A stretch of DNA of 64,000 nucleotides from Myxococcota bacterium (GTDB lineage Bacteria; Myxococcota_A; SURF-8; G963663525): contig CAXXVK010000059.1 in NCBI GenBank assembly GCA_963676915.2, positions 1-64,000 on the forward strand, written 5' to 3'. Within the stretch, counting starts at the first letter, position 1, and the number at the start of each line of letters is the position of its first letter. Made by a program: the position numbers and the translations under genes. The notes beneath the pieces are model-generated. The model had not been told where the DNA came from. It did no database searches and saw only the letters and a program-made list of their open reading frames with translations. Shown here piece by piece: positions 1 through 64,000 of this stretch.

Positions 1-602
1 CGAAATCCGCCTGGACCGGGGAAGTAGCCGAGCAGTATTTCCAACTGACGGATGGTATTTTGCGGGCGGCCGATCCGAATCACCTGAACCTGGGCGTTCG
101 TTTCGTCAGTCAGCAGGCTCCGGCCAAAGCGGTCGAGGCGGCGGGTCGCTACGTAGACGTTATGACGATCAACTTCTACGACATGGCGAAAATCGGGGAT
201 CTGGACATCGCCGAAACCGTGATGGCCATGGATACCCAATACCTACGTACTGATAATTACTTGGAAAATCACTATCTTGCGGGAGGGAAGCCGATCATGG
301 TGACCGAATGGGGATTTCGCGCTGCCGACGCGGGACTTCCCAACAGCTACCCGCCGATTTACCCGATCCTCGATACACAGACCGACCGCGCCGACGCCTA
401 CGAAGCCAAGTTCAGGGCCATGTTGGATCGACCGTGGTTTGTTGGTCAACACTGGTTTTTGTACGCCGACCAGCCGCCCGAAGGACGTTTCGACGGCGAG
501 GACAACAATTTCGGCATCGTCGATGAAAAGGACGAACCGTACACGGAGTTGACGCAACGCTGGAGTGCCATGTACAAGGAGATTTACGTTTCTTTGCCGT
601 AG
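1..602 (+). CDS. Glycoside hydrolase, GH50/beta-agarase-like TIM barrel, C-terminal part (5' end outside window)
   Basis: Frame open from position 3. Motifs DPNHLNLGVRF, KPIMVTEWGFRA and FVGQHWFLYADQP...EDNNFGIVD are typical of GH-A clan agarase-like C-termini. Confidence 0.7.
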   Translation, partial: KSAWTGEVAEQYFQLTDGILRAADPNHLNLGVRFVSQQAPAKAVEAAGRYVDVMTINFYDMAKIGDLDIAETVMAMDTQYLRTDNYLENHYLAGGKPIMVTEWGFRAADAGLPNSYPPIYPILDTQTDRADAYEAKFRAMLDRPWFVGQHWFLYADQPPEGRFDGEDNNFGIVDEKDEPYTELTQRWSAMYKEIYVSLP

Positions 603-665
603 CTTTCGGCGGGAAATGACGCGAAACAGTGAAATGAAATGGATATAGGGATGGAAGGACACGCT

Positions 666-2210
666 ATGAGCCGCCACGAATTGATTCTGATACTCGATTA
701 CGGATCTCAGTACACGCAGTTGATTGCCCGCCGCATCCGTGAGGCGAACGTGTATTGTGAAATCCATCCCTGTACGCTGCCGGTAGAGACGATCCGAGGC
801 ATGGACCCGAAAGGCATCGTGCTTTCCGGCGGTCCGGCCAGCACTCTGGACGAAGGTGCGCCCACCGCCGACGCCGCTTTATGGAAGCTCGGTGTTCCCA
901 TGCTGGGAATCTGCTATGGAATGCAACTGGCCGCTTTGGGACACGGCGGAAGTGTGGCGCACGCCGACCGCCGCGAGTACGGTCCCGCCATGGTGGAAAT
1001 CGACCGAAACAACGCGCTTTTTGCCGGGATTGACGAGTCTGACATCGCCGTCTGGGCTTCGCACGGCGACCGCGTGGATGTGCTGCCGAAAGGATTTAAG
1101 ACCATTGGCCAGTCCGAAAACTGCCCGATCGCGGCCTATACCGGTCCCGGTCAGGTGTACGGTATTCAGTTCCACCCGGAAGTGTCTCATACGCCGCAAG
1201 GTGGGAAAATCCTGGCAAATTTCCTCTTCGATATCTGCAAATGCTCCAAAGACTGGACCTCGGGGGCGTTCATCAACGAAACGGTTGAAGCCATTCGCCG
1301 CCAGGTGGGCGAAGAAGGCCGCGTCATCCTTGGGCTTTCCGGTGGTGTGGATTCCAGCGTTACGGCGGTATTGTTGCACAAAGCCATCGGTGAACGGCTT
1401 ACCTGCATTTTTGTCGATAACGGCCTGCTGCGTTTGAACGAACGCGAGGAAGTGGAAGAAACTTTCCAAGAACATTTTTCGATCGATCTCGTCACCGTAG
1501 ACGCCCGCGAGCGCTTTTACACCAACCTCAAAGGCTTGACCGACCCGGAAGATAAACGAAAATCCATCGGACACACCTTTATCGACGTGTTCCAGGAAGA
1601 AGCTGAAAAGATTGGGGAAACCCGCTTTCTGGCCCAGGGTACGATCTATCCCGACGTGATCGAATCCACCTCGTTCAAAGGACCGTCCGCGACGATCAAA
1701 TCCCACCACAACGTGGGTGGTCTGCCCGAAAAACTGGGTTTGGAACTGGTCGAGCCGCTCCGGGAACTGTTCAAGGATGAAGTACGCCGCGTGGGAGCCG
1801 AGTTGGGTATTCCCGACACCATGCTGATGCGCCATCCCTTCCCCGGTCCCGGATTGGGTGTCCGAGTTTTGGGAGAAGTCACCGGTGAGCGTTGCGACGT
1901 GCTCAAGCTGGCGGATGCCATTTTCATCGAGGAAATCCGCAAGGCCGGATGGTACGACCGCATTGCTCAGGCATTCGCCGTTCTGCTACCCGTCAAATCC
2001 GTCGGCGTCATGGGTGACGAGCGCACCCACGAGCACGCCTTGGTACTGCGGGCGGTCAACACCACCGATTTCATGACGGCCAACATCACCCGGCTACCTT
2101 TCGAGCTGCTGGAGACGATCAGCAACCGGATTATCAACGAGGTTCGCGGGATCAACCGTGTAGCCTACGATATTTCCAGCAAGCCCCCGGCAACCATCGA
2201 GTGGGAATAG
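666..2210 (+). CDS. guaA: GMP synthase (glutamine-hydrolysing)
   Basis: [45 protein letters not shown] and the C-terminus [13 protein letters not shown] at 666 follows GGAAGGA. Confidence 0.98.
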
Positions 2211-2471
2211 GCGAGAACCGTCGCCGGAGTACTGTCTATACTGTCGGGTGAGAAATCACCCGGCAATTTAAACAGCCTTTCATCTCGGGTGAAAATCGTT
2301 CCAACTTCTCGAAAATTCACCGGTTTTCTGTGTTTTGCTACGATCCTCATGAACAATCGGGGCAAAAAATTCCTTCCCTGTCCTGTTCCACGTTCTTGTG
2401 AAGCTTCCCGTAAAAGTGGTATAAGATTTTGACGGTGTAGTATTTTCCAAGGTCGAAGTGCCGGAAGGACA

Positions 2472-3698
2472 ATGGAAGGGACGAATATCAGCTATTTGAA
2501 GCTTGTGACCGCGTTGGCGGCGGGGGTCGATTACCATCCTCCGAACCCACCTGCACACTGCTGGCGGGTTGCCGTGCTGGCCTATCGAACGGCGGAACTT
2601 CTTGGGTCGCGATACCTGAGAGAAGTTTTTCTGGCGGGATTGCTGGCCGATTGCGCCACCAGCCATCTTCCGAGGCACATCCTGGACATGATGGAGAGCA
2701 AACCGGCGCTGTTCGACCAGCGGGCGGATCTCGACCTGTTCATGCATCCGATTCTCGCGTACGAGGCTTTGCATAATCTTCCCCGGTTGAGAAAAGCCGC
2801 CAAGCTGGTGATTCAGCACCATGAAACGCCTTCAGGAAAAGGCTACCCGGAAGGCTTGAGCACCGAAGACCTGCCGGTCGAAACGGATTGTCTTCGGGCT
2901 GCCGATCAATTCGATATCCTGATGCACGAAGGAAATTACGAGTCGTCTCCGCAAGCCATGGAAGGGCTGTATCCCTTCGTCGGCGAAGAGATCGACCCGG
3001 AAGCCTACGAGGCGATGGGAGAAGCCCTGCGTCGCAATCACCTGTTCAGTCGATTGACGATTGCAGAGGAGTTGGAAGCCGAAGTACAAGCGATTCTGGA
3101 TGCGCTGTGCGAAAGGGAAAAACCGGCTGGCGAGACGGAAATCAAGGGATTGCTGGAAGTATTTTCCGACCTGATCGACAATCGAAATCCGTTGTATTCC
3201 TGCGGAAGATCACGAAAAACAGCCGATTTTGCAGTGAAAATCGCGACACACATGAAACTGAGTCCGGCGACGGTATGGGACGTTCATCAGGCGGCGCTGT
3301 TGCAAAATCTCGGGGAAGTTCCATGTCGAAAAACGTTGCTGGCCAAACCCGGAAAATTCAGTCGCGAGGAGCGCCGTTCCGTTTGTATGCACCCCCAGAT
3401 TTCCGCCAGATTCATCGAAAAAGTTCCGGGAATGGAAAAAGTGGCCCGGATCGTGTTGCATCATCATGAAAACTACGACGGAAGCGGCTATCCCGACAAG
3501 CTCCAAGGGGCGGATATTCCTTTGAGCAGTCGCATTTTGCGAATTGCCGACGGCTTTGTCGCCATTACGTCCGAAAGTCCTTATCAAAGCCGCCAGAGTT
3601 TGAAACAAGCCTTTCGGGAGTTGCGACGCAGCCAGCGCAAAGCTTTCGATCCGGCTCTCGTACAAGCCTTGATTCAGTTGTTGGAAAACGGATCGTAA
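2472..3698 (+). CDS. Tandem HD-GYP domain protein, both HD motifs degenerate
   Basis: Two HHE..(D/S)G.GYP motifs. The HD positions read AD (LLADCA) and QN (LLQNLG). Confidence 0.8.
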   Translation: MEGTNISYLKLVTALAAGVDYHPPNPPAHCWRVAVLAYRTAELLGSRYLREVFLAGLLADCATSHLPRHILDMMESKPALFDQRADLDLFMHPILAYEALHNLPRLRKAAKLVIQHHETPSGKGYPEGLSTEDLPVETDCLRAADQFDILMHEGNYESSPQAMEGLYPFVGEEIDPEAYEAMGEALRRNHLFSRLTIAEELEAEVQAILDALCEREKPAGETEIKGLLEVFSDLIDNRNPLYSCGRSRKTADFAVKIATHMKLSPATVWDVHQAALLQNLGEVPCRKTLLAKPGKFSREERRSVCMHPQISARFIEKVPGMEKVARIVLHHHENYDGSGYPDKLQGADIPLSSRILRIADGFVAITSESPYQSRQSLKQAFRELRRSQRKAFDPALVQALIQLLENGS

Positions 3699-3779
3699 CA
3701 GCCGACGAGATCGGTTTTTACCGGTCCTTGAGAATCAGGGGCGAAAGAGAACGAACGAAACGACGAAAAGGCGAATTTT

Positions 3780-5339
3780 ATGAAAAGCCAACCCTGCATT
3801 CTCATCGTGGACGACATGCCGACCAACATCAAGCTGTTGGAAGCCCATCTGGCGAGAGAACCGTACGAGTTGCTTTCCGCCGTCGATGGCGAGGATGCTC
3901 TTGAAAAAGTGAAAGAACATTCCCCGGATCTTTTGCTGCTCGACATCATGATGCCGAAAATGAGCGGTTTCGAAGTTTGCGCGAAGCTCAAAGAAGATCC
4001 CGACACGTGCCGGATTCCGGTGGTGATGGTTACGGCACTGGATAGCCCGGAAGACAAGGTTCGAGGTATCGAGGCGGGGGCGGACGATTTTCTGACCAAG
4101 CCGGTGAATCGGGCGGAATTGCTGGCTCGAACCCGGTCGCTGGTCCAAGCCAAACAGAACGCGGACCGCGTGGCCGAATTGCAGCAGGCGATGACTTCGC
4201 TGTTCGAGTTGTCTACCTTGTCCAATCGCTATGCTGACCGCACCAAGCTGCTGGACGAATTCTCGAAGCGTTGCGTGCAGTTGGCTCGTTCCGAAGCGGC
4301 CGCGATTTACCTGTTTTTCGGCGGCCAGCCGATGATGGTGGGTCAATACGGAATCGATCAACTCGATTATGCGTACGACGAGGTTGCCAAAGCGATTCTC
4401 GATAGCATCGTCCAGACCTTCAACCGTACCGACCAATTGTTATTAGGGGAAAAAGACGAAAAAATCGTCGGATTGCCGCTGATCGCTTACGACGGGACGA
4501 TGATCGGCGCCATGCTGGCGTTCGGTGTCGGCGACGAAAAAGACCATCCGTTGGATATTCTCAAGCTCGTCGCCCAGCGTTTGAGTTCCGAACTGGTATT
4601 GCTCGACTGGAATTCCGAGCTGGAGATGCGCATCAACGAGCGCACGCGCAAACAGCAGGAGACGATGAGCGTCCTCCAGGCCGCCTACGACGAATTGTTT
4701 CAAGCCCAAGAAGAAACGCTGCTTCGTTTGGCGCGAGCAGCGGAATTTCGTGACGAGGATACCGGTGCGCACCTGCGCCGGATTGCCAATTTCAGCTACA
4801 TGATTGCCGAGGAATTGGGGTTGCCGAGCCATTTTTGCGAGCGTCTACGGCTGGCTTCGATGATGCACGATATCGGAAAAATCGGCGTGCCCGACGCGGT
4901 GTTGCTCAAACCCGGAAGACTGACTCAGAGCGAGTGGGTGATCATGAAGCAGCATACGGTGCTTGGCGGACGGATTCTCGCCGGGTCGCATTCGCCGTTG
5001 ATTCAGATGTCCGAACGTGTGGCGCTGGGACATCACGAGCGTTTCAACGGGACGGGGTATCCCAACCAGTTGCAAGGCGACCAGATTCCCCTGGAAGCTC
5101 GCGTCGTTATGCTGGCCGACGTCTTCGACGCTCTGACAACCCAGCGGGTGTACAAACCCGCCTTCAGTGTCGAGCGGGCACGGAAGCTGATTGAGCAGGA
5201 CGTGGGGTCGCATTTCGATCCCGACGTAGCCAACGCCTTTTTCACTATCTGGGATAAAATCCTGGAGATTCGCGAACAGTACGGCGACGATGCCAGCGAA
5301 CTCGATCCGATCGAAATGGAAGAAGCCGCCGCCGAATAG
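3780..5339 (+). CDS. Response regulator with HD-GYP cyclic di-GMP phosphodiesterase (RpfG family)
   Basis: REC domain (IVDD, LLDIMMP, FLTKP), central GAF-like region, intact HDIGKIG, HHERFNGTGYP and ADVFDAL. Confidence 0.92.
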   Translation: MKSQPCILIVDDMPTNIKLLEAHLAREPYELLSAVDGEDALEKVKEHSPDLLLLDIMMPKMSGFEVCAKLKEDPDTCRIPVVMVTALDSPEDKVRGIEAGADDFLTKPVNRAELLARTRSLVQAKQNADRVAELQQAMTSLFELSTLSNRYADRTKLLDEFSKRCVQLARSEAAAIYLFFGGQPMMVGQYGIDQLDYAYDEVAKAILDSIVQTFNRTDQLLLGEKDEKIVGLPLIAYDGTMIGAMLAFGVGDEKDHPLDILKLVAQRLSSELVLLDWNSELEMRINERTRKQQETMSVLQAAYDELFQAQEETLLRLARAAEFRDEDTGAHLRRIANFSYMIAEELGLPSHFCERLRLASMMHDIGKIGVPDAVLLKPGRLTQSEWVIMKQHTVLGGRILAGSHSPLIQMSERVALGHHERFNGTGYPNQLQGDQIPLEARVVMLADVFDALTTQRVYKPAFSVERARKLIEQDVGSHFDPDVANAFFTIWDKILEIREQYGDDASELDPIEMEEAAAE

Positions 5340-5564
5340 AAGATCTATGATTTTCAACGGTTTGCACAGTTTCCCGGACCTTCCGATCCGTGAGGTTGTG
5401 GCGGCCTGAAGTTTAATTTTCAGGACGTATGCAGGTTTCTCCAGAAAAACGTCTATTCGTTAAAAAATATCCATTTTTATGCAAGGCATCCGCTGAAACG
5501 CGCAACGTATAAGGCGAAACGTTAAGAGCACCTTCCGTCGCTTTCAGAAAAAATTGAGGAGAGT

Positions 5565-6470
5565 GTGATGATCGGGGTTTGTTTGCCGCCTCGTATGGGG
5601 CCGTTGTGCGCTTTGAGACTGGGAATCTTGATGGCGAGTCTCATAATGCTTCCCATAGGAGTTTCCGAAGCCGGGGAATTGGAATCGGCCGACGTGGTTT
5701 CTTCCACCGAGACGGTCGAATCCTCCGACGAAACCTCGGAAGCTTCGGCATTGATCGACCGCTTGCAGCACAAAACCCTGTTGTTGCAGACCGCCAAAGG
5801 ACTCGATCAGGGGGACGTGGTTCTTACCGGCTACGACGGACCGGTCTGGCTGGAAGGCCGAGTCGGTTTGACCGACTGGTTGGAACTCGACGGATATTTT
5901 TCGTATTTACATGCTTATCTTATTGGCGGCGGTGAGATGCGAGTCCATTTTCCTGTGGGAGACCACCTGGATATTGCCGTTGGCGCGTCCGGAGGATACA
6001 TGGATATCGTGCCTTTTTATCATGATTTTGAAGATAACAATATGGCGTGGTTCGGTGGAAGTTTCGAATTGACCGCCGAATTCGAGCGGCACCTTTTGAC
6101 GTTCAGCGCAGCTGCCCATGGTATCCATGCGGAAACATGCATGGGCGATCGTTGCGATTACGATGGTCCGATAAAAGACGTGTTACCGGGAGCTTTGATG
6201 ATTACCGGCTTGGGATATCGGTACCGCGTCAATGATTTCTGGTCGGTGCAAACCGAAGCGACGGCGGTGTTTTATTCGAAAATGAGTCTCAAGGAATTCA
6301 AAGAAGAGGCCGTTTTGCTGCTCACCGGGGGTGGACGATGGCATACGGGCCGGGTCTTCGGGGATCTCGGACTGATTTACCCGTTGTCGAGTTGGTATTA
6401 CGACGGAGGAGCGCCGGGACTGTATTTTCCTTTGGGAATCCCCTATTTTTCGGTCGGAGTGATGCTTTAG
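5565..6470 (+). CDS. Exported beta-strand-rich (outer membrane-like) protein, paralog 1; true start uncertain
   Basis: Signal-like N-terminus, alternating aromatic beta strands, strong similarity to 6496..7440. Confidence 0.6.
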   Translation: MMIGVCLPPRMGPLCALRLGILMASLIMLPIGVSEAGELESADVVSSTETVESSDETSEASALIDRLQHKTLLLQTAKGLDQGDVVLTGYDGPVWLEGRVGLTDWLELDGYFSYLHAYLIGGGEMRVHFPVGDHLDIAVGASGGYMDIVPFYHDFEDNNMAWFGGSFELTAEFERHLLTFSAAAHGIHAETCMGDRCDYDGPIKDVLPGALMITGLGYRYRVNDFWSVQTEATAVFYSKMSLKEFKEEAVLLLTGGGRWHTGRVFGDLGLIYPLSSWYYDGGAPGLYFPLGIPYFSVGVML

Positions 6471-6495
6471 ATCTGTGAAAAAGGGTCTTCTTTAA

Positions 6496-7440
6496 ATGAG
6501 CACGATTCCTTTCAAAAGAAACAGAGGAGAGCACGACGATCGAGGGTTGTTGTTTCCTGGTTTGCGTACTTTTTGCGCTTTCGTAACAGGATGGATCATT
6601 TCCGGCATCGCACTACTTCCAATCGGACTGGCAGAAGCTCAAGAATTGGAAGCGGAAACAGTGAAATCGGTGGATGAAACAAGTGAACCGCCCGACGACG
6701 CATCGGAATCAAAGACGCTGGTAGACCGGTTGGAACACAAAGTGATGTTGTGGCAGACGGCGAATGGATTGGATCAGGGAGACGTGATCCTCACGGGATA
6801 CGATGGCGTGATATGGCTCGAAGGCCGGGTCGGTCTTACGGACTGGTTGGAACTCGACGGCTATTTTTCCGCTCCGATTTTTTACGCCCTTGTCGGTGGG
6901 TCTTTGCGCACACATTTTCCCGTGGGAAAAAATCTTCGAGCCTCGATTGGCGCGTCCGGTGGCTATACAAGTTATTTTCCCGTTCAGGAAGACATGAATA
7001 ACGATCATCTCGCGTATTTCGGGGGTAGTTTCGAGCTGACGGGTAAATACAAAAAACACCTTTTCAATTTCAGTCTTGCTGCTCACGGTTTTTATACGGA
7101 AAACCCCAATTGTTTGGGTGATTATTGTTATGAAGAGATGGATGGCCCCAAAAAGAAACTCTGGCCTGGTGCCGTGGTCATGAGTGGGCTGGGGTATCGC
7201 TATTCTTTGAATGATACATGGTCATTACAGGCCGAATTGCTTGTAACCTTTTATTCGCGTCAAAAACCGAGAGAGTTTTTCTTGCCGTTGTTTACGTGGG
7301 GCGCCCGGTGGCATACGGAGCATTTTTTCGGAGATCTCGGGTTGATTGCTCCGATTGTAGAAGGCTACTACGAAAAGGGAAACACGGGCCAATACCTGCC
7401 GCTCGGTCTCCCCTATTTCTCTATCGGGTCAATGTTTTAG
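6496..7440 (+). CDS. Exported beta-strand-rich (outer membrane-like) protein, paralog 2
   Basis: Shares GLDQGDV.LTGYDG..WLEGRVGLTDWLELDGYFS and PLG.PYFS.G with paralog 1. Ends in Phe. Confidence 0.6.
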   Translation: MSTIPFKRNRGEHDDRGLLFPGLRTFCAFVTGWIISGIALLPIGLAEAQELEAETVKSVDETSEPPDDASESKTLVDRLEHKVMLWQTANGLDQGDVILTGYDGVIWLEGRVGLTDWLELDGYFSAPIFYALVGGSLRTHFPVGKNLRASIGASGGYTSYFPVQEDMNNDHLAYFGGSFELTGKYKKHLFNFSLAAHGFYTENPNCLGDYCYEEMDGPKKKLWPGAVVMSGLGYRYSLNDTWSLQAELLVTFYSRQKPREFFLPLFTWGARWHTEHFFGDLGLIAPIVEGYYEKGNTGQYLPLGLPYFSIGSMF

Positions 7441-7476
7441 ATGTGCCGGTAGATCCTTCCAATCTCAAAAAATCAA

Positions 7477-7516
7477 AAAACGGTCGGTTTCCATAACCTT
7501 CGGAACCGACCGTTTT
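7477..7516. terminator. Bidirectional intrinsic terminator between convergent genes
   Basis: AAAACGGTCGGTTTCC-loop-GGAACCGACCGTTTT inverted repeat. Confidence 0.7.
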
Positions 7517-7535
7517 CGTTGCTAAAAAATACAAT

Positions 7536-7924
7536 TCAGTCGGGATCGATGGAATTCACAAGCCAGTCCAGGCCGACTTTTTCAAAATTCTCGACGGACG
7601 ACGCATCGATGTAGCGTTCCCACTGGTAAATCCCCGTTTCTTTGGCGATACGCTGGAACTGCATTTTCAGGATGGCACTGTTGACCACCACCACCGAACG
7701 GTTCATGCCATTGTCTTTATACATTTTCTGGCCTGTTTGCATGATTTCTTGCGCTTCGGGAGACACCGGTTTCAGCGTCCGCATGTCCACGAAGACACCG
7801 AATTCCTTGGCAGACCCCGTCAGGGCCTTTTGGATGCGTCCACCCACTGCTGCATTTCATCTGCCGAAACCGACCCGTCGAAGGTCATTTTGTAGCCATA
7901 GTGTTTTTCTTCGAGGTTGAACAT
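7536..7924 (-). pseudogene. Conserved hypothetical (STAS/SEC14-like) ~129 aa, split by a 1-bp deletion
   Basis: ATG 7924 follows AAGGGAGA and reads MFNLEEKHYGYKMTFDG...WVDASK. It joins KALTGSAKEFGVFVDMR if the A4 run at 7828-7831 is A5. Confidence 0.65.
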
Positions 7925-8127
7925 GGTTCTTTCTCCCTTGATTAAAAAAAGACAATATGATGGTAAAAATACTTTCAAAAAAAGATATCGGACAGAAACA
8001 GGAAAATGTGAGTGGAGATTGGCAAGAAAGTAATATTCAATAAATTCATGCTGTTATAAAAATATAATGTTATTCTAACGTCTGTCTTGAACTACCATAA
8101 CGCATTTTTCAAAGGAAAAGAAAAATC

Positions 8128-8161
8128 TTGACACAATTCAGGAATACTGGTACCAGAATTA
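8128..8161 (+). promoter_or_regulatory. Putative sigma70 -35 box overlapped by an imperfect palindrome (candidate Rrf2 operator)
   Basis: TTGACA at 8128 followed by AATTCAGGAA-N6-TACCAGAATT directly upstream of the Rrf2 gene. Confidence 0.45.
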
Positions 8162-8190
8162 TAGATAACGTATTTTGCGAGGAGGTCGCC

Positions 8191-8667
8191 ATTTCCACCT
8201 TAGTAAAAATGTCTGAAGCGACCGCCTTGGCGATTCACGCCATGGCATTTTTGGCAATGAACCGAGAGCAGACGATCAATGCCGCTCATCTGGCGCAAGC
8301 CTGTCACGCCTCCGAGACGCACATGGTGAAAGTCTGCCAACGACTGGCAAAGGCGGGTTTCGTCACTCCCCGAAGAGGACCGGGGGGAGGCTTTCGGATC
8401 GAGCGCGATCCGGCAGATATCTGTCTGGACGAGATTTATTCCGTCTTCGACGGCAAATTGGAAGTGAATCATTGCATGTTCGCTACGGGCGAATGTCGTC
8501 AGGGGAACATGCATCAATGCATACTGGGATCGAAAATGGCCGAAATCAATCGGGAAATCACCCGCTATTTCAGGGAAACCCGCCTGTCGGACATCGCCGC
8601 CAACTGCCATGCAAGGCAGTTGAACGACCCATCCGGCAAGCCCGCCCCGATACAAGGGAGGGAGTGA
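8191..8667 (+). CDS. Rrf2-family transcriptional regulator (three Cys, Fe-S type)
   Basis: ALAIHAM, wHTH with RGPGGGF, C-x6-C-x7-C. RBS GAGGAGG precedes an ATT codon at 8191; the alternative ATG is at 8209. Confidence 0.9.
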   Translation: MSTLVKMSEATALAIHAMAFLAMNREQTINAAHLAQACHASETHMVKVCQRLAKAGFVTPRRGPGGGFRIERDPADICLDEIYSVFDGKLEVNHCMFATGECRQGNMHQCILGSKMAEINREITRYFRETRLSDIAANCHARQLNDPSGKPAPIQGRE

Positions 8668-8670
8668 TTC

Positions 8671-10089
8671 ATGAAGAGATTCAAGCAGCTTTGGATCGTC
8701 GTGGTATTTCTTGTAATGGTCGTCCTGACCATTGCCGTGGAGCGACAAAGCACCTCCGGTAGCACGAAAGCCGAACCGGTGTTCGAGAAAAAACACCGGT
8801 CGCATCTCGATCATTCTTCGTTTTTCAAAGAACCGTTCGAATCGGCCCAGGCCGTGACGGACGCCTGCCTCGAATGCCATGAGGATGCCGCCCAAGGGTT
8901 CATGAAAACCGCCCACTGGAACTGGCTGGGCGACGAAGTGAAGATACCGGGGCACGAAAAACCGATGCGAATCGGCAAAAAGAATCTCATCAACAACTTC
9001 TGTATCGGCATTCAGGGCAACTGGCCTTCTTGCACGCGCTGCCATCCCGGATACGGGTGGAAGGACGACACCTTCGATTTCAAGAAAGAATCGAACGTGG
9101 ACTGTCTCGTCTGTCACGACTGGACCGGCGATTACCAGAAGGGCAAAGCGGGAATGCCGAAAGACAACGTGGATCTTTTGTCCGTGGCCAAGGGAGTAGG
9201 CTATCCGAAGCGCGAAAACTGCGGTACCTGTCACTTTTTCGGGGGTGGAGGACTGGGAGTCAAACACGGCGATCTGGACAACAGCCTCGACTATCCCACC
9301 GAGGATGTGGATATCCACATGAGCCGTCATCAGTTCTTGTGTGTGGACTGCCACAAAACGGAACATCACGACATTTCGGGCAAATCCATCTCCGTCAGCG
9401 TCGATCACAATGGAGGAATCGGGTGCACGGACTGTCACCGCGAACCGCCGCACAAGGATGAACGGATCAACGACCACCTCGATACCGTAGCCTGTCAAAC
9501 CTGCCACATTCCGACCTATGCAAGCAAAGTTCCGACAAAAATGGATTGGGATTGGAGCAAGGCGGGTGACGATGCACGACCCGACAACGTGCACGAATAT
9601 CTGAAAATCAAAGGGGAATTCGTGTACGAGCAATCTGTTGAACCGGAATATGCCTGGTTCAACCTGACTTCGAACCGCTACATCCTGGGAGATCCCATGG
9701 ACCCCGAGGGCGTCACAGCGATGAACGAGCCGCGAGGCGACATCGACGACCCGACGGCGAAAATCTGGCCGTTCAAAGTCCACCGTGGAAAACAACCGTA
9801 TGATGCCGTTCACAATTACTTCGTCTCTCCGGTCACGGCAGGAGAAGGCGGATACTGGCGGGAATTCGACTGGGATAAAGCCATGCGCCTGGGAGCGGAA
9901 CTGGGCGGGTTGGAGTACTCCGGCCAGTACGGATTCGCCAAAACCGAAATGTTCTGGCCGCTGTCGCATATGGTGGCTCCCAAGGACGGTGCATTGGGCT
10001 GCGCCGACTGTCACGGAGAAAAAGGCCGCATGGACTGGAAGGCGCTGGGCTACGGAGAAGATCCCGCCCGGACGGGAGGACGCCGATGA
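8671..10089 (+). CDS. otr: Octaheme c-type cytochrome, tetrathionate reductase (Otr) family
   Basis: Eight CxxCH motifs, plus GKKNLINNFCI, CTRCHPGYGW, GGGGLGVKHGDLD and KIWPFKVHRGKQPYD. Confidence 0.88.
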   Translation: MKRFKQLWIVVVFLVMVVLTIAVERQSTSGSTKAEPVFEKKHRSHLDHSSFFKEPFESAQAVTDACLECHEDAAQGFMKTAHWNWLGDEVKIPGHEKPMRIGKKNLINNFCIGIQGNWPSCTRCHPGYGWKDDTFDFKKESNVDCLVCHDWTGDYQKGKAGMPKDNVDLLSVAKGVGYPKRENCGTCHFFGGGGLGVKHGDLDNSLDYPTEDVDIHMSRHQFLCVDCHKTEHHDISGKSISVSVDHNGGIGCTDCHREPPHKDERINDHLDTVACQTCHIPTYASKVPTKMDWDWSKAGDDARPDNVHEYLKIKGEFVYEQSVEPEYAWFNLTSNRYILGDPMDPEGVTAMNEPRGDIDDPTAKIWPFKVHRGKQPYDAVHNYFVSPVTAGEGGYWREFDWDKAMRLGAELGGLEYSGQYGFAKTEMFWPLSHMVAPKDGALGCADCHGEKGRMDWKALGYGEDPARTGGRR

Positions 10090-12329
10090 ATACCTATCGT
10101 TTCTCCATGGTGTTATTTGCCTCGTTGCTCTGGATCGCTTCGGCGCATGCGGAAGTCAACCGGATTCACCCCGTGTTTCCCTTGCTGGATAACGCAGGGA
10201 CGCACGTCAAGGAATCCGGCGGTGAGATGGATACCGGCACGACCTGCGGAGCCTGCCACGACGTGGATTTCATCCAGACGCACAACGATCACGTCACCGA
10301 GCACGTCCAGGCCGGGTGCATCCAATGCCATTTCGAAGGTGGAAAACTGGACTGGAATGTCGATTCCTTCGACGCCGAAGGACGGCTGCTTCGCGGACAT
10401 CTGAAACTGCATTCGCCGATGCCGGAAAACTGCGGAGCCTGTCACGGACTGGTTCGGATGGGAGACAAACCCTTGACGCTGCCGGACGATTTTTACACCA
10501 CCGGGGCGAATCCCACCGACGATCCGTACAGCGTGACCCGCAGGACGGGTTCGGTCGTTTCCTCGCAGGAGTTGGAATATTCGTACATGAACCTGGAAGG
10601 GAAACAGGGCGCGGCTCATCCCTGGGACATTCACGCTGCACGGATGGTCACTTGTACCGATTGCCATCACGCTTCGAACAATCCGGAAAAAAACGGCAAC
10701 AAAGGCTCCGATCTGGCCCATTTGCGTAACGATCCGCGCCGGTTGTCGAACGACAAATATCTGCTTCGACCGGATCATCGGCTGGCAACCTCCACCTGTC
10801 GCGACTGCCACGACCCCTTCGTTACCCACAAGGATCTTCCGTATGTCGAACGGCACATGGAAAAACTGGCCTGTCAGAGCTGCCATATCGGATCGTTGCA
10901 CGCCCCGGTTCTGGAAAGCGTAGACGCTACGCTGGTAGATTCCGAGGGTCTGCCCCGACGAACCTATCGCAACGCTGCTCCGAAAGAGGGTGAAAATCCC
11001 AACGCCGGATTCGTCACGACCTTCCAACCGTTTTTGTTGCCCTCTGCCGAGAACAAAGGGCGGCTCGCACCGTTCAACCTCGTGACGCACTGGAGTTGGA
11101 TCGACGAGACAACCGGAGAGGCTGTTTCCACCGACCAACTGAAAGCGGCCCTGTGGCAAAATGGAAAGCTCCATTCGGATCTGAAAAGCCTTCTCGATAC
11201 CAACAATGACGGCAACATCGACAGCGACCGCCAACCACTGGAAAATGCCGCTGCACAAAAAGCCATCGAAAAGCACCTGAAATCTTTGGGTGTTTCCAAA
11301 CCGGTGATTCGAGCGAGTCTGGAGTCCCACGGCATTTATCACGGCGTACAGGGAAACCCGCAAGTCAACCATACCTGCACACAATGTCACGGCAAGGATT
11401 CCCGACTGACGCAGGACATCGATCTGTCACCCATCGTCACCGCCTCGGTGCTGCCGGTTTTCCCGTCGGGAGGAAGCGCACAACCTACCGGAAAAGTTGT
11501 GAAAAACGGTGAAAAACTGGCATTGCATTATCCCGACAGCTTCGCCGGATACTATCTGTTGGGACGCGATCGGGCGACTTGGAGCGACACACTGGGCTTT
11601 CTGTTTTTCCTACTGACGGCGCTGGGCGTGTTCGGTCATGGAGCGTTGAGAATCTACGCCAGCCGAAAACACCAGGCTGCACATATAGAAACGGAAAAGG
11701 TATACATTTACAGCGCGTACGAGCGACTGTGGCACTGGTTGATGGCGGCGAGCATTTTGTTGCTGGTTTTGACCGGATTCGAAATCCACTATCTGGGCGA
11801 ATTCACCCTCTTCGGGTTCTCGAACGCGGTTTTCATTCACAATTTCGTGGCCGTCGTGATGATCGTCAACGCCTTCCTCTCTCTCTTCTATCATCTGGCG
11901 ACGACTCATATCCGCCAGTTCATCCCGAAACGCGAAAACTTCATCCAGGATACGCTGGCACAGGCCCGCTATTACCTGCAGGGAATTTTCGTGGGAGCAC
12001 CGCATCCGACCGAGAAAACACCGGATCGCAAACTCAACCCCCTGCAACAGATAACATACATGATGTTGCTCAACGTGCTGTTCCCGTTCCAGGTGATTAC
12101 CGGCATCGTGATCTGGGGGATTTCCCAATGGCCCGAACTGGCCGAAAGCATCGGCGGACTGAGTTTCGTTACGCCGCTGCATAACCTGGGATCGTGGCTG
12201 TTGCTGTCCTTCGTGGTGGCGCATGTCTATCTGACCACCACCGGCCACACGGTTCTTTCCAACATTCAGGCGATGATCGACGGCTACGATGAACTCGAAG
12301 TCGCATCGACTCGCGAAACGCGGAGGTAG
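10086..12329 (+). CDS. Multiheme c (7 CxxCH) fused to a C-terminal cytochrome b membrane domain
   Basis: Seven CxxCH motifs. C-terminal YERLWHW, FIHN, KLNPLQQ and LHN...AHVYL are cytochrome b motifs. ATGA overlap with otr. Confidence 0.88.
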   Translation: MNTYRFSMVLFASLLWIASAHAEVNRIHPVFPLLDNAGTHVKESGGEMDTGTTCGACHDVDFIQTHNDHVTEHVQAGCIQCHFEGGKLDWNVDSFDAEGRLLRGHLKLHSPMPENCGACHGLVRMGDKPLTLPDDFYTTGANPTDDPYSVTRRTGSVVSSQELEYSYMNLEGKQGAAHPWDIHAARMVTCTDCHHASNNPEKNGNKGSDLAHLRNDPRRLSNDKYLLRPDHRLATSTCRDCHDPFVTHKDLPYVERHMEKLACQSCHIGSLHAPVLESVDATLVDSEGLPRRTYRNAAPKEGENPNAGFVTTFQPFLLPSAENKGRLAPFNLVTHWSWIDETTGEAVSTDQLKAALWQNGKLHSDLKSLLDTNNDGNIDSDRQPLENAAAQKAIEKHLKSLGVSKPVIRASLESHGIYHGVQGNPQVNHTCTQCHGKDSRLTQDIDLSPIVTASVLPVFPSGGSAQPTGKVVKNGEKLALHYPDSFAGYYLLGRDRATWSDTLGFLFFLLTALGVFGHGALRIYASRKHQAAHIETEKVYIYSAYERLWHWLMAASILLLVLTGFEIHYLGEFTLFGFSNAVFIHNFVAVVMIVNAFLSLFYHLATTHIRQFIPKRENFIQDTLAQARYYLQGIFVGAPHPTEKTPDRKLNPLQQITYMMLLNVLFPFQVITGIVIWGISQWPELAESIGGLSFVTPLHNLGSWLLLSFVVAHVYLTTTGHTVLSNIQAMIDGYDELEVASTRETRR

Positions 12330-12331
12330 CC

Positions 12332-12856
12332 ATGTCTGCATCCAAAACGGCCAGACCCTATATCAATCCCTATGTGGGTGGAGCGATCCTGGGCGTCGTG
12401 CTGTTTCTTGCTTTTTTCATCACGGGCGGAGGACTCGGAGCGTCGGGAGCCGTGAACCGCGTCCAAAGCTTCGTGGTCGATACCGTCGCCCCCGATCACG
12501 TCGACCGTGTGGCCTATCTGGCCAAAACCGCCGGAGGCGACAAAAACCCGCTGGATCATTCATCCATCGCGATGCTGCTGGGAACGTTTTTCGGGGGTGC
12601 TCTCTCGGGACTGTTCAACCGGCGATTCAAAGTGGAACTGAGAAAAGGCCCACGAGCCACAAAAGGTACGCGGCTGGTTCTGGCCTTTCTGGGAGGCGCG
12701 ATCATGGGCTACGGCGCTCGTTTCGCCCGTGGCTGCACCTCCGGTCAGGCATTGAGCGGCGGGGCGGTGTTGAGCGTCGGCAGTTTCGCGTTCATGTTCT
12801 CGATTTTCGGTGCAGGCTACGCTCTGGCCTGGTTCATCCGTAAACAGTGGACCTGA
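12332..12856 (+). CDS. YeeE/YedE thiosulfate/sulfur transporter half
   Basis: GARFARGCTSGQALSG motif in a hydrophobic protein. Confidence 0.88.
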   Translation: MSASKTARPYINPYVGGAILGVVLFLAFFITGGGLGASGAVNRVQSFVVDTVAPDHVDRVAYLAKTAGGDKNPLDHSSIAMLLGTFFGGALSGLFNRRFKVELRKGPRATKGTRLVLAFLGGAIMGYGARFARGCTSGQALSGGAVLSVGSFAFMFSIFGAGYALAWFIRKQWT

Positions 12857-12869
12857 GAGGAGGATTACC

Positions 12870-14201
12870 ATGGCACCTTTCGACGTAGGCACCTGGGCTT
12901 CCTGGTCCCAATTCCTCGTATTTTTCCTGATCGGTCTGGGTTTCGGCGCAACGCTGGAGATGTCCGGCTTCGGTGATTCTCGAAGACTGGCGGCGCAATT
13001 CTACCTTCGAGACATGACGGTACTCAAGGTGATGTTCACAGGTATCATCACCGCCGGAACGCTGATCTTCCTTTCGACATCGATGGGATGGCTCGATTTC
13101 GAACGAATTTGGGTAAATCATACCTATTTGTATCCCGGCATTGTCGGCGGACTGATTATGGGCGTCGGCTTCATCATTGGCGGTTTTTGCCCGGGAACGT
13201 CCATCGTCGCCACCTCTACGCTTAAAGTGGACGGCGCGATGTTCGCTTTCGGCGTCGGATTCGGAATTTTTCTGTTCAGCGAAACCGTCCATCTTTTCGA
13301 AGGGTTCTGGACGAGCAGCTACATGGGACGTTTAACAATCGGCGACTGGCTTGGGGTAGACCTGGGCGTGGCGCTGGTGCTCGTCGTGTTGATGGCGCTC
13401 GTCATGTTCTACGGCGGCGAAATCGCCGAGAAAATTTTCGGCCAGGGTATCGCCTGGAAGGACGTGCGACTGCTACCGTCGAGCAAAGCGAAACTCGCGG
13501 CGGCATCCGTGCTGGTCGTCGTGGCGCTCGTAACGGCGGGAATGGGACAACCTTCGCTGGATGACCGCTGGGATAGGGTAGCCGACAAGTCCGAAACTCA
13601 AATGAAAGATCGGGCGGTGTATATCCATCCGGGCGAGGTGGTCGAGTTGAAGTCGAACCCGTCATTGTACGTCACGATTCTGGATGTTCGTAACGAGGCC
13701 GATTTCAACCTGTTTCACATTATGGGAGCGCGTCGCGTCGATGCGAAACGTTTTGACGACCCTGAATTTTTGCGCTCGTTGACCAAACTTCCCGACAACA
13801 ACGTCACGTTCGTGATTTCCAACGGCGAAAAAGTCTCCACCGCCGCGTGGAAAAATCTCGTCGCTTTCGGATTACCCAACGTATACATCGTCGAAGGCGG
13901 CTACAACAAGTGGCTGGAAGTTTACAAACCGGACGAATGCGTTGCTAAAAAGCGTGAAAAACGTCCAACCGATACCGAAGAAACCCTACAGTACGCCTTT
14001 TTGCAGGCGGTTGGCGCACGTGACTACGCCGCCCATCCCGATTGTGCCTGCAAAGAGTACCCGACGGACTGCTTCCTGGCATCGCATCCCGAATTACCGC
14101 AACGGCCCATGATCACGCACAACCCTCACGCGCCGAAGATAACGTACGAGCGTAAGGTGAAGGTGAAATCCAAGAAGAAAGTCAGCGGCGGCTGCGGGTG
14201 A
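12870..14201 (+). CDS. YeeE/YedE half fused to a rhodanese-like domain
   Basis: GGFCPGT in the membrane part, then ILDVRNEADFNLFHIMGA and VYIVEGGYNKW. C-terminal GGCG. ATG follows GAGGAGG. Confidence 0.85.
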   Translation: MAPFDVGTWASWSQFLVFFLIGLGFGATLEMSGFGDSRRLAAQFYLRDMTVLKVMFTGIITAGTLIFLSTSMGWLDFERIWVNHTYLYPGIVGGLIMGVGFIIGGFCPGTSIVATSTLKVDGAMFAFGVGFGIFLFSETVHLFEGFWTSSYMGRLTIGDWLGVDLGVALVLVVLMALVMFYGGEIAEKIFGQGIAWKDVRLLPSSKAKLAAASVLVVVALVTAGMGQPSLDDRWDRVADKSETQMKDRAVYIHPGEVVELKSNPSLYVTILDVRNEADFNLFHIMGARRVDAKRFDDPEFLRSLTKLPDNNVTFVISNGEKVSTAAWKNLVAFGLPNVYIVEGGYNKWLEVYKPDECVAKKREKRPTDTEETLQYAFLQAVGARDYAAHPDCACKEYPTDCFLASHPELPQRPMITHNPHAPKITYERKVKVKSKKKVSGGCG

Positions 14202-14450
14202 TTCCAACAAAAACCTTGCCGAATGCGGGAAGGCTAAAAGTACCTGAAAGTAGAGCAGAAAAAGGTCGGAGAAAACGTATCCGGCCTTTTTCGTTTGTTC
14301 GATGAAAACTTTTTCGAGTCATTTCGACAAAAAAGGGATTGCGCAAGGCATCCCCTGAAAAAAAATGCGATGCAATTTTGTAGTCGTCCCTGAAAAAGTC
14401 CTCTGAAGAGATTTCAAGCGACTGCAGAAGTGATGAGGACACCTTGTTGG

Positions 14451-14529
14451 CCTCTCGATGGACGGGGATTGCATCCCCGTCCGCATGGTTTTCTCAAAGC
14501 AAAACATGAGGAGCAGGATGCAATCCTGC
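14451..14529. repeat. REP-doublet (REPIN-like) element, copy 1
   Basis: 79-bp near-identical direct repeat of 14887..14965, containing hairpins GGACGGGGAT-TGC-ATCCCCGTCC and GCAGGAT-GCA-ATCCTGC. Confidence 0.75.
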
Positions 14530-14612
14530 CCAATAAACGTTTGGGTTCAGATTGAAAACCTGAACCAATCTGGAAGTTCTGATTTATAACCCGGACCCTG
14601 AACCTGGCAAGA

Positions 14613-14879
14613 TTACTCTGCTTCTTTAAAAAAACGAATGAAACTAAGAATGCCTCTTACGGTTAACCAAATACCAAGGCTAAAAAATATTATAAAAGCA
14701 ATTGCATGACCTACGATTGCACCTCCAGCTTCAGGGCTATTTGACGAAACGGCAGCCTCAAGAGACGGATCATCAACTATCATCATTTTTATTGAATGAA
14801 ACAATAGAAACAAACCGAACACTACACTAATCGGCCTAATCTTAATTTTTTTCTCATCTTTTGTGTTTTCTTGATCCAT
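14613..14879 (-). CDS. Small AT-rich membrane protein (88 aa, 2 TM)
   Basis: MDQENTKDEKK... with RBS AAGAGG, two hydrophobic segments, lying between the two repeats. Confidence 0.6.
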   Translation of the reverse strand: MDQENTKDEKKIKIRPISVVFGLFLLFHSIKMMIVDDPSLEAAVSSNSPEAGGAIVGHAIAFIIFFSLGIWLTVRGILSFIRFFKEAE

Positions 14880-14886
14880 GGATTTC

Positions 14887-14965
14887 CCTCTTGATGGACG
14901 GGGATTGCATCCCCGTCCGCATGGTTTTCTCAAAGCAAAACGTGAGGAGCAGGATGCAATCCTGC
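14887..14965. repeat. REP-doublet (REPIN-like) element, copy 2
   Basis: Two related palindromes (GATGGA..GGATTGCATCC..TCC) in inverted orientation. Confidence 0.75.
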
Positions 14966-15028
14966 TCCATCCATTCCACAAAACTCGAACGTTTCGGCCT
15001 AAATTATCCCGAAAACGACCGAAATGAC

Positions 15029-15610
15029 CTATCTTTTCCCGAAGGAAATTTCTACGTCGTTGCGATGCTCCGGGTTGATCTGCCATAGGTTGCGCGAGGT
15101 GAAATTGAAGACGTTGGCGACGAACACGTCCGGGAATTGCTCGATACGGATATTGAAAATGTTCACCGCGTCGTTGTAAAACTCCCGCCGGTCGGCGATC
15201 TGGTCTTCGATCTGCGTTACACGGGCCTGCAACTGACGAAAAGCAGTATCGGCCTTGAGATCGGGATAGCGCTCGACCACGGCGAACAGTGACCGCAGCG
15301 CCTGGCTGATCTGGTTCTGAGCTTCCAGCCGGGCTTCGTCACCGGCGGCCTGATTGAGCTGGGAACGGGCTTTGACCACGGCTTCGAGCGTCTCTCGTTC
15401 GTGGTCCATGTAGCCTTCGCAAACCTTGACCAGTTTCGGCAATTCGTCGAAACGCTGTTTCAAGAGTACGTCGATGTTGCTCCAGGCTTTATCGATGTTG
15501 TGCTTGAGTCCCACCAAGCCGTTGTAGATCATGATGACGTAGCCGATTACGCCCAGAATCATCAACAAAATCACGGCGATCAAGACCAATGCGACCGTAC
15601 CGGTATCCAT
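15029..15610 (-). CDS. lemA: LemA family protein
   Basis: N-terminal TM, YNGLV, AWSNIDVLLKQRFDELPKLV, VERYPDLKAD and RREFYNDAV..FN.RIEQFP. Confidence 0.93.
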   Translation of the reverse strand: MDTGTVALVLIAVILLMILGVIGYVIMIYNGLVGLKHNIDKAWSNIDVLLKQRFDELPKLVKVCEGYMDHERETLEAVVKARSQLNQAAGDEARLEAQNQISQALRSLFAVVERYPDLKADTAFRQLQARVTQIEDQIADRREFYNDAVNIFNIRIEQFPDVFVANVFNFTSRNLWQINPEHRNDVEISFGKR

Positions 15611-15796
15611 GTTCCGTTTCCTTTCTTGCGAAAAAACGAACCGCAGACAAAGGACTTGCATACATCAGGCATTTTGCAAAAATTTTCGCGATCTCTTCGT
15701 GCCATAGTCTTCCACGCGAAACGCGGAAGGCTGTGACACCCCGATATCTCTGTTTTCATGCAATAGCTTTTAATAAGTCCTCTGTACAATTTCCGT

Positions 15797-17788
15797 TCAG
15801 GCTATGGTTTTCAACAATAATACCACACCCCCTGCCAAAGATCCAAGCGCCCCTAGAAACAGGAGTCCGCTGAAAATGCCGTAATTCGTTGCCAGTCTCT
15901 GTTCTTCCCGTGCCGCGATGATGAACGGCAGCCCCTTGGTTTCGGGCTTGACGATCACCGCATCCTCGGTTTCCGGCTGCGCTTCGCTTTTCTCTTTCAA
16001 CGCTTCGTGAAGCGCTTCACGTTCCATATCCGCACGAGCGGCCTCCCATTCCTGCTCGTCGATCCGACCATCCTGGTTGGTGTCGTACTGTTTCATGCGT
16101 TCTTGGTCCTGTTTGAGCAAGCGCAGCTTCCGGGCGACCCGCATCCCCAGCGACGACTGCCTCAGCCCTCGCGTCGGTTTGGCAAAGCCGAGCACATACA
16201 GCGGCGAGCCTTCGGGAATCATCTCCTCCACCACCCGATCGTCGGGACCGAGAGTGATGGTATTGCCCAACAGCGTGCCGAGTTGACCTCCGTAAAATTC
16301 CTGCGAATGACTGGGGCGAATCTCGGCCCCCAGGGGATCGATTCGCACATGTCCGGTTTCATCCTTGAGGAAAAACGGGACGTTACCGCTGGAAAGGCTT
16401 TTGGTAAGCATCCAACCGGACTGGCTGTTATCGGCAGGATTGCGCTGCTTTTTGTACTTTCGCATCCTGTAATACACGCATCGAACGTGGGTCATGGGAG
16501 AAAACAGGTTATAAGCGCGCTCGGCGGTGCCGATCAATTCGACCATACCCATGGCCATCGACCGCGTTTTGGATGTCGGCGTGTTTTCGATCCAGCGTTT
16601 CAGTTTCAGAAAACGGAAGGAGCCGAAAAACATCAACGCCGAAATCACGAATAAAAACACACCATATCGAAGTCCGACAAGCATCCCCAACGCCAGCAGA
16701 CGTTGCCCCGGCTGACTATCGGCCAACCCGTAAATTCCACCGACCACGACCAGCGTACCGAAGAGAAACCCGAGGATTTTCTTGGGGTTGAGTATCGCCC
16801 GAATGTGGTCGATGGGCGGTGGCGGGGAAGGAAGCGGGTCCGGTTCCGGCGGGTCGGCGGGCGCGGATGCCACAGGTTTTTCATCGTCGAGCAGCTCCGA
16901 CAGTATCCGGGCGGATGCTCCGCCGACAACACCTTCGGCGGCTCGCACGGCGTCCTCCAGGCCGGAGGAGCGCGTCGATTCCTCGGCACGCCAGTTTTTC
17001 TGGGCGTGCATCTGGGCCATGTACCAGCTATAATAGGTGAAACTCTTCAGATTGCGTTGCAGGGCATTGGCGTCCAGTTTGCCGGTTTCCAGGTGACAAC
17101 CCGGCAATTTCAGAAAGCCGAAATCCAACTCCAGGGCAAACGGTCCACCCCGGTCCCGTAACCACTGGATGACCTGATCGAAATTCCTGACGGCGCTGGG
17201 TGATTTCAACTCTCCCAAGGCATCCGGATTGAACTTGGTGGGAATCAACCGTAAAACGGCGCGTAGTTTGCCTCGGTCTTCCGAGGACGTTTTCGGAATA
17301 ATCAAATCCAGTACCGGTTTGGCCATGAGAATCTGGTTGTACAGTTCTTCCTGGCTGGTTCCGGTGGTTCGTTCGCCCTGATAGGCCGATTTCCGAACGA
17401 GTTTCTGTATCGGCGTTCCGGTCAGATCGCCCAAAACCGCCACCAGAGGTTCGTTGTTTCCCAACACAAACGAGCCGTCGGCGGTGTCGAATACGAAACG
17501 ATCCTGCCGTTTCGTAAAATTTCGGATCAAAGCGGGTTGCGGATAGGGTGGGCGACAATGCTTGACCAGCCACCAGGCTACGCCATAGGAATCCAGCAGC
17601 GGAGTGACGGACTTCAGGTCGTCGTACGCCCCTCGTTTCATCAGGGCGCGTCCGAAGCCGATCAGACTTTGACGCGCGGTATAGCGTTCGAACCCGAACG
17701 TCGTAACCAACTCGTCGAGCAGTGGAGCCAACTCGGTTTCTCGGGATTGCGGTTGCTCGCGAACGACGAGCAGGTACGTTTCGTTCAT
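15797..17788 (-). CDS. Membrane protein with GIDE domain and EF-hand
   Basis: IENTPTSK.RSMAMGMVEL.G, PFFLKDETGHVRIDP.GA, EEMIPEGSPLYVLG and EF-hand DTNQDGRIDEQEW. Upstream of lemA. Confidence 0.75.
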   Translation of the reverse strand: MNETYLLVVREQPQSRETELAPLLDELVTTFGFERYTARQSLIGFGRALMKRGAYDDLKSVTPLLDSYGVAWWLVKHCRPPYPQPALIRNFTKRQDRFVFDTADGSFVLGNNEPLVAVLGDLTGTPIQKLVRKSAYQGERTTGTSQEELYNQILMAKPVLDLIIPKTSSEDRGKLRAVLRLIPTKFNPDALGELKSPSAVRNFDQVIQWLRDRGGPFALELDFGFLKLPGCHLETGKLDANALQRNLKSFTYYSWYMAQMHAQKNWRAEESTRSSGLEDAVRAAEGVVGGASARILSELLDDEKPVASAPADPPEPDPLPSPPPPIDHIRAILNPKKILGFLFGTLVVVGGIYGLADSQPGQRLLALGMLVGLRYGVFLFVISALMFFGSFRFLKLKRWIENTPTSKTRSMAMGMVELIGTAERAYNLFSPMTHVRCVYYRMRKYKKQRNPADNSQSGWMLTKSLSSGNVPFFLKDETGHVRIDPLGAEIRPSHSQEFYGGQLGTLLGNTITLGPDDRVVEEMIPEGSPLYVLGFAKPTRGLRQSSLGMRVARKLRLLKQDQERMKQYDTNQDGRIDEQEWEAARADMEREALHEALKEKSEAQPETEDAVIVKPETKGLPFIIAAREEQRLATNYGIFSGLLFLGALGSLAGGVVLLLKTIA

Positions 17789-17993
17789 CGCGCCCCGGTG
17801 TACTTTTAAAAAAGATATCGTATTCAGCCACGAATCCCAGTGTAATCGCGGACGGGATGGGTGTCAATTGCGGTCCCCAGGCACAGGGATTGCTCTCTTT
17901 GCTGGAGCATGGTTCCTGTCATGCTCCACATGTTTGTTTTATACTGCCTTTAAAGCAAAATCCCGACCTGCCTAAAAAACCTAATGATGTCCG

Positions 17994-18869
17994 TTACTTT
18001 TCTGTATTCAGGCGTTCGGTGTCGTCCGAAGTATCGTCTGCGAACATCGTGTTTTCCCCCGTTCGTTCGAACGAGGTGGGCCAGGAAAATTCGGGACAAA
18101 GTTCGTCCACTTCCAAATTTTGAGAGACACAGTACTCGGATTCCTCTTCGTCTTCAAAGACGGAAATATACTGGTCGCATTCGAGCTTCATTGCACATTT
18201 TTGCGTGGCTTGAATCGCATCCATACATTCTTCGCTGTTGTAGGCTTGCGTTTCCGCTATGTCCATCTTACAACTGTACAGACAATCCTCCTCGTACGAC
18301 TCTTCGAAAAATCCGCAATCGATGTTGTAGTCGCAAAGATCCTTGCAGATTTTATCATTCACATCGGGAACTTCGACGTCCCAGGTCTTGTAGTTACCGA
18401 CGTCTCCGTCTTCGTTGAGGAGTGCAAAACTCAGGGAGTAGGTTTTGCCCGGAATCTCGTCATCGAAAGAAAGGGTACCGCTCAGGACCATCTCGTTGTT
18501 TTCGGAGTCGTATTGCTGACTTACCTGGATATAGGAATCGGCCAGGTCCACCGTAACGATCGCACCGACGATGCTTTCCGGTGCGTCGGCTTCACCCGAA
18601 ATCGTCACTGTGAAGTACGAGCCGACATTCAGCGTCGGTTCCGTTTCCAATTCTTTGATTTGGGGATATGCGGTATCGTCGGCGTTTTCCGCCGGAGGCT
18701 CGCCCGTTTTCAGCTCACCGCCGGTGAATTGAATCGCCGAGGTCAGGCGATTGGCCAGAGCCTGGGTCACTTTCTCCGAGTCCGAACCGCTGGAGCAGGC
18801 AAAAGCGGCCAGTAGGGCCAGGATCAAAATCGACAAGATGGTTTTTCGATGGATGAAATTCGTTGTCAT
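17994..18869 (-). CDS. Lipoprotein with Cys-rich acidic C-terminal domain
   Basis: Lipobox AFAC after a hydrophobic signal. The C-terminus has about 8 Cys. Confidence 0.7.
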   Translation of the reverse strand: MTTNFIHRKTILSILILALLAAFACSSGSDSEKVTQALANRLTSAIQFTGGELKTGEPPAENADDTAYPQIKELETEPTLNVGSYFTVTISGEADAPESIVGAIVTVDLADSYIQVSQQYDSENNEMVLSGTLSFDDEIPGKTYSLSFALLNEDGDVGNYKTWDVEVPDVNDKICKDLCDYNIDCGFFEESYEEDCLYSCKMDIAETQAYNSEECMDAIQATQKCAMKLECDQYISVFEDEEESEYCVSQNLEVDELCPEFSWPTSFERTGENTMFADDTSDDTERLNTEK

Positions 18870-19093
18870 GATGTTCCCCCCTTTTCGGAGTTCGATGTTT
18901 TCTGTGCAATACCTTTTCAGTATAAATGATTTATCCCTTCGAATCAATTTCATGGTGGGAAGCTATTGCGAATTGTACCAAACAAGACGGAAATGTTCCG
19001 ACTTCGCAGAATTGTTTCAAAAATCAAATGAATCGTTCCAACCCTGCACACAAAGGGTTGTTGAATCGGGAACCGTCGGCGTACAATACGAGA

Positions 19094-19807
19094 ATGAAGA
19101 AGACGAAACCACTCGAACCGGCTCGTCCGTCCCGAAAAGCCTTGGAACTAGCGATTTTCATCGCAGGATCGGCACTGGCCTGCCTGCCGGTCGCGCTTGT
19201 TCTTGCCGAAGGATGGTTTGCCGAAAATTCAGCGGTTTCATGGACAACCTGCCTTGCCGGATCGTTCTGTTTGTTGTTTTTGTTTTTCATCACGTTCGCT
19301 CTTGCCCTTTTTTGGGAAAAAACGAAGGCTTCGTGGGTGGCTTTGCTGGTATTGCTTGCCCTTGACATCGCTCTTTTGGCGGACAAAAGCGACCCACAGG
19401 ACGTACGATTCGTGAACCAATCTTCACGAACTCTTCACGGCGTGATTCTGGCGCTGGGAGGACATTTCGATGCGGAACGACGAATGGAACCCGGCGCGGA
19501 ACACACGTTTCGACTGATCAAGGACTGGAAAAGCCTGCTTTCCGGCGAACCGTTTCGCGTGATGCGAAGCACGGGCGGGCGGTACGCGTTGCTGGGAACT
19601 TGCGGGCACGTAGCGTTGTCGCATAAAATTTCGTGGAAGATCGTTCTCAAACCGGACGGTACATTGCAATGCAACCGTCATGTAGAGGACCGGCGCTATG
19701 CTCCGTTCACGACCGAATGGCGTGCGGGAGACGAGACGAAAGCCATGCGGGAGATGCGCCGTGAATATGAGGCATCGCAAGTCCCCTTGTCGAAGGAAGA
19801 CCGATGA
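19094..19807 (+). CDS. Hypothetical membrane protein
   Basis: Three N-terminal hydrophobic segments. ATGA overlap with the radical SAM gene. Confidence 0.6.
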   Translation: MKKTKPLEPARPSRKALELAIFIAGSALACLPVALVLAEGWFAENSAVSWTTCLAGSFCLLFLFFITFALALFWEKTKASWVALLVLLALDIALLADKSDPQDVRFVNQSSRTLHGVILALGGHFDAERRMEPGAEHTFRLIKDWKSLLSGEPFRVMRSTGGRYALLGTCGHVALSHKISWKIVLKPDGTLQCNRHVEDRRYAPFTTEWRAGDETKAMREMRREYEASQVPLSKEDR

Positions 19808-21603
19808 TCGTCCTTAAGGTAGAACAGCGCAGCAACCAAAACGGTCCGTTGGACGGTCATCCCGGCGACGTGCTGGACGATCACCAGGTCCGGCGGGAAA
19901 TCGAGCTTGCGCAACCGGGGGACGAACTGGTTTTCGTTGGCGGCGAACCCACATTGAACCCCGATCTGCTCCGTTGGCTCCACCTATGTACCGATTCCGG
20001 TCATCCTACGGCGCTCGTCACGAACGGGATGCGTTTCGCCGATCCTGCCTATGCCCGTGCAGCAGCGACGATGGGATTGGACCGCGCCGTGGTTTCGTTG
20101 CATACCGCCTATGAAGAGAAAAACGACCTCCTCGTCCGAACGCCGGGAGCCTGGAAACTGGCGCTGCAAGGAATCCGAACGCTGTATTCCCTGCCGATCC
20201 CCGTTGCGGTTCGTTGTTCGCTGTGCCAGATCAACCGCGACGACCTCCCCGGCCTGATTCGCTTGCTCAATGAAACATTCGATAAACCGCTGCCGTTGGT
20301 TGTGGAGATTTTCTCACCCGAGACAGGACATCCTTTCGAAAAAGAAGCCTTGTCGCTGCTGGAAACGGTGCAAGCGCTTGACGAAGCGACGGATCTTGCC
20401 GCCTCTCTGAACTTTCCCTTGCGCCTGTCCGACCGCGACGGTCCACCGCTGTGCCTGCTTCCGGGAAAAGAGCGCTTTTTCGACCGTTTCGACGCGATTC
20501 GAAACGATTTTTCCTTCCAGCCCGAAGAAGGATTTCAACAGGGACCGCCTTGTATGTCCTGCGTCTGGCGGGATCGATGCAGCGGTATCAAGGAAAACAC
20601 GATTCGGCGTTTCGGTTGGGACGGTCTTCGGTCCGTCCTCGATGCACCGTCAGAGCCGGGCCGGGGTCGCGACCGTCCCGCTCGGGGATTCGAGTCTGCC
20701 GGGAGACGGCAAGTGCTTGATTTTTCATTAGGTTCCCACTGTGTAAATGATTGCCTGTTCTGTGTCGAAGGCGGAAAATCGCCTCGGCGGGAAATCCACG
20801 ATGTGCAAACCGTGGAAACGATCATGCGCCAGGCGGATGATCCCTCGTGGGTGACTTTCGCCGGAGGGGAACCGACTCTCAATCCTTCGTTTTTCGACGT
20901 TCTTCAGCGTGCTCGCCGCCATGGCGCCAAGAGAATATCCGTCGTTTCCAACGGCTGCCGGTTTGTCGAGTTGTCGTTTCTGCAAAAGGCGGTAGACAGC
21001 GGCCTGAGCGAGTTACGGCTCTCGGTACATGGCGTTTCCGCAGGAACGCACGATGCCTTGACCTGTCGCAAAGGCAGTTTCGAAGATCTTCGCCGCGCCT
21101 GCGCCAACGTGCGTTCGATTCGGCAAAACGGCGAAAAGCTGTCCTTGATCGTGCAAACCTGCGTCAATCGGGAAAACATGCGAGAGCTTGGAGCCATGCA
21201 TGCTTTGCTGTCTCGCTGGGGTGTGAATCGCTGGTCGCTCAACGTGATCGAACCCGCCGGTTCGGCGATTCGCCATTTCGACGATCTCGTCCCGAAGATG
21301 AGCACGTTAGGCCCGTTGCTCGAAGAACAACTCGGCGAGGTCGAACCCGAGTCGGACCCTGAAATCCGTATCGACAGCCTGCCCGCCTGTGTGGCTCCGA
21401 ACCTGCGGACGGCGTTCGGCCTGCGAACGACGATAAGCAAACCCGGCTTGAACGGTGCGTTGGAAGTGGAAGAACCGCTGCGAGGAAAATCCTTCGGTCC
21501 CCCCTGTGAGACCTGTACCGAGCGGGGCAAACACTGCGAAGGTGTCTGGAACGAATACATCCGCCGTTTCGGCTGGGAGGAGTTCGAGCCGCTCGAAGAT
21601 TGA
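19804..21603 (+). CDS. Tandem two-domain radical SAM protein; N-terminal domain lacks the cluster Cys
   Basis: Two GGEPTL motifs. The second domain has CVNDCLFC; the first has SNQNGPLD. Each domain ends in a CxxC..C.G auxiliary motif. Confidence 0.82.
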   Translation: MIVLKVEQRSNQNGPLDGHPGDVLDDHQVRREIELAQPGDELVFVGGEPTLNPDLLRWLHLCTDSGHPTALVTNGMRFADPAYARAAATMGLDRAVVSLHTAYEEKNDLLVRTPGAWKLALQGIRTLYSLPIPVAVRCSLCQINRDDLPGLIRLLNETFDKPLPLVVEIFSPETGHPFEKEALSLLETVQALDEATDLAASLNFPLRLSDRDGPPLCLLPGKERFFDRFDAIRNDFSFQPEEGFQQGPPCMSCVWRDRCSGIKENTIRRFGWDGLRSVLDAPSEPGRGRDRPARGFESAGRRQVLDFSLGSHCVNDCLFCVEGGKSPRREIHDVQTVETIMRQADDPSWVTFAGGEPTLNPSFFDVLQRARRHGAKRISVVSNGCRFVELSFLQKAVDSGLSELRLSVHGVSAGTHDALTCRKGSFEDLRRACANVRSIRQNGEKLSLIVQTCVNRENMRELGAMHALLSRWGVNRWSLNVIEPAGSAIRHFDDLVPKMSTLGPLLEEQLGEVEPESDPEIRIDSLPACVAPNLRTAFGLRTTISKPGLNGALEVEEPLRGKSFGPPCETCTERGKHCEGVWNEYIRRFGWEEFEPLED

Positions 21604-21613
21604 CGAGAGTGAA

Positions 21614-22009
21614 TCAGGCCGCCCCACCGAAATGGTGAACGAAAAAACCGATTCCGGACCACAGAACGCCTTGCCAGACAACTAGTTGCAGTCCCCATCC
21701 ACGAAACCAGATTCCTAAAATTCCTGTCCAGACCAAGGCCATCGCCGCGCAAAAACCGCCCCAGATCGGCCAATCGCCGCTCAAAGCCGGATACACGAAA
21801 AACGCCGGAATCGTGAAAACGAACGCCACGAACGATGAGGTGAGAATTCCCAGAATCCACAAGCGCCGATCCGCCGTGTCACGGACCCACGGACCGAACT
21901 CCTTGCGTAAAAAGCTCAGAACCCAGTCCCGCATCAATACGGAAGCCAGCGCCACAAGCGTCGCCGTTGCACCCGCCGCCGCAATGTTGTTCGACCAGGA
22001 TGATTCCAC
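21614..22009 (-). CDS. Hypothetical membrane protein
   Basis: 131 aa with four hydrophobic segments. Confidence 0.55.
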   Translation of the reverse strand: MESSWSNNIAAAGATATLVALASVLMRDWVLSFLRKEFGPWVRDTADRRLWILGILTSSFVAFVFTIPAFFVYPALSGDWPIWGGFCAAMALVWTGILGIWFRGWGLQLVVWQGVLWSGIGFFVHHFGGAA

Positions 22010-22166
22010 GAGATTCCTTCGTTCCCTTCGTTGAGCTTTTCCAAGTGCTCATGATTATTTTAAGTATAATTCTAACATGAAAGCCCATTCGGGGCAAGGT
22101 TTGGATGGTACGGAAAACCTGGGATAGCAAAACGGAACATATCTTGAGAGGAAAAATGCAAACAGC

Positions 22167-23642
22167 TTACGGCAAGATTTTCCGCAATCTCCTGCGGTCT
22201 TCCTCATCGACTTCCCCCGTCACCCACAACACCAGCGGAAACGTCAGCCCGGCAGCGGCAAGACGAAGCCATACCCAAAGCACCGACGTACCGGGAATCG
22301 CCCAGGCAAGGGTCGTCGCTATCGCAAGCCCCAACAAGACTCGCAATAACGTTTTGGCGGGAAACAGCGTCCCGAACTGGCGATAGATCGCGACAAATGC
22401 GGCAAGACAACCCAGGAAAAACGCGCCGGATGTGGCGACACCCGCGCCAAGCAGTTGCATTTGGGGAATCAGCAGGTAATTCAAGGAAACGCTGGCCGCC
22501 AACGTGATTCCGGCTATGGCGAGCGCGTACCAGGGCTTTCCGGCGGCATTGAGCATCGCCAGTACGACGCCCAGCAGGGTAAATGCGATATATCCCAACG
22601 CAAGCAGGCGCAGCACCGGGGCGGCATCAGCATACGCGGGCGGAAACACCAGTTGCATCGCCAAAGCCGGAGCCGCCACGAAAGGCGTGGCAAACAAGGT
22701 CGAACCCACCAGCGCATAACGCAGCGACCCGGAAACCGTACGGCGCAAACCTTCGATATCTTTCGAGAAAACAGCCGAAGAGACAAAAGGGAACATGACC
22801 AGTGTAATCGCCATGGTCGCTTGATAAGGAAGCCTCGCCAGGTTTACGGCAGCGGCATACAATCCGGCAAAGGCATAGTCTTCTCCCGAACCGAGCCGTC
22901 CCTTGACGAGAAAAAGATCCGCCTGAAGAATCAGGTTGAGAACGAGGGCATAGCACAACACGGGAAAGACAAATCGCAGAATCTCTCGCACACCGGGCGG
23001 TTCCGTTTTACCGTCAATTTTCGTGTCTTCGGGAGGTGTACGCAGCACTGCCAGAATGCTCAGTCCCAGGAAAAGAGCGACCGTTCCCACAAATCCGGCG
23101 ACCGCACCCATCACGCCATACCCCAACGCAACGAGAAGCAGGATCGATCCGATTTTGACGGTGGCGAACCCGGCATCCAATCCAGCCTGAACGTGGAAGC
23201 GTTTCTGTCCGTTGACAATCCCGACGAACAGGGCATAAAAGCTGTATCCCAACGTCACCGCCGATCCCAGCCGAAGGTACGGCGCAAGGCTGGGATCTCC
23301 CAGACGCCGAGAGACTTCCGGAGCAGCGACAATCAACCCAGCACAAAGCGTAAACCCTAGAAACGACTGAACTTTCACCATAGGACGCGCCACGAGCCAG
23401 GGTTGGCTTGGACAATGGCTGGCAAAGCGTGAGGCGGCTTGCAAAGCACCGGTGATCATCACCATGTTCAGCACGGCCAGCGTTCCCATCACGATCGAGA
23501 ACTTCCCGTACAACCCTACGCCGTTGGATCCGAGCAGACGCGGCAGCACCAGCACCAATAAAGCGCCCATTCCAAGGAAATACCCCTTGGCCGCCGTGAT
23601 ATACAAGGCTCCCCGTCCGGCCTGTTTGGAAACGTCCGCCAT
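22167..23642 (-). CDS. Polysaccharide/oligosaccharide flippase (MOP/Wzx-like)
   Basis: About 14 TM segments, with LPRLLG..GVGLYG, AGLYAAA, and LNYLLIPQMQLLGAGVAT. Confidence 0.85.
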   Translation of the reverse strand: MADVSKQAGRGALYITAAKGYFLGMGALLVLVLPRLLGSNGVGLYGKFSIVMGTLAVLNMVMITGALQAASRFASHCPSQPWLVARPMVKVQSFLGFTLCAGLIVAAPEVSRRLGDPSLAPYLRLGSAVTLGYSFYALFVGIVNGQKRFHVQAGLDAGFATVKIGSILLLVALGYGVMGAVAGFVGTVALFLGLSILAVLRTPPEDTKIDGKTEPPGVREILRFVFPVLCYALVLNLILQADLFLVKGRLGSGEDYAFAGLYAAAVNLARLPYQATMAITLVMFPFVSSAVFSKDIEGLRRTVSGSLRYALVGSTLFATPFVAAPALAMQLVFPPAYADAAPVLRLLALGYIAFTLLGVVLAMLNAAGKPWYALAIAGITLAASVSLNYLLIPQMQLLGAGVATSGAFFLGCLAAFVAIYRQFGTLFPAKTLLRVLLGLAIATTLAWAIPGTSVLWVWLRLAAAGLTFPLVLWVTGEVDEEDRRRLRKILP

Positions 23643-23988
23643 TTGTCGTCCTCGGTTCTTTGGATCGATTCCCGCACGAAACGACATCGTTATACACGGT
23701 TTTGCATGGATTGCGTGAATTATTTGTCGGAAACGGGCAAGAAAGGGGCCGTTATCCATCGAATTGAAGCAAGACATCGCCGGAAAATCCATTCCCCTTA
23801 CATGGTCGTCAGCTGACGGGAAAACCGGTCTGCATGTCTAGCTTTTCCAACGCTTCGACCAATACTTTCACTTGACGCTTTTTTATGCGGCATGCGAATA
23901 TGCTTTCATTTCGGACAGCAATGCCTGAGAGTTATAAAATCTTTGCTTTTTTCCGAAGGATGTTGTAAAAACTCTGAAATTTTGAGAT

Positions 23989-24064
23989 GCCAACGTAGCT
24001 CAGTTGGTAGAGCAGCTGATTCGTAATCAGCAGGTCAGGAGTTCAAGTCTCCTCGTTGGCTCCA
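23989..24064 (+). tRNA. trnT: tRNA-Thr(CGT)
   Basis: 76-nt cloverleaf GCCAACG...CGTTGGC-T-CCA, anticodon loop TT-CGT-AA, T-loop TTCAAGT. Confidence 0.97.
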
Positions 24065-24083
24065 GTAAATTCAAGCACTTACG
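24019..24083 (+). repeat. attL (tRNA 3' half plus flank)
   Basis: 65-bp direct repeat with 40707..40771, 2 mismatches. Confidence 0.9.
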
Positions 24084-24104
24084 TTAAATCGTGAGTGCTT
24101 TTTT
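24073..24104 (+). terminator. Intrinsic terminator after tRNA-Thr
   Basis: AAGCACTTACG-loop-CGTGAGTGCTT followed by a T-run. Confidence 0.75.
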
Positions 24105-24281
24105 ATTGTCCGAGTAAGCAATGAGTAAGCATTTGACGAAAAGAAAATCAGTCGAAAAAGGCTATCGCCCATTTTCCCTATCGCTGAAATCGTGACTATT
24201 TCTTTTTTTGGGGAGGTGGCTACACAAGCACTCCGTCTGTGTTCGTAGTCCGTTTCAAAGCCTCAGTTAAAAACCTTCTAC

Positions 24282-24494
24282 TTGGCTCTTTCGGCAGGTG
24301 TCCCCATTCAACCGATGGTCGTCTTGGGAACGGAAAGAATCCTTCCGCCGGGTTCGAGGCGGATTCACTCCGGTTCGGCCATATTGCGGTTCGGCAAGCC
24401 GATTGAACTCAAAGAAAACGAGACGGTCGAAAGCTTGATGGAACGCACAAGGAGTTCCATCCAAGAATTGATCGATCAAGGCGAAGCGGGATAA
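24282..24494 (+). pseudogene. C-terminal fragment of a lysophospholipid acyltransferase (PlsC-like)
   Basis: LALSAGVPIQPMVVLGT.RILP.G.....G...LRFGKPI is present, but the N-terminal HxxxxD domain is not. Confidence 0.6.
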
Positions 24495-24686
24495 TTACAA
24501 GGATCAACGCACGCGTATTGTATGCATTGCAAAAATGTAAAGATTATATTTATAAAACTTTTCCAAACTGACTGTACGCCTTATATATTTATATCACGTT
24601 AATACTATGTCTCTCGAATTGGAGTGGAATCCGGCTAAATTTTCCCGTTTCACCACTCTGTTTTTGGAGTGGTGGCAGCGCTTCGG

Positions 24687-24977
24687 CTATGCAACCTTTT
24701 TTCTTTGTCTCGCCCTGCTTTTGAACTCCACAATATCAGCCATTGGCAAAGGGTATTTGATTCTGTACTTATTTGTTTGTGTGTGAATGGCGGATTTTCC
24801 GTCTGGCTGCTTTTCCCTTTTCACTTCAATGTATTCCTTTTCTTCGAGTTCTTTGCAGGCATTACAAATGCCCTGGTCTTTCAAGCCGGTATAAAAATTG
24901 ATTACACTGTACGCCGCTTCGAACCATTCTCCGGGTTTCACACCTTGATCCGTCATGATGTGCGATATTCCAGCCAT
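24687..24977 (-). CDS. Small winged-HTH protein (Rep/replication-initiator N-terminal-like), upstream region hit by IS
   Basis: TGLKDQGICNACKELEEKEYIEVKR...TNKYRI resembles a wHTH. Confidence 0.4.
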   Translation of the reverse strand: MAGISHIMTDQGVKPGEWFEAAYSVINFYTGLKDQGICNACKELEEKEYIEVKREKQPDGKSAIHTQTNKYRIKYPLPMADIVEFKSRARQRKKVA

Positions 24978-24999
24978 GAATTTTAACTGATTGCCTTTA

Positions 25000-25866
25000 G
25001 ACAGTGTCGACACGAGAAAACGATTTATCTGGACAAAATCCTCGGCTTCTCGATATATTTCTATTTACTAGAATATATCGAGAGGAATTACCATGGAAGC
25101 TGCCTACCATCGTCACGATATTTCCGATCACGTATGGAATCTCCTGGAACCCCATCTACCTGGACGCTCCGGCGAGTGGGGAGGCGTGGCGGAAGACAAT
25201 CGACGATTCATCAATGCTGTTTTCTGGATTCTGCGTACCGGTGCGCCGTGGCGTGACCTACCCCCGGATTACGGTGGCTGGAACAACACGAACCGTCGTT
25301 TTTGCCGATGGCGCGACAAGGGAATCTGGGAGAAATTGCTTGAGATCCTCATTGACGATCCCGACTACGAATGGTTGATGATCGACGCCAGCCACGTCAA
25401 AGTGCATCCTGACGCCGCAGGAGCGAAGGGTGGCAATCAAGCGATGGGCCGTACAAAAGGGGGCTCAACAGTAAGATACATTTGGCCGTGGATGCGCATG
25501 GTAATCCAGTCCGAGCGATTGTTACAGAGGGTACCCGAGCAGATTGCAAGGAAGCTTGCGCATTGATCGAAGGAATCGACGCCGAGTATTTATTGGCTGA
25601 TCGCGGCTACGATACGAACGTGATCCTTGAAAAAGCCGAAAACGCGGAGATGGTGGCAGTCATTCCTCCGAAAAAGAATCGGAAAGTTCAACGACCATAC
25701 GATAAAGAGCTTTATCGTGTTCGACATCTGGTCGAAAACGCTTTTCTGAAACTGAAACGATGGCGAGGAATCGCTACACGATACGCAAAAAACGCGGCAT
25801 CTTTCCTCGCAGCCGTTCATATCAGATGTCTCGCTCTCTGGCTTGATATCTCGTGACGACACTGCC
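25000..25866 (+). mobile_element. IS5-family (IS427-like group) insertion sequence
   Basis: 18-bp terminal inverted repeats GACAGTGTCGACACGAGA / GGCAGTGTCGTCACGAGA (2 mismatches), with TA on both flanks (24998-24999, 25867-25868). Confidence 0.9.
25093..25856 (+). CDS. IS5-family transposase, two ORFs joined by a -1 frameshift
   Basis: ORF A has LRTGAPWRDLP..YG.W and MIDAS. ORF B has LLADRGYD and RHLVENAFLKLKRWRGIATRY. Slippery AAAAGGGGG at 25455-25463. Confidence 0.92.
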
Positions 25867-25877
25867 TAGCAAAAATG

Positions 25878-26001
25878 TTGACAAATCGCCAGTTTTGGGT
25901 AACCTGTTTCCAGTGTAGCTTCCCCAGGTTCGAAGCCTTTTCACGACAAGGCTAAAAGCCGAAGGAATCCGCCCCACCTTCCGGTGGGGCGACCTTTTTT
26001 T
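25878..26001 (+). ncRNA. Putative small RNA (promoter + ~90 nt + terminator), ctRNA-like
   Basis: TTGACA-N16-TAACCT, internal hairpin AGCCTT..AAGGCT, and terminator CGCCCCACC-TTCC-GGTGGGGCG followed by a T-run. No ORF. Confidence 0.4.
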
Positions 26002-26083
26002 AGAGTCCTGCCAAAGTTCAAATTACGATCGTACTTGGTCATTCCGATAAATATACCTTCTACTTCTCTCTTGTCACAGTTTG

Positions 26084-26183
26084 TTCCACCATCCCCGCCC
26101 AGACCTCAAACTGAGCATCGAGCAACGCCCGTTCCAGGTCTTCCGTCTCCTCATCCCTAAGCGGACGTAGGGTGAGGGTTTCC
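26084..26183. repeat. 100-bp imperfect direct repeat, left copy
   Basis: Matches 32721..32820. Both encode LTLRPL...E.EDLERALLDAQFE.WAGMVE on the minus strand. Confidence 0.85.
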
Positions 26184-26633
26184 GTCGGCGGGATGAAATG
26201 ATCCGAATACCGCCTCTTATAATGACCTACAGCAGCCGAAATCCCGGATGGCGGGTTTTGACCCTCACGATGACCTGATCGTTGCTTAGGCGAGCAATTT
26301 CGTGGTGGATGACTTTGAAACAAGATATCTGCGTTTCAATCAACAGATCGGGACTCTGAGTGTTTTCTGGCAGACCACAGGACCAAGTATCGAATATGAA
26401 TAACAGCGACGTCCAAAGGTCAAAAAAAACAAAAAGGATACTTGTAGAAAAATGGAATTTGGCGTGAAATTATTGGGTGTTTTCACGCAAATACAAAACC
26501 TGATCGCTGTTTTTTTCCTTGAAGGAAATTGGTACTCCATATTTGTTAAATCGAGTCATTGTGCTAAACTCGGTGCATATTTGACGCACAATGAACCGAT
26601 TTCGCATCTTTTTGATAAGGAAGCTTTCGTACC

Positions 26634-27503
26634 ATGCAAACGATTTCGTGGTGGATCATCAAGGCAACATCGATCCTGGCAGTAACGTTCATTCTTATCG
26701 GGGGATTGCCCTCACTTCACGCCCAGCAAAAAACCGAAGGCATCGTGGTCTGGCGTATCGAGGCCAAATCCGGCGTTTCACAAGAGGATGTCGAGTCGCT
26801 GTCTGGCTACTTGGATGCCGAGGTACAGCGCCTTTCGGGAATGCGTGTCTTGTCGCAGGCGGATATCGAAACGGTGTTGCGCGTCGAGGAAACACGGCAG
26901 AAATGCGACTCCACCAATACTGCCTGCATGGCGGAAATTGGCGCGGCACTGGGAGTACCGGAAGCTGTAAGTGGTGACTTGGGGCGTGTAGGGGATGTCT
27001 GGATTCTCAACTTGCGGCGGGTGAACCTGCGGGAGGTCGGAGTGCTCAAGCGTGCCAGCCGACAGGCCAAAGGGCGTTCGATCACCACGATGGTGGATGC
27101 TCTTCCCGGAGCCGTGGCGGAGCTTTTCGATAAAAAGACTGAAAAAAAGAGTCCTTACGAAATCGCCGCCTACTCGACGTTTTTTCCCGGTTTGGCGCTG
27201 GTGGCATTGGGAGGTGTCGGTACTTGGCAGATGAAGGATGCTTGGGACGAGTACAAGGCTGCGCCCATCGGTTCCCAAAAGGAAAAGGATGCCAAAGACT
27301 GCCATGCTACCTGGAAAGGCGTCTCCACGGCGGCGTATGTAGTTGGTGGCGCGGCCATGGTCACCGGCATTACGTTGTGGATCGTCGATGCCGTGAAAAA
27401 GAATCCGTCTACCGAGAAAAAAGCCGACGAGGCCACGGAGGTCGGGTGGATCGTCGGACCTTCCGAAAATGGTATGACCCTGGGAGTCTGGGGGAGGTGG
27501 TGA
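26634..27503 (+). CDS. Exported protein with DUF2380/CsgG-like N-terminal domain and C-terminal membrane region
   Basis: Signal peptide, VLSQADIETVL...C.STNTACMAEIGAALGV...GDLGRVG, and hydrophobic hairpins with a GRW end. Confidence 0.6.
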   Translation: MQTISWWIIKATSILAVTFILIGGLPSLHAQQKTEGIVVWRIEAKSGVSQEDVESLSGYLDAEVQRLSGMRVLSQADIETVLRVEETRQKCDSTNTACMAEIGAALGVPEAVSGDLGRVGDVWILNLRRVNLREVGVLKRASRQAKGRSITTMVDALPGAVAELFDKKTEKKSPYEIAAYSTFFPGLALVALGGVGTWQMKDAWDEYKAAPIGSQKEKDAKDCHATWKGVSTAAYVVGGAAMVTGITLWIVDAVKKNPSTEKKADEATEVGWIVGPSENGMTLGVWGRW

Positions 27504-27504
27504 G

Positions 27505-27933
27505 ATGAGAATCCTACTGATATTGAGTGCTTGGGGTCTTCTTCTACTCTCTGGTTGCGAGTTCTGGAACCTTTCGGACAAGCATTCTTCGTTTGATGGA
27601 GACGAAGACCAGGACATCGACCTCACAGATACTGATATCGATCAGGTTGCGGACGAGGACGCCGTTTCGGAAACCGATGATTCGGCTGATGGGGACGAGG
27701 AAGACACGGTAGATGAAAACGACTCATCCGATAACGAGGAAACCGACAACGATGCTGTGGCACCAGGCTTCACGTTGCGTAACGGAACCTTTGCGCCGGG
27801 AGCTGTTACCCATTCGACAAGTACAAGCTGGGGTGTTTATGGGGGAATCGTCTCCACGCCACGAGCCACGGATTCGAAAAGCACGAGTTTTACGGTCACA
27901 GGCAAGACCGTTTGGAATGCACCGGAGGAGTAA
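27505..27933 (+). CDS. Lipoprotein with acidic linker
   Basis: Lipobox LSGC, D/E-rich spacer and a short beta-rich C-terminus. Confidence 0.7.
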   Translation: MRILLILSAWGLLLLSGCEFWNLSDKHSSFDGDEDQDIDLTDTDIDQVADEDAVSETDDSADGDEEDTVDENDSSDNEETDNDAVAPGFTLRNGTFAPGAVTHSTSTSWGVYGGIVSTPRATDSKSTSFTVTGKTVWNAPEE

Positions 27934-27934
27934 A

Positions 27935-30370
27935 ATGAGGAATTTGTTCCATCTTTTCACCGTTCTTTTCCTGGTTTCGGCCCTGGGTGTTGCTTACGCT
28001 CAGACCAACACCACGCTCCAGTATCAGGGGAGCCTTTTTGATTCTCAAGGTGCACCGGTGACGACCAACAAGACCATCACCTTCCGGCTTTTCAACGATG
28101 CGGAAACGGGGGAAAGCGGCGATGCCTTGTGGACCGAAACCTTGGCCGTGGACATTGCCGACGGCTTTTTTACCGTGCCTCTGGGAAGTGTGAACGCTTT
28201 CGACGAATCCGTCTTCAAGGAAACCGAACTCTGGCTGGAGTTGGAGATCGATAGCGAAACTCTCTCGCCTAGACAACCGGTTACCGCTGTTCCTTGGGCG
28301 CGACGAGCGTTTTCGGTGGAAGGCAAGGTGGAGGCTACGAGCATCACCAGCGAAGGTTCCGTGACAGTGGGTGGCAGCGAAGTCATCAACGCCAGTGGTC
28401 AGTGGGTGGGATCGACCCAGATGGCTACCGATCTTAACTGCTCTGAGTGTGTATCCAGCAGCGAAGTTGACTTCAACTATGCAGACAGTGCCAGCAAAGG
28501 CGGTCCCGCCGCCAGTGCTTTGACGGCAGATAGTGCCTCTGACTTGTCTTGTTTGGGCTGTGTCAGCGATACGGAGGTGGTGTTCAATGTTTGCGCCGCC
28601 AATGAGAACGGAGATGCAAATTACGCACTTAATAGCGATAAGCTGGATAATTTAGATTCCACGGCGTTTGAAGCTGCCGGTTCATCCGAAGCTGCGGTAG
28701 CGACTCACGAGGCGAATTATTCGCACCTTTCCCCCGAACAATTACAAGAGTTGGCTGGCTCTAAAGTCAGATCTTTTCAAGGGGATCGCGTACTTGGACC
28801 AAACGGCTCTTTTCAAAGCTATGTTCACGTTTTTGAGTCTGTGGAACCCAAAGTATATCTTTACCTGTATGGAAAATCGACGGCTTCGAATTCGGGTTAC
28901 CCGACCATGCCTTTGGGAACAATCATTGCGTGGGACAAAAGCCTCAATGATGCCACAGGTGATTTACCCGATGGGTTTGTTGAATGCAATGGACAATCGA
29001 TCTCTGATCCAAATAGTCCTTTAAATGGTATCACAATACCCAATCTAAATGGCGATAGTGAGAATCCCAAGAGATTTCTGCGAGGTGGCAATACATCCGG
29101 CAATTTTGTAGGAGAAGATGAACATACTCTAACCATTGCAGAACTACCTCCTCACTCTCATTCTGTTGGAGGCAGTTACAGCACTAATGGCTCTGAACAG
29201 AAAATTGGAAATACCACGAGAGGTGATAGTAACAATCAACCATATTCTATCACAAGCGGTTCAACTGGAAATGGAACTCCTTTCAACATTGTCCCTTCAA
29301 GTTACGAAGTTGTATGGATAATCAAGATCAAGGAGCCTCAAGTTTCTCCCACATCAATAGAAATTTGGATTGACGGTATGAATCAGACGGCTGAACTTTC
29401 CGATCAAAACAGCATGGGAGCTTCACACTACGATTCTGAAAACAACCGGTGGGGAACCGGATCGGTTTGGGAAACCGGAAGGCTGGATCTTTCGAATATC
29501 ATTTCATGGGATATTGGAACACATTCCATTGAATTCAAGGAAACCGGCGGCACGGGAGGACGATTGATATATTTCCTTTACGTCGTGCAGGCCGCTCCAC
29601 AGTCCATTGCATTCGCTAATGATACCTGCCAATCCCCTCAAGAAATCAACATTTCCTCGGGAGTGGCTACCGTTGGTGGAAGTACGGAGGATATGCTGGG
29701 AGAACATGCAGCGGAGGATGATTTATCCCCAGCGGATTGTGGTGGTGAAGGCGGTGGCGATGTGGTCTACAGCGTTACCTTACTGGAACGTTCCAGCCTG
29801 GAATTTAATGTAAACGCTCCATTTTCCCCTCGTACCTACGTGCTCGACTCGCCTTGTGAAAACGAATCCGTTATTGCGTGTGGGGAGGATTCGATATCTA
29901 CGGGGGAACTCGAAATCGGAACTTATTATTTCGTTGTAGATTCGGATGCCGCAGATCAAAATGGTGATTTTTCATTCACCGTCACGTCCAGTTCAACACC
30001 TCTGCCAGACAATGATAGTTGCTCATCGAGTGAAACTCTTGATGTTTCTTCAGAAAATGCCTCGACATCCGGGACGAATGAATTCGCCGTCAACCGGTAT
30101 GGCGGATCATGTGGCGGTGACGTGGGTTCGGATGTTGTCTATCAGTTCACCTTAACTGAAACACATGATCTGACCGCCACCTTAACTCCAACCTTCTCTG
30201 CCGTCATGTATCTTCGAGCCAATGACTGCGAATCGGGATTTGTAGTGACTTGTTCCGATACGAACACCATCAACCTTTCCGGGCTTGGCGCTGGAACGTA
30301 TTACCTCTTCGTCGATGGGGAAACTGCGCTTGATGAAGGCACTTTTGATCTGAGCATTCAGTTGGATTAG
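27935..30370 (+). CDS. Secreted fibre-like adhesin 1 (conserved N-terminal domain, phage tail-collar domain, two PPC-like repeats)
   Basis: Signal peptide; YQGSL..PR..AVPWA domain; MPLGTIIAW...LPDGFVECNGQ...IPNL...HTLTIAELPPHSH; two NDxC...GTYY.VD repeats. Confidence 0.75.
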   Translation: MRNLFHLFTVLFLVSALGVAYAQTNTTLQYQGSLFDSQGAPVTTNKTITFRLFNDAETGESGDALWTETLAVDIADGFFTVPLGSVNAFDESVFKETELWLELEIDSETLSPRQPVTAVPWARRAFSVEGKVEATSITSEGSVTVGGSEVINASGQWVGSTQMATDLNCSECVSSSEVDFNYADSASKGGPAASALTADSASDLSCLGCVSDTEVVFNVCAANENGDANYALNSDKLDNLDSTAFEAAGSSEAAVATHEANYSHLSPEQLQELAGSKVRSFQGDRVLGPNGSFQSYVHVFESVEPKVYLYLYGKSTASNSGYPTMPLGTIIAWDKSLNDATGDLPDGFVECNGQSISDPNSPLNGITIPNLNGDSENPKRFLRGGNTSGNFVGEDEHTLTIAELPPHSHSVGGSYSTNGSEQKIGNTTRGDSNNQPYSITSGSTGNGTPFNIVPSSYEVVWIIKIKEPQVSPTSIEIWIDGMNQTAELSDQNSMGASHYDSENNRWGTGSVWETGRLDLSNIISWDIGTHSIEFKETGGTGGRLIYFLYVVQAAPQSIAFANDTCQSPQEINISSGVATVGGSTEDMLGEHAAEDDLSPADCGGEGGGDVVYSVTLLERSSLEFNVNAPFSPRTYVLDSPCENESVIACGEDSISTGELEIGTYYFVVDSDAADQNGDFSFTVTSSSTPLPDNDSCSSSETLDVSSENASTSGTNEFAVNRYGGSCGGDVGSDVVYQFTLTETHDLTATLTPTFSAVMYLRANDCESGFVVTCSDTNTINLSGLGAGTYYLFVDGETALDEGTFDLSIQLD
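27995..28443 (+). repeat. 449-bp near-identical repeat shared by the two fibre genes (other copy 30437..30885)
   Basis: Direct comparison shows mostly synonymous differences. Confidence 0.9.
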
Positions 30371-30379
30371 GAGACGATC

Positions 30380-32536
30380 ATGCTGAAAAAATCCTGTTTC
30401 CTGATAGCTCTTGCAATCTTTTTCCCAGTTATCGTATACGCCCAAACCAACACCACCCTCCAATATCAAGGCAGCCTTTTCGATTCGCAGGGTGCGCCGG
30501 TGACGACCAACAAGACCATTACCTTCCGGCTTTTCAGCGATGCGGAAACGGGTGAAAGCAGCGATGCTTTGTGGACCGAAACCTTGGCTGTGGATATCGC
30601 CGACGGCTTTTTTACCGTGCCTCTGGGAAGCGTGAACGCTTTTGACGAATCCGTCTTCAAGGAAACCGAACTCTGGTTAGAGTTGGAAATCGATAGCGAA
30701 ACTCTCTCGCCCCGGCAACCGGTCGCCGCCGTTCCCTGGGCACGACGGGCGTTTTCAGTGGAAGGCAAGGTGGAGGCCACGAGCATCACGAGCGAAGGTT
30801 CCGTGACGGTGGGCGGCAGCGAAGTCATCAACGCCAGCGGCCAGTGGGTAGGATCGACTCAGACGGCTACCGATCTTAACTGCTCCGGTTGCGTGGATAC
30901 CTCCGAGGTGAGTTTCAACGTCTGTATCGCAGATGAATCCGGCAATGCGGCGTATGCCGACGAGGCGGGTACAGCTTCGGCGCTAGATTGTACGGGTTGC
31001 GTTGCGGCGTCGCAGCTGGCCGACGATTACACTACCGCTGCAGAAGTGGAAGCCATGATCGGCGATCTCCCTGCCGACGGTCTTTCCGAAGTGTCCAACG
31101 GCATTCTGGACAACGTACTCTCCCAGACGCACCACGCTACCGATGTTCCCAAAACGATTACCGACCATTTTCCGGCAGGGATCAACTCGACCATCGCCAT
31201 TCCTACGACGGGCACGATCCGTTCGGTGTCGGTAACGGTGGACATCACCCATACCGACATCGGCGAGTTGCAGATCAAGCTCTTTCCGCCCGTAGGAGGC
31301 GTGATAACGTTGCACGACCAGGGGCAGACCGGTACCTCCGATCTCTCCACCATGTATCCAACCGAAACCGTTCCTGCCGCCGGAAGTTTCGATAACCTGA
31401 CGGGAATGTCCCCCAACGGCAACTGGACGCTGCAAATCATCGACGACGTGGAGAATCTCGAAGGCATTCTGAACACCTGGGCGGTGAATATCGAGTACAT
31501 CTCGGACATCGACATCACCCTGGACGGAAATCTCAACGTGACGGGGAATCTGGATGTGACCGGGCAACTTAGCAGTGAAAATGTACCGTATGTTTTGTCC
31601 GATAACAAATACATCCAACTAGCCAGATTTTCGAAGTATGCTCATTCTCTGGTAATTGGAAACGAGTTTCCGGCACCAAGAGATTCGCCTAAAGGAATGT
31701 ATTATAATAATTTTTCAGAGAATACATGTGGAAGCCAAGCAGGATTAAAATATAAAAATGGGCAATACAGCCGTGGGACTCCAGGTTCATTCTGCCTTGA
31801 GACCAATCTTTTTTCCAAAGGGATAGTCGATAATAAAGGCTTTTTCGGGTTTGATTACGAAGTTTGGAAAGTCATTGATGAATTCGAAGATGGTGTGGTT
31901 GACGAAGAAAAATGGACAGGAGAGGGAATTGAAGAAAACGATTCAGGTCTCAGGGGTGGTGGTGGAGATTATGTCACAAGCACAAGTCTCGCTTTCAATG
32001 GAGCGATTAAAATCGGTTGGTCTTTGTCAGGCACTTATTATTCAGTGCAGAGTCAAAATGGTTACATGCTTTTTACCGACGGGTCATCTTCGTATAATGT
32101 AATTAGTGCCGGTGGAGCACAATACCAGAATAATGATATTATTAGTGGAGAAACAACGATCTATGTGAACTGGGACCAAAAAACAGTGTTCTACTCTAAT
32201 ACGTTCATTAATAAAAAAGGCAGTGCGGTTAATCAAACCAGAACTCAACAAAAACTGAATCTTTCAGCTTGGAATGACTTTAAAGTAAAGTTTTATACAA
32301 GTGAAGATGGAGGAAGTTTTACTATCCATTATGCTCGCTCTCTCCTCACCGATCCACAACATTCCGAAATCGACATTTTGGCAAGTAATGACGGGGGACA
32401 GATCTGGGAAAATACTCAAAATTATTCAGAACATATTTTTCAAAATTCAGGGGATACCTTAAAAGGGAAAATATGTGGAACCGTTTATGAAAATGAAGTC
32501 GTAACCATTCAGTCAACATATATTATTTCAGAATGA
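30380..32536 (+). CDS. Secreted fibre-like adhesin 2 (same N-terminal domain, proprotein-convertase P-domain, AT-rich tip)
   Basis: VTVDITHTDIGELQIKL.PP.G...NGNWTLQIID...G.LNTW is a P-domain. The 3' third is visibly AT-rich. Confidence 0.75.
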   Translation: MLKKSCFLIALAIFFPVIVYAQTNTTLQYQGSLFDSQGAPVTTNKTITFRLFSDAETGESSDALWTETLAVDIADGFFTVPLGSVNAFDESVFKETELWLELEIDSETLSPRQPVAAVPWARRAFSVEGKVEATSITSEGSVTVGGSEVINASGQWVGSTQTATDLNCSGCVDTSEVSFNVCIADESGNAAYADEAGTASALDCTGCVAASQLADDYTTAAEVEAMIGDLPADGLSEVSNGILDNVLSQTHHATDVPKTITDHFPAGINSTIAIPTTGTIRSVSVTVDITHTDIGELQIKLFPPVGGVITLHDQGQTGTSDLSTMYPTETVPAAGSFDNLTGMSPNGNWTLQIIDDVENLEGILNTWAVNIEYISDIDITLDGNLNVTGNLDVTGQLSSENVPYVLSDNKYIQLARFSKYAHSLVIGNEFPAPRDSPKGMYYNNFSENTCGSQAGLKYKNGQYSRGTPGSFCLETNLFSKGIVDNKGFFGFDYEVWKVIDEFEDGVVDEEKWTGEGIEENDSGLRGGGGDYVTSTSLAFNGAIKIGWSLSGTYYSVQSQNGYMLFTDGSSSYNVISAGGAQYQNNDIISGETTIYVNWDQKTVFYSNTFINKKGSAVNQTRTQQKLNLSAWNDFKVKFYTSEDGGSFTIHYARSLLTDPQHSEIDILASNDGGQIWENTQNYSEHIFQNSGDTLKGKICGTVYENEVVTIQSTYIISE

Positions 32537-32714
32537 TGGAAATGTAAAATTCTACATTCCGAAATAATTTTGTCCCTAACCAAACGCATGATACAAGGCA
32601 ATCCCGGTTTGTTCCTTGCTGTTGTCGATGGCGTAGGCAGTATTTCAAAAAACACCGCTACTCTCTTCAACCGCTTTTTATCAGCAAATTCATTTACTTG
32701 AAGGATTGCGGTAT

Positions 32715-32855
32715 CTATTCTTCCACCATCCCCGCCCAGGTTTCAAACTGGGCATCGAGCAACGCCCGTTCCAGGTCTTCAGCCTCCTTTTCCGTAAGCG
32801 GGCGTAGGGTGAGGGGTTCCTCCAGTGGGAGGTTCTCCCGCCAGTTTGCAATCAT
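32715..32855 (-). CDS. 46-aa hypothetical containing the right 100-bp repeat (32721..32820)
   Basis: MIANWRENLPLEEPLTLRPLTEKEAEDLERALLDAQFETWAGMVEE, paralogous to the C-terminus of ORF 26060..26323. Confidence 0.45.
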   Translation of the reverse strand: MIANWRENLPLEEPLTLRPLTEKEAEDLERALLDAQFETWAGMVEE

Positions 32856-32890
32856 GTACCAGCGTTTGTCGATCTGGACGTAAGGTAGGA

Positions 32891-33190
32891 TCATCGGTAT
32901 TTCCTGTTGTATTCATCCATGAGTTTGCCCAAGGTGCCTTTGCGTTTACGGCTGATTCTGTCGATGGCAACGACCTTCCAGTCCTCCTCGGACATCGCGA
33001 CCAGCAGAGGAAGGCCGATCAGCGCGTAAGCTTTGCCATGTTCATCCCGAACGACTTCGAAAGAGATGATTTCGGTGCGTACTTCTTGACCGTCCTCGTA
33101 AAACGTCCGTTCCACCGTGATTTCATGGTCTCCGGCGTCGGCAATGCATTCCAATTGTGTGTTCAGTTTTTTCTTTTGGCCTGTAAACAT
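32891..33190 (-). CDS. Hypothetical protein (99 aa)
   Basis: ATG after AGAAGGA, overlapping the end of the resolvase gene. Confidence 0.45.
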   Translation of the reverse strand: MFTGQKKKLNTQLECIADAGDHEITVERTFYEDGQEVRTEIISFEVVRDEHGKAYALIGLPLLVAMSEEDWKVVAIDRISRKRKGTLGKLMDEYNRKYR

Positions 33191-33825
33191 GGCTTGGTTC
33201 CTTCTTGCTCCGGGTTTAGGCGGGTGATTCCGCGTTTTTTCATCCACTTGCAGAGGTTCGCCTCTGTCGTGTGGTACCTGGTAGCAATGTATTTTTGGGT
33301 CGATCCCACATTGAGCAGGGCTTCGATCTCCGGTCGAAACGGATCGAGCTTGCTCTTGCCCGGTCCCCTGGGGCGTCCGATGGGTTCTCCACGGGCTTTT
33401 TTCGCTCGTAAAGCTTCTCGGGTGCGGCTGGAAATCAGTTCCCGTTCGATCTCCGCCGCCATGCTGAACGCCATGGCGATGATTTTCGATTGGATCGTGC
33501 CGTCCAGCGTCCAATGACCCTTGATGGCATAGACTTTGATGCCTTTTTCCGTGGCGATGGAGAGGATTTCCATGCACTCCAGCATGGAACGCCCCAGCCG
33601 GGACAATTCGCTGACGATGAGGTGATCGCCTTGGCCGAGGTCGCTCAACACCGTGGCGATCTTGCGCTTCTTCCACGACACCTTGCCGGAGATTTTCTCC
33701 TCGGCCCATTGGACGTGACCGAGCTTTTTATCGTTGGCGAAAGTGAGGATGTCGGCTTTGTTTTTGTCGAGATCCTGATCGATGGTCGAGACCCGTAAAT
33801 AGGCGACGGTGCGGGTTTGGGACAT
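33163..33825 (-). CDS. Serine recombinase (resolvase/invertase family)
   Basis: AYLRVST..QD, GDHLIVSELSRLGRS, AEIERELISSRTREAL, GRPRG and a C-terminal HTH. Confidence 0.93.
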   Translation of the reverse strand: MSQTRTVAYLRVSTIDQDLDKNKADILTFANDKKLGHVQWAEEKISGKVSWKKRKIATVLSDLGQGDHLIVSELSRLGRSMLECMEILSIATEKGIKVYAIKGHWTLDGTIQSKIIAMAFSMAAEIERELISSRTREALRAKKARGEPIGRPRGPGKSKLDPFRPEIEALLNVGSTQKYIATRYHTTEANLCKWMKKRGITRLNPEQEGTKPCLQAKRKN

Positions 33826-34016
33826 GCATTTCTCCTTCCATTCGCCAAAAGACGCCAATATTCGTTATTGGGATAAGATTTCTTGTTCAGTACTCAATGC
33901 TTTTCAGTTGAAACGACTGCAACGAAAATCGATCGTTTTCGGTAAAGACTACAAAGAGTGAAACAGAGCGAGCTTTCACCAACTCGGAGCAACTTTTCGA
34001 TGTAACGGTTAACCTG

Positions 34017-34268
34017 TTAACGCTCATCGAGAATCTCCGCGATCAAGGGCCAGGTTTCCCGGTGGACACGCAGTAAGCAGGGACGACAGACCATCAGGAA
34101 TTTGAATCGGATAGTGCCTACGGATATGAGGTCTGTAACAAATCGACCGCAGTAGTAGCAGGCGTCGGGATCGATATGAATGATCTCCGCACCCATGAAT
34201 TCTTCGTAGAATTCAACAAGAGCGATGACATCTTCAAAGGGTGTGAAGTGCTTGATATCGTCTATCAT
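34017..34268 (-). CDS. Small Cys-motif hypothetical
   Basis: CYYC...CRPC, co-oriented in the operon. Confidence 0.4.
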   Translation of the reverse strand: MIDDIKHFTPFEDVIALVEFYEEFMGAEIIHIDPDACYYCGRFVTDLISVGTIRFKFLMVCRPCLLRVHRETWPLIAEILDER

Positions 34269-34272
34269 GGAT

Positions 34273-34872
34273 TCATTCATCCTTTGCATCCATCAGGACG
34301 CAACCGTTCAAGCGGACACGGAAGAAATCCTCGACCGGTTCAAACTCCCATACCTGGAGAGAGGATTTTGGCCAACCCCGTTTTCGTAAGTGACGATAGA
34401 TCATGCCGCAGGTGCCGAGCGAGACGACCAGATCGCCGTGATTCATGAAGGCTTTGGGCGGGACTCGTTCAAAGCTCCTGGGACGGCCCTCACGATCCTT
34501 GATTCTCGATCCCTGAAACAATGCCTTTAAAAACGTGTCGGTTGCCCCTTCTACAACGCCCGTTTCCGGCTGAAACCCTACTGGCCCCCGCCCGACCCAC
34601 GTATCGTTGCGTAGACGCCAACTATGGGCCTTCAACGCTGATTCCGGCTGACGAGCCTGTACGAAACAGACCAAAGAGAAAAAATCGACCAAGAACTTCA
34701 GGTTGCCCGGTTCCGGCAGGACGATGTGGAGACCGGCATAGGCTCGGATCTCTTCGGTGGTTCCGATCATCCCTTCCACTTTGCGTGACATTTTACAGGC
34801 GTTATAGGACTCAAGGGTCGGCATACGATCTCGCAGGATTCGTAGGATGCGTAGTTTGGATCGCTTATCCAT
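34273..34872 (-). CDS. Hypothetical protein
   Basis: Overlaps the stop of the upstream ORF. RBS GGAGGA. Confidence 0.5.
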   Translation of the reverse strand: MDKRSKLRILRILRDRMPTLESYNACKMSRKVEGMIGTTEEIRAYAGLHIVLPEPGNLKFLVDFFSLVCFVQARQPESALKAHSWRLRNDTWVGRGPVGFQPETGVVEGATDTFLKALFQGSRIKDREGRPRSFERVPPKAFMNHGDLVVSLGTCGMIYRHLRKRGWPKSSLQVWEFEPVEDFFRVRLNGCVLMDAKDE

Positions 34873-35275
34873 GAGGGTGTTCCTCCACGACAATGTTCTG
34901 CTGCTCCTGGATGTTTCTCATCCACGTATTGGCAAAGGAGGTTAGAGATTCTTGAAGACTCGGAATGAAGCGGTCGTAGCGATAATAGGACGGTTTGACG
35001 GCAAACTGCTCGATCATCGCGTTGCGGAAGTAGACCGGGTAGAATTGCCCCTCCTGATGGACAAACACCATTTCGGGATCGGGAACGAGGTCGCCGTTCA
35101 TTTCATAGTAATGCGCCACACTGATGAGGTCGTAACCCTGATCGGTTTGACCGAATTTCTCCACCACAGCGGCCATGAACGATGTCGATTGGTTGAACTT
35201 CCTCATCTCTCCGACGGGAATGTCGTGGGAGAGGTGTTCAAGGATGGCATTGGCCTTCGAATCCAACGATTTCAT
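34865..35275 (-). CDS. Conserved MGE hypothetical (DUF6908-like)
   Basis: ISVAHYYEMNGDLVPDPEMVF and FANTWMRNIQEQ. Confidence 0.65.
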   Translation of the reverse strand: MKSLDSKANAILEHLSHDIPVGEMRKFNQSTSFMAAVVEKFGQTDQGYDLISVAHYYEMNGDLVPDPEMVFVHQEGQFYPVYFRNAMIEQFAVKPSYYRYDRFIPSLQESLTSFANTWMRNIQEQQNIVVEEHPHG

Positions 35276-36285
35276 GATGATTTCCTTTCCTTGGTTTTCT
35301 TTTCGAGAACGCAGCCCGCCCAGTTGTCGGCGTATTGCAGCAGGCGGGTGAGCTTGGTTTCCTTGTGAGCCACGCCTTTGTTTTCATCGATGTACTGACC
35401 GTCATGAAAACGGATGGCCTGGCCTTCGTCCGCCGTGAGCTTGATGTGCTGGGAGACAAGAAACAGCGAGCGTGAGGCGATATCCATCCACGGGAGATCG
35501 TGATTGGTGATGTAGGTGATGTTGCGGTTGCGGACGTGCCATTGGCTGGGATTCGGGATGTAATACGGCTTCCCCGGCAGTCCGACCTTGCCGACATCAT
35601 GGTAAAGCGCCACGATCACGCAGCTTTCCTCTTCGATCTCCGGGGCCAGGACCGGGCGAAGTTTGAGGATGGTGTTGGCAACGTTCAACGAATGGATCAG
35701 CAAACCGCCTTCGATGTTGAGATGGTAGCGGGTGGACGCCGGTGCCGTCAGCCAGGCGGTTTCTTTTCGCAAGAAGCGGTCGAATCGTTGGACGGCCTCC
35801 GCTCGTTCGGTGATTTTTTCGAGAAGCTGGTCATACGAGAGGTTATCCGATGGATTCTTATGGCCGAGAAGCACTTTGGCCTGCTGAACGGCTTCCGTCC
35901 AGTTGCCCTCGAAGCGCAATGCCCTGTCATCGATATACAGATCGGCCAAGGGTTTGGAGGAAGTCCATGGGCCTTCCGGGTCGGTTTGGATGGCGTCATA
36001 CGGGATGCGGTTCACGCGCAGGTAGGAGTGCAACTTCGCGACGTGATCGTCCGAATTCGGCCTAGCGGTGTGGATGATGAGACGATAGCCGAGCTTCTTC
36101 AAATCTCTGAGCGCCTTCTGAACGCCTTCGATGGGTTCTCCGAACTCCTCGATACTCGATACCATTTGGGCAATGACGCCATCGAAATCCACACAGATGA
36201 CTTTGCTGCGTGGTGGCGATGGGCTTCGATCTTCGTGACCGCCCGGGCTGAGGACGCAGTTGTCCGGTTGTTCGTTCTTTTCCAT
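35272..36285 (-). CDS. HAD-like phosphatase fused to an HD-domain hydrolase
   Basis: CVDFDGVI and KPLADLYIDDRA, followed by APASTRYH...GGLLIHSLNV...ALYHDVGK...LLQYAD. Confidence 0.8.
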   Translation of the reverse strand: MEKNEQPDNCVLSPGGHEDRSPSPPRSKVICVDFDGVIAQMVSSIEEFGEPIEGVQKALRDLKKLGYRLIIHTARPNSDDHVAKLHSYLRVNRIPYDAIQTDPEGPWTSSKPLADLYIDDRALRFEGNWTEAVQQAKVLLGHKNPSDNLSYDQLLEKITERAEAVQRFDRFLRKETAWLTAPASTRYHLNIEGGLLIHSLNVANTILKLRPVLAPEIEEESCVIVALYHDVGKVGLPGKPYYIPNPSQWHVRNRNITYITNHDLPWMDIASRSLFLVSQHIKLTADEGQAIRFHDGQYIDENKGVAHKETKLTRLLQYADNWAGCVLEKKTKERKSS

Positions 36286-36300
36286 GTCGATTCTCCTTCG

Positions 36301-37719
36301 TTAGATCAATTCGAGGCCGAGAAAGCCCCTCGTATGAACCCCCGTGATTCGTCGCGTAGTGGTATGGAAACCGCGCTGCTTCAAGGCACGGCTCAAGGCT
36401 TTTTGACTCATGGGCTTGAGGGCGTGATCCAAGGCCCAGGTTTCATAGGATCGATAAAGATCCGCACTGGCAGAAAACCTGCTGCTGGACTCGTAACAGG
36501 CTTCGATCAGCCAATCCTCCACCTGGTCGCCTTCCTGACGATAAGCATCGGTCGCCAGCAAAACGGAATCCGGCGGGGTCAATCCCTTCTCCAGATAGTC
36601 CTGACAGCCCTGCAAGGCCCAATTGAGGATGCCGGGACCGGAAACGGAGGGATCGCAGAGGGTGCGTTTCAGGTAAGGATCGCGTTGAGGCTCCGGGACA
36701 CTACGGGGAAACGGCAGGCAGAGAATCCGCCGCCAGAGGGCATCATCCTCCTGATCGGCCAGAGGCGGATCGTTGGCGACTAGCCAGAGCGTGAATTGCG
36801 GTTTCCACTCCTGGGCTTCCTGATAGAGCGCTCTGGCGACGATGGTATCGCCGCCGGTCAGCATTTTGATGGTGGCTTCGGAGAGTTTCGCTCCCTTGTA
36901 GACTTCGTTGGCGACGACCAGGCGGGCTCCACGCAGTCGTGCGAGATCGTCCCGAGGGCCGCTGGAGGCACGATGTCGCAGGAACGAGGAAAAATCGGCG
37001 GTTCGGGCATAATCGCCGAAGACCATTTTGATGGCTTCGATGAACGTGGATTTTCCAGAAGCACCGGGACCGTAGACGAAAAAGAGCTTTTCCTCTTCGT
37101 TGGAGCCGAAAAGCGAATATCCGACGGCTCGTTGGATAAAGGCTTGCAGGGCGGCGTCTCCCTCGGTGGATTGATCGAGGAAACGGAGCCAATCGTCACT
37201 TTCGGCGTCGGCATCGAAGAGGACCGGGGAGATTTTGGAGACAAGATGCGCCGGTTGCGTCGGAATCAGATCCATCCTCATCAGGTCGATAAGGCCGTTT
37301 TTACAGCCGAGGAAATGAGGATCGGTATCGAAATCCTCTTCCCGAACGATGATCTCGGATTCGCTCTGTGCCGTCTCGATCATGGCTTTGAGACGTGCCA
37401 GGCTCTCGCAGGACCGTACATGCTTTTCGGTGGCATGTCGCTGTTTGGCGTCCTCGATGAGCTTGCAGTCGTCCTTCAACGCCTGAACGGACTCCTTGGC
37501 CCATCGCATGACCTGGCCGGTGTCATCAATACGCCACTTGGAACCGTCGAAGACGTACCAGCATCGTGTGCCATGACTGTACCGGATGCACTCGCCATGA
37601 CGAGCAATGAAACGACGGGCGATACCGATGTCGGTAAAGCCGAAAGCGGAATCATCAGAGCTGGTGTGAGTGTTGGCTTGAGAAGAGGAAACAACGGAAA
37701 TGGGAGAGCGTTTGGCCAT
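36301..37719 (-). CDS. Phage/plasmid P4-family D5_N + SF3 helicase (no primase domain)
   Basis: TDIGIARRF, WYVFDGSKW, GPGASGKSTF, LARLRGARLV..NE, IKMLTGGD.I.AR.LY and ALWRRI. Confidence 0.9.
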   Translation of the reverse strand: MAKRSPISVVSSSQANTHTSSDDSAFGFTDIGIARRFIARHGECIRYSHGTRCWYVFDGSKWRIDDTGQVMRWAKESVQALKDDCKLIEDAKQRHATEKHVRSCESLARLKAMIETAQSESEIIVREEDFDTDPHFLGCKNGLIDLMRMDLIPTQPAHLVSKISPVLFDADAESDDWLRFLDQSTEGDAALQAFIQRAVGYSLFGSNEEEKLFFVYGPGASGKSTFIEAIKMVFGDYARTADFSSFLRHRASSGPRDDLARLRGARLVVANEVYKGAKLSEATIKMLTGGDTIVARALYQEAQEWKPQFTLWLVANDPPLADQEDDALWRRILCLPFPRSVPEPQRDPYLKRTLCDPSVSGPGILNWALQGCQDYLEKGLTPPDSVLLATDAYRQEGDQVEDWLIEACYESSSRFSASADLYRSYETWALDHALKPMSQKALSRALKQRGFHTTTRRITGVHTRGFLGLELI

Positions 37720-37851
37720 GCCGAAAGCCCTCGATACAGGAAAGAAAGGGAATTCAAAAAACAGCAAAACCCCTCCCGAATGAACGGAAGGGATTGTTTA
37801 ACATACTGATAATACTACAGTATTGGTGAATTGTCAAATGGAGAAATTGAA

Positions 37852-38256
37852 TCATTTCTTTGTTTCGGGTTTATCCGTTGTCGGTTGCGCTTCCATTGGG
37901 TTGTCGTTGGATTCTTCTTCAATCGTTTGCTCGATAAAGCGCTGCTTGCTTTCGTCCCAACACCATACGTTGATTTGATCGGGATGCTTCTGGCACTCCC
38001 ACGGAGCGAGGGGACCATCGATCCCCTGAAGCTTCAGTGATTCGGTGGCGACCGTACCAACGGCTTGTCTTAGTTTTTCGGTCGCACGCTCTGTGATCTC
38101 CTGGTGGTTGGCGCAACTGACGGCAGAAAAACTAAAGAACAAGAGGACTATGCAGATTGTTAGACAGTTTTCTGGAAATAGATCTGCAAAACGACCATTG
38201 CTGGAAATATTCCGAGATATATCATTCCACTTTAATGAAGCTTTCATTTCTAACAA
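37852..38256 (-). CDS. Possible small lipoprotein; start unclear
   Basis: Hydrophobic stretch plus AVSC lipobox, but no ATG immediately upstream. Confidence 0.3.
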   Translation of the reverse strand: MLEMKASLKWNDISRNISSNGRFADLFPENCLTICIVLLFFSFSAVSCANHQEITERATEKLRQAVGTVATESLKLQGIDGPLAPWECQKHPDQINVWCWDESKQRFIEQTIEEESNDNPMEAQPTTDKPETKK

Positions 38257-38962
38257 CCAAACGCTTTTTACATGCTTTGCACGTTACACCCTTTGCCGTA
38301 GTGTCTGCCGAAATCTGGGTTTGGCACCAAGGGCAAGGACCTTTTAATCGCTTTATCGTCGAGACAGTTTTCCTGAATATCATGATAATCCCAACAATAA
38401 ACAGCGGACCTCCAATAATGGCACCAACTACACTCAAGGATAGGGCCAACCCAATTACCATCAATACAATACCAAGGACAGGATGTGAGCCAGAATCTGT
38501 TCTTTCATACAGAATTGTCTTCAGAGGGTCTTTAAATTTTATCGAGGTAATTTCTCTTACCTCGGCTGCTAAGTGGTTTTCGACAACGGTATTGGAGCCC
38601 TTTACCTTCTGAAGAGTTAGCATACAATCAGTACACATGAATTCGCCACTTTTTAGTGTTGTTTTTAGACTTCCAAGTGCGCATCCACAGACAGCACATT
38701 GACCGGAGGTTACGGGTGGTAATGATTCAGAATGTGGGTTGGAGCTACCTTCATTTTCAGTGGATTTGCTTAAATCTTCTGGCTCAACATAGGTGCCATT
38801 TATTTTATTTGCAATGTCTTCAATTGTCATGTTTTTTGAAACAACGCCAAACCCCTCAACTTTCACGAGCTTTCTATGGCAAGCGCAGCAGTATAATTCA
38901 CCAGTCAGGCTTTTATTTTTTAAAAGGCCAAGTTTATTACCACAGATCGCACAGTTTTCCAT
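38222..38962 (-). CDS. Membrane protein with two DUF4428-like Zn-ribbons and a C-terminal Zn-ribbon
   Basis: CAICGNKLG..CCAC, CAVCGCALG..CTDC, a TM hairpin, then CPWC..CKAC. Confidence 0.65.
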   Translation of the reverse strand: MENCAICGNKLGLLKNKSLTGELYCCACHRKLVKVEGFGVVSKNMTIEDIANKINGTYVEPEDLSKSTENEGSSNPHSESLPPVTSGQCAVCGCALGSLKTTLKSGEFMCTDCMLTLQKVKGSNTVVENHLAAEVREITSIKFKDPLKTILYERTDSGSHPVLGIVLMVIGLALSLSVVGAIIGGPLFIVGIIMIFRKTVSTIKRLKGPCPWCQTQISADTTAKGVTCKACKKRLVVRNESFIKVE

Positions 38963-39013
38963 AGGTTACATCCTTCCTGAAGGCCATTGTGCTACTCTTA
39001 GTGTTCAGCATAA

Positions 39014-39041
39014 ATGATACTTATAGACTGTAGACTGTCAA
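39014..39041 (-). promoter_or_regulatory. Putative sigma70 promoter with AGTCTA repeats in the spacer
   Basis: Minus strand TTGACA-GTCTACAGTCTATAAG-TATCAT, between the divergent Zn-ribbon and XRE genes. Confidence 0.45.
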
Positions 39042-39065
39042 GTATTCTCGCAAGACAATCCCCGC

Positions 39066-39281
39066 ATGAAAAAGGAGAAGAACAAAGCATGTGTGGATTT
39101 CGGTCGGAAAGTCCGCCAATTACGAGAAGAGCAAGGCTATTCTCAGGAAAGATTTGCCTTGGAAATCGAGATCCATCGGACGTATATCGGCGGCATCGAA
39201 CGCGGTGAACGAAATCCTACCCTCATCACCATCCACAAGATCGCGAAGGCGTTGAACGTCAAACCGAGTGAACTTCTGTAG
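39066..39281 (+). CDS. XRE-family HTH regulator (R-M controller-like)
   Basis: FGRKVRQLR...SQE.FA....IHRTYIGGIERGERNPTL. Confidence 0.9.
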   Translation: MKKEKNKACVDFGRKVRQLREEQGYSQERFALEIEIHRTYIGGIERGERNPTLITIHKIAKALNVKPSELL

Positions 39282-40039
39282 CCTTACGAGGACAAGATAC
39301 AGATTTACCTTCCTGCCAACTCTTCATTTTGAAAGGATGAGTCGGGCCGGATTCCGTTATCGTTTCTTCAAAAGATCATGCGTCTTCTGGTCTTTCAATG
39401 AATCCTAACTCTAATCATTACGGATGGGGAGACGAAGCTCTCTTTCTCTATTCGGGGACTCATACCATGTCAACGGTGACGAACGCATATGGGACGCCAA
39501 CAAATCAATATTCAAAAAATCGCCTACATAGCCCGATCCGGCCTTCAACCCTATTACGCCCTTCGAAAGGTCTGATCGTTGCTGAAAACGAAGATTTCGA
39601 GCTTCTTTCGCTATGTATTGCTGCCTTCGCTCTTGGACTTTTTCCCTGGACGAAGATCCCGGGACGAATCGAGTCAGCGTGATCGAATTTCGGATGTAAA
39701 GGAAACATGCCATAAAATTGAAAAAGGCAGCGAAATCAAACGATCTCCGCTGCCTTCTGAGTTATCTGAAAATGAGTGGTGAAGTTTCACTTCACGGTGC
39801 TCATTGCTATATTCCTGTTGGGAGCGAACCGAAGCCCGCCCCGCAGGTAATAAAATTATTTACTTATTTATTAGAATAATCATTAGGCATATTAAGAGTT
39901 TCTTTATTCATTTTTTTGTCTTTGTTATTCATGCTGTTATTAGCTTTAGTATTGTTTTTTTTGGTTCTATTGGTTCGTTCCGTTCGCCAATGCCTATCCG
40001 ACCACGTTCATCCCAACGCTGATAGGGTGACGCGAACGT

Positions 40040-40537
40040 TTAAGAATAGTCACTATCCAGCACCTTTTTCAATATGGCTTTGATTTCTTTTTTCTTGACG
40101 GTTTTTGCCATCATTTTGCCAATGGCTGGAAGGATATCATGCTCATGAACACGGCTATATTCAGAATAGGTTCTGGCCGCTCGGTTCGGTTTGATAACCT
40201 CTTCCAAGTATTGCTCTGACAGATCTTCGATTACCTGCGATTTTATCTTTTCGATACGTTGATTCAGAGGAACGGTCGCCGGATCATACCCCTGCTCAAG
40301 TCTTCGCACTGCATCACCATAAGCAGCGTGAGCCTTGGCGACTGTCATTTCTGGGTACTGCCCGAGTGTAAGCATTCTGGATTTGTTGTTGTACCGATAC
40401 ATGAAAATCCAGGATCTACGTCCAGTTGGAAAGATCCTAATGCCAAGATTTCCAAAACCGTAAGAATTCTCCTCCCAAACGTTGTAACGCTTGTCTCTTG
40501 GTTTCAGGCTAGAGATCTGTTTATCGGTGAATTTCAT
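40040..40537 (-). pseudogene. Truncated P4-like tyrosine integrase (arm-binding domain and part of the core-binding domain only)
   Basis: FTDKQI..LKP, LGIRIFPTGRRSWIFMYR, LTLGQYPEMTVAKA and G.DP. Stops at 165 aa with no catalytic domain. Adjacent to attR. Confidence 0.85.
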
Positions 40538-40706
40538 AATCAGTTGGTCTATTCGGGCTAGCACTGGGCTAGCATTTACAGGGTTGCAGTGGGTGAAAAC
40601 CAATGACACGGCATGAATACATAATACAGATAACATGTTGTAATTGCAAGTAATTCTAAAAACCTTCTGAATGCCATTGAAAGTCTATGAAATGCCATAG
40701 CTACTA

Positions 40707-40771
40707 ATTCGTAATCAGCAGGTCAGGAGTTCAAGTCTCCTCGTTAGCTCCAGTAAAATCAAGCACTTACG
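40707..40771 (+). repeat. attR (duplicated tRNA-Thr 3' half)
   Basis: ATTCGTAATCAGCAGGTCAGGAGTTCAAGTCTCCTCGTTaGCTCCAGTAAA..CAAGCACTTACG, followed by its own terminator hairpin. Confidence 0.9.
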
Positions 40772-41114
40772 GCTTCGGCAGTAAGTGCTTTTTTTATTCC
40801 GTCGTGCATCCGTCGTACAGGGGAAGGGATTTGGGGCAAACTATTTTTCAGGTTTGTCCTTGGATTGGTGGGGTGTACGTTCATTTGTGCGGTCTTGTAC
40901 GTTCATTCAAGAAAACAGATTACTCGCCTTCCTGAGCAAATTTACTCAATACATTGAGAATTCTGTAGCTGGTGCCAGTGGGAACCAATACTGCTGTAAA
41001 CGTTTTTCTTGCAAAGTACCTATTCGTAACTGTTTTTCACGTCTTGTAATCGTTTTTCTCGGAAACTCGTTCGATGATGGAAAAATTGCAACCAGATATC
41101 AAGAAGTGGATGCA

Positions 41115-41693
41115 CTATTGTCCAGTAGGCAATTTTCTATCGGCATTCTGGATCTGGCGGCGAGTGATCAGCCCCCGCTTAAGTGCTTCGGAAATAGCCT
41201 GCTCCAGAAGATCCCTAGGAAACGCTTCATCACCGGCAACATCCAGGATCGTTCGCATGGGGGGCGTCACAGCAACGCCGTGCATTTGCTGAATATCGGA
41301 TGGTGAAAGATCGGCAACATGAAGATGGAGAATATTCGGGATCTCGCTGTTGCGTCGAAATCCCTTCGGTACAATCATGTGGAGCCGGTCCGGATTGACA
41401 TCACTGAGATCGTGCAGCGCGAGGGCCGTGTCGTACGAGTAAACACCCTGGGGCTCTTCATTGCGGTTACGTGACCAGAGGTACCAGAGCATCAGATCTG
41501 GACGTTCGGTCTGGGGGTAGTTCGCCAGTCGGTAAATCCCCCGGTGCTCCCGGATCCAGTTACCCATTTCGACATGGTAGCCGATGGATTGTTCAAAGTA
41601 TCCCACGTCTTTCGCCTGTTTGGCCGTAAAGAAGCCCTGCTGGGCATCGGCAATATCGAACAGGCGTTTTGCTGTTTCAGTACTATCTCTCAT
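41115..41693 (-). CDS. Type IV TA AbiEi-family antitoxin (orphan)
   Basis: AQQGFFTAKQA, RGIYRL, VYSYDTALALHDLSD..P and VT...RTILD. Confidence 0.82.
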   Translation of the reverse strand: MRDSTETAKRLFDIADAQQGFFTAKQAKDVGYFEQSIGYHVEMGNWIREHRGIYRLANYPQTERPDLMLWYLWSRNRNEEPQGVYSYDTALALHDLSDVNPDRLHMIVPKGFRRNSEIPNILHLHVADLSPSDIQQMHGVAVTPPMRTILDVAGDEAFPRDLLEQAISEALKRGLITRRQIQNADRKLPTGQ

Positions 41694-41763
41694 TGCATAT
41701 TCCTCAAACTATCTTTGAGGATTATGCTTAGTTGAGCGCAAATTCCAACGAATAGACCTTCTT

Positions 41764-42354
41764 TTAGGGATTGGGAAGAGTGCAGCAAAGCCGAATTACA
41801 ATAGTCTGCAGGATAGTTTCGGGCGAATCATGATCAGTTGAAAGAGGTGGAAGAACAGTGCATGGAAGTCTGCGCGCCAGCTGTTCCGCATGATCGCTTA
41901 CCTTCAAAAAGAACTGCATCAATTCCGTTGTTGGTCCTTGCTCACTCAGTCTTCGGCTCAAGGTATCAGTATCTATCCGTAATGGTTGAATCAATACTTT
42001 CTTCTCTATCGCACTTAGGAACCTCTGAATGACCGATAGATAGTGCAAATAGACATCCCTGTTTCGCATGGCGGCATAAGCGAGGTTTCCCGGATGCCAT
42101 GTTTCAACGATACGGGGGGCTTTGCATAACACGTCGCGAGCAATCTCTTCCTCGATGACCTTGCGGTCGAAAAGTGCTTCACTGTTGGCTGCGTGCGTTC
42201 CATCCGGTTTGGTCTGTTCAATTTCTCGATAGTAGCGCCCTATCTCGTCTTCAAAGGGAACTCCCAACCTTTCCGACAACATTTTTCCCAGTGTCGTCTT
42301 GCCGCTACCATGAGGTCCAATGAGGACCAAGATTGTATTTTCATACAGCTTCAT
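41764..42354 (-). CDS. P-loop nucleoside/nucleotide kinase-like protein
   Basis: LIGPHGSGKTT Walker A. ATGA overlap with the radical SAM gene. Confidence 0.75.
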   Translation of the reverse strand: MKLYENTILVLIGPHGSGKTTLGKMLSERLGVPFEDEIGRYYREIEQTKPDGTHAANSEALFDRKVIEEEIARDVLCKAPRIVETWHPGNLAYAAMRNRDVYLHYLSVIQRFLSAIEKKVLIQPLRIDTDTLSRRLSEQGPTTELMQFFLKVSDHAEQLARRLPCTVLPPLSTDHDSPETILQTIVIRLCCTLPNP

Positions 42355-43247
42355 ATTGCCTCCCACCATGTTAATACGTCTTCAGGATTTTCGACTTTTT
42401 TCATGTCGAAGGCTTGATCGCGGCGGAGCATGCAGGGTACGAGCAGACCGTCCGGCGTCAGACGCGCCGCATGAATGCCCTCTCTGCAAATCTTCCTTTG
42501 ACTGCAACTCTTGCACATGTGATAGGGGGCAAATTTTCCGAGCCGCTCGTGCTTGATCTCGACGATCATCTTACCGTAGTGGAGATGCTCAGTGGGCAGG
42601 CTGTAAGGGTCCGGGGCGACCACAATTTCATCAGGTCTTCCGAGAATGCGCTTCACGACCGCCTTCATGTCCTCAGGAGTCAGGTGTCCATTCAAGTCAT
42701 CCAGGGGATTCATGGTAGCGTTGTTCGACCGGGCCCAGTGCAACAGCTCGTGCAGATCACTAAAATCGCGTTCGCCCCGATAGACATAGTTTAGTTTGGG
42801 GTTGTAGGAGTGGGCAAGCAGATAGTCCAAGACGCGCATGCGCTGGTGGAATTGGCGATTGGAAGTTCCCGAACGGACGGCGGCTTCTTCCAGCGTGAAG
42901 CCGTGCAGGCTCAGGTTGATGCGGTCTAATCCGTTGGACAAGGCTGCTTTCACGACTTCCAGCGGTACGCAGCCGTTCGTGACTACAGAGAGGTCCGTAG
43001 TCGGAAAAACGTCGCGGATCTTACACAAGATGGAGATCAGGTGCGGATGTAAAAAAGCCTCACCTCCTAGGAGCTTGATTTTGCCGAGCAGCATCTCGGA
43101 TAACAGGTTCAGCCAGCGACCGAGATCCTCTGGCACCATGTCGGATTTCGGTTTCACATCGGCTCCCTCGCGGTGACAGTAGTTGCATTTCAGACCGCAG
43201 CGCTCCGTAATCTGAATGCGCAGGTAGCGGGGAATAGGGTTCAGCAT
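42351..43247 (-). CDS. MoaA-like radical SAM enzyme (not canonical MoaA)
   Basis: YLRIQITERCGLKCNYCH, KIKLLGGE, VTNG, RINLSL, KLN and C-terminal CKSC-x5-C...RLTPDG.L.PC. No terminal GG motif. Confidence 0.85.
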   Translation of the reverse strand: MLNPIPRYLRIQITERCGLKCNYCHREGADVKPKSDMVPEDLGRWLNLLSEMLLGKIKLLGGEAFLHPHLISILCKIRDVFPTTDLSVVTNGCVPLEVVKAALSNGLDRINLSLHGFTLEEAAVRSGTSNRQFHQRMRVLDYLLAHSYNPKLNYVYRGERDFSDLHELLHWARSNNATMNPLDDLNGHLTPEDMKAVVKRILGRPDEIVVAPDPYSLPTEHLHYGKMIVEIKHERLGKFAPYHMCKSCSQRKICREGIHAARLTPDGLLVPCMLRRDQAFDMKKVENPEDVLTWWEAI

Positions 43248-43828
43248 ACCGCCACCTCCTGCATCATGCCCATAGCGAGCTCAACCACTTCCTTTGGAGC
43301 GAGTTCAGTGGTATCGATGGAAATGACCCGCCCATGATATTCTTGCTGAAGCTCAGCTTGGTAGATCGTGCATAGTCGATCCGCCCGTTCCAGACTGTCA
43401 CGGTCGATGCGGGTGGTCTTATCGCGACCACGTATGCGCTGGTCCCTGACATCGGCGCCTGCCGTCAGAAAGAGCGTGACATCCGGCGTGAGGCAGTCAC
43501 GTTCCAGAGCATCTCGGCAAGGCTCGAACCCACCCAGGCGAGCGTATGCGATCGTGCTCGCCAGGTAACGGTCCATGACGTCCGAACGGCCACCAAGAAG
43601 AAGCTCCTGCGCCCTAACGCTAGCTCTCAGTACAGTGGAAGCGTAATAGTAAAAGCGCGCCGGGTAGATATCGGCAAGGTTGCTGTCGATCGTATCCCGC
43701 ACCGCTGATAATTCTTTGGGCGGCGTGGTCAGCAGCTCCGCCTTCAGCGATGTGGCCAGTAGATCAGCGACGGTCGATTTTCCCACTCCGTCCAGCCCTT
43801 CCACTACAACGAAGATCGGTTTCAGCAT
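43241..43828 (-). CDS. Thymidylate-kinase-fold NMP kinase (CMPK2-like)
   Basis: VVVEGLDGVGKST, LL.TPP, FYY, MDRYLASTIAY and PDVTLFL. Confidence 0.85.
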   Translation of the reverse strand: MLKPIFVVVEGLDGVGKSTVADLLATSLKAELLTTPPKELSAVRDTIDSNLADIYPARFYYYASTVLRASVRAQELLLGGRSDVMDRYLASTIAYARLGGFEPCRDALERDCLTPDVTLFLTAGADVRDQRIRGRDKTTRIDRDSLERADRLCTIYQAELQQEYHGRVISIDTTELAPKEVVELAMGMMQEVAVC

Positions 43829-43831
43829 GGC

Positions 43832-44323
43832 TTACACCTCCTCTTCGCACGCTGCTTCGATAGCCACCACTTCCGCTTGCCGTGATTTGCCTGCGAGACT
43901 GATGACGACCTCGTCGCTGATTTCCTTGCCGATCAGGTATTGTCCGAGGGGCGCATTGTAGGCTACCCGATTTCTGGCGGGGTCGCTGTCGTCGTAGCTG
44001 CCGATCACGAGGCGACGTTCTTCCTCCTCGTCCTCGAACAGGATCGTGACCGCGCATCCTGGAGTGACCCGCTCCGGGTCGGTCGGCGGCACGATCAGGT
44101 CGACACGGGTTAGGATTTCCTCCATTTCTTTGATTCGGCGGGCAAGTTGGTGCATCTGACGCTGGTTTTCTTCGTAGGCGAAGTTGTCATGCCACACAGA
44201 ATTGTCACCGGCATCGGCGGCATCCTCGTTCGTGGCGGTAACGCTGAAGTAAGCCTCGCGTACTTTTGAATATTGGTCGTTGAAGCGGGCCAAGCCGCCC
44301 TTGGTCATGATATAGCGGTTCAT
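43832..44323 (-). CDS. GreA/GreB-family factor with atypical acidic tip
   Basis: MTKGGL, AADAGDNSVWHDNFAYEE, and C-terminal YNAPLGQYLIGKEISDEV. ATGA overlap with the upstream ORF. Confidence 0.85.
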   Translation of the reverse strand: MNRYIMTKGGLARFNDQYSKVREAYFSVTATNEDAADAGDNSVWHDNFAYEENQRQMHQLARRIKEMEEILTRVDLIVPPTDPERVTPGCAVTILFEDEEEERRLVIGSYDDSDPARNRVAYNAPLGQYLIGKEISDEVVISLAGKSRQAEVVAIEAACEEEV

Positions 44324-44601
44324 CTCCCACCTCCCTGCCAATGGGCTGGGACGGATCCATCCAACTTGTAAACGGTTTTGATCAATCCCTGCGGTGTTAG
44401 GATTACGACCAAACGCTTGAGCTTACCGCGGATTTCTGCGGGAAGGGCCTTCCACTCCGGCTTTGAATTTTTACTGGGTAGGAAATATGCGAGGTCACCT
44501 GACCCTGCGTAATACTCCCGTCCGAATGACAAGGCACAATCAATAGCGAAGTCTCGAATGCCGCGCTGTTGAGCTCGTATCTCTGAGTGTCTGCTTTTCA
44601 T
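44320..44601 (-). CDS. DUF4258-like small protein (RelE/BrnT-like fold candidate)
   Basis: SRHSEIRAQQRGI...G....LVVIL...IKTVY. RBS GGAGG. Confidence 0.65.
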   Translation of the reverse strand: MKSRHSEIRAQQRGIRDFAIDCALSFGREYYAGSGDLAYFLPSKNSKPEWKALPAEIRGKLKRLVVILTPQGLIKTVYKLDGSVPAHWQGGGR

Positions 44602-44697
44602 TTTCGCCTCCAGTTTTGTTTTTCTGAAGGCGATTTTCCTAGATTATCGAGGTGTTATTGAAAGTTTCCCAAAACGGCAGGGGAAGGGCTTGGAGCT

Positions 44698-45381
44698 TTA
44701 TTCGTCGGACTCATATTCTTCTGTAATTTTATGCACATATACTTGAACAGATGGTGCCTTTGCCGTCCGATCAACCCATTTAACGAATTCAGTAAAATTG
44801 TCTGGTTTCGGGTCTAGGTCGTCAACAGTATCGCTCGCGAACAGCCAGAAGGTCACTCGACCTTCTGAATCTTCAATTCTGTAGTCATCGACTTTACGTG
44901 GTTCGAAGGGCAGATCACTTACTGTATTTCTTTCGTCGGTCAAAATATGAAACTCTTCTTGATCATTGGTCGCCACAACCATCGCCCTTGCGGGAGTGGA
45001 AGTTAGATAGACCTTGATTCTGAATAGCCTCTTATCTTCGTCGTCCCGGATTAGATGTAGTCCCTCCGCATAGTCAATACATTGTGGAGTTCCACAAAGT
45101 GTTGCAACAGCCCTGAAAGTGGTAATGGGTTGGTCAAATACGGCCTTACCTTTTTCCCATAACGAAGTGACGAAAAAGGACAGTGTCTGGATTGATTCTG
45201 AACAGATGTGATCTTGCTTTTCCTGGTTCCATTCGAAGCCAAGATAGTCGAGCACATTCAGAATTCGATCATCCTGGCATCGGCCCAACCAGAGGTCAAC
45301 TTCGATCCGGTCTTCACGTGTGAGTTGTCCCCGAACAAGCTTGCGGAGGGTGGCAACATCTGGTGGAAGTTTGATAGGCAT
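44698..45381 (-). CDS. Hypothetical with degenerate zf-HC2 anti-sigma-like N-terminus
   Basis: PDVATLRKLVRGQLTREDRIEVDLWLGRC resembles L..Y..G.L...E...VE.HL..C..C. TGATG overlap with the upstream ORF. Confidence 0.5.
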   Translation of the reverse strand: MPIKLPPDVATLRKLVRGQLTREDRIEVDLWLGRCQDDRILNVLDYLGFEWNQEKQDHICSESIQTLSFFVTSLWEKGKAVFDQPITTFRAVATLCGTPQCIDYAEGLHLIRDDEDKRLFRIKVYLTSTPARAMVVATNDQEEFHILTDERNTVSDLPFEPRKVDDYRIEDSEGRVTFWLFASDTVDDLDPKPDNFTEFVKWVDRTAKAPSVQVYVHKITEEYESDE

Positions 45382-45998
45382 CAGGAAAAATTCTCCTTCC
45401 ACATTTCTATCGTTTTTGCAATCTCACGCTGCTCTGTTTCCGATAGAACCTCATCAATTTTCAGAAAATCCGTTATCGAACCACGAATGGCCAATGCAAT
45501 AAATGGTTCTTCGTGGATCGAGCAATCTCGACCAACCAACTCCATCACAGTGTCCTTGCTACCTTTAGCTGATTCGAGCCGTAATTCCCTTGCTGTTTTC
45601 CATTTTTCACCAAATCCAGGAGCACTCTTTAGTCTTCCCGCAAATGAGTAAGGTGGCTCATCCTTCTCAAACTTTGAAAAGTATACAGCAGTTATCGCAT
45701 CGAGGTACTCAGGTTTCCTAAAAATAGAAACATCGCCCAAAATCCCTTTCCAAACCACGCAATGCCGCCAAGCAGCCAGAAGTCCATATTTCGATCGATT
45801 GCCTTTAGTGAAATTAAGCATTTCAGAAGGCAGTTCAGTGTTAATTGGCTCAGGCTGAAATCCTAACACCCTTAAAGCCCGTTTAGCATGCCGAAACCAG
45901 ATTGGTCGCATGGCAGGACAGGTCGTATCCGCCATATCTCCGAGGGCGATAATGATTTCCCTGTAAAGTTTCTCTTTAGCAGAATCACTCATGTTCAC
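45381..45998 (-). CDS. Hypothetical protein between the CHAT and anti-sigma-like genes
   Basis: 205-aa ORF starting 1 bp after the CHAT stop and overlapping the next gene. Confidence 0.6.
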   Translation of the reverse strand: MNMSDSAKEKLYREIIIALGDMADTTCPAMRPIWFRHAKRALRVLGFQPEPINTELPSEMLNFTKGNRSKYGLLAAWRHCVVWKGILGDVSIFRKPEYLDAITAVYFSKFEKDEPPYSFAGRLKSAPGFGEKWKTARELRLESAKGSKDTVMELVGRDCSIHEEPFIALAIRGSITDFLKIDEVLSETEQREIAKTIEMWKENFS

Positions 45999-45999
45999 A

Positions 46000-48900
46000 T
46001 CAGTTCGCTATTGCGGATAGATCACTTGCCAATACTCTCCAACCAGCCCAGGTCCAGGGTGCTCGAAGTACATCCATTAATTTGTCAATTGCGGCGTCTG
46101 GTTGCTTTATCCATGCATCTTCCCGGCCCTGATTCTTTCGCTTGACAGGTCCAAGCATCACTTGGTCAAAAGAAACTATGGAAAAATCCTCGTATCTGAT
46201 GTGTGGAACATCGGGATCCAACCGTTGGTGAGAGGCTATTAGAGCTCCAACTATTGATCGTCTTTTTACCTCATCTCCATTAAAACCACCACTGATAGCG
46301 TTTTGGGCAAACTCGCGCAAAGTGCTTTCGAAAATTCCCTTTGCCGTCATCAAGTCACGGTACCAGAAGATGGCTTTACCGAGAGCACGTGCGTCTTCAG
46401 TTGCCGAATGAGAATTCTCCGCGAAACGGTTAAATGCATCGGCAATCAGTATTGCAGAAATTGGATGTTGCTTCCAGGATGATCCGATAACACGCTTGGC
46501 TCCTGCTACCAAGAAAGCTGTGGCTATCCCTCGTGGTTCATCAAAATCAAGTGAATAGCTTAGAGGGTCAAAATAATGTGCTGAATCGCAAGCCCAAAGT
46601 TCAACACGTGCGCACCTCGTCAGATCAGCACATCGAATTTCCGATATTCCCCAAGGAAAAATGATTGGCTCAGCCAGTTTCCTGTCGTCAAGCATGATGC
46701 CGCTGGCCGAATCTGGAAAATTGTAGTATTTCCCATGCGCAAAGATCTTTAGGTTCCTAGCCTGTGAAAACTGGCTTTCAAGTTCTATCCTGGCAGCCTC
46801 TGTATCCATACCATCTTTTGCGCAATGGGCTACTCTGGATGTATCCCTGGACAGAAGCGGACCTGCCAGATGCAGTATTGAATCATGATCTTTTGGCGTA
46901 CCAATGTACAGAACGTCAGTTGAGTTATCATCGCTGTTTGTAGATAGCCTTGCGGATAACGTATTCAGACGGATAATTGCTATGACCTCTGATAGTGTTT
47001 CTAGTCCAGTCGATATGGGAATCGCCTCCAAAGGCAATTCCCGTACTCCTTTTCGATCGAGGAGGACAAGCGAATGTATATCGTTTTCTTCCGTAATCTT
47101 GTGGAGTTTTTCTCCAATGGGAAGTAAGTCGGATAGGAGTTGATTCAACAAGTCATTGAACTCTTCAAGTGCTGATTCAGAAATTCCCAGAGACCTAAGC
47201 TTGGGCATGTATTTTAGAAGGTCATCTTCTAGGCCGGAAAAATGGTCTGGACTTATTATCGATCCAGTTTCAATATTTTGCACCGATTCGAAATCAATTC
47301 TACTCCGAACATCCATCAAACGATCCAAGGCCTCCAAAAGTTGGTCATTCTGATCGTTTGATTCTCCAAATACTGGTATTTCCCGGATTTCATGTCCATC
47401 CAATAGGAACAGACTTATCGTGGCATTTCGATTCTCGTTGTTATAACCACCAATCGTCAGGATTCCTGTACGGCTATTCTTCTCTAGCCAATTTATCAAT
47501 TCTTCAAGATCAAGTCTTGGAATTTTAAGATTTCCAGAAGGAAGGAATCCTTTTTCCTGCCCTTCCTTGAACAAATCACCCAGCAACGCCGCTTCTCGAA
47601 ACATCTCTTCTGTGGGATTCTTGTTTTGCTCTTGGGTAATATTTCCATCAGGGTTGAAATTGTAGTTGAAGCTCTCTATAGGTAACTTCTGAATACTTGA
47701 AAGGATTGGGTCGTTAACATCCAGAGCCAATTCATGGAAGTGGTGGTCGGCCCATTTTTCGAGGGTCACCCTAGTCCGGTACAAATTCATTCGCCAGACC
47801 GCTTCGCTATATGTTTTAACCTCGCCTTGACCATAAAACCCCATATCGCTCCGATAACAAGCGGCTCCGGACATTTCGGCGAGTTCGAGAAATTTTTCTG
47901 CAGATACTACTCGCTTATTTCTTGCTGGATCCAAGATGGAAAGAAAATTCATTTGCCTGGAAATCAACAACCTGTAAACATTTGGAAGCCTGACATCTAC
48001 CAGCTGAGACTCTAGATCAGCCAATCGTTTTGATAGGTAGGTGCTTAAAGCTTCATCTCCAATATTTTTAAGGTGCCGTTTTAAGAACATCCACTCTTGA
48101 ATAAGCACCACTTTGGTTTCTTTCAATCCAGTATCGAGAAGATTTATATGTTGCAAACATGTGCGAAGAGACGGCAATGCTTCACTTGGGTTTTCGCGAA
48201 TCGACATGAGGGCTGACGAAAGATGTCCAGCATCCGTTCGCCCCAGAATTCCGTTTCCTGCGATTCGCATGAGCAATGAGTCCAGACCTGTTCTTGGATC
48301 AACAGCAGTTTCAAGATTCGCTAGCTGTTCATAAACCTGGATATTTTGTGCGACGCCAGAGGTGTGACGTCTTGGGTGCTTTTTCAAAAGTGGTAGTATT
48401 CTGTCCGCAAGAAGTTTTAGCCTCTCTTCTTTTTCCTCTTCTGTTACTTCACCTCTCTGATGCAGGAAATGGATGTATTCACGTTTGGCATTGGAGAAAT
48501 TTAATTCCTTCTCAATGCGCTCAATTGACATGGGTTGCTTGCGATAGTATTCAGCCAAAGATTCTTCATGGATATCTATTGCATTGAGATAATATAGGTG
48601 TCGATCCTCATCATCTGTGCAGTTGTCAGCCAAGTACTTATAGGCGGAAGCCAGAGAGGACTGTGTCATCCAGAATTGGTTTGGACTATTTATTCTTTCC
48701 TGAATAGAATTCGCTTTTCGAAAGTATTCTACTGCCTTCTGCAAGTTTGACGTGCGGTCACCTGACGACTCATCCTTCATTGCTTCTGCAAGATTATGAA
48801 GAATCTGACCAAGAAGACCCGATAGATTTGGATCATACGTGTCGTCTAACATCCTCTCTGAAACAGATACGAGTTCTTGAAGTATTCCATTCCCCCAATC

Positions 48901-49422
48901 ACGGTCACTCAAATACGGTGAATTTACTAAGCACATACCGAGGCGCATTCGGATGTCGATCAGAAGGGATTGACTATTGGGTTTGTTTGAATTTCTCAGA
49001 CTTGAGAGGGGGACGAGGTTATTGACTTCCAATATTAACGTGAGTGCAAGAGGATCATCAACTTGGGTTTTCCCCACATAGACCCATGCGAATCCAATAA
49101 CAGCAGTAATATCTTCGGAAGAAAATACTTTGGATTTTGTTGCAGAAATATACTTAAGCAGCAATAGCAGAAAGAATGGATTGGCTATCCTTTGAGGATC
49201 ACCGAGTATTTCCTTCCTTCTTTGTTTCGATGGAACCTTGCCATATTTCATCACCTGAGCGACTGTTTCTGCTGCCTTTTCTGGATGGACACCCTCATCT
49301 TCGATCAAGGAAACAAAATGCTTCCAACCTTTTCGGAAAATATTTCCACCTTTATAGCGTAATCGAGAAGATGACTTGATTTGTTTCTTATTCTTCGGCA
49401 TGCAGATAAAGTTTCTATTCAC
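46000..49422 (-). CDS. TPR-like + CHAT (caspase-like) protease
   Basis: Helical repeats (LHNLAEA...NLQKAVEYF, QSSLASAY), LPLEAI, FAHG (His), LWACDS (Cys), GIATAFLVAGAKRVIGS.W and PWTWAGW. Confidence 0.85.
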   Translation of the reverse strand: MNRNFICMPKNKKQIKSSSRLRYKGGNIFRKGWKHFVSLIEDEGVHPEKAAETVAQVMKYGKVPSKQRRKEILGDPQRIANPFFLLLLLKYISATKSKVFSSEDITAVIGFAWVYVGKTQVDDPLALTLILEVNNLVPLSSLRNSNKPNSQSLLIDIRMRLGMCLVNSPYLSDRDWGNGILQELVSVSERMLDDTYDPNLSGLLGQILHNLAEAMKDESSGDRTSNLQKAVEYFRKANSIQERINSPNQFWMTQSSLASAYKYLADNCTDDEDRHLYYLNAIDIHEESLAEYYRKQPMSIERIEKELNFSNAKREYIHFLHQRGEVTEEEKEERLKLLADRILPLLKKHPRRHTSGVAQNIQVYEQLANLETAVDPRTGLDSLLMRIAGNGILGRTDAGHLSSALMSIRENPSEALPSLRTCLQHINLLDTGLKETKVVLIQEWMFLKRHLKNIGDEALSTYLSKRLADLESQLVDVRLPNVYRLLISRQMNFLSILDPARNKRVVSAEKFLELAEMSGAACYRSDMGFYGQGEVKTYSEAVWRMNLYRTRVTLEKWADHHFHELALDVNDPILSSIQKLPIESFNYNFNPDGNITQEQNKNPTEEMFREAALLGDLFKEGQEKGFLPSGNLKIPRLDLEELINWLEKNSRTGILTIGGYNNENRNATISLFLLDGHEIREIPVFGESNDQNDQLLEALDRLMDVRSRIDFESVQNIETGSIISPDHFSGLEDDLLKYMPKLRSLGISESALEEFNDLLNQLLSDLLPIGEKLHKITEENDIHSLVLLDRKGVRELPLEAIPISTGLETLSEVIAIIRLNTLSARLSTNSDDNSTDVLYIGTPKDHDSILHLAGPLLSRDTSRVAHCAKDGMDTEAARIELESQFSQARNLKIFAHGKYYNFPDSASGIMLDDRKLAEPIIFPWGISEIRCADLTRCARVELWACDSAHYFDPLSYSLDFDEPRGIATAFLVAGAKRVIGSSWKQHPISAILIADAFNRFAENSHSATEDARALGKAIFWYRDLMTAKGIFESTLREFAQNAISGGFNGDEVKRRSIVGALIASHQRLDPDVPHIRYEDFSIVSFDQVMLGPVKRKNQGREDAWIKQPDAAIDKLMDVLRAPWTWAGWRVLASDLSAIAN

Positions 49423-49470
49423 AAATTTGAGTTGAATTCTCGATTTATAATCCTGGTTCTGACATGATAT

Positions 49471-49740
49471 TTATCCATTATTAGGATCATAACCACTTTC
49501 CCCTCTTGCCGTTTCTTTCTTAAATATCTGCTGCCCGCAATTCCTACACTCCCACTTCGGATCATCATCGGTTAGACTGCATCCGCCCACGATTAGTTTT
49601 CCGGATTCAACATCCCGGTAATACTGCTCCGTAGGTATCGGCATTCCGTATAAGATTACACCCATCGGTTTAAAACCGCAGCTTGGACACTTTCCTGGGC
49701 GTCTCACTCGTTCAATACGCTTATTATTGGGTTCTGGCAC
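49471..49740 (-). CDS. Small Zn-ribbon protein
   Basis: CPSCG...ILYGMP...GGC....PKWECRNCG. Confidence 0.7.
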   Translation of the reverse strand: MPEPNNKRIERVRRPGKCPSCGFKPMGVILYGMPIPTEQYYRDVESGKLIVGGCSLTDDDPKWECRNCGQQIFKKETARGESGYDPNNG

Positions 49741-50441
49741 TACATCTCTCCCAAGGCACTGATCGTTGTGCGAACTAAGCTCTGAGCGCTTTCTTCACGT
49801 ATATCGAAAGGGTCGTAGCCGATATCATCTGCCAGCCAGAGCGTTCCCGTTGTTTCCATACAGATACGAGGCTCACCATTTTTCCTGAGAAACCAGAAGC
49901 GATAGGCCGATTGACCAAGAAAGTCATCCGGCAGTTGTTGGGACAGTCTTTCCTTGGCTGGCCTGAACCGATCGAAATCATATACTACGAAGCAACCATC
50001 CATTCCGGAACTGTCGAAATAGCCGTTGCGGCATTGCCACTCATTCGAGACATCCGCCATGTACTGAAGATAGGCGGAAATAAACCTGTATATCTCAACG
50101 TGAACGCCGGGAGAGGTCTCTATTGATGATTCTGTAAGTCCAGCCCAATTCAGCACTTGCAGGTTCAATTCCTCAGGGCTATCAAACATACCTTGCCAAT
50201 CGTGAGAACTTTGCGTCCCATGGTCTGCACCATCCAGCCGGTTAAAAACATGGAAACGACCGTTGAGATTTAGATCGGCAATATGCGTTTGGTCCGTGCT
50301 GTAGAGGGACAGGCAGTCATACTGTCCCCCGCCCGGATGGGTTTCGATTATGCGAAGATCGGGACGTCGACTCACAATGGCGGTGAGCAGTTTCCAAGCT
50401 CGTGCATGGAGCGACGTCACGTTATGAATGGGAGTTCTCAT
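49740..50441 (-). CDS. Conserved hypothetical, possibly TY-Chap2-like
   Basis: RRPDLRIIETHPGGGQYDCLSL motif, recalled from conflict-system-associated proteins. Confidence 0.5.
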   Translation of the reverse strand: MRTPIHNVTSLHARAWKLLTAIVSRRPDLRIIETHPGGGQYDCLSLYSTDQTHIADLNLNGRFHVFNRLDGADHGTQSSHDWQGMFDSPEELNLQVLNWAGLTESSIETSPGVHVEIYRFISAYLQYMADVSNEWQCRNGYFDSSGMDGCFVVYDFDRFRPAKERLSQQLPDDFLGQSAYRFWFLRKNGEPRICMETTGTLWLADDIGYDPFDIREESAQSLVRTTISALGEM

Positions 50442-50454
50442 GCTGATCGTCCCT

Positions 50455-51807
50455 TCATATCGCGATTCGCAAGATTCGGATATTTGAGTCTGACTCAACG
50501 CCAAAAGTCAACTGCCTTGCGAACTGCTGTTTCCCCCGCTCGGTCTGGATGCTTTTCGGTGCGTCAATCCACTTCACCAGTTCTGTTAGGTATACCGGGC
50601 GCAGACGGACTTCGCTCATCTTCTTGCCGGATACGGGTTCGTGAATGGCGATCCGTGACTCGCTGGCCCTGGAACTCATCGTTGGATAGAGGATCGTTGA
50701 GGCTTTCACCTGTGGATGCGCCAGGGCGTACATGCCAAGTTGATAGAGCATATCGCGAGGCAGCGCGTGTTCCCACAGATCCCGGTATTTTGCGTCTAGA
50801 ACTTCTACTGTCCGCGCCTCTTTACGAATAATAAAGTCGGGTCGCGGCAACGGTGCGCGTCGACGCTTGGGGTTGAAATCCGGCTGATAGGCGAACATAC
50901 CCTTCAATGAATGCTCTTCCAGAACCTCGAATTCCGGTAGGTTCTCACGTAGAAAGCGACCAAGCACGCTCTGATACAAGCGGTTCATGTCAAACAGGAA
51001 GCCCGGTATCGGCTGTTCGCTTTCGCTCGAATCCAGCAGGATGCCGTGCGACTGGGCCAATAGCTTTGCAAGGGTAATGGCCGGTTTGTAGTGGCGCAAC
51101 AGCCTTCCGTGCTGTCGATCCAGCTCATCAAAAAATGCTTTGGATAATCGTTGTTCAGATACATCTTCTGACATCACGGACGATAGCTGGCGACATCGAA
51201 ATGCCAGCTGCTTATCGATGGTTAAACGCGCCGCAAGAGCGAGGGACGCCCGCAGGCACTGATTGTGTGGAATGTCGAGAAGACGCGGGTGAATCCGACA
51301 TGGCAGGCGGCTGTCCTGGCGAAAGCCGTCTCTTGCGATGCGTGGGATATCGAGGCGCCCCCTGGGCAACGCCAAATAGCGTTGCTGATCGATGTAACGT
51401 TTTGACAGACCACGCTGCATCAGCGTCTTGATCTCCGCCAGCAGCTGAACGATGAGCAGTTCCACGAGGCCGGATTCTTCGGTATGGATCTCCGATGGAT
51501 CGAAGAGGTGTAGTTTGTTCAGATCGTAAGCATACCGAAAAAGAGAAAGCAGCGGGAGTCGGTCGATCTTGGGTTGAATGTTGAACAGGACCGGGCCGAC
51601 CTGCAAACGCCCGACATAGGACGTGGTTTCAATTTCCAATCCTGATTTCAGATCCTTAACCTGAAGAAATCCGGCACGCGATAGCTTCTCGGCCAGGTTG
51701 CGATCCGGTTCACTCAACGAGATCGGAACGGATGCGCCTCTGTCGTCGACAAGCGTTTTTCGTTGCCACTCATGAAGATTCAGAGAGATATCCGCCTGAT
51801 TGGTCAT
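50455..51807 (-). CDS. mcrC: McrC-family restriction subunit
   Basis: SYVGRL, IQPKI, RGRLD, FDMNRLYQ, RPDF, VLDAKYR and DMLYQL.MYA. Overlaps the McrB stop. Confidence 0.92.
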   Translation of the reverse strand: MTNQADISLNLHEWQRKTLVDDRGASVPISLSEPDRNLAEKLSRAGFLQVKDLKSGLEIETTSYVGRLQVGPVLFNIQPKIDRLPLLSLFRYAYDLNKLHLFDPSEIHTEESGLVELLIVQLLAEIKTLMQRGLSKRYIDQQRYLALPRGRLDIPRIARDGFRQDSRLPCRIHPRLLDIPHNQCLRASLALAARLTIDKQLAFRCRQLSSVMSEDVSEQRLSKAFFDELDRQHGRLLRHYKPAITLAKLLAQSHGILLDSSESEQPIPGFLFDMNRLYQSVLGRFLRENLPEFEVLEEHSLKGMFAYQPDFNPKRRRAPLPRPDFIIRKEARTVEVLDAKYRDLWEHALPRDMLYQLGMYALAHPQVKASTILYPTMSSRASESRIAIHEPVSGKKMSEVRLRPVYLTELVKWIDAPKSIQTERGKQQFARQLTFGVESDSNIRILRIAI

Positions 51808-54573
51808 TCCTCGTTGCTCTCATCCTCTGTATCGGAATCGGCTTCCTCGATTTCTTCATCGGTCGTGTCTTCTTCAGCCTCCACGGACTTATCTGAGGTG
51901 GCGATGTCCGGATTGGGAGCCAATAGCGCTTTTGTCAGTTTGTCGGCATCCATGTTATCGAAAAGCTCCTGACGAATACGCCAGCCCTTCTCGTCGATGA
52001 ACGCCACGCCCAGAATGTGTGTCAACAGACCGTAATCCTCGTAGCAGTATTCCTCCAGAAGCGGCACGATATCGTCGCGCAGGATGCGGGCGAACTCACG
52101 CATGGTGGAAACCGTTTTTCCGCCAGGCATGAAGTAGGCGTGGCCAATTTGCAGGTTACGGGCATCCTGTCCAATGTTTTGACGGATGCGCTCGTTCAGC
52201 GCCTCCAGCCAAAGGCGTATCGGAATCCCTTCGATGACCGCGTCTTCCAGGATGGATGTATCCGGCATCAGTTCCACGAAACCGAAGCGACGGCGCAGGG
52301 CGGTATCAAGTAGGGCAATGGAACGATCCGCTGTGTTCATCGTGCCAATCAAATGCACGTTTTCCGGCACGCTGAATGCCTGCTTGGATACCGGAAGTGT
52401 CAGGCTCAAACCGCGCTTGTCCGCTTCCAGCAGCATGAGAAGTTCGCCGAAGATGCGTGGAATGTCGCCCCGGTTGATCTCGTCGATAATCAGATAGTAG
52501 CTTTTGTTTCTGTTCTCAGACTTGGCAGCGTCCAGACACATCTGCTTGAAGATGCCGTTTTCCAGATGAAAGGAGACCTGTCCGCTTTGCTCTTTCGGCG
52601 AGTAGCCTTCGATGAAATTCTCGTAGCCGTATTCCGGATGGAAACAGCAGGTGCGAACCAAACCGGGCTTTTCATCCGTTCCATTGATTGCCGACTGTTC
52701 TTTCAATGACAGACTGTCAAAGCCCTTTTTGAAGTTCGAGCGGGCAGCAAGCTCCCGCGCCGTGTTCATCGCCCAATAGGTTTTGCCCGTTCCTGGCGGG
52801 CCGTACAGAATGACCTGCTTTTTGCGCTCAAGAATGGTCTGTATGTGTGCGGGGATGCCGGTGAGTTTTCCAAGTGTCGGAGGTTTGATCTCATCGCTGT
52901 CGATGGGTTTTCCTTCCAAGAGGCGTCGTTCGACCTGCAGCAAGATTTCGGCGTGTTTTTCATGGCGTATTTCACGAACCGATGAGAGAAGAAGCCCTTT
53001 CCAAACAGGAAGTACCCATTCATCCAGCGACAACCATTCAACCGAGTGCCGATGCGGAAACTCTGATCCCTCGTGAAACTCGTAGCCTCCCATTACACGA
53101 GCAATACCGCGGACTGTTTTGCCGTCACAGGCCAACACGATATCGTTCTCAGCAATCTGATGGCAAAACGCCAATAGCTGTCCGGCTTGATTTGAGGCTG
53201 TTGAAGGATTATCTGGCCAGATGTCTTTCATCTCTTCGGCAAGCACGTCCTTGTTCTTCTTGGATTGCTCGACTTCAGATAAATCGCCTATCCCCGACCA
53301 GCCTACCGCGATGAAGCGGCCTGCCTTCATGTCTTCCCATATGGCTGGCCCGTCATTGCCCAACTTCGTTCCGATTCGCCAGTATTTGTGCCAAATCTTA
53401 TGTAATTCATTCAGAGCAACCGTTAGTGAGTGAACGTGTATGCCCAACTCCTGGGCCAGCGAAAGAAAGAAATGGGCGGCCTGGTAGCGGCCATCTTTTT
53501 TCGGAGGGTCGATCAGGAGTTTGGTCAGGTGAAACTGCTGGAGCTGAAAATTATGATAGTCGTCGAGGATATCCGGGAACATCAGGGCAAAATACTTGTG
53601 CCCCCCAGGCTTTATAAGCAACATCGGGAATTTCCTCGAACATGGCTTCTTCTAGTTTCCGGTAATCCTCGGCATCCGCATCGGAGGGCATTTGCTTTAG
53701 CAGTTCGACGCCTCGGACGAGTTGCTCGCGATGCATCTTGGCAATACTCACCGCTTCGTCGATGCTTAGTTCCACTTGCTTGGTCGGATGGCCTTTCATC
53801 CATTTTCCGGTTTCTTTTCGTCGGTAGATCCCGAACTTCAAGGCGCTGCCGCCTGCTATGCTGCCGAAAATGGCCGGAAACTCGGAATCGTCTTTGAATT
53901 CCAGCCAATAAACCAGACTATCGTGGCTGGAATGATTGTGCATGTAGTTCAAGAGGTCTTCGCCATCCAAAGCCATCAAGGCATCCGGACCGAACTTTTC
54001 ACGGAAGAGATCGTAATAGCCCTGACGAACATCATCGGACGGGATGTCGCCTTTCCCTTCAAGCTCTTTCACGGTTTTTAGAATACGATCGTAAACGGGT
54101 GAAGCGCCGCCGGTATACTCGCCCTTGCGGACCTTTGCCGGGATTTCCATCACTTCGGCCTGAGTGAGCGCTTCTCCAAGCGGTGTGCTGCGCCAAATCC
54201 CCCGCCCGACATTTTCAATTGCTCCCGCCTTGTTCAGGTAAGTACGCGCCCAAGCCAGACGGTATTGGACTTCGGTCTGCTCTGTGTTGGCATGTATCAC
54301 TCGCTGGAGCCTCGGCGGCATCTCCATCAGACGGATGACGGCGGCAAGATGCTCCTGGATGTTCAAAGGCTGATCGGATTCTTTCAGCGCCTGAAGCCCC
54401 GGCCATAATAAGGCATCATAGGAAGGCATCGGCATTTCGCCATCTCCCAATTGTTCCTCGCGCCATCTGGCTCCCTCCGAGCCTTTCCAAAGCTCACCGA
54501 TCTTTTCGAATGGTAGTCCTTTCAGACGTTTTTCCTGGGCGAATTGATTGTAAGGATTTAAAGGTTTTGCCAT
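51804..54573 (-). CDS. mcrB: McrB-family GTPase with N-terminal Mrr_N domain, split by a +1 frameshift in a G6 run (53601-53606)
   Basis: Mrr_N (PSYDALLWP.LQAL...YRLAWARTYL.KAG); AAA motifs GPPGTGKT, IIDEINRG and MNTADRSIALLDTALRRRF. Removing one G gives KAWGHKYF and a 922-aa ORF. Confidence 0.88.
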
Positions 54574-54610
54574 GAGTTCCTCTCTTGCGTTCCCAGTTTC
54601 CTAAAAACAT

Positions 54611-55332
54611 TTACCGCCGGGACCATAACCCAGTACCGTTTTCGTTAGGTTTGAAAGCGTATGACTTTTCTTTGAAACGGTCCACGTGCCGGACGATACA
54701 CATCGGAGTCAGATCCGTGAAACTGTAAAACGTCACTGTGACCGTACTACCTTTATACGACACGTTCGGTCGCCAATCCTCCGGTTTCTCTTTTTCCCAG
54801 TGCCACGCTTCAAGCATTTCGGGTCATAGCCGAAAAATGAGTTCTTTTTATCCATTCGAAAGGGATCGGTGTCGAGCACAATGTGTTCGCCCCAGGAAAT
54901 GCCGTGCCAGATTGCACCGAATTCGGCCAGCTCACGCGCTAGGATGGAAGCTTCGAGGTAGGAGCGCAGCGAACCGTCGCCGTCGATGGCCTGCATGTAG
55001 TCGTCCAATGCACCCGCAACAATGGGCGGTTCGAGAAAAACATCTTCCCGTCGCTCGCATGTATCGGGATCGGGCAACGGCACATCTTCAGGCAACGCGT
55101 AAACGATGGCGTTGCCGTTGAATCCTTCGCGGAACTGGTAGGCGCGCAGAATGTAGCCGTCCCGTACATGCAACTTCGGGAAGGCATCGACAAGCACCAT
55201 CGGGCTGGGCGTACTCTCATTCCAACCCTGCAGGCCTTCCATGTCGATTTCGCCCAAGCGGTTGGCCTTATTCCGCCAGCGTTTGATTATCGTGGCGGTG
55301 AAGGTTTCGGTGTTAGAAAAGGTTTTCTTCAT
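54611..55332 (-). pseudogene. Hypothetical protein split by a 1-bp deletion
   Basis: ORFs 54733..55332 and 54611..54817 join (GYDPK-MLEAWHW) if A3 at 54817-54819 is A4. Confidence 0.55.
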
Positions 55333-55456
55333 TGTTTAAAGGTCCATTCAAATCAACATATGCATATCATCGTGTCCCAGATGGTCATCGTGCCATTTGG
55401 TGTCATTTATACCTTTCTAAAGTTCACCGATCTTTTTAAAGGGCAGTCTAAGGCTG

Positions 55457-56014
55457 CTATTTTCTCCAAAAGATCTGCTTCATTTCATCCCAGTGTTTGC
55501 GAATATACGAACTGTCGATGGAATTTCTGTGAAACAAACTCTCCTCGTAATCTTCAATCAGTTGATGTTCAGACAGATTTTGGGACAACAATAACCACCG
55601 AACCGGTCGAGGATAAAACTGGTATCTCAGTAACCTAAAGTTCTCCATGTAGAACCCCAGACTTTGGGTGTTGGATAAAAGGATTAGTGACATTTCAGGA
55701 AGCTCAAACGCGAAGTGTGGATATTTTGTGCGGGCGTTCCCATCCCTTTGATGTTCTTGCTTTACGCTTTCCCAGAATGCGGGTTTCTCAGTTTTGAAGG
55801 AATAACCAACTGTTGCGACCCAGTATTGATTCGTCTTGGGAGTGTTGCCATTCTGCAACCCTTCTTTTAGACCTGGAAATAGCATGTGGTTATAAAGCTT
55901 GCCTATCGTATGGTCGTATATCGCAATGTTATTGCGCTTTCGTTGGTTTTGAGTTGTTTTACTGCCAGGCCGAAGCTGTATCATGAGCAAAGTCGGAATT
56001 GCGTTTACGATCAT
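55457..56014 (-). CDS. Hypothetical protein directly downstream of zorD
   Basis: 185-aa ORF with RBS GAGGAG, about 70 bp after the zorD stop. Confidence 0.5.
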   Translation of the reverse strand: MIVNAIPTLLMIQLRPGSKTTQNQRKRNNIAIYDHTIGKLYNHMLFPGLKEGLQNGNTPKTNQYWVATVGYSFKTEKPAFWESVKQEHQRDGNARTKYPHFAFELPEMSLILLSNTQSLGFYMENFRLLRYQFYPRPVRWLLLSQNLSEHQLIEDYEESLFHRNSIDSSYIRKHWDEMKQIFWRK

Positions 56015-56083
56015 TTTTGCTCCTCAATTCTTTTCTGTTATCAACAGATCTTTTCCAATAATCTTACGAATCATTTGGATCGT

Positions 56084-59000
56084 CTACTGTTCTCGTATTT
56101 CCTGAAAGATAGAATCCACAGAACCTCGATCTATAATCATTACTGACTTTTTCTTTGCGAGTCGACGGCTGCCTCGTGAGAATCCAGCAGCGTTCGTAAC
56201 CACGGCCAACTTTATTGGATCAGGAAGCCCGTAACGATTTGCCGCCCTTAAAACTTCCTCCACAGCACCCTTTCCAATCAATCTGCTGGGGGATTGTGTA
56301 TGTTTGCATTGCAATATCAGGTTTGGCAAACTGGATGTTTTTGGGGCTAATGCGATTCCATCAGCTCCGGCATCATGGGAGGTAGGAGTTGTTTGAACGG
56401 TGTATCCCTCAGACTTCAGTTGACCAAGTACCCAATTTTCAAAAGCAACAGGTTCCATTAGATCAATGGTCGTAAGAATGCTTTCTCTGCTCCCTGTTTT
56501 GCCAGTAGCATAACCATGCACAGTATCTTCAAATAGTTCTGTTGCATCACCACTAGAAAAAGCTGTTGGGGCCAATACCGTTTGCGACAACTGTCTTTTC
56601 CTGTCCAGCAAGGCATTCAATTTCAAATCAAAGCTGTTTTCCCTGTAGTCAGGATGAATTGCAAGTGGGTAGTAGACATTCACGTCTTTTGATTGGCCAA
56701 TTCTGTATGCTCTATCGGTGCATTGATCCTCCACAGCCGGATTCCACCATCGTGAGAGATGAATCACATGGTTTGCAGCTGTTAGTGTCAAACCAACGCC
56801 ACCCGCTTTCGGGGAAAGGATCATGCAATCGAAGCCTTGTTTTTCCTGAAATTGGTCTACCCGAAGTTTTCGCTTCTCTCCGCTGACAGTCCCGTTGATA
56901 AGCAATGGTGGAGAACATAACGAATATCGCTTTTGAATGATCGTGCTTAAATTTGATTGCATGTCACAGGATTCAACAAAAATCAAAGCCTTCTCACCCT
57001 TATCTTTGACAGAGTCAAGTGTATTAAATAATTGATGTAACCGGGCGGACTGGCGTATGTACATTTCATCCGATGCTTCAGGGCTAATAAAGGGATGCAA
57101 CGAAATGCTTCTAAGACGATGCAAAGTTTCCAGCATCAATCCTTTTTGCCGCCCCTCACTCGATCGGGCCATCTCAATTGCTTGCGAATAAGCACTTGCT
57201 TGAGTCGGCGGCATTGTCTCTTCAAGGTTGTGAAATTGGATCTTGGGGAGGGAAGATAACTCTTCGTTCTTCATTCTACGAAGCATCAATTGGGGCGAAC
57301 TCTCGGTTAACAGTATCCGATTTAGTTTGTTTGCAGATTCAATATGTTCAGCGGTTGCTTCGTATTCTTTTACAAAATCCTTTAATGAACCGAGAACTCC
57401 CGGTTGCACCATATCCAAAATGCACCAAAGATCCGCCATTCGATTCTCAACGGGTGTTCCCGTCATCGCAATACAGAATTCAATTTGCATCGCTTTGGCT
57501 GCTTCCGTCATCGCAGTACTGGGATTTTTCACTTTCTGAGCTTCATCAAAGATGGCGGCAGCCCATTTTATTTTACCGAAGCTATGCTGATAATCTCGGA
57601 GTGTCTCGTAAGTCGTTAAAACCCAATCATTCCTTTCAATGGCGCGTATATCAAGCAAAGCAATTCCATGGGTCAATTCATTTCCTTTTTCCGCCCCTTG
57701 GATTTTTAAGCATCTGAGTTCTTTCCCGTAAGCGAGCAGTGGCTTTCCGAGTCCTGGTGATTGAAGATGTAGGCCGTGCTCATCACTCCAGTTTTTCAAA
57801 AGACCGGTTGGAGCAACGATAAGGATCGGATTGGAAGGGATCTGACCTCGTTCCATTAACTGGCGCAACCAGAGCAAAAACGCCAACGAAGTGAATGTCT
57901 TTCCCAATCCCATATCATCTGCAAGCAGTGCACCCGAAGTCCCTTTAATAAGATGTTCCTGAAGCCAGTTTAAGCCTGCTACCTGATGATCTTTTAGCGT
58001 AGAACGGAGCTTTTCTGGTATCGATTTACTGAATGAACGTTGATTGGATGTGCAGGCAATATATTCGAGATCTTCGATTTGATCTCGGATGAGCAATACT
58101 GTTTTTTCCTTTGGAACAGAAGATTCTTTTTGCCCCCTATCTTCCCCCTTTTCTGTTGGCTTAGGCTGGGCTTTTTCCGTCAGAGTCTGTAAAGAATCTA
58201 AAACATTCTGTGTTGCTGGAAGCTCGTATTCACCGTATTTTATCGTATCGACGTTTTCTTCTATAGCCGTCCTGACTTTATCTCTGATTTCCGGCAAATC
58301 TTCAGGTGGAATTGTTACGAATTGATCTCCAAGTCGGATTCCTAGTTGTTCGGGCGGAAGCCAGGGTTCCTTGACTGCTTTGATCCATGGGATTACTTTG
58401 GGCTGCCAAAGCCCTATGGCCTTTACGCGATCACTGTAGCCCTCTTCTGAAAATAGGCTTTCGAGGATTTCATCAACAATTTGGTCGCCGATTTCATTTT
58501 TAAGAAAAGATCGAGGATTGCGGATAAACGCCTTACGGACTTCGACCGGTCTCTGTTGATATTCGTGAACAACTTCAAGCCCTCTGCGGATTGGTTCAGT
58601 AAGAACAACATACCAGTTATCCTGAGCAGGATAATGCTTCATAACTTTTCGGCGCTTACGGAAGTATTCTCCAAAGTTGCGACAATACACAGGAGGTAAA
58701 GCTTCGGAAATGATATCTCCCTCAAACGGGCTTTCAATGTCTGATTCTTCCCTGTTAATTGGAACAGGGTTGAAATCCGGTTCACCTGAGTCGTTAATAA
58801 AGGGGGCTAAAGTAAAAGCATTTGGAAATGCAATGTTCATTTCTCTAAGGTATGGATCAACATCTGCTTCATAGTCGAAATCCGGAATTAGCGATTTGAT
58901 CAGAGCAAGAAGACGCCATTTGACATCAAGGGGTTGTGCAGCCTCGGTATTGAAATCGTCGATAATCGAAATAATCGAAAATAGCGGATCAAGCAGGGTA

Positions 59001-59410
59001 TATTTCGAGTTTCCGATTTCTGCAATACAGCCGGTTCGATGCTCTATGCTTACAGGTCGTCCACTATGATTGTACAAGGCATACCTGAATCGAAATTCCG
59101 GTTCAGTGATTATTTCTTTTGAGGGCGGTAGCGTGAGAACAACCGGAGGAGTAGAAGGCAACCCCAGTGCAGTAAGTTTTCCAGGGGTGAGTGAAGCGAT
59201 ACGCCCGTGTGGAATTAAGAGATAATGATTATCCAGCATCTTGGCTTCTTCAGATTCAAGAAATGATTGCAGAATTCCTAATCTTGCAGGCTTGCCATCC
59301 TGTGTGTTGCATGAATCAAGACCCCATGAATCATAGGAAATATTCCCCGAAGTTCCAAAAACATTAAAACGAATGCCATTTGGCAGCACTGACCATTCAA
59401 GTATGTTCAT
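56084..59410 (-). CDS. zorD: Zorya ZorD: SNF2 helicase with C-terminal Mrr-like nuclease
   Basis: LADDMGLGKT, DEAQKVKN, TGTPVEN, KAGGVGLTLTAANHV, QCTDRAYRIGQ, then FENWV..DAGADG..LQCKH. Confidence 0.9.
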   Translation of the reverse strand: MNILEWSVLPNGIRFNVFGTSGNISYDSWGLDSCNTQDGKPARLGILQSFLESEEAKMLDNHYLLIPHGRIASLTPGKLTALGLPSTPPVVLTLPPSKEIITEPEFRFRYALYNHSGRPVSIEHRTGCIAEIGNSKYTLLDPLFSIISIIDDFNTEAAQPLDVKWRLLALIKSLIPDFDYEADVDPYLREMNIAFPNAFTLAPFINDSGEPDFNPVPINREESDIESPFEGDIISEALPPVYCRNFGEYFRKRRKVMKHYPAQDNWYVVLTEPIRRGLEVVHEYQQRPVEVRKAFIRNPRSFLKNEIGDQIVDEILESLFSEEGYSDRVKAIGLWQPKVIPWIKAVKEPWLPPEQLGIRLGDQFVTIPPEDLPEIRDKVRTAIEENVDTIKYGEYELPATQNVLDSLQTLTEKAQPKPTEKGEDRGQKESSVPKEKTVLLIRDQIEDLEYIACTSNQRSFSKSIPEKLRSTLKDHQVAGLNWLQEHLIKGTSGALLADDMGLGKTFTSLAFLLWLRQLMERGQIPSNPILIVAPTGLLKNWSDEHGLHLQSPGLGKPLLAYGKELRCLKIQGAEKGNELTHGIALLDIRAIERNDWVLTTYETLRDYQHSFGKIKWAAAIFDEAQKVKNPSTAMTEAAKAMQIEFCIAMTGTPVENRMADLWCILDMVQPGVLGSLKDFVKEYEATAEHIESANKLNRILLTESSPQLMLRRMKNEELSSLPKIQFHNLEETMPPTQASAYSQAIEMARSSEGRQKGLMLETLHRLRSISLHPFISPEASDEMYIRQSARLHQLFNTLDSVKDKGEKALIFVESCDMQSNLSTIIQKRYSLCSPPLLINGTVSGEKRKLRVDQFQEKQGFDCMILSPKAGGVGLTLTAANHVIHLSRWWNPAVEDQCTDRAYRIGQSKDVNVYYPLAIHPDYRENSFDLKLNALLDRKRQLSQTVLAPTAFSSGDATELFEDTVHGYATGKTGSRESILTTIDLMEPVAFENWVLGQLKSEGYTVQTTPTSHDAGADGIALAPKTSSLPNLILQCKHTQSPSRLIGKGAVEEVLRAANRYGLPDPIKLAVVTNAAGFSRGSRRLAKKKSVMIIDRGSVDSIFQEIREQ

Positions 59411-59431
59411 TTCGCTCCTCTACTGGCATTG

Positions 59432-60841
59432 TTACGGCATGTAATCTGACCAATCAATCATAATGCCGGTGTGATCACGTACATAGCTTGCGATTGAATA
59501 CTGCCATTTTCCCGATTCGGATTGACGATGCGCAAAGTAGCCATCGGCATTGTCATTTATCAGTCGATTCGTGGAGTATTCATCACGATAAAATTTTGGA
59601 GCCCAGCTGTTGTCTGACAAGAATATTCTACAGGCACCATTATGGCTCCACTCTGAAATAATCAGATTTCTGATTTTCAGAAGCAATACCGAATGGCTAG
59701 CAGTTCCTCCAATCAGCTTTCCATACTCCAGGTTTTGTTCTCCACGATACCGTTTTGCTTGAAGTTTTGCCGACCTACCAAGAACTACCCATGCATCTTC
59801 AATGAGCCCTTTCCTCAAATATGCCGACCAAAAAGCCCGACGATATTCCCAATGGAATTGATATGCGGTATCGTCAAGTAGGTTGAAGAAATCTTCCAAA
59901 GCAATTTCGACCAACCACCGTGTCATTACCCGTCGAAGATTATCCTGAACGTTTGGCCAATGATTCCCTTTAAAACGCGGATCCTTAAAATGCCTCAAAA
60001 GGCGATTTCTTATTAAGTCCTTTAACTCAGACGAAGGATCCGTGTTGATAAATGGCTTAAGAAGAGATTCAGCGTAGGAAGATTGAAGTTCAACAAATCT
60101 AAGTCTTCTATCTTCACCTTCAATCAATTCCAAGCAGTGCAGTAGCCATTCAGAATTTGCCGAGTCTTGACTCAGTTTTGCCTGTATCTCAGCCAATAGC
60201 TCTGTCAAGGTGTGTCTAATAAATTCGGAAGTTCTTAGCTTCGGAGTCAATCCGCTTTGATCCTCTTGAAAATCCGCCTGAGGATTTTGGGCTAGTATTC
60301 TCGCAAATTTGTGAGAACCTTCTGGCTCAAGGTAGCCAGTGTAGTTGCAATATTTTTGCAACTTTGCAAGGCGGGTTCCATTTTCTTTAGCAAGTATAGT
60401 TGCTAAAGCTTCGCGCCAAAACTTAAACAGAGGAGATTTAACTGGATAATTGTATACGAACGACCGAAAAAGAACGCCGATTGAAGATGGCTTGGCATGA
60501 GCTTGGAGCCATTTGATGTAAGAATTTGCGAATGCCTGATTATTGAAAAGCCACTTTTTAGGCTTATCGATGGGATAACAGATCACCCACGGGGCAAGCC
60601 GTAGCGTTCTTGGGGAAACATATTTAAAGCCAAACAGTGACCTCGTTGAGTCTTCCAATTCTTTACGGATCGCAGCAAAATCCAAATTTGGTGGAGGATT
60701 TTCTGATAGAACATCAAAACGCCTCTGAATCTGCATCACTTCTCGGATTGTAGCCCGAGGCTCGAAATTTGGAGGAAACGGATGCGGCCCGACAGCATCA
60801 GGGAGTATTGATTTCAGTCCATTTGGAAGCAGTCTGGTCAT
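59432..60841 (-). CDS. zorC: Zorya ZorC (EH-signature domain)
   Basis: DPR...W, RRAFW.AY, ISEWSHNGACR and H.....WQ. Lies between zorB and zorD. Confidence 0.88.
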   Translation of the reverse strand: MTRLLPNGLKSILPDAVGPHPFPPNFEPRATIREVMQIQRRFDVLSENPPPNLDFAAIRKELEDSTRSLFGFKYVSPRTLRLAPWVICYPIDKPKKWLFNNQAFANSYIKWLQAHAKPSSIGVLFRSFVYNYPVKSPLFKFWREALATILAKENGTRLAKLQKYCNYTGYLEPEGSHKFARILAQNPQADFQEDQSGLTPKLRTSEFIRHTLTELLAEIQAKLSQDSANSEWLLHCLELIEGEDRRLRFVELQSSYAESLLKPFINTDPSSELKDLIRNRLLRHFKDPRFKGNHWPNVQDNLRRVMTRWLVEIALEDFFNLLDDTAYQFHWEYRRAFWSAYLRKGLIEDAWVVLGRSAKLQAKRYRGEQNLEYGKLIGGTASHSVLLLKIRNLIISEWSHNGACRIFLSDNSWAPKFYRDEYSTNRLINDNADGYFAHRQSESGKWQYSIASYVRDHTGIMIDWSDYMP

Positions 60842-60846
60842 TGTTG

Positions 60847-61647
60847 TCAGTGGCTCATTTGTTCACGGGTTTTAGTCACAGGCTCGGGTTCAACGGAAGG
60901 CGGCTCCATGATAAAGCGCAGATCGATCCTCCGATTGCGCGCTCGTGATTCATTGTCAGTGTTCGGTACCACCGGACGCTGATCGGCATAGCCGCTTACA
61001 CCGAAGATGATTTCATGATTACTATTCGCGAGTGTGAGCAGATCATTACCATCGTATAATAGTCCATTACCGGCTTCCCGCAATTCCTTTGATGTTTCGA
61101 TCGAACGAGCAGTAGATAGTTCCCAGTTGTCATGGAATTTTTTGTGGCCAAGCGAGACTTTTATGTCGTCTGTGTGGCCCTCAATAAATACAGCATTTAC
61201 CTTGGCCTTGTATCGGTTCAGCTTCCTTTCCTGGCAATAGGGTGCATCAAGATGGGTACTGACGTAACATGGCATTACAAGAGCCAGCGCAGATGCTAAT
61301 TTGCGGATGTTTTCTCTGCCATTTCTATCCAACCTTGCACTTCCGGAACGGAAAAGAACTTCTTCCGGAAGACGGAGTACACCTTGTTCAAGGTCGATCA
61401 CGACTTCGACACCTGCATCTTTCAGGCTTTTTTCCAGTTCCGTCAATAATTCATTACGGGCTTCTTTATTGGCGCGAAGTGCTTTTACTTCCTCATTTTT
61501 TTCCTGTTCCGCTTCTTTAAGGCTGAGAGCGAAAACCATGAGTGCAATGATGAAAAGAAAGAGTAATCCCGCCATCAGATCGCTGACCGAAACTAGATAT
61601 CCCTGACCGTCTTCGGGACTTAGCGTCTGTGAACCATTTCCTTTCAT
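60847..61647 (-). CDS. zorB: Zorya ZorB (MotB/OmpA-like)
   Basis: SVSDLMAGLLFLFII TM with the conserved Asp, then IEGHTD, NWELSTARS, GYADQRP and NRRIDLRF. Confidence 0.92.
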   Translation of the reverse strand: MKGNGSQTLSPEDGQGYLVSVSDLMAGLLFLFIIALMVFALSLKEAEQEKNEEVKALRANKEARNELLTELEKSLKDAGVEVVIDLEQGVLRLPEEVLFRSGSARLDRNGRENIRKLASALALVMPCYVSTHLDAPYCQERKLNRYKAKVNAVFIEGHTDDIKVSLGHKKFHDNWELSTARSIETSKELREAGNGLLYDGNDLLTLANSNHEIIFGVSGYADQRPVVPNTDNESRARNRRIDLRFIMEPPSVEPEPVTKTREQMSH

Positions 61648-63422
61648 CTAGCAGCCTTCCCAAGCGTATCAGAGAGGTCGTCTAGTGTACTCTGGAGTTC
61701 CTCAATTACACCACGTAGATGCTGCATACCCTTAGCGGTCTCTGCATCTAGGCGTGTGCTAAACTCAATAACTCTCGACTTGTAGCTCTCGAATCGACTG
61801 TCAAGCTCTTCAAATACGTTTTGCAGGGATTTATCCACACCTTCAAAGCGCTGGCGGTATTCCTCCCAAATCTGTTTAAAGCGATCCTGGGTTGCTTGGA
61901 TAGACTGTACGGAATTATGGAGAGCTTCAGCGATAACTTTGTTCTGTTCCAGGTTTCGTTCGCTTGCTTCCGACAAAGCACTGAGTGAAGCTCCTGTTTG
62001 CTCGATGCTTTGCAATGTAGACTGGGTTGTCCTCAAAATGGATGCCAGTTGATCGTTAACTTCCTTGGTTTGTATAAGTTGATCACGGCTACCGGAAATG
62101 ATTGCATCGATGCGGTCAGCTGTATGGTCGAGCTCCTCCACCCGGGTCTTGAATCCCGACAAGGCATTGGTCATTGATGTCGCTGCGCTTTGTGACGCCT
62201 CGCGAAGTTCTCCTGCGATCCCTCCCGCCATTTTCTTTGTGATCTCGGTTAATTGCTGGATTCCCTGAGAAACCTGTTGTTGAAATGCGGCAGCGCCGGA
62301 ATTGAACGTTTGTTCCAGTCCGTTACGCATCGATTGAGTATTTGCAGAAATGCTCTGCACCAAGTGTTGCGTTGATTTTTCGGATTCTTCTTGGAAGGAT
62401 TGCAGGGTATTTGCGCTTTGACTAATTGTCTGATCGAGACGGGAGAGGGTTTCAGCCATTGATTGGAATTGACTGCCGGTCGCGCCTGATAGGCTTTCTT
62501 GAAACTTTTCTACAACGTTTTCCAGAAGCTTTTCAGTTGAATCTCCACGATCTGCGCGCAAACCTTCAATAGCTGCAATCATTTTGTCTATGCTGGGCAT
62601 CAAGCGGCCAGCCACCTTTTCATCCAATGCATCTGCAATGGAAACCGCCAGGTCAGTATTGAATTTCTTCAGGTGGTGTGTTTGGGCTTCCAGTTCCGCC
62701 TGGAGCTTACCGGCCATCTTCTCAACGGTGAGGAACTGAACGTGACGATCAACTTCTCTGTTCCACTTGTCGATTGTGATTTCAGCGTCACTTAGGAGGC
62801 GCTGTTTACCGAAAGAAAAGGCCATAGACGATGCAAGGCCGCAAATAGATGTCAGGAATGCCAGAGAAGCTCCTCCTAGAAGGTCGGAAAGACCGCTTTT
62901 CACTTGTTCGAGGTCTGCAGCCATCATCGCATCGGAAGCGAGAAAGATGCCAGCTGCCAAACCGATGAAGGTTCCCAGGATTCCTAGACCAGTAAGGATG
63001 TTTGGAAAGATATTAAAGAATGAAAGTCGTAAAGTAGTAGCCACAAGACTTTGGAAAGAGAAATACTCATCGGACTGGCGACTATTTCTTATAATCTTGT
63101 CGGAAATAGTTTGATCCGGAAACACCAGGTTTTCGGTGTATTCTTTCCAGGCGTGAGCAATTATTGGGTACTTTAATAAAATGGCTCTATTGAATTCTTC
63201 AAACCTGGAAGCAAATTCTGATTCATCGGTTATTGCGGAGAGTTCTTTTATTGCCCTGTTGATTTGTCGCTTCACTAGGGAAACTCGTGTATGAAAATAC
63301 AGACTAATGACAATCAGTCCCAGAACGATTGCCAAGCAATAGATAAGTACAAATTTCCCACCGATCACGGAACGGGCTAGACTTTCTAACAACACACTAT
63401 CAACAATTGACTCAATGCTCAT
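61644..63422 (-). CDS. zorA: Zorya ZorA (MotA-like TM region + long helical tail)
   Basis: PNILTGLGILGTFIGL and AFLTSICGL, then a >300-aa coiled tail. ATGA overlap with zorB. Confidence 0.92.
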   Translation of the reverse strand: MSIESIVDSVLLESLARSVIGGKFVLIYCLAIVLGLIVISLYFHTRVSLVKRQINRAIKELSAITDESEFASRFEEFNRAILLKYPIIAHAWKEYTENLVFPDQTISDKIIRNSRQSDEYFSFQSLVATTLRLSFFNIFPNILTGLGILGTFIGLAAGIFLASDAMMAADLEQVKSGLSDLLGGASLAFLTSICGLASSMAFSFGKQRLLSDAEITIDKWNREVDRHVQFLTVEKMAGKLQAELEAQTHHLKKFNTDLAVSIADALDEKVAGRLMPSIDKMIAAIEGLRADRGDSTEKLLENVVEKFQESLSGATGSQFQSMAETLSRLDQTISQSANTLQSFQEESEKSTQHLVQSISANTQSMRNGLEQTFNSGAAAFQQQVSQGIQQLTEITKKMAGGIAGELREASQSAATSMTNALSGFKTRVEELDHTADRIDAIISGSRDQLIQTKEVNDQLASILRTTQSTLQSIEQTGASLSALSEASERNLEQNKVIAEALHNSVQSIQATQDRFKQIWEEYRQRFEGVDKSLQNVFEELDSRFESYKSRVIEFSTRLDAETAKGMQHLRGVIEELQSTLDDLSDTLGKAAR

Positions 63423-63433
63423 GTGATACCTGC

Positions 63434-63541
63434 CTATTCATCTTCATCTCTCTCAACCGGCATCCGGGGTGGGGCCGTTTGCCACATCAGGTCGATTTCC
63501 TCGGGGGTGAGACTTTAAGCCTGGTTGACGAGGTCGGCCAA
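63434..63541 (-). pseudogene. Extreme C-terminal remnant of a type IIG (Eco57I-like) R-M enzyme
   Basis: Reads LADLVNQA*SLTPEEIDLMWQTAPPRMPVERDEDE*, ending 11 bp before zorA. Confidence 0.55.
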
Positions 63542-63783
63542 AGGCCCGCCATCGCCTTGGCGAGTGTCTTTTCATGAAACAAAGGTTTGACGTGACCTGT
63601 GGGCATCCGCTACCTGCTTGAAATTGCGAACAGAATGAATCATTTCATGAAAAATCTTCTTTGGTGATTTATCCGAATCGATAACCAATTTATACCATCG
63701 GTGTGGCATAAGGAGAAAAGAAAATTGGTTGGAACATTGGAATTCCATATGTTTGAAGGGAGTTGTCTACTTAGACAAGTGAA

Positions 63784-64000
63784 TTACTTCCTTGCGGATT
63801 TCGTGCCTGCCTGTTTCTTCGTCTTTCCCGGATACGTCTCGAACACCCGCGCCATCAAATCAAGCGCCATCTTGCCTTCTTTGGTACCACGATCACGCAT
63901 AAGCGCCCGAAATCGTTGGGTCAGGACATCCAAGTCGGACTCCTTTTTGTCGAGACTGATCTGAAAGAACTCGGAGAACGGCACGCCCAAAGCTTTGGCA
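63784..64000 (-). CDS. 3' end of a hypothetical (possibly HTH regulator) gene starting outside the window
   Basis: Frame is open to the window edge (...AKALGVPFSEFFQ...). Confidence 0.45.
   Translation of the reverse strand, partial: AKALGVPFSEFFQISLDKKESDLDVLTQRFRALMRDRGTKEGKMALDLMARVFETYPGKTKKQAGTKSARK

Follow-up and report, generated by a model that had tools for sequence, protein, structure and literature searches.

A Myxococcota gene cassette of a radical SAM enzyme, two kinases and a Gre paralogue that may make a nucleotide analogue and spare its own RNA polymerase

What could five small, tightly packed genes, among them a radical SAM enzyme and a paralogue of the Gre factors, do together in a bacterial defence island? 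The genes lie at 41764-44601 of the 64,000-nucleotide stretch of DNA analysed here (the window). A preliminary description took them for an antiviral operon in which a radical SAM enzyme other than viperin makes a modified nucleotide with the help of kinases. That interpretation is partly supported by our analysis, although it had given the Gre factor no role and had not considered a nucleoside antibiotic. Nor had it recognised a named system here, and we found neither a name for the cassette nor a publication describing it in the libraries and literature searched.

The five genes are all on the minus strand and are as tightly coupled as first described, every junction having been re-read from the sequence (Table 1). 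The stop codon of g1 and the start codon of g2 share ATGA (44323-44320), as do those of g4 and g5 (42354-42351). The g3 and g4 genes overlap by 7 nt (ATGCTGA, 43247-43241), and a 3-nt gap (43829-43831) separates the stop of g2 from the ATG of g3. A GGAGG-like stretch precedes each start. The true starts of g2 (44323) and g5 (42354) are ATG codons within longer listed TTG/ATG open reading frames; the alignments of homologues begin at those codons.

Table 1. Coordinates and assignments of the genes of the cassette in the window
Gene	Position	Strand	Length	Assignment
g1	44320..44601	-	93 aa	small DUF4258-like protein; optional fifth gene with translational coupling to g2
g2	43832..44323	-	163 aa	Gre-family paralogue (RNA polymerase secondary-channel factor), remodelled invariant coiled-coil tip
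g3	43241..43828	-	195 aa	thymidylate-kinase-like (TMK-like) NMP kinase
g4	42351..43247	-	298 aa	radical SAM enzyme of the twitch type; separate family near MoaA and AbmM
g5	41764..42354	-	196 aa	P-loop kinase, deoxynucleoside-kinase (dNK)/TMK-like fold; fused to radical SAM in some relatives

Comparison across genomes reduces the conserved unit to four genes: the twitch radical SAM enzyme, the dNK-fold kinase, the Gre paralogue and the TMK-like kinase. Among 41 loci of the radical SAM family, g5 is present in 40, the Gre gene in 37 and the TMK gene in 30, the last being absent from 6 loci where DNA was available. Because this four-gene core recurs in 30 of the 41 related loci, the arrangement is far beyond chance. 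Most cassette junctions overlap by 1-4 nt. The genes occur in two circularly permuted orders (21 and 9 loci) and in a third order in a 30%-identical clade, and the Gre gene lies directly upstream of the TMK gene in 30/30 loci that have both. The Gre subfamily was found in 15 genomes of one 400-genome sample. Among these 15 are all 14 that have the core radical SAM family, and the two genes share a contig in 13 of the 14. The family is patchy, occurring in 17/400 genomes of the phylum, in 0/1 same-genus genomes and in 0/8 same-order genomes, and the hosts of its relatives are almost all Myxococcota MAGs.

The expectation that all five genes keep their order did not hold for the DUF4258-like gene, which is present in only two cassettes, those of the window and of locus L031. 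Its label was likewise borne out in part. While g1 itself matches Pfam DUF4258 below the cut-off (E 0.026; 15.3 bits against 25), its homologue L031:1994-2341, 27% identical to it (pairwise E 2e-8), reaches 29.8 bits and passes. The best Atlas cluster of g1 is also DUF4258 (score 0.91), and a word-index search found no homologues beyond L031. According to PMC11980606, DUF4258 belongs to the RelE/ParE superfamily and has the BECR fold.

The radical SAM enzyme resembles MoaA in its N-terminal part and departs from it toward the C-terminus. The g4 protein matches Pfam Radical_SAM (E 6e-17) and Fer4_12, and it has the MoaA-type motifs named in the preliminary description (YLRI, KIKLLGGE, TNG, RINLSL and KLN). 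The absence of a terminal GG and the different C-terminal Cys cluster noted there are also confirmed: the chain ends in ...WWEAI, and CxxxCxxC is joined by C245-x2-C248-x5-C254-x17-C272. The GG tail is important for MoaA. The Pfam scan found no Mob_synth_C domain (PF06463) in g4, while the true MoaA proteins P0036, P0037 and P0140 carry it. MoaA models are the best NCBIfam matches of g4 (E 5e-31 to 1e-28), with scores far below their cut-offs (TIGR02668, 107.9 of 325.25 bits; NF001199, 105.7 of 231; TIGR02666, 100 of 284.05). The viperin model NF038283 reaches 38.6 of the 180 bits set as its cut-off, and matches to the PADLOC pVip models are weak (E 5e-12 and 4e-10). In addition, 34 relatives are 37-44% identical to g4; the next step down, to 25-26%, is where annotated MoaA proteins appear. 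Some of the relatives are named MoaA by JGI.

The aligned active-site positions show the same division. Residues R10, K56, K58, N111, K151 and R262 of g4 align to R17, K69, R71, N124, K163 and R268 of MoaA, in support of the earlier view that the MoaA-type N-terminal and basic pocket positions are kept. MoaA C261 and C278 have their counterparts in C254 and C272, but MoaA C264 is matched by I258, two extra invariant cysteines (C245 and C248) lie upstream, and the three-Cys motif of MoaA, CxxCx13C, is not found in g4. In a quick maximum-likelihood tree (96 rows, with 12 viperins as the root), g4 sits on the MoaA side and not with the viperins, in a 17-row clade (99) within a 54-row clade (SH-aLRT 96) in which 53/54 rows have CxxCx5C. 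The MoaA rows form a separate 24-row clade (93), with CxxCx13C in 19/21 and CxxCx5C in 0 of its inner 21 rows (95). The scores, the domains and the clade thus agree with the earlier claim that the enzyme is neither a true MoaA nor a viperin, and the tree does not group it within true MoaA. In the host genome (90.8% complete), no MoaA exceeds the cut-off, and neither MoaC (PF01967) nor MoeA_N (PF03453) is matched, in a search whose controls matched in 11/14 genomes. The viperin model NF038283 exceeds its cut-off in 38/401 genomes of the phylum, and not in the genome of the window.

Structural and profile comparisons point to nucleotide chemistry. With the predicted g4 model (pLDDT 91.7), Foldseek ranks MoaA structures at the top (TM 0.70-0.71) and gives AbmM a TM of 0.67, and the nearest solved folds are all nucleotide or nucleotide-sugar enzymes: MoaA, AbmM, BlsE, DesII and viperins. 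Judged by the family profile, the closest solved relative of g4 is AbmM, the thiofuranose-forming enzyme of albomycin, which is the best PDB match (8wm2, E 4.5e-30) and has an identical C-terminal spacing, C-x2-C-x5-C-x17-C. This match is distant and covers only profile positions 6-115 and 246-280, and the AbmM and MoaA scores are about equal (107.9 vs 95.9 bits). Since AbmM scores similarly to MoaA and matches only the N-terminal half and the Cys motif, g4 belongs to a different family, in what would be a large MoaA/AbmM-like radiation of ~100 clusters at 50% identity. The kinship in Cys spacing therefore opens a nucleoside-antibiotic reading, which the preliminary description lacked. As described in PMC12691670, AbmM uses its FeS cluster to replace oxygen by sulfur, and the nucleoside kinase AbmG is required for the thiofuranose.

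Both kinase genes fit a pathway that handles nucleotides. The g3 protein matches Pfam Thymidylate_kin (E 1.4e-19), with 62 bits for TIGR00041 against a cut-off of 83.25, and it matches two PADLOC models, PDC-M51B (E 2.7e-41, nearly full length) and VakA (E 7.3e-19). Its invariant residues (n=29), E10-G11-x-D13-G-x-G16-K17, D86-R87-Y88 and the lid arginines R128, R131 and R135, make up the P-loop, DRY motif and arginine lid, which we take to be the catalytic motifs of the dTMP kinase family; all three are present. The host has a separate dTMP kinase (166.9 bits). The g5 protein matches Pfam AAA_28 (E 2.1e-8) and has the invariant motifs (n=35) G13-x-H15-G-x-G18-K19 and E84-x-W86-H87-x-x-N90. 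With its predicted model (pLDDT 93.3), the top Foldseek matches are the deoxyadenosine kinases 8puu and 2jat together with thymidylate kinases (TM 0.6-0.67), and its Atlas neighbours are dNK, TMK and AAA_28 clusters. The g5 HMM also matches the N-terminal halves of three kinase-radical SAM fusions of 505-508 aa (P0098, P0101 and P0106; E 7e-16 to 6e-20), each representing a different 50%-identity cluster. The earlier proposal of a radical SAM enzyme tied to two nucleos(t)ide kinases is thus supported by the linkage across loci and by the fold of g5.

Of the partners in the cassette, the Gre paralogue stands out most and shows the strictest linkage. Both GreA/GreB domains are present in g2, the N-terminal coiled coil (GreA_GreB_N, PF03449, E 1.2e-5) and the C-terminal globular domain (GreA_GreB, PF01272, E 9.5e-16). 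Its family profile matches GreA 1grj over the full length (positions 6-161 vs residues 2-156, E 1e-18), and GreB likewise over the full length. Its best NCBIfam match, GreA, reaches 76.6 bits against a cut-off of 145, below the level of a housekeeping orthologue. The genome has a separate housekeeping GreA (187.6 bits vs a cut-off of 139), 31% identical to g2 and with the canonical shorter tip. The tip of g2 has a 3-residue insertion relative to 1grj, and G39, D40, H45, D46, N47, F48, A49, E51 and R55 do not vary among 34 sequences whose identity is otherwise 33-51%. The acidic D40 and D46 correspond to the GD and EN positions in GreA, the three inserted residues lying between them, and W44 and H45 are extra tip residues of the subfamily. 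These conserved residues and the genetic linkage suggest a role at the RNA polymerase active site.

The surroundings of the cassette in the window are those of a defence island, as first reported: ZorC (E 3e-113), ZorD (E 0), McrC with a McrB-like AAA_5 protein, and AbiEi (E 1.4e-68) confirm Zorya, McrBC and AbiEi, and a CHAT protein and an integrase remnant are also present. Nothing in the same-genus genome matches the block at 39.7-50.4 kb. The proposed association with defence holds in the window and was not seen in 33 other loci, whose 52 nearest neighbours include no recurring defence-specific gene; four Ser/Thr kinases and one RAMP protein occur among them, besides one ResIII helicase, one integrase, ribosomal protein L2 and sigma factors. 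Neither an exporter or tailoring gene nor a sensor or regulator is conserved with the cassette across the loci.

We tentatively favour, as a possibility somewhat short of an even chance, that a nucleotide analogue with a modified sugar is produced by the cassette and that the Gre paralogue gives RNA polymerase self-immunity. From the sequence comparisons we infer substrate, product, Gre role and target as follows. The g4 enzyme would modify a nucleotide in its sugar, most likely giving a 4'-thio or other ribose-modified product. The dNK-fold kinase g5 may act directly with g4, and the TMK-like kinase g3 would advance the compound along the phosphorylation ladder towards the triphosphate. The g2 protein would reach the RNA polymerase active site via the secondary channel with its remodelled, still acidic tip. 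Most likely, it would enable the host polymerase to cleave the analogue from the 3' end of a stalled transcript and restart, which would amount to self-immunity, while polymerases unable to use g2, such as those of phages, would stay blocked. In this full form, in which a ribose-modified (possibly 4'-thio) nucleotide stalls RNA polymerases and is recognised and excised by the Gre paralogue only from that of the host, so that the polymerases of invaders, or competitors without the factor, stay poisoned, the proposal is rather unlikely. An antiviral function is suggested here because the module sits in the defence island of this genome. Against the favoured explanation stand the flanks of the other loci, the nearest profile relative of the radical SAM enzyme, AbmM, which is an antibiotic-pathway enzyme, the similar make-up of the 4'-thiothymidine cluster, the 6 loci that lack TMK, and the pVip matches, weak for g4 and absent for g2. 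The target could be either phage or competing bacteria, since defence neighbours appear only in this window.

The same genes might instead form a minimal nucleoside-antibiotic cluster, for example for a 4'-thioribonucleoside directed at competing or prey bacteria, with the Gre paralogue as the self-resistance gene protecting RNA polymerase. The radical SAM enzyme and the dNK-fold kinase would then play the parts of AbmM/AbmG or ThmA/ThmB. The AbmM match with its identical Cys spacing argues for it, as do the dNK-like fold of g5, the almost exclusive presence in Myxococcota MAGs, flanks that are not rich in defence genes and the parallels with AbmM/AbmG and with ThmA-C, the latter combining a radical SAM enzyme, a kinase and self-resistance (PMC12691670). 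However, no exporter or tailoring gene is conserved, two kinases working towards a di- or triphosphate fit an intracellular agent better, the neighbours in the window are defence systems, and the account of ThmA in that source calls it unlike AbmM. On balance, we consider an antibiotic cluster unlikely.

Less probable still is a regulatory pair, in which a small nucleotide ligand and the Gre-like factor act on the cell's own RNA polymerase and, when the cell is stressed or infected, reprogram its transcription or switch it off, by analogy with ppGpp and DksA. The strict co-occurrence of the Gre and radical SAM genes and the constant position of Gre upstream of TMK are consistent with such a pair, and W44 and H45 in the enlarged tip could contact a ligand near the active site. 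Yet a distribution over 17/400 genomes of the phylum and 0/9 close relatives would be unusual for a core regulator, and no conserved sensor or regulator accompanies the cassette, which makes this explanation improbable. An ordinary MoaA of the molybdenum cofactor pathway, its neighbour genes being incidental, would account for the best NCBIfam and Foldseek matches and for the JGI naming of relatives. It is hardly credible in view of scores of 100-108 bits against cut-offs of 231-325, the missing Mob_synth_C and GG, the change of C264 to I258, the two extra invariant cysteines, a clade separate from the CxxCx13C rows, a host without MoaC and MoeA_N, and a four-gene linkage that holds in 30 loci.

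If the favoured explanation is true, viperin would no longer be the only radical SAM route to nucleotide analogues with antiviral or antibacterial action, the cassette being a second one, and the recently solved thionucleoside chemistry of AbmM would be linked to a far wider family. The MoaA/AbmM-like radiation, with its roughly one hundred clusters, might be devoted to such compounds. Gre-type factors would gain a new job, actively clearing a poison nucleotide out of RNA polymerase, and a transcript-cleavage factor would be an immunity determinant in a new kind of conflict system. No earlier natural case would be known in which a cell resists its own nucleotide analogue through proofreading. 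Four small genes would make it possible to test directly how producers of chain terminators protect their polymerase, the compound could be of interest for nucleoside drugs, and the Gre paralogue could serve as a tool for the polymerase active site.

Several known systems share parts of the cassette. With MoaA (GTP 3',8-cyclase), g4 has in common the fold, CxxxCxxC and the positions R17, K69, R71, N124, K163, R268 and C278, but it differs in its sub-cut-off scores, the lack of Mob_synth_C and GG, other auxiliary-cluster ligands, its separate clade and the lack of molybdenum cofactor partners. Like the prokaryotic viperins (pVip), whose pairing with kinases is described in 10.1101/2023.09.13.557418, it is a radical SAM enzyme from the vicinity of MoaA and viperin that is paired with NMP-kinase-type genes, here in a defence island, with a g3 match to VakA (E 7e-19) and weak pVip matches of g4. 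It differs from them in a four-Cys cluster domain beyond the viperin alignments, which end near residue 170, and the cassette differs in carrying the Gre paralogue; g2 matches no pVip model of PADLOC, and the papers listed for Gre and viperin terms do not mention a Gre factor. The PADLOC candidate system PDC-M51 shares the strong match of g3 to PDC-M51B, but its remaining component models are lacking (no match at E <=0.01 for the other seven of eight scanned proteins). PDC systems are presented in 10.1101/2024.01.29.577857 as untested candidates embedded in known defence systems. Relative to GreA/GreB (and Gfh1 and Rnk), g2 has both Pfam domains and the GD and (D/E)N tip positions, but it differs in its sub-cut-off score, in the 3-residue tip insertion with invariant W and H, and in the tie of its subfamily to the radical SAM cassette (14/15 carrier genomes of the 400-genome sample).

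Close parallels are AbmM/AbmG of albomycin biosynthesis and thmA-C of Photorhabdus, the latter described in PMC12691670 as a three-gene 4'-thiothymidine unit with a radical SAM gene, a kinase gene and a self-resistance gene in varying flanks. Neither comes with a Gre factor or a TMK-like kinase, and self-resistance in the thm unit is by an NTPase (ThmC). By its fold, g5 would be a candidate counterpart of AbmG and ThmB. Shared with the cassette are the twitch radical SAM enzyme, the Cys spacing of AbmM, a partner of nucleoside-kinase fold and, as in PMC12691670, a small self-contained unit with a possible self-protection gene and varying flanks.

The Gre paralogue gene g2, the thymidylate-kinase-like gene g3, the radical SAM gene g4 and the P-loop kinase gene g5 form a cassette whose linkage across genomes shows that the four proteins work together. 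In the window they follow the DUF4258-like gene g1. The tight coupling of the five co-oriented genes claimed in the preliminary description is real, every junction having been read directly from the sequence: g1 and g2 meet at ATGA (44323-44320), g2 and g3 are separated by a 3-nt gap (43829-43831), g3 and g4 share ATGCTGA (43247-43241), and g4 and g5 share ATGA (42354-42351). A GGAGG-like stretch lies ahead of every start from g1 to g5. An Rfam scan of the window returned tRNA only, and promoter and terminator scans gave counts no higher than in shuffles. The island of Zorya, McrBC and AbiEi said to surround the operon was also found, its proteins being located by matches.

Coordinates of the operon and of surrounding features in the window
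Feature	Position	Strand	Basis
g1, DUF4258-like	44320-44601	-	ORF
g2, Gre paralogue	43832-44323	-	ORF
g3, TMK-like kinase	43241-43828	-	ORF
g4, radical SAM enzyme	42351-43247	-	ORF
g5, P-loop kinase	41764-42354	-	ORF
AbiEi	41115-41693	-	PADLOC match E 1.4e-68
Integrase N-terminal remnant, 198 aa	40040-40636	-	Arm-DNA-bind_3 + SAM-like domain only
CHAT protein, 1140 aa	46000-49422	-	PF12770 E 5e-9
McrC	50455-51807		
McrB-like protein	51804-53624		
ZorD	56084-59410		
ZorC	59432-60841		
D5_N primase	36301-37767		
tRNA-Thr	23989-24064		

When one genome was scanned for each species, 46 loci turned up: 41 with the family (L001-L041) and five with distant radical SAM genes; L019 and L020 look like one locus recorded twice. 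With HMMs from the cassette proteins, the g5 kinase is found in 40 of the 41 loci (four as cut or broken fragments) and Gre in 37, the four loci without it having at most ~0.7 kb past the radical SAM or kinase gene. Of the 41, 30 have TMK; a contig end cuts it off in five, and it is missing despite available DNA in L005, L011, L030, L031, L034 and L039. The order rSAM-kinase-Gre-TMK occurs in 21 loci and the window's order, Gre-TMK-rSAM-kinase, in nine, with overlaps of 1-4 nt at most cassette junctions. A third order occurs in two genomes with a more distant radical SAM, at only ~30% identity (rSAM-TMK-Gre-kinase in G043, rSAM-TMK-gap-kinase in G010). In three protein representatives of 505-508 aa (P0098, P0101 and P0106) a g5-type kinase is fused to the radical SAM domain (g5 HMM, E 7e-16 to 6e-20), and P0119 carries an AAA_18 kinase at the C terminus of a radical SAM protein. 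Among these four, the fusions occur in either order. Another representative, P0123 (1318 aa), has four radical SAM stretches.

The linkage does not extend to g1. Conservation of all five genes is rejected, since tblastn with g1 gave one weak relative (L031) among the 46 loci and a word-index search none. All-against-all ORF clustering of the 41 loci and the window, with crude ORF calls, revealed no conserved neighbour past the four genes; the leftover clusters c4, c6, c7 and c11 are judged to be antisense artefacts of GC-rich cassette genes. The recurring real neighbours are Ser/Thr kinases (cluster c8) and an FGE-sulfatase-like protein (c9), in four loci each. In L030, a low-GC locus from which TMK is missing, a second radical SAM ORF of 644 aa (L030:11347-13281) has the rSAM-kinase pair on one side and an inverted Gre gene on the other. 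In a single case (L035:2742-3359), a co-oriented NUDIX hydrolase gene follows the TMK-like gene at a distance of 103 bp; by analogy, it is possibly a nucleotide-clearing accessory, ThmC-like in idea.

Co-occurrence was counted across a single set of 400 genomes sampled evenly from the phylum; this set has genomes in common with the window's phylum sample (for example, G010 and G404 have identical contig and coordinates). The radical SAM family is present in 17 genomes at E <=1e-40, 14 of them core (>=347 bits) and three more distant, and the Gre subfamily in 15 at E <=1e-30. All 14 core genomes are among these 15, with both genes on the same contig in 13, and the Gre gene of the fifteenth lies 0.4 kb from a contig end. 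The family was not found in close kin (0/1 same-genus and 0/8 same-order genomes). No family member was found among IMG/VR contigs (seven loci matched, 23-31% identity), PLSDB plasmids (seven records, <=29%) or GenBank phages (two records, 23%).

The motifs named for g4 in the preliminary description are all present, and the terminal GG is absent as stated. Its Pfam content is radical SAM without Mob_synth_C, it scores 100-108 bits against MoaA NCBIfam models with cut-offs of 231-325, and its matches to two PADLOC pVip models are weak; g2, g3, g4 and g5 all lie well under the curated NCBIfam cut-offs of housekeeping enzymes. A word-index search yields 34 relatives at 37-44% identity, followed by annotated MoaA with PF06463 at 25-26%, and 153 representatives out of 1.84 billion match the family profile at E <=1e-30. 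Residues R10, K56, K58, N111, K151 and R262 of g4 are invariant or nearly so across the family and align to MoaA R17, K69, R71, N124, K163 and R268, residues that line the MoaA pocket for the triphosphate and the base. R17, R266 and R268 are named in the title of PDB entry 2fb2. When g4 is aligned to MoaA of S. aureus, C254 pairs with MoaA C261 and C272 with C278, but MoaA C264 pairs with I258; two more invariant cysteines, C245 and C248, lie upstream of C254. The AlphaFold model of g4 (pLDDT 91.7) matches MoaA (TM 0.70-0.71) and AbmM of albomycin biosynthesis (8wm2, 0.67), then SuiB, BlsE, DesII and viperins. When the family profile is compared with the PDB, AbmM comes first (E 4.5e-30, 107.9 bits), with MoaA behind it (95.9 bits).

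A quick ML tree (LG+G4, SH-aLRT, short search, long branches on several rows) was built from 96 rows: the window's g4, 81 of the 150 listed representatives (mostly full length), P0036, P0037 and, as outgroup, 12 viperins from loci L066-L077. g4 falls in a 17-row clade (SH-aLRT 99) nested in a 54-row clade (96); CxxCx5C is present in 53 of these 54. The rows of MoaA have CxxCx13C and group in another clade (95), so that in this tree, of the kind proposed in the preliminary description, g4 stands apart from them. Scores, domain content and tree position agree with the earlier reading of g4 as neither MoaA nor viperin, the latter being rejected on NCBIfam score. The prokaryotic viperin model is over cut-off in 38 of 401 genomes of the phylum, and the window's genome has no such match; several of these ORFs are 471-596 aa long and therefore fused to something.

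Two of the partner proteins, g2 and g3, belong to families with housekeeping members that the host retains. g2 has both Gre Pfam domains and no PADLOC match. Within the cassette Gre, conservation is highest in the coiled-coil tip, where G39, D40, H45, D46, N47, F48, A49, E51 and R55 are invariant in 34 sequences; the GD and (D/E)N positions of GreA (1grj) and host GreA align to it, with three additional residues between them in g2. The host has its own normal GreA (187.6 bits) and its own normal dTMP kinase. g3 is thymidylate-kinase-like by Pfam and matches the PADLOC models PDC-M51B (E 2.7e-41) and VakA; its family shows no variation in the P-loop, in D86-R87-Y88 or in three lid arginines. 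The PDC models derive from 145 untested candidates that were discovered within systems of the BREX, DISARM and type I RM kinds (10.1101/2024.01.29.577857). A complex prediction for g3 with g2 scored 0.00 against a mark of 0.32, which is no evidence on binding either way. g5 is a P-loop kinase (Pfam AAA_28) whose model (pLDDT 93.3) is closest to deoxyadenosine and thymidylate kinases (TM 0.6-0.67); its sequence profiles match solved kinases in the P-loop only, and in the Atlas it lies close to clusters of dNK, TMK and AAA_28, many of which are viral. g1 has no Pfam family at E <=0.01 and matches DUF4258 weakly, its L031 homologue being over the cut-off. DUF4258 appears, in the portion of PMC11980606 consulted, among BECR-fold toxin families with activity unknown. 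The g1-type gene occupies a different place within the cassette in each of the two genomes and so is probably an optional extra.

By context, the cassette is a defence locus in this window; the evidence for such a role elsewhere is thin. The flanks were surveyed with 52 ORFs (nearest, >=150 aa) from 33 loci, out of 150 listed, taken from a crude ORF picker with a few larger nearby ORFs excluded by hand. This survey, a plain inventory rather than an enrichment test, gave no defence signal beyond protein-kinase models. Four of the 52 are Ser/Thr kinases, and all 25 PADLOC families shown are due to them; single matches include RAMP, ResIII, rve_3, NUDIX, HIT, Ppx-GppA, ribosomal L2 and sigma-70. 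The 10 co-oriented immediate neighbours present a similar mix. Large Ser/Thr protein kinases lie beside the cassette in L012, L023, L033 and L037 (c8), with one more in L031. Such kinases are abundant in the phylum, therefore their recurrence may be chance.

Within the window, a foreign base composition of the cassette was considered and rejected (GC 0.54 vs 0.539 in the left 23 kb), and the CHAT and ZorD genes have a GC of 0.44. The CHAT gene is followed by two tightly coupled genes for proteins of 205 and 234 aa, which match nothing in Pfam, NCBIfam or PADLOC; the three make up a separate operon immediately upstream of the cassette (44698-49422, minus strand, GC 0.44). This operon is missing from the same-genus genome and is a candidate for a separate caspase-like system. 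AbiEi, read in the same direction as g5 and 70 nt downstream of it, might have a regulatory effect on the cassette; it has no AbiEii partner at its position, because no minus-strand ORF >=50 aa lies between it and the integrase remnant. Beside tRNA-Thr, an ~870-bp stretch (~24998-25875) has at least 10 scattered copies in the same-genus genome at 84% identity and looks like an insertion-sequence-like repeat. The 33151-38116 region holds an HD-domain protein and the D5_N/DUF5906 primase; in the same-genus genome, 33.1-38.1 kb has a counterpart of 91% identity at one site and the McrBC block (50458-55000) one of 87% at another site, therefore the island is a mosaic of mobile modules. The stretch at 39.7-50.4 kb has no counterpart in that genome apart from short repeats.

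The predicted folds of the four cassette proteins suggest a nucleotide chemistry with RNA polymerase as its point of action. g4 with g5 would produce a ribose-modified nucleotide, for which a 4'-thio product is a concrete candidate because g4 has an AbmM-type cluster. g3, g5 and host enzymes would then phosphorylate it to the triphosphate, and the cassette Gre would allow the host polymerase to cleave away the analogue and resume transcription. Cleavage stimulated by a factor can free multisubunit polymerases from chain terminators at the 3' end. We tentatively favour, as a possibility short of an even chance, an antiviral or conflict module in which Gre confers immunity. A nucleoside antibiotic cluster would share every step except the target, and is unlikely though worth weighing. 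A regulatory pair, with the role of Gre reversed relative to the antiviral or conflict module, is more doubtful still. That g4 is a MoaA, the first of its fold matches, is very improbable: a role in Moco synthesis is rejected by the sub-cut-off MoaA scores, the missing Mob_synth_C and the separate clade, and in the window's genome (5.18 Mb, 90.8% complete) no protein exceeds the MoaA cut-off, g4 itself being the best match to the MoaA model, and neither MoaC nor MoeA_N was found.

The view that the operon is not a recognised named system stands. The cassette as a set is named in none of Pfam, NCBIfam and PADLOC, and the literature matches listed, partly judged by title or abstract, include no description of a radical SAM-kinase-Gre cassette. 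Literature searches returned nothing under PDC-M51, nor under MoaA-like with phage defense, and 'Gre factor' was not found among the matches listed from the viperin, ddhCTP and chain-terminator literature. In the part consulted of a viperin-evolution preprint, MoaA serves as outgroup and negative control only (10.1101/2023.09.13.557418).

Among the closest known parallels are thionucleoside enzymes. The C-terminal stretch of AbmM aligns to the g4 family with identical C-x2-C-x5-C-x17-C spacing. According to passages of one source, AbmM swaps sulfur for oxygen with its own FeS cluster as sulfur donor, and the nucleoside kinase AbmG is required for the thiofuranose core (PMC12691670). The same passages describe a Photorhabdus 4'-thiothymidine cluster in which thmA is a radical SAM gene, thmB encodes an AbmG-like kinase, and thmC encodes an NTPase conferring self-resistance, while the flanks of thmA-C vary among species (PMC12691670).

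Follow-up and report, generated by a model that had tools for sequence, protein, structure and literature searches.

The gene at 43832..44323 of the 64,000-nucleotide stretch of Myxococcota DNA analysed here (the window) encodes an accessory Gre-fold paralogue with a remodelled tip. It is the first gene of a four-gene module that suggests an undescribed, probably antiviral system in which unusual nucleotide chemistry is linked to RNA polymerase (RNAP). We consider it likely that the Gre protein is the RNAP-docking part of this nucleotide-modifying, probably defensive module. The cassette, about 2.6 kb in length, runs in the order Gre, Tmk-like kinase, MoaA-like radical SAM enzyme, P-loop kinase:

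43832..44323, minus strand: accessory WHDN-type Gre factor, 163 aa (Pfam and structure model)
44150..44209, minus strand: tip segment of the Gre factor, residues 39-58, GDNSVWHDNFAYEENQRQMH (alignments to GreA/GreB and conservation)
43241..43828, minus strand: Tmk-like nucleoside-monophosphate kinase, 195 aa (Pfam, PADLOC)
42351..43247, minus strand: MoaA-like radical SAM enzyme, 298 aa (Pfam, NCBIfam)
41764..42369, minus strand: second P-loop kinase-fold protein, 201 aa (Pfam, AF2, Foldseek)

The Tmk-like kinase starts 3 nt past the Gre stop, the start of the radical SAM gene overlaps the stop of the Tmk-like kinase by 7 nt, and 19 nt are shared between the end of the radical SAM gene and the start of the second kinase. 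The Gre reading frame opens with an ATG at 44323, with GGAGGTGGGAG just ahead of it; an alternative TTG start at 44341 would add six residues. Promoter and terminator scans at the locus gave nothing beyond shuffled expectation, and a 93-aa open reading frame that lies across the Gre start, without a homologue and missing from the other loci, was rejected as part of the system.

Pfam finds both Gre domains in the protein (GreA_GreB C-terminal, PF01272, 8.8e-16; N-terminal, PF03449, 1.1e-5). The AF2 model (pLDDT 89.6, pTM 0.79) has the N-terminal antiparallel coiled coil, formed by helices 8-37 and 43-72, together with the C-terminal globular domain, here a beta domain, that define the GreA/GreB fold, and its best Foldseek matches are GreA, Gfh1 and GreB (TMq 0.72-0.77). 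Gre C-domains carry an xPxxxxLxGK motif, which here reads APLGQYLIGK, compared with SPMAKQLIGK in the canonical GreA of the genome, and in the HMM alignment an RRVR-type run in the helix that follows the tip aligns with the RRVR run of GreB, which we take to be the patch that holds backtracked RNA. The scores lie far below every NCBIfam GreA and GreB cut-off (at best 75.9 bits to a GreA model, with a cut-off of 145, and 57.3 against 171 for GreB), placing the protein outside both equivalogs. The genome carries three Gre-domain genes, these being a canonical GreA (contig C67, L001 1495-1968; tip HGDLSENAEYDAAK), a 138-aa Rnk-like protein and the cassette Gre, which BLASTP aligns to the GreA over 125 residues with 31% identity; the label 'accessory' that the first-pass annotation gave to the cassette protein is thus appropriate.

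Residues 39-52 of the cassette Gre, GDNSVWHDNFAYEE (codons 44168-44209), stand where the GreA of the genome has GDLSENAEY, with a three-residue insertion and Asp in place of Glu. An insertion and this exchange had both been noted from the letters alone, and both are borne out by alignment. BLASTP opens a gap of three residues exactly at the tip (GDNSVWHDN, with VWH unpaired, against GDLSEN), and an HMM alignment with E. coli GreA, GreB and a GreA/Gfh1 chimera puts a three-residue insertion at the identical place, pairing D40 with D41 of GreA and D46 with E44. Because of the insertion, the carboxylates of D40 and D46 are separated by five residues and do not have the canonical D-x-x-E spacing (GDLxEN). 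Among 27 homologues of 38-54% overall identity, 16 of the 25 invariant columns fall within residues 39-58 (G39, D40, S42, W44, H45, D46, N47, F48, Y50, E51, E52, N53, Q54, R55, M57 and H58), and the remodelling, as judged from conservation, is not a matter of chance. The added Trp and His, both invariant, are residues that could stack on a nucleotide and bind it. The tip is also the least confident region of the AF2 model (pLDDT 58-62, residues 31-50). The cassette protein thus shares with GreA and GreB (TIGR01462, TIGR01461) the two-domain fold, the length, the two tip carboxylates and the xPxxxxLxGK motif, but differs from them in reaching only about half the GreA cut-off score, in a tip three residues longer with an invariant Trp-His-Asp-Asn, and in being encoded not alone but in an operon of nucleotide enzymes, in addition to a canonical GreA.

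The Tmk-like kinase matches Pfam Thymidylate_kin (1.4e-19) and the PADLOC models PDC-M51B (2.7e-41) and VakA (7.3e-19), and its invariant features include the P-loop, a DRY motif and the lid arginines R128, R131 and R135. Against TIGR00041 it scores 60.9 bits, under the cut-off of 83.25, whereas another Tmk of the genome, on contig C13, reaches 166.9; the cassette enzyme is not the housekeeping dTMP kinase. The second P-loop kinase (Pfam AAA_28, 2.1e-8; AF2 pLDDT 92) has invariant GPHGxGKT and ETWHPGN..Y motifs, and at TMq about 0.6 Foldseek matches it to deoxynucleoside kinases, thymidylate kinases, shikimate kinase and NadR. Prediction of a complex between Gre and the Tmk-like kinase (alignments A3 and A4) gave a score of 0.00, which counts neither for nor against their association.

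For the radical SAM enzyme (Pfam Radical_SAM, 6e-17), a viperin-like identity is not supported. The enzyme matches MoaA models over its full length at 1e-28 to 5e-31 (98-108 bits), whereas the viperin model NF038283 covers residues 13-132 only (6.7e-10, 38.6 bits, cut-off 180), and the pVip models of PADLOC match it weakly; it is thus MoaA-like and falls outside the viperin family. Residues 7-283 align to S. aureus MoaA (1tv7), and the invariant residues comprise C17, C21 and C24, the CX3CX2C motif, G61-G62-E63, and C245, C248, C254 and C272, corresponding to the C-terminal auxiliary-cluster cysteines of MoaA. It is not a MoaA equivalog, however, either by curated score (cut-offs of 231-325 bits) or by pathway. 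In the genome, which is 90.8% complete, neither MoaC nor a MoaA above cut-off is found, and a role in molybdenum-cofactor synthesis was accordingly rejected. Since the enzyme is MoaA-like and not viperin-like, a ddhNMP or 3'-deoxy terminator as its product is an assumption. The adjacent nucleotide kinase that marks pVip systems is present twice over in this operon.

Is the adjacency of these genes accidental? Among 38 genome loci with a Gre of at least 39% identity, the full cassette, with all four genes on one strand, is found at 25; only the Tmk-like gene is missing at three, an IS element has rearranged the cassette at one, eight are cut by a contig end and are consistent with it, and one is clearly without it. 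Sampled from the other side, the radical SAM enzyme occurs in 16 of 400 genomes of one phylum, with a WHDN Gre no more than 1.5 kb away at 15 of the 16 loci; the remaining locus runs into a contig end. In metagenomes, cassette partners accompany the cassette-type tip at all 16 of its loci (the radical SAM gene in 12, and only kinases on four short contigs), and the radical SAM gene is found at none of 64 other WHDN loci. The co-occurrence that the first-pass annotation had proposed to check is therefore strongly positive in both directions, and the contrary expectation, that such Gre genes occur mostly alone, fails for the cassette clade (25/38 and 15/16 linked). The radical SAM enzyme and the cassette-type tip are mutually obligate, so that their adjacency is not accidental. 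The tightest and most constant partner of the Gre gene is nevertheless not the radical SAM enzyme but the Tmk-like kinase, overlooked at first reading; the two stay neighbours where the operon is permuted. The conserved cassette contains no regulator, exporter, phosphatase or tailoring gene, and its carriers are mostly Myxococcota.

The WHDN tip is not peculiar to this operon; a wider search shows it to be the signature of an unnamed and very large Gre subfamily (at E<=1e-10, 2086 cluster representatives, with W(H/Y)DN in 124 of 146 newly returned top matches), mostly without a radical SAM enzyme, for which neither a dedicated NCBIfam family nor a solved structure was found. What is specific to the cassette is the extended form, GD(N/S/T)xxWHDNFA(Y/F)EENQRxMH. 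At 66 unrelated WHDN loci, a Tmk-type kinase is adjacent in 16 and no nucleotide enzyme lies alongside in 38; the other recurrent partners are NUDIX-methyltransferase or CYTH genes, and the subtype of the tip co-varies with the partner enzyme. The kinases beside other WHDN Gre factors also match PDC-M51B. In P0223 and L121, which come from two records and are 93% identical, Gre and kinase form one protein with about 8 residues of linker between them; this is the only lineage in which a fusion is solid. Another apparent fusion (L027, 359 aa) was rejected as a frameshift artefact, the C-terminus of its Gre being garbled and the radical SAM gene of that genome split over two frames. When longer fused forms of the window Gre were sought, only P0269 was returned (517 aa, 'Gre plus Radical_SAM'), and this proved to be a frameshifted cassette read through as one protein, with stretches rich in Arg and Pro that come from the wrong frame. 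Many WHDN members lie in housekeeping surroundings (RF2/ABC, ribonucleotide reductase/SecD, UvrD), and genomes of 0.8-1.5 Mb retain a WHDN Gre beside a canonical one. Searches with the cassette Gre returned no match from plasmids, two weak matches from phages, one of them an ordinary GreA, and one distant relative from viral contigs.

In the window, the cassette sits within a defence island, comprising Zorya I ZorABCD, McrBC-like, Mrr_N, AbiEi, CHAT-TPR and C-protein genes. The GC content of its region is 0.53-0.57, against 0.43-0.46 in the flanks, and the Gre gene is present in none of 40 relatives; by this contrast and this absence, it shows signs of horizontal acquisition. Defence-like neighbours occur at 11 of 20 other cassette loci and at 9 there are none, according to our own reading of Pfam names. 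Two further candidate relationships were rejected: a second radical SAM enzyme of the window (19804-21603) has only generic similarity, with 26% identity, to the 644-aa radical SAM enzyme beside the L023 Gre, and the CHAT proteins of the window are unrelated to those of L022.

We envisage the module as two blocks, the WHDN Gre with the Tmk-like NMP kinase, and the MoaA-like radical SAM enzyme with the second P-loop kinase. The kinases would raise a nucleotide to the triphosphate, and the radical SAM enzyme would turn a nucleotide, probably a purine NTP, into a non-canonical one that disturbs polymerases during phage infection. The coiled coil of Gre would enter the secondary channel of the host polymerase, where its lengthened tip, with D40, D46 and the added Trp and His, might deal with this abnormal nucleotide at the 3' end of the RNA. 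The module's own product would thus be cut out of host transcripts, giving self-protection, and the single-subunit polymerases of phages, unable to use a Gre factor, would remain blocked. Such a specialised transcript-cleavage rescue is the reading that we tentatively favour over a blocking of RNAP, though we hold it at somewhat less than even probability. It is supported by the full-length coiled coil, the invariant D40 and D46, the xPxxxxLxGK motif and the GreB-like arginines, and the VakA and PDC-M51B matches of the kinase, with the weak pVip match, fit a viperin-like logic. The module as proposed also draws support from the accessory status of the Gre, the tight operon, the two-way co-occurrence, the tip subtypes that follow the partner enzyme, the defence-island setting, the signs of horizontal acquisition and the lack of a molybdenum-cofactor pathway. 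A longer tip with a bulky Trp could equally occlude the NTP site, however, and a pure immunity protein would have no obvious reason for its tie to a kinase. Known viperin systems function, to our knowledge, without any immunity gene, so that this logic does not demand an immunity role. Because WHDN Gre factors also occur without nucleotide enzymes and in tiny genomes, a general, analogue-independent role is possible. Also weighing against the reading are the defence-like neighbours at only 11 of 20 other cassette loci and the absence from this operon of any further PDC-M51 component. Both rescue and blocking are compatible with the sequence, which by itself cannot choose between them.

Could the Gre protein instead act as an inhibitor, plugging the secondary channel and shutting off transcription to bring about abortive infection or dormancy? 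We regard this as rather unlikely, if the nearest competitor to rescue. It might act alone, or with the product nucleotide as a co-ligand, in the manner of DksA and ppGpp, or by holding the kinase at the channel entrance, from where an analogue would pass straight into RNAP. Gfh1 of Thermus/Deinococcus and Rv3788 of Mycobacterium provide precedents, sharing with the cassette protein the Gre fold, an acidic tip and accessory status to GreA, and according to the account in one review (PMC4598747) they keep the acidic residues yet inhibit RNAP; the acidic residues are therefore no proof of cleavage activity. Both, however, are encoded on their own and have a tip as long as that of GreA, and the portion of that review available to us reports no WHDN motif and no link to a kinase or radical SAM enzyme. 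A further precedent is TFS4 of Sulfolobus, described as a virus-induced inhibitor of RNAP, which resembles the cassette Gre as a cleavage-factor paralogue with a rebuilt tip and a tie to the virus response, but is archaeal and TFIIS-like, has no enzyme partners, and has exchanged its acidic residues for lysines (as described in the part of PMC5715097 that treats it), whereas both acidic residues are invariant in Gre. Inhibition would also accord with the three extra tip residues and the invariant Trp and His, with the variation of tip subtype with partner enzyme, and with a Gre-kinase pair that forms the conserved core and is fused in P0223 and L121, although that fusion lineage is just one. 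Against it, constitutive co-transcription of an inhibitor would require tight control and the conserved cassette has no regulator, an NMP kinase yields diphosphates, on which RNAP does not normally act, and a basic run like that of GreB suits a factor that promotes cleavage. Less probable again, in our estimate, is a broader form of this idea, in which the WHDN Gre and the Tmk-like kinase would be an RNAP-docked nucleotide device. The kinase would be anchored at the mouth of the NTP-entry channel and the WHDN tip would position a modified nucleotide supplied by interchangeable enzymes (the MoaA-like radical SAM enzyme here, NUDIX-methyltransferase or CYTH elsewhere), switching the polymerase off or re-programming it, with abortive infection as the outcome here. 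If true, it would be a widespread bacterial counterpart of both DksA-ppGpp and archaeal TFS4.

The size of the WHDN family and the housekeeping surroundings of many members, together with its retention beside canonical Gre in the 0.8-1.5 Mb genomes, NUDIX partners that suggest pool sanitation and the 9 of 20 cassette loci without a defence-like neighbour, would agree with a pair devoted to quality control or regulation of transcription and nucleotide pools, not to defence, and with a MoaA-like neighbour that is unrelated or metabolic. We think this improbable, given that the radical SAM enzyme and the cassette tip are mutually obligate, that occurrence is sporadic (16 of 400 genomes of one phylum, 0 of 40 relatives), that in the window the cassette lies amid Zorya, McrBC and AbiEi with a GC content unlike its flanks, and that the kinase is a member of a family which PADLOC lists as a defence candidate. 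Myxococcota are prolific producers of natural products, and self-resistance genes are typical of natural-product clusters. With a radical SAM enzyme and two kinases, a modified nucleoside could be assembled, and the cassette, carried mostly by Myxococcota, might therefore make a nucleoside analogue for bacterial competition, with Gre giving self-resistance to the RNAP of the producer; a conserved cassette of only some 2.6 kb without exporter, phosphatase or tailoring genes, found in defence islands in the window and several other genomes, makes this very improbable. Least credible of all, to a degree that we would scarcely entertain, is the view that the gene is a redundant paralogue of GreA, with the activity of any ordinary Gre factor and functionally unrelated to its neighbours: the fold is that of Gre and the best family matches are GreA models, but the scores fall far under all GreA and GreB cut-offs, the tip is a different, invariant motif, and the linkage to the neighbours is obligate both ways.

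Secondary-channel factors are known to us only as stand-alone regulators, and viperin immunity only without a polymerase partner; in this operon a secondary-channel factor and nucleotide chemistry are joined obligately. No publication was found on a system of Gre, radical SAM enzyme and kinase. Should the specialised cleavage reading be right, with Gre protecting host RNAP, the protein would provide a defence of the chain-terminator type with the first self-immunity factor dedicated to it, and could serve as a tool to remove analogue-blocked 3' ends; if it blocks RNAP, it would be the bacterial equivalent of the virus-induced archaeal TFS4. Also new is the very large WHDN subfamily itself, recurrent with one type of kinase plus NUDIX, methyltransferase or CYTH enzymes. 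It may explain an old, hitherto puzzling link between the Gre family and nucleotide kinases, that of Rnk ('regulator of nucleoside diphosphate kinase'), which belongs to the family and has long been associated with a nucleotide kinase. The cassette protein is not itself an Rnk: proteins of that type are about 136 aa long and their coiled coil is short (PMC4598747), whereas the cassette Gre has 163 aa and two 30-residue helices; its Rnk matches are weak and confined to the C-terminal half (NF004548, 3.2e-8; PDB 3bmb, 0.0011).

For the enzymes, the closest parallels are the pVip/VakA systems and the vertebrate viperin-CMPK2 pair, which likewise place a nucleotide radical SAM enzyme beside nucleotide kinases in defence islands, a viperin-kinase linkage documented in a preprint (10.1101/2023.09.13.557418) whose available portion does not mention a Gre factor. 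The cassette differs from these in its MoaA-like radical SAM enzyme with a C-terminal four-Cys cluster. In the same portion of that preprint, MoaA-branching sequences serve as outgroup and negative control, and viperin surveys would have put sequences such as those of the MoaA-like clade flagged here in the outgroup. The likeness of the Tmk-like kinase to PADLOC PDC-M51, on which no paper was found, is limited to PDC-M51B; the other operon genes and the tested NUDIX-methyltransferase, CYTH and Gre proteins have no PDC-M51 match. Finally, the cassette radical SAM enzyme shares with MoaA (GTP 3',8-cyclase) the full-length alignment, CX3CX2C and the C-terminal Cys cluster, but has 298 residues compared with 340 and lacks the C-terminal tail; R17 and R268 of S. 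aureus MoaA each lie opposite an arginine, whereas R266 is replaced by His.

The ATG of the gene at 43832-44323 on the minus strand follows GGAGGTGGGAG, and the product is a 163-residue protein in which both Gre domains are detected (Pfam), with an end-to-end match to the NCBIfam GreA and GreB models at about half of the cut-off (75.9 bits against 145). A canonical GreA with the tip HGDLSENAEY is present on a different contig of this genome, which also encodes a 138-residue Rnk-like protein; the window Gre is therefore a third, accessory paralogue, as the first-pass annotation had supposed. Its claim that the tip carries an insertion and an Asp in place of Glu is likewise upheld. BLASTP against the genome's own GreA (31% identity) opens a single 3-residue gap exactly at the tip, where residues 39-52 of the window Gre read GDNSVWHDNFAYEE, and when the protein is aligned by profile with E. 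coli GreA, GreB and a Thermus GreA/Gfh1 chimera, its D40 falls on D41 and its D46 on E44, three additional residues lying in between. The AlphaFold model (pLDDT 89.6, pTM 0.79, 27 homologues as input) consists of a pair of 30-residue helices, connected through a loop at residues 38-42, and then a beta domain; its lowest confidence is at the tip (pLDDT 58-62), and its best Foldseek matches are GreA, Gfh1, GreB and the chimera (TMq 0.72-0.77).

Among 5.8 billion proteins searched, 131 relatives were found, most of them 40-55% identical. When 27 of these are aligned, residues 39-58 hold 16 of the 25 invariant columns, so that the tip is under far stronger constraint than the remaining protein; the same constancy is seen in 26 sequences drawn from the cassette loci described below. 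We regard as established both the Gre fold and the strong constraint on its tip, which contains the sequence Trp-His-Asp-Asn (WHDN).

The Gre gene is the first of four consecutive genes on the minus strand, separated by one 3-nt gap and two overlaps, which we refer to as the cassette. Its partners are:

Second gene, minus strand: Tmk-like kinase (Pfam Thymidylate_kin 1.4e-19; PADLOC candidate-system model PDC-M51B 2.7e-41; viperin-system kinase model VakA 7.3e-19)
Third gene, minus strand: MoaA-like radical SAM protein (MoaA models 4.7e-31 to 1.3e-28, full length, far under cut-off)
Fourth gene, minus strand: second P-loop kinase-fold protein

A Gre-first scan, in which each prokaryotic species was represented by a single genome, yielded 80 loci; 38 of them, mostly from Myxococcota, have at least 39% identity to the window Gre. 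All four genes lie on one strand in 25 of the 38; three lack the Tmk-like gene alone, one is rearranged beside an IS element, and eight are interrupted by contig ends and otherwise compatible with the cassette. The sole clear exception is locus L015 (3741-6492), where a Gre of the cassette type, 43% identical and with the EENQRQMH tip complete, directly follows a 725-residue PRTase-CE protein that takes the place of the cassette, with no radical SAM or kinase gene within 6 kb. The genes are arranged either as Gre-Tmk-rSAM-Ploop or as rSAM-Ploop-Gre-Tmk, and the operon is thus made of two blocks, Gre with Tmk and radical SAM with P-loop kinase, permuted as units. Starting from the radical SAM protein, 16 of 400 genomes in a sample of the phylum to which locus L004 belongs have a cassette-type homologue, with a WHDN Gre no more than 1.5 kb away in 15 and the contig stopping short of the expected Gre position in the 16th; some of these loci belong to the same species representatives as in the Gre-first scan. 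In an independent metagenome sample, collected with the pattern of the wider WHDN family, a tip of the cassette type occurs at 16 of 80 loci. The radical SAM gene is present in 12 of these, the other four being short contigs with kinases only, compared with none of the remaining 64. The link to the radical SAM gene, which the first-pass annotation had singled out for checking, thus appears from either gene, and we regard it as established that the window Gre is obligately linked to the MoaA-like radical SAM protein and the kinases.

No enzyme of the cassette is a housekeeping enzyme. A separate Tmk (166.9 bits) is encoded in the same genome. The cassette radical SAM protein aligns to S. aureus MoaA across residues 7-283, its viperin match (6.7e-10) covering only the N-terminal part, and the CX3CX2C motif, the GGE motif and four C-terminal cysteines are conserved throughout a set of 26 homologues. 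Where MoaA has R17 and R268 the cassette protein likewise has arginine, and in place of R266 it has histidine; we take these three MoaA residues to bind GTP, and it is here that PDB entries 1tv7 and 2fb2 differ from each other. Neither MoaC nor a MoaA above cut-off was found in the window's own genome, and from this 90.8%-complete assembly the organism may be without molybdenum-cofactor synthesis.

The window is a defence island, and mobile-element remnants (35272-41693) adjoin the cassette:

56084-63422, minus: complete Zorya type I (ZorA 61644-63422, ZorB 60847-61647, ZorC 59432-60841, ZorD 56084-59410)
53551-54573, minus: Mrr_N-domain protein, next after the McrBC-like pair
50455-51807 and 51804-53624, minus: McrBC-like pair, McrC-type and AAA_5 GTPase-type
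49740-50504: TY-Chap2 protein
46000-49422, minus: TPR-CHAT protein, 1140 residues, upstream of Gre
45381-45998 and 44698-45402, minus: two ORFs without family, upstream of Gre
41115-41693: AbiEi, with no space for AbiEii downstream
40040-40636: truncated integrase, 198 residues, Arm-binding and N-terminal SAM-like domains only
39066-39281: C-protein-like HTH
36301-37767: D5_N/DUF5906 primase-helicase
35272-36285: HD-domain protein
19804-21603 (region 18926-21603), plus: second radical SAM protein, unrelated to the cassette's, 599 residues, two radical-SAM-like halves

The PADLOC matches of Zorya are very strong (ZorD E=0, ZorC 3e-113). A 93-residue orphan ORF on the same strand lies upstream of Gre, its TGA overlapping the Gre start (ATGA), and has no homologue among 5.8 billion proteins; neither it, the TPR-CHAT gene nor the two ORFs without family are conserved beside the cassette at other loci. 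The 599-residue protein, preceded by a 293-residue ORF without family, matches the PADLOC models of prokaryotic viperin (pVip) at 5.3e-25 and may be another nucleotide-modifying defence candidate. The cassette has a GC content of 0.53-0.57 against 0.43-0.46 in its flanks, and the Gre gene is found in none of 40 relatives at E<=1e-15 (one of the same genus, eight of the same order, 31 of the same phylum). When 117 of 126 flank ORFs at 20 other cassette loci were scanned, 11 loci had neighbours that in our own judgement are defence-like or mobile (among them GmrSD, RAMP, Cas_NE0113, UvrD-PD(D/E)XK, Uma2, CHAT-TPR, Macro with integrase, SbcCD, DUF4145 and SF1 helicases), and nine had housekeeping or unknown neighbours.

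What might such a Gre factor do? Viperin and its kinases offer an analogy, from which we infer that the cassette enzymes make a non-canonical nucleotide, and family knowledge suggests that the window Gre would enter the RNAP secondary channel. There, specialised cleavage could strip the cassette product from host transcripts, a rescue that we hold tentatively, as a serious possibility short of probable. Both tip carboxylates are invariant, the profile alignment shows a GreB-like arginine run after the tip, and the logic of the first-pass annotation, that phage polymerases would stay blocked, holds: those of the single-subunit type are unable to make use of a Gre factor. The longer tip, with its Trp and His, speaks instead for an RNAP inhibitor or delivery factor, as does the constant and once-fused partner of Gre, which is the kinase and not the radical SAM protein. 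The invariant carboxylates are compatible with inhibition too, as Gfh1 and Rv3788 inhibit with acidic tips (PMC4598747). A further precedent for inhibition is TFS4, a virus-induced inhibitory paralogue (PMC5715097). We consider this role rather unlikely, if well worth keeping in mind.

A quality-control module outside defence, beside which the nine loci with housekeeping or unknown neighbours may be set, seems improbable to us; a natural-product pathway with Gre as self-resistance is more improbable still, and a plain redundant GreA, given the remodelled tip, is scarcely credible. In the literature we found neither the cassette nor WHDN-type Gre factors nor PDC-M51 described; in the available part of a preprint on viperin evolution (10.1101/2023.09.13.557418) MoaA serves as outgroup and negative control, and that part makes no mention of Gre.

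The WHDN family is much larger than the first-pass annotation recognised. Against 1.84 billion representatives a profile returned 12096 matches at E<=0.001, of which 2086 reach 1e-10 and 19 reach 1e-30; among 146 newly returned top matches, 124 have W[HY]DN, about eleven more have Y/F-HDN by eye, and one is canonical. All 45 diverse members tested match only the GreA, GreB and Rnk models, under cut-off, so the family is without a dedicated NCBIfam model, and profile alignment against solved structures found none of WHDN type. Five small genomes with a distant WHDN Gre also carry a further Gre gene, with a higher score under the general Gre-domain model.

Among the immediate neighbours (110 ORFs) of 66 metagenomic WHDN loci, a nucleotide-handling gene was found at 28: Tmk-like in 17, including one fusion, NUDIX and/or methyltransferase in 12, and in the remainder CYTH, other P-loop kinases and one radical SAM protein, among others. 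The WHDN-adjacent kinases tested all match PDC-M51B. A clean Gre-linker-Tmk fusion occurs in one lineage (two records, 93% identical); two other apparent fusions proved to be artefacts. Further arrangements, on other contigs, are:

L063 5860-8687, L041 3302-6483, L057 3694-8348: Gre, Tmk- or AAA_28-type kinase, NUDIX-methyltransferase fusion and CYTH, a recurrent second architecture
L117 192-1193, L118 484-1485 (tandem), L138 3968-4899 (convergent): paired Gre-family genes, one of WHDN type
L047 3849-6363 and related gut Bacilli/Tenericutes loci L043-L055: WHDN Gre with tip DDAYGDGWHDNFAYEETM, overlapping the end of a UvrD-like helicase gene

We know of no described function for the combination of WHDN Gre, kinase, NUDIX-methyltransferase and CYTH; in one CPR genome NUDIX, methyltransferase and CYTH form a single fused protein. 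The tip GD(N/S/T)xxWHDNFA(Y/F)EENQRxMH accompanies the radical SAM protein, AGxxCDWHDNFGYEDAKRR the NUDIX-methyltransferase, and GG(N/D)xWHDN a kinase alone or no partner. This correlation between tip subtype and partner enzyme is suggestive and is not proof of co-evolution, because relatives share labels. Gut genomes of the L047 type are 1-1.5 Mb and also have a canonical Gre. Finally, the WHDN proteins of loci L141, L146 and L151 form a subtype of about 236 residues, with an N-terminal extension and the tip QSSETWHDNFPFEEAQRQ; an Lcl_C-domain protein follows in each case.
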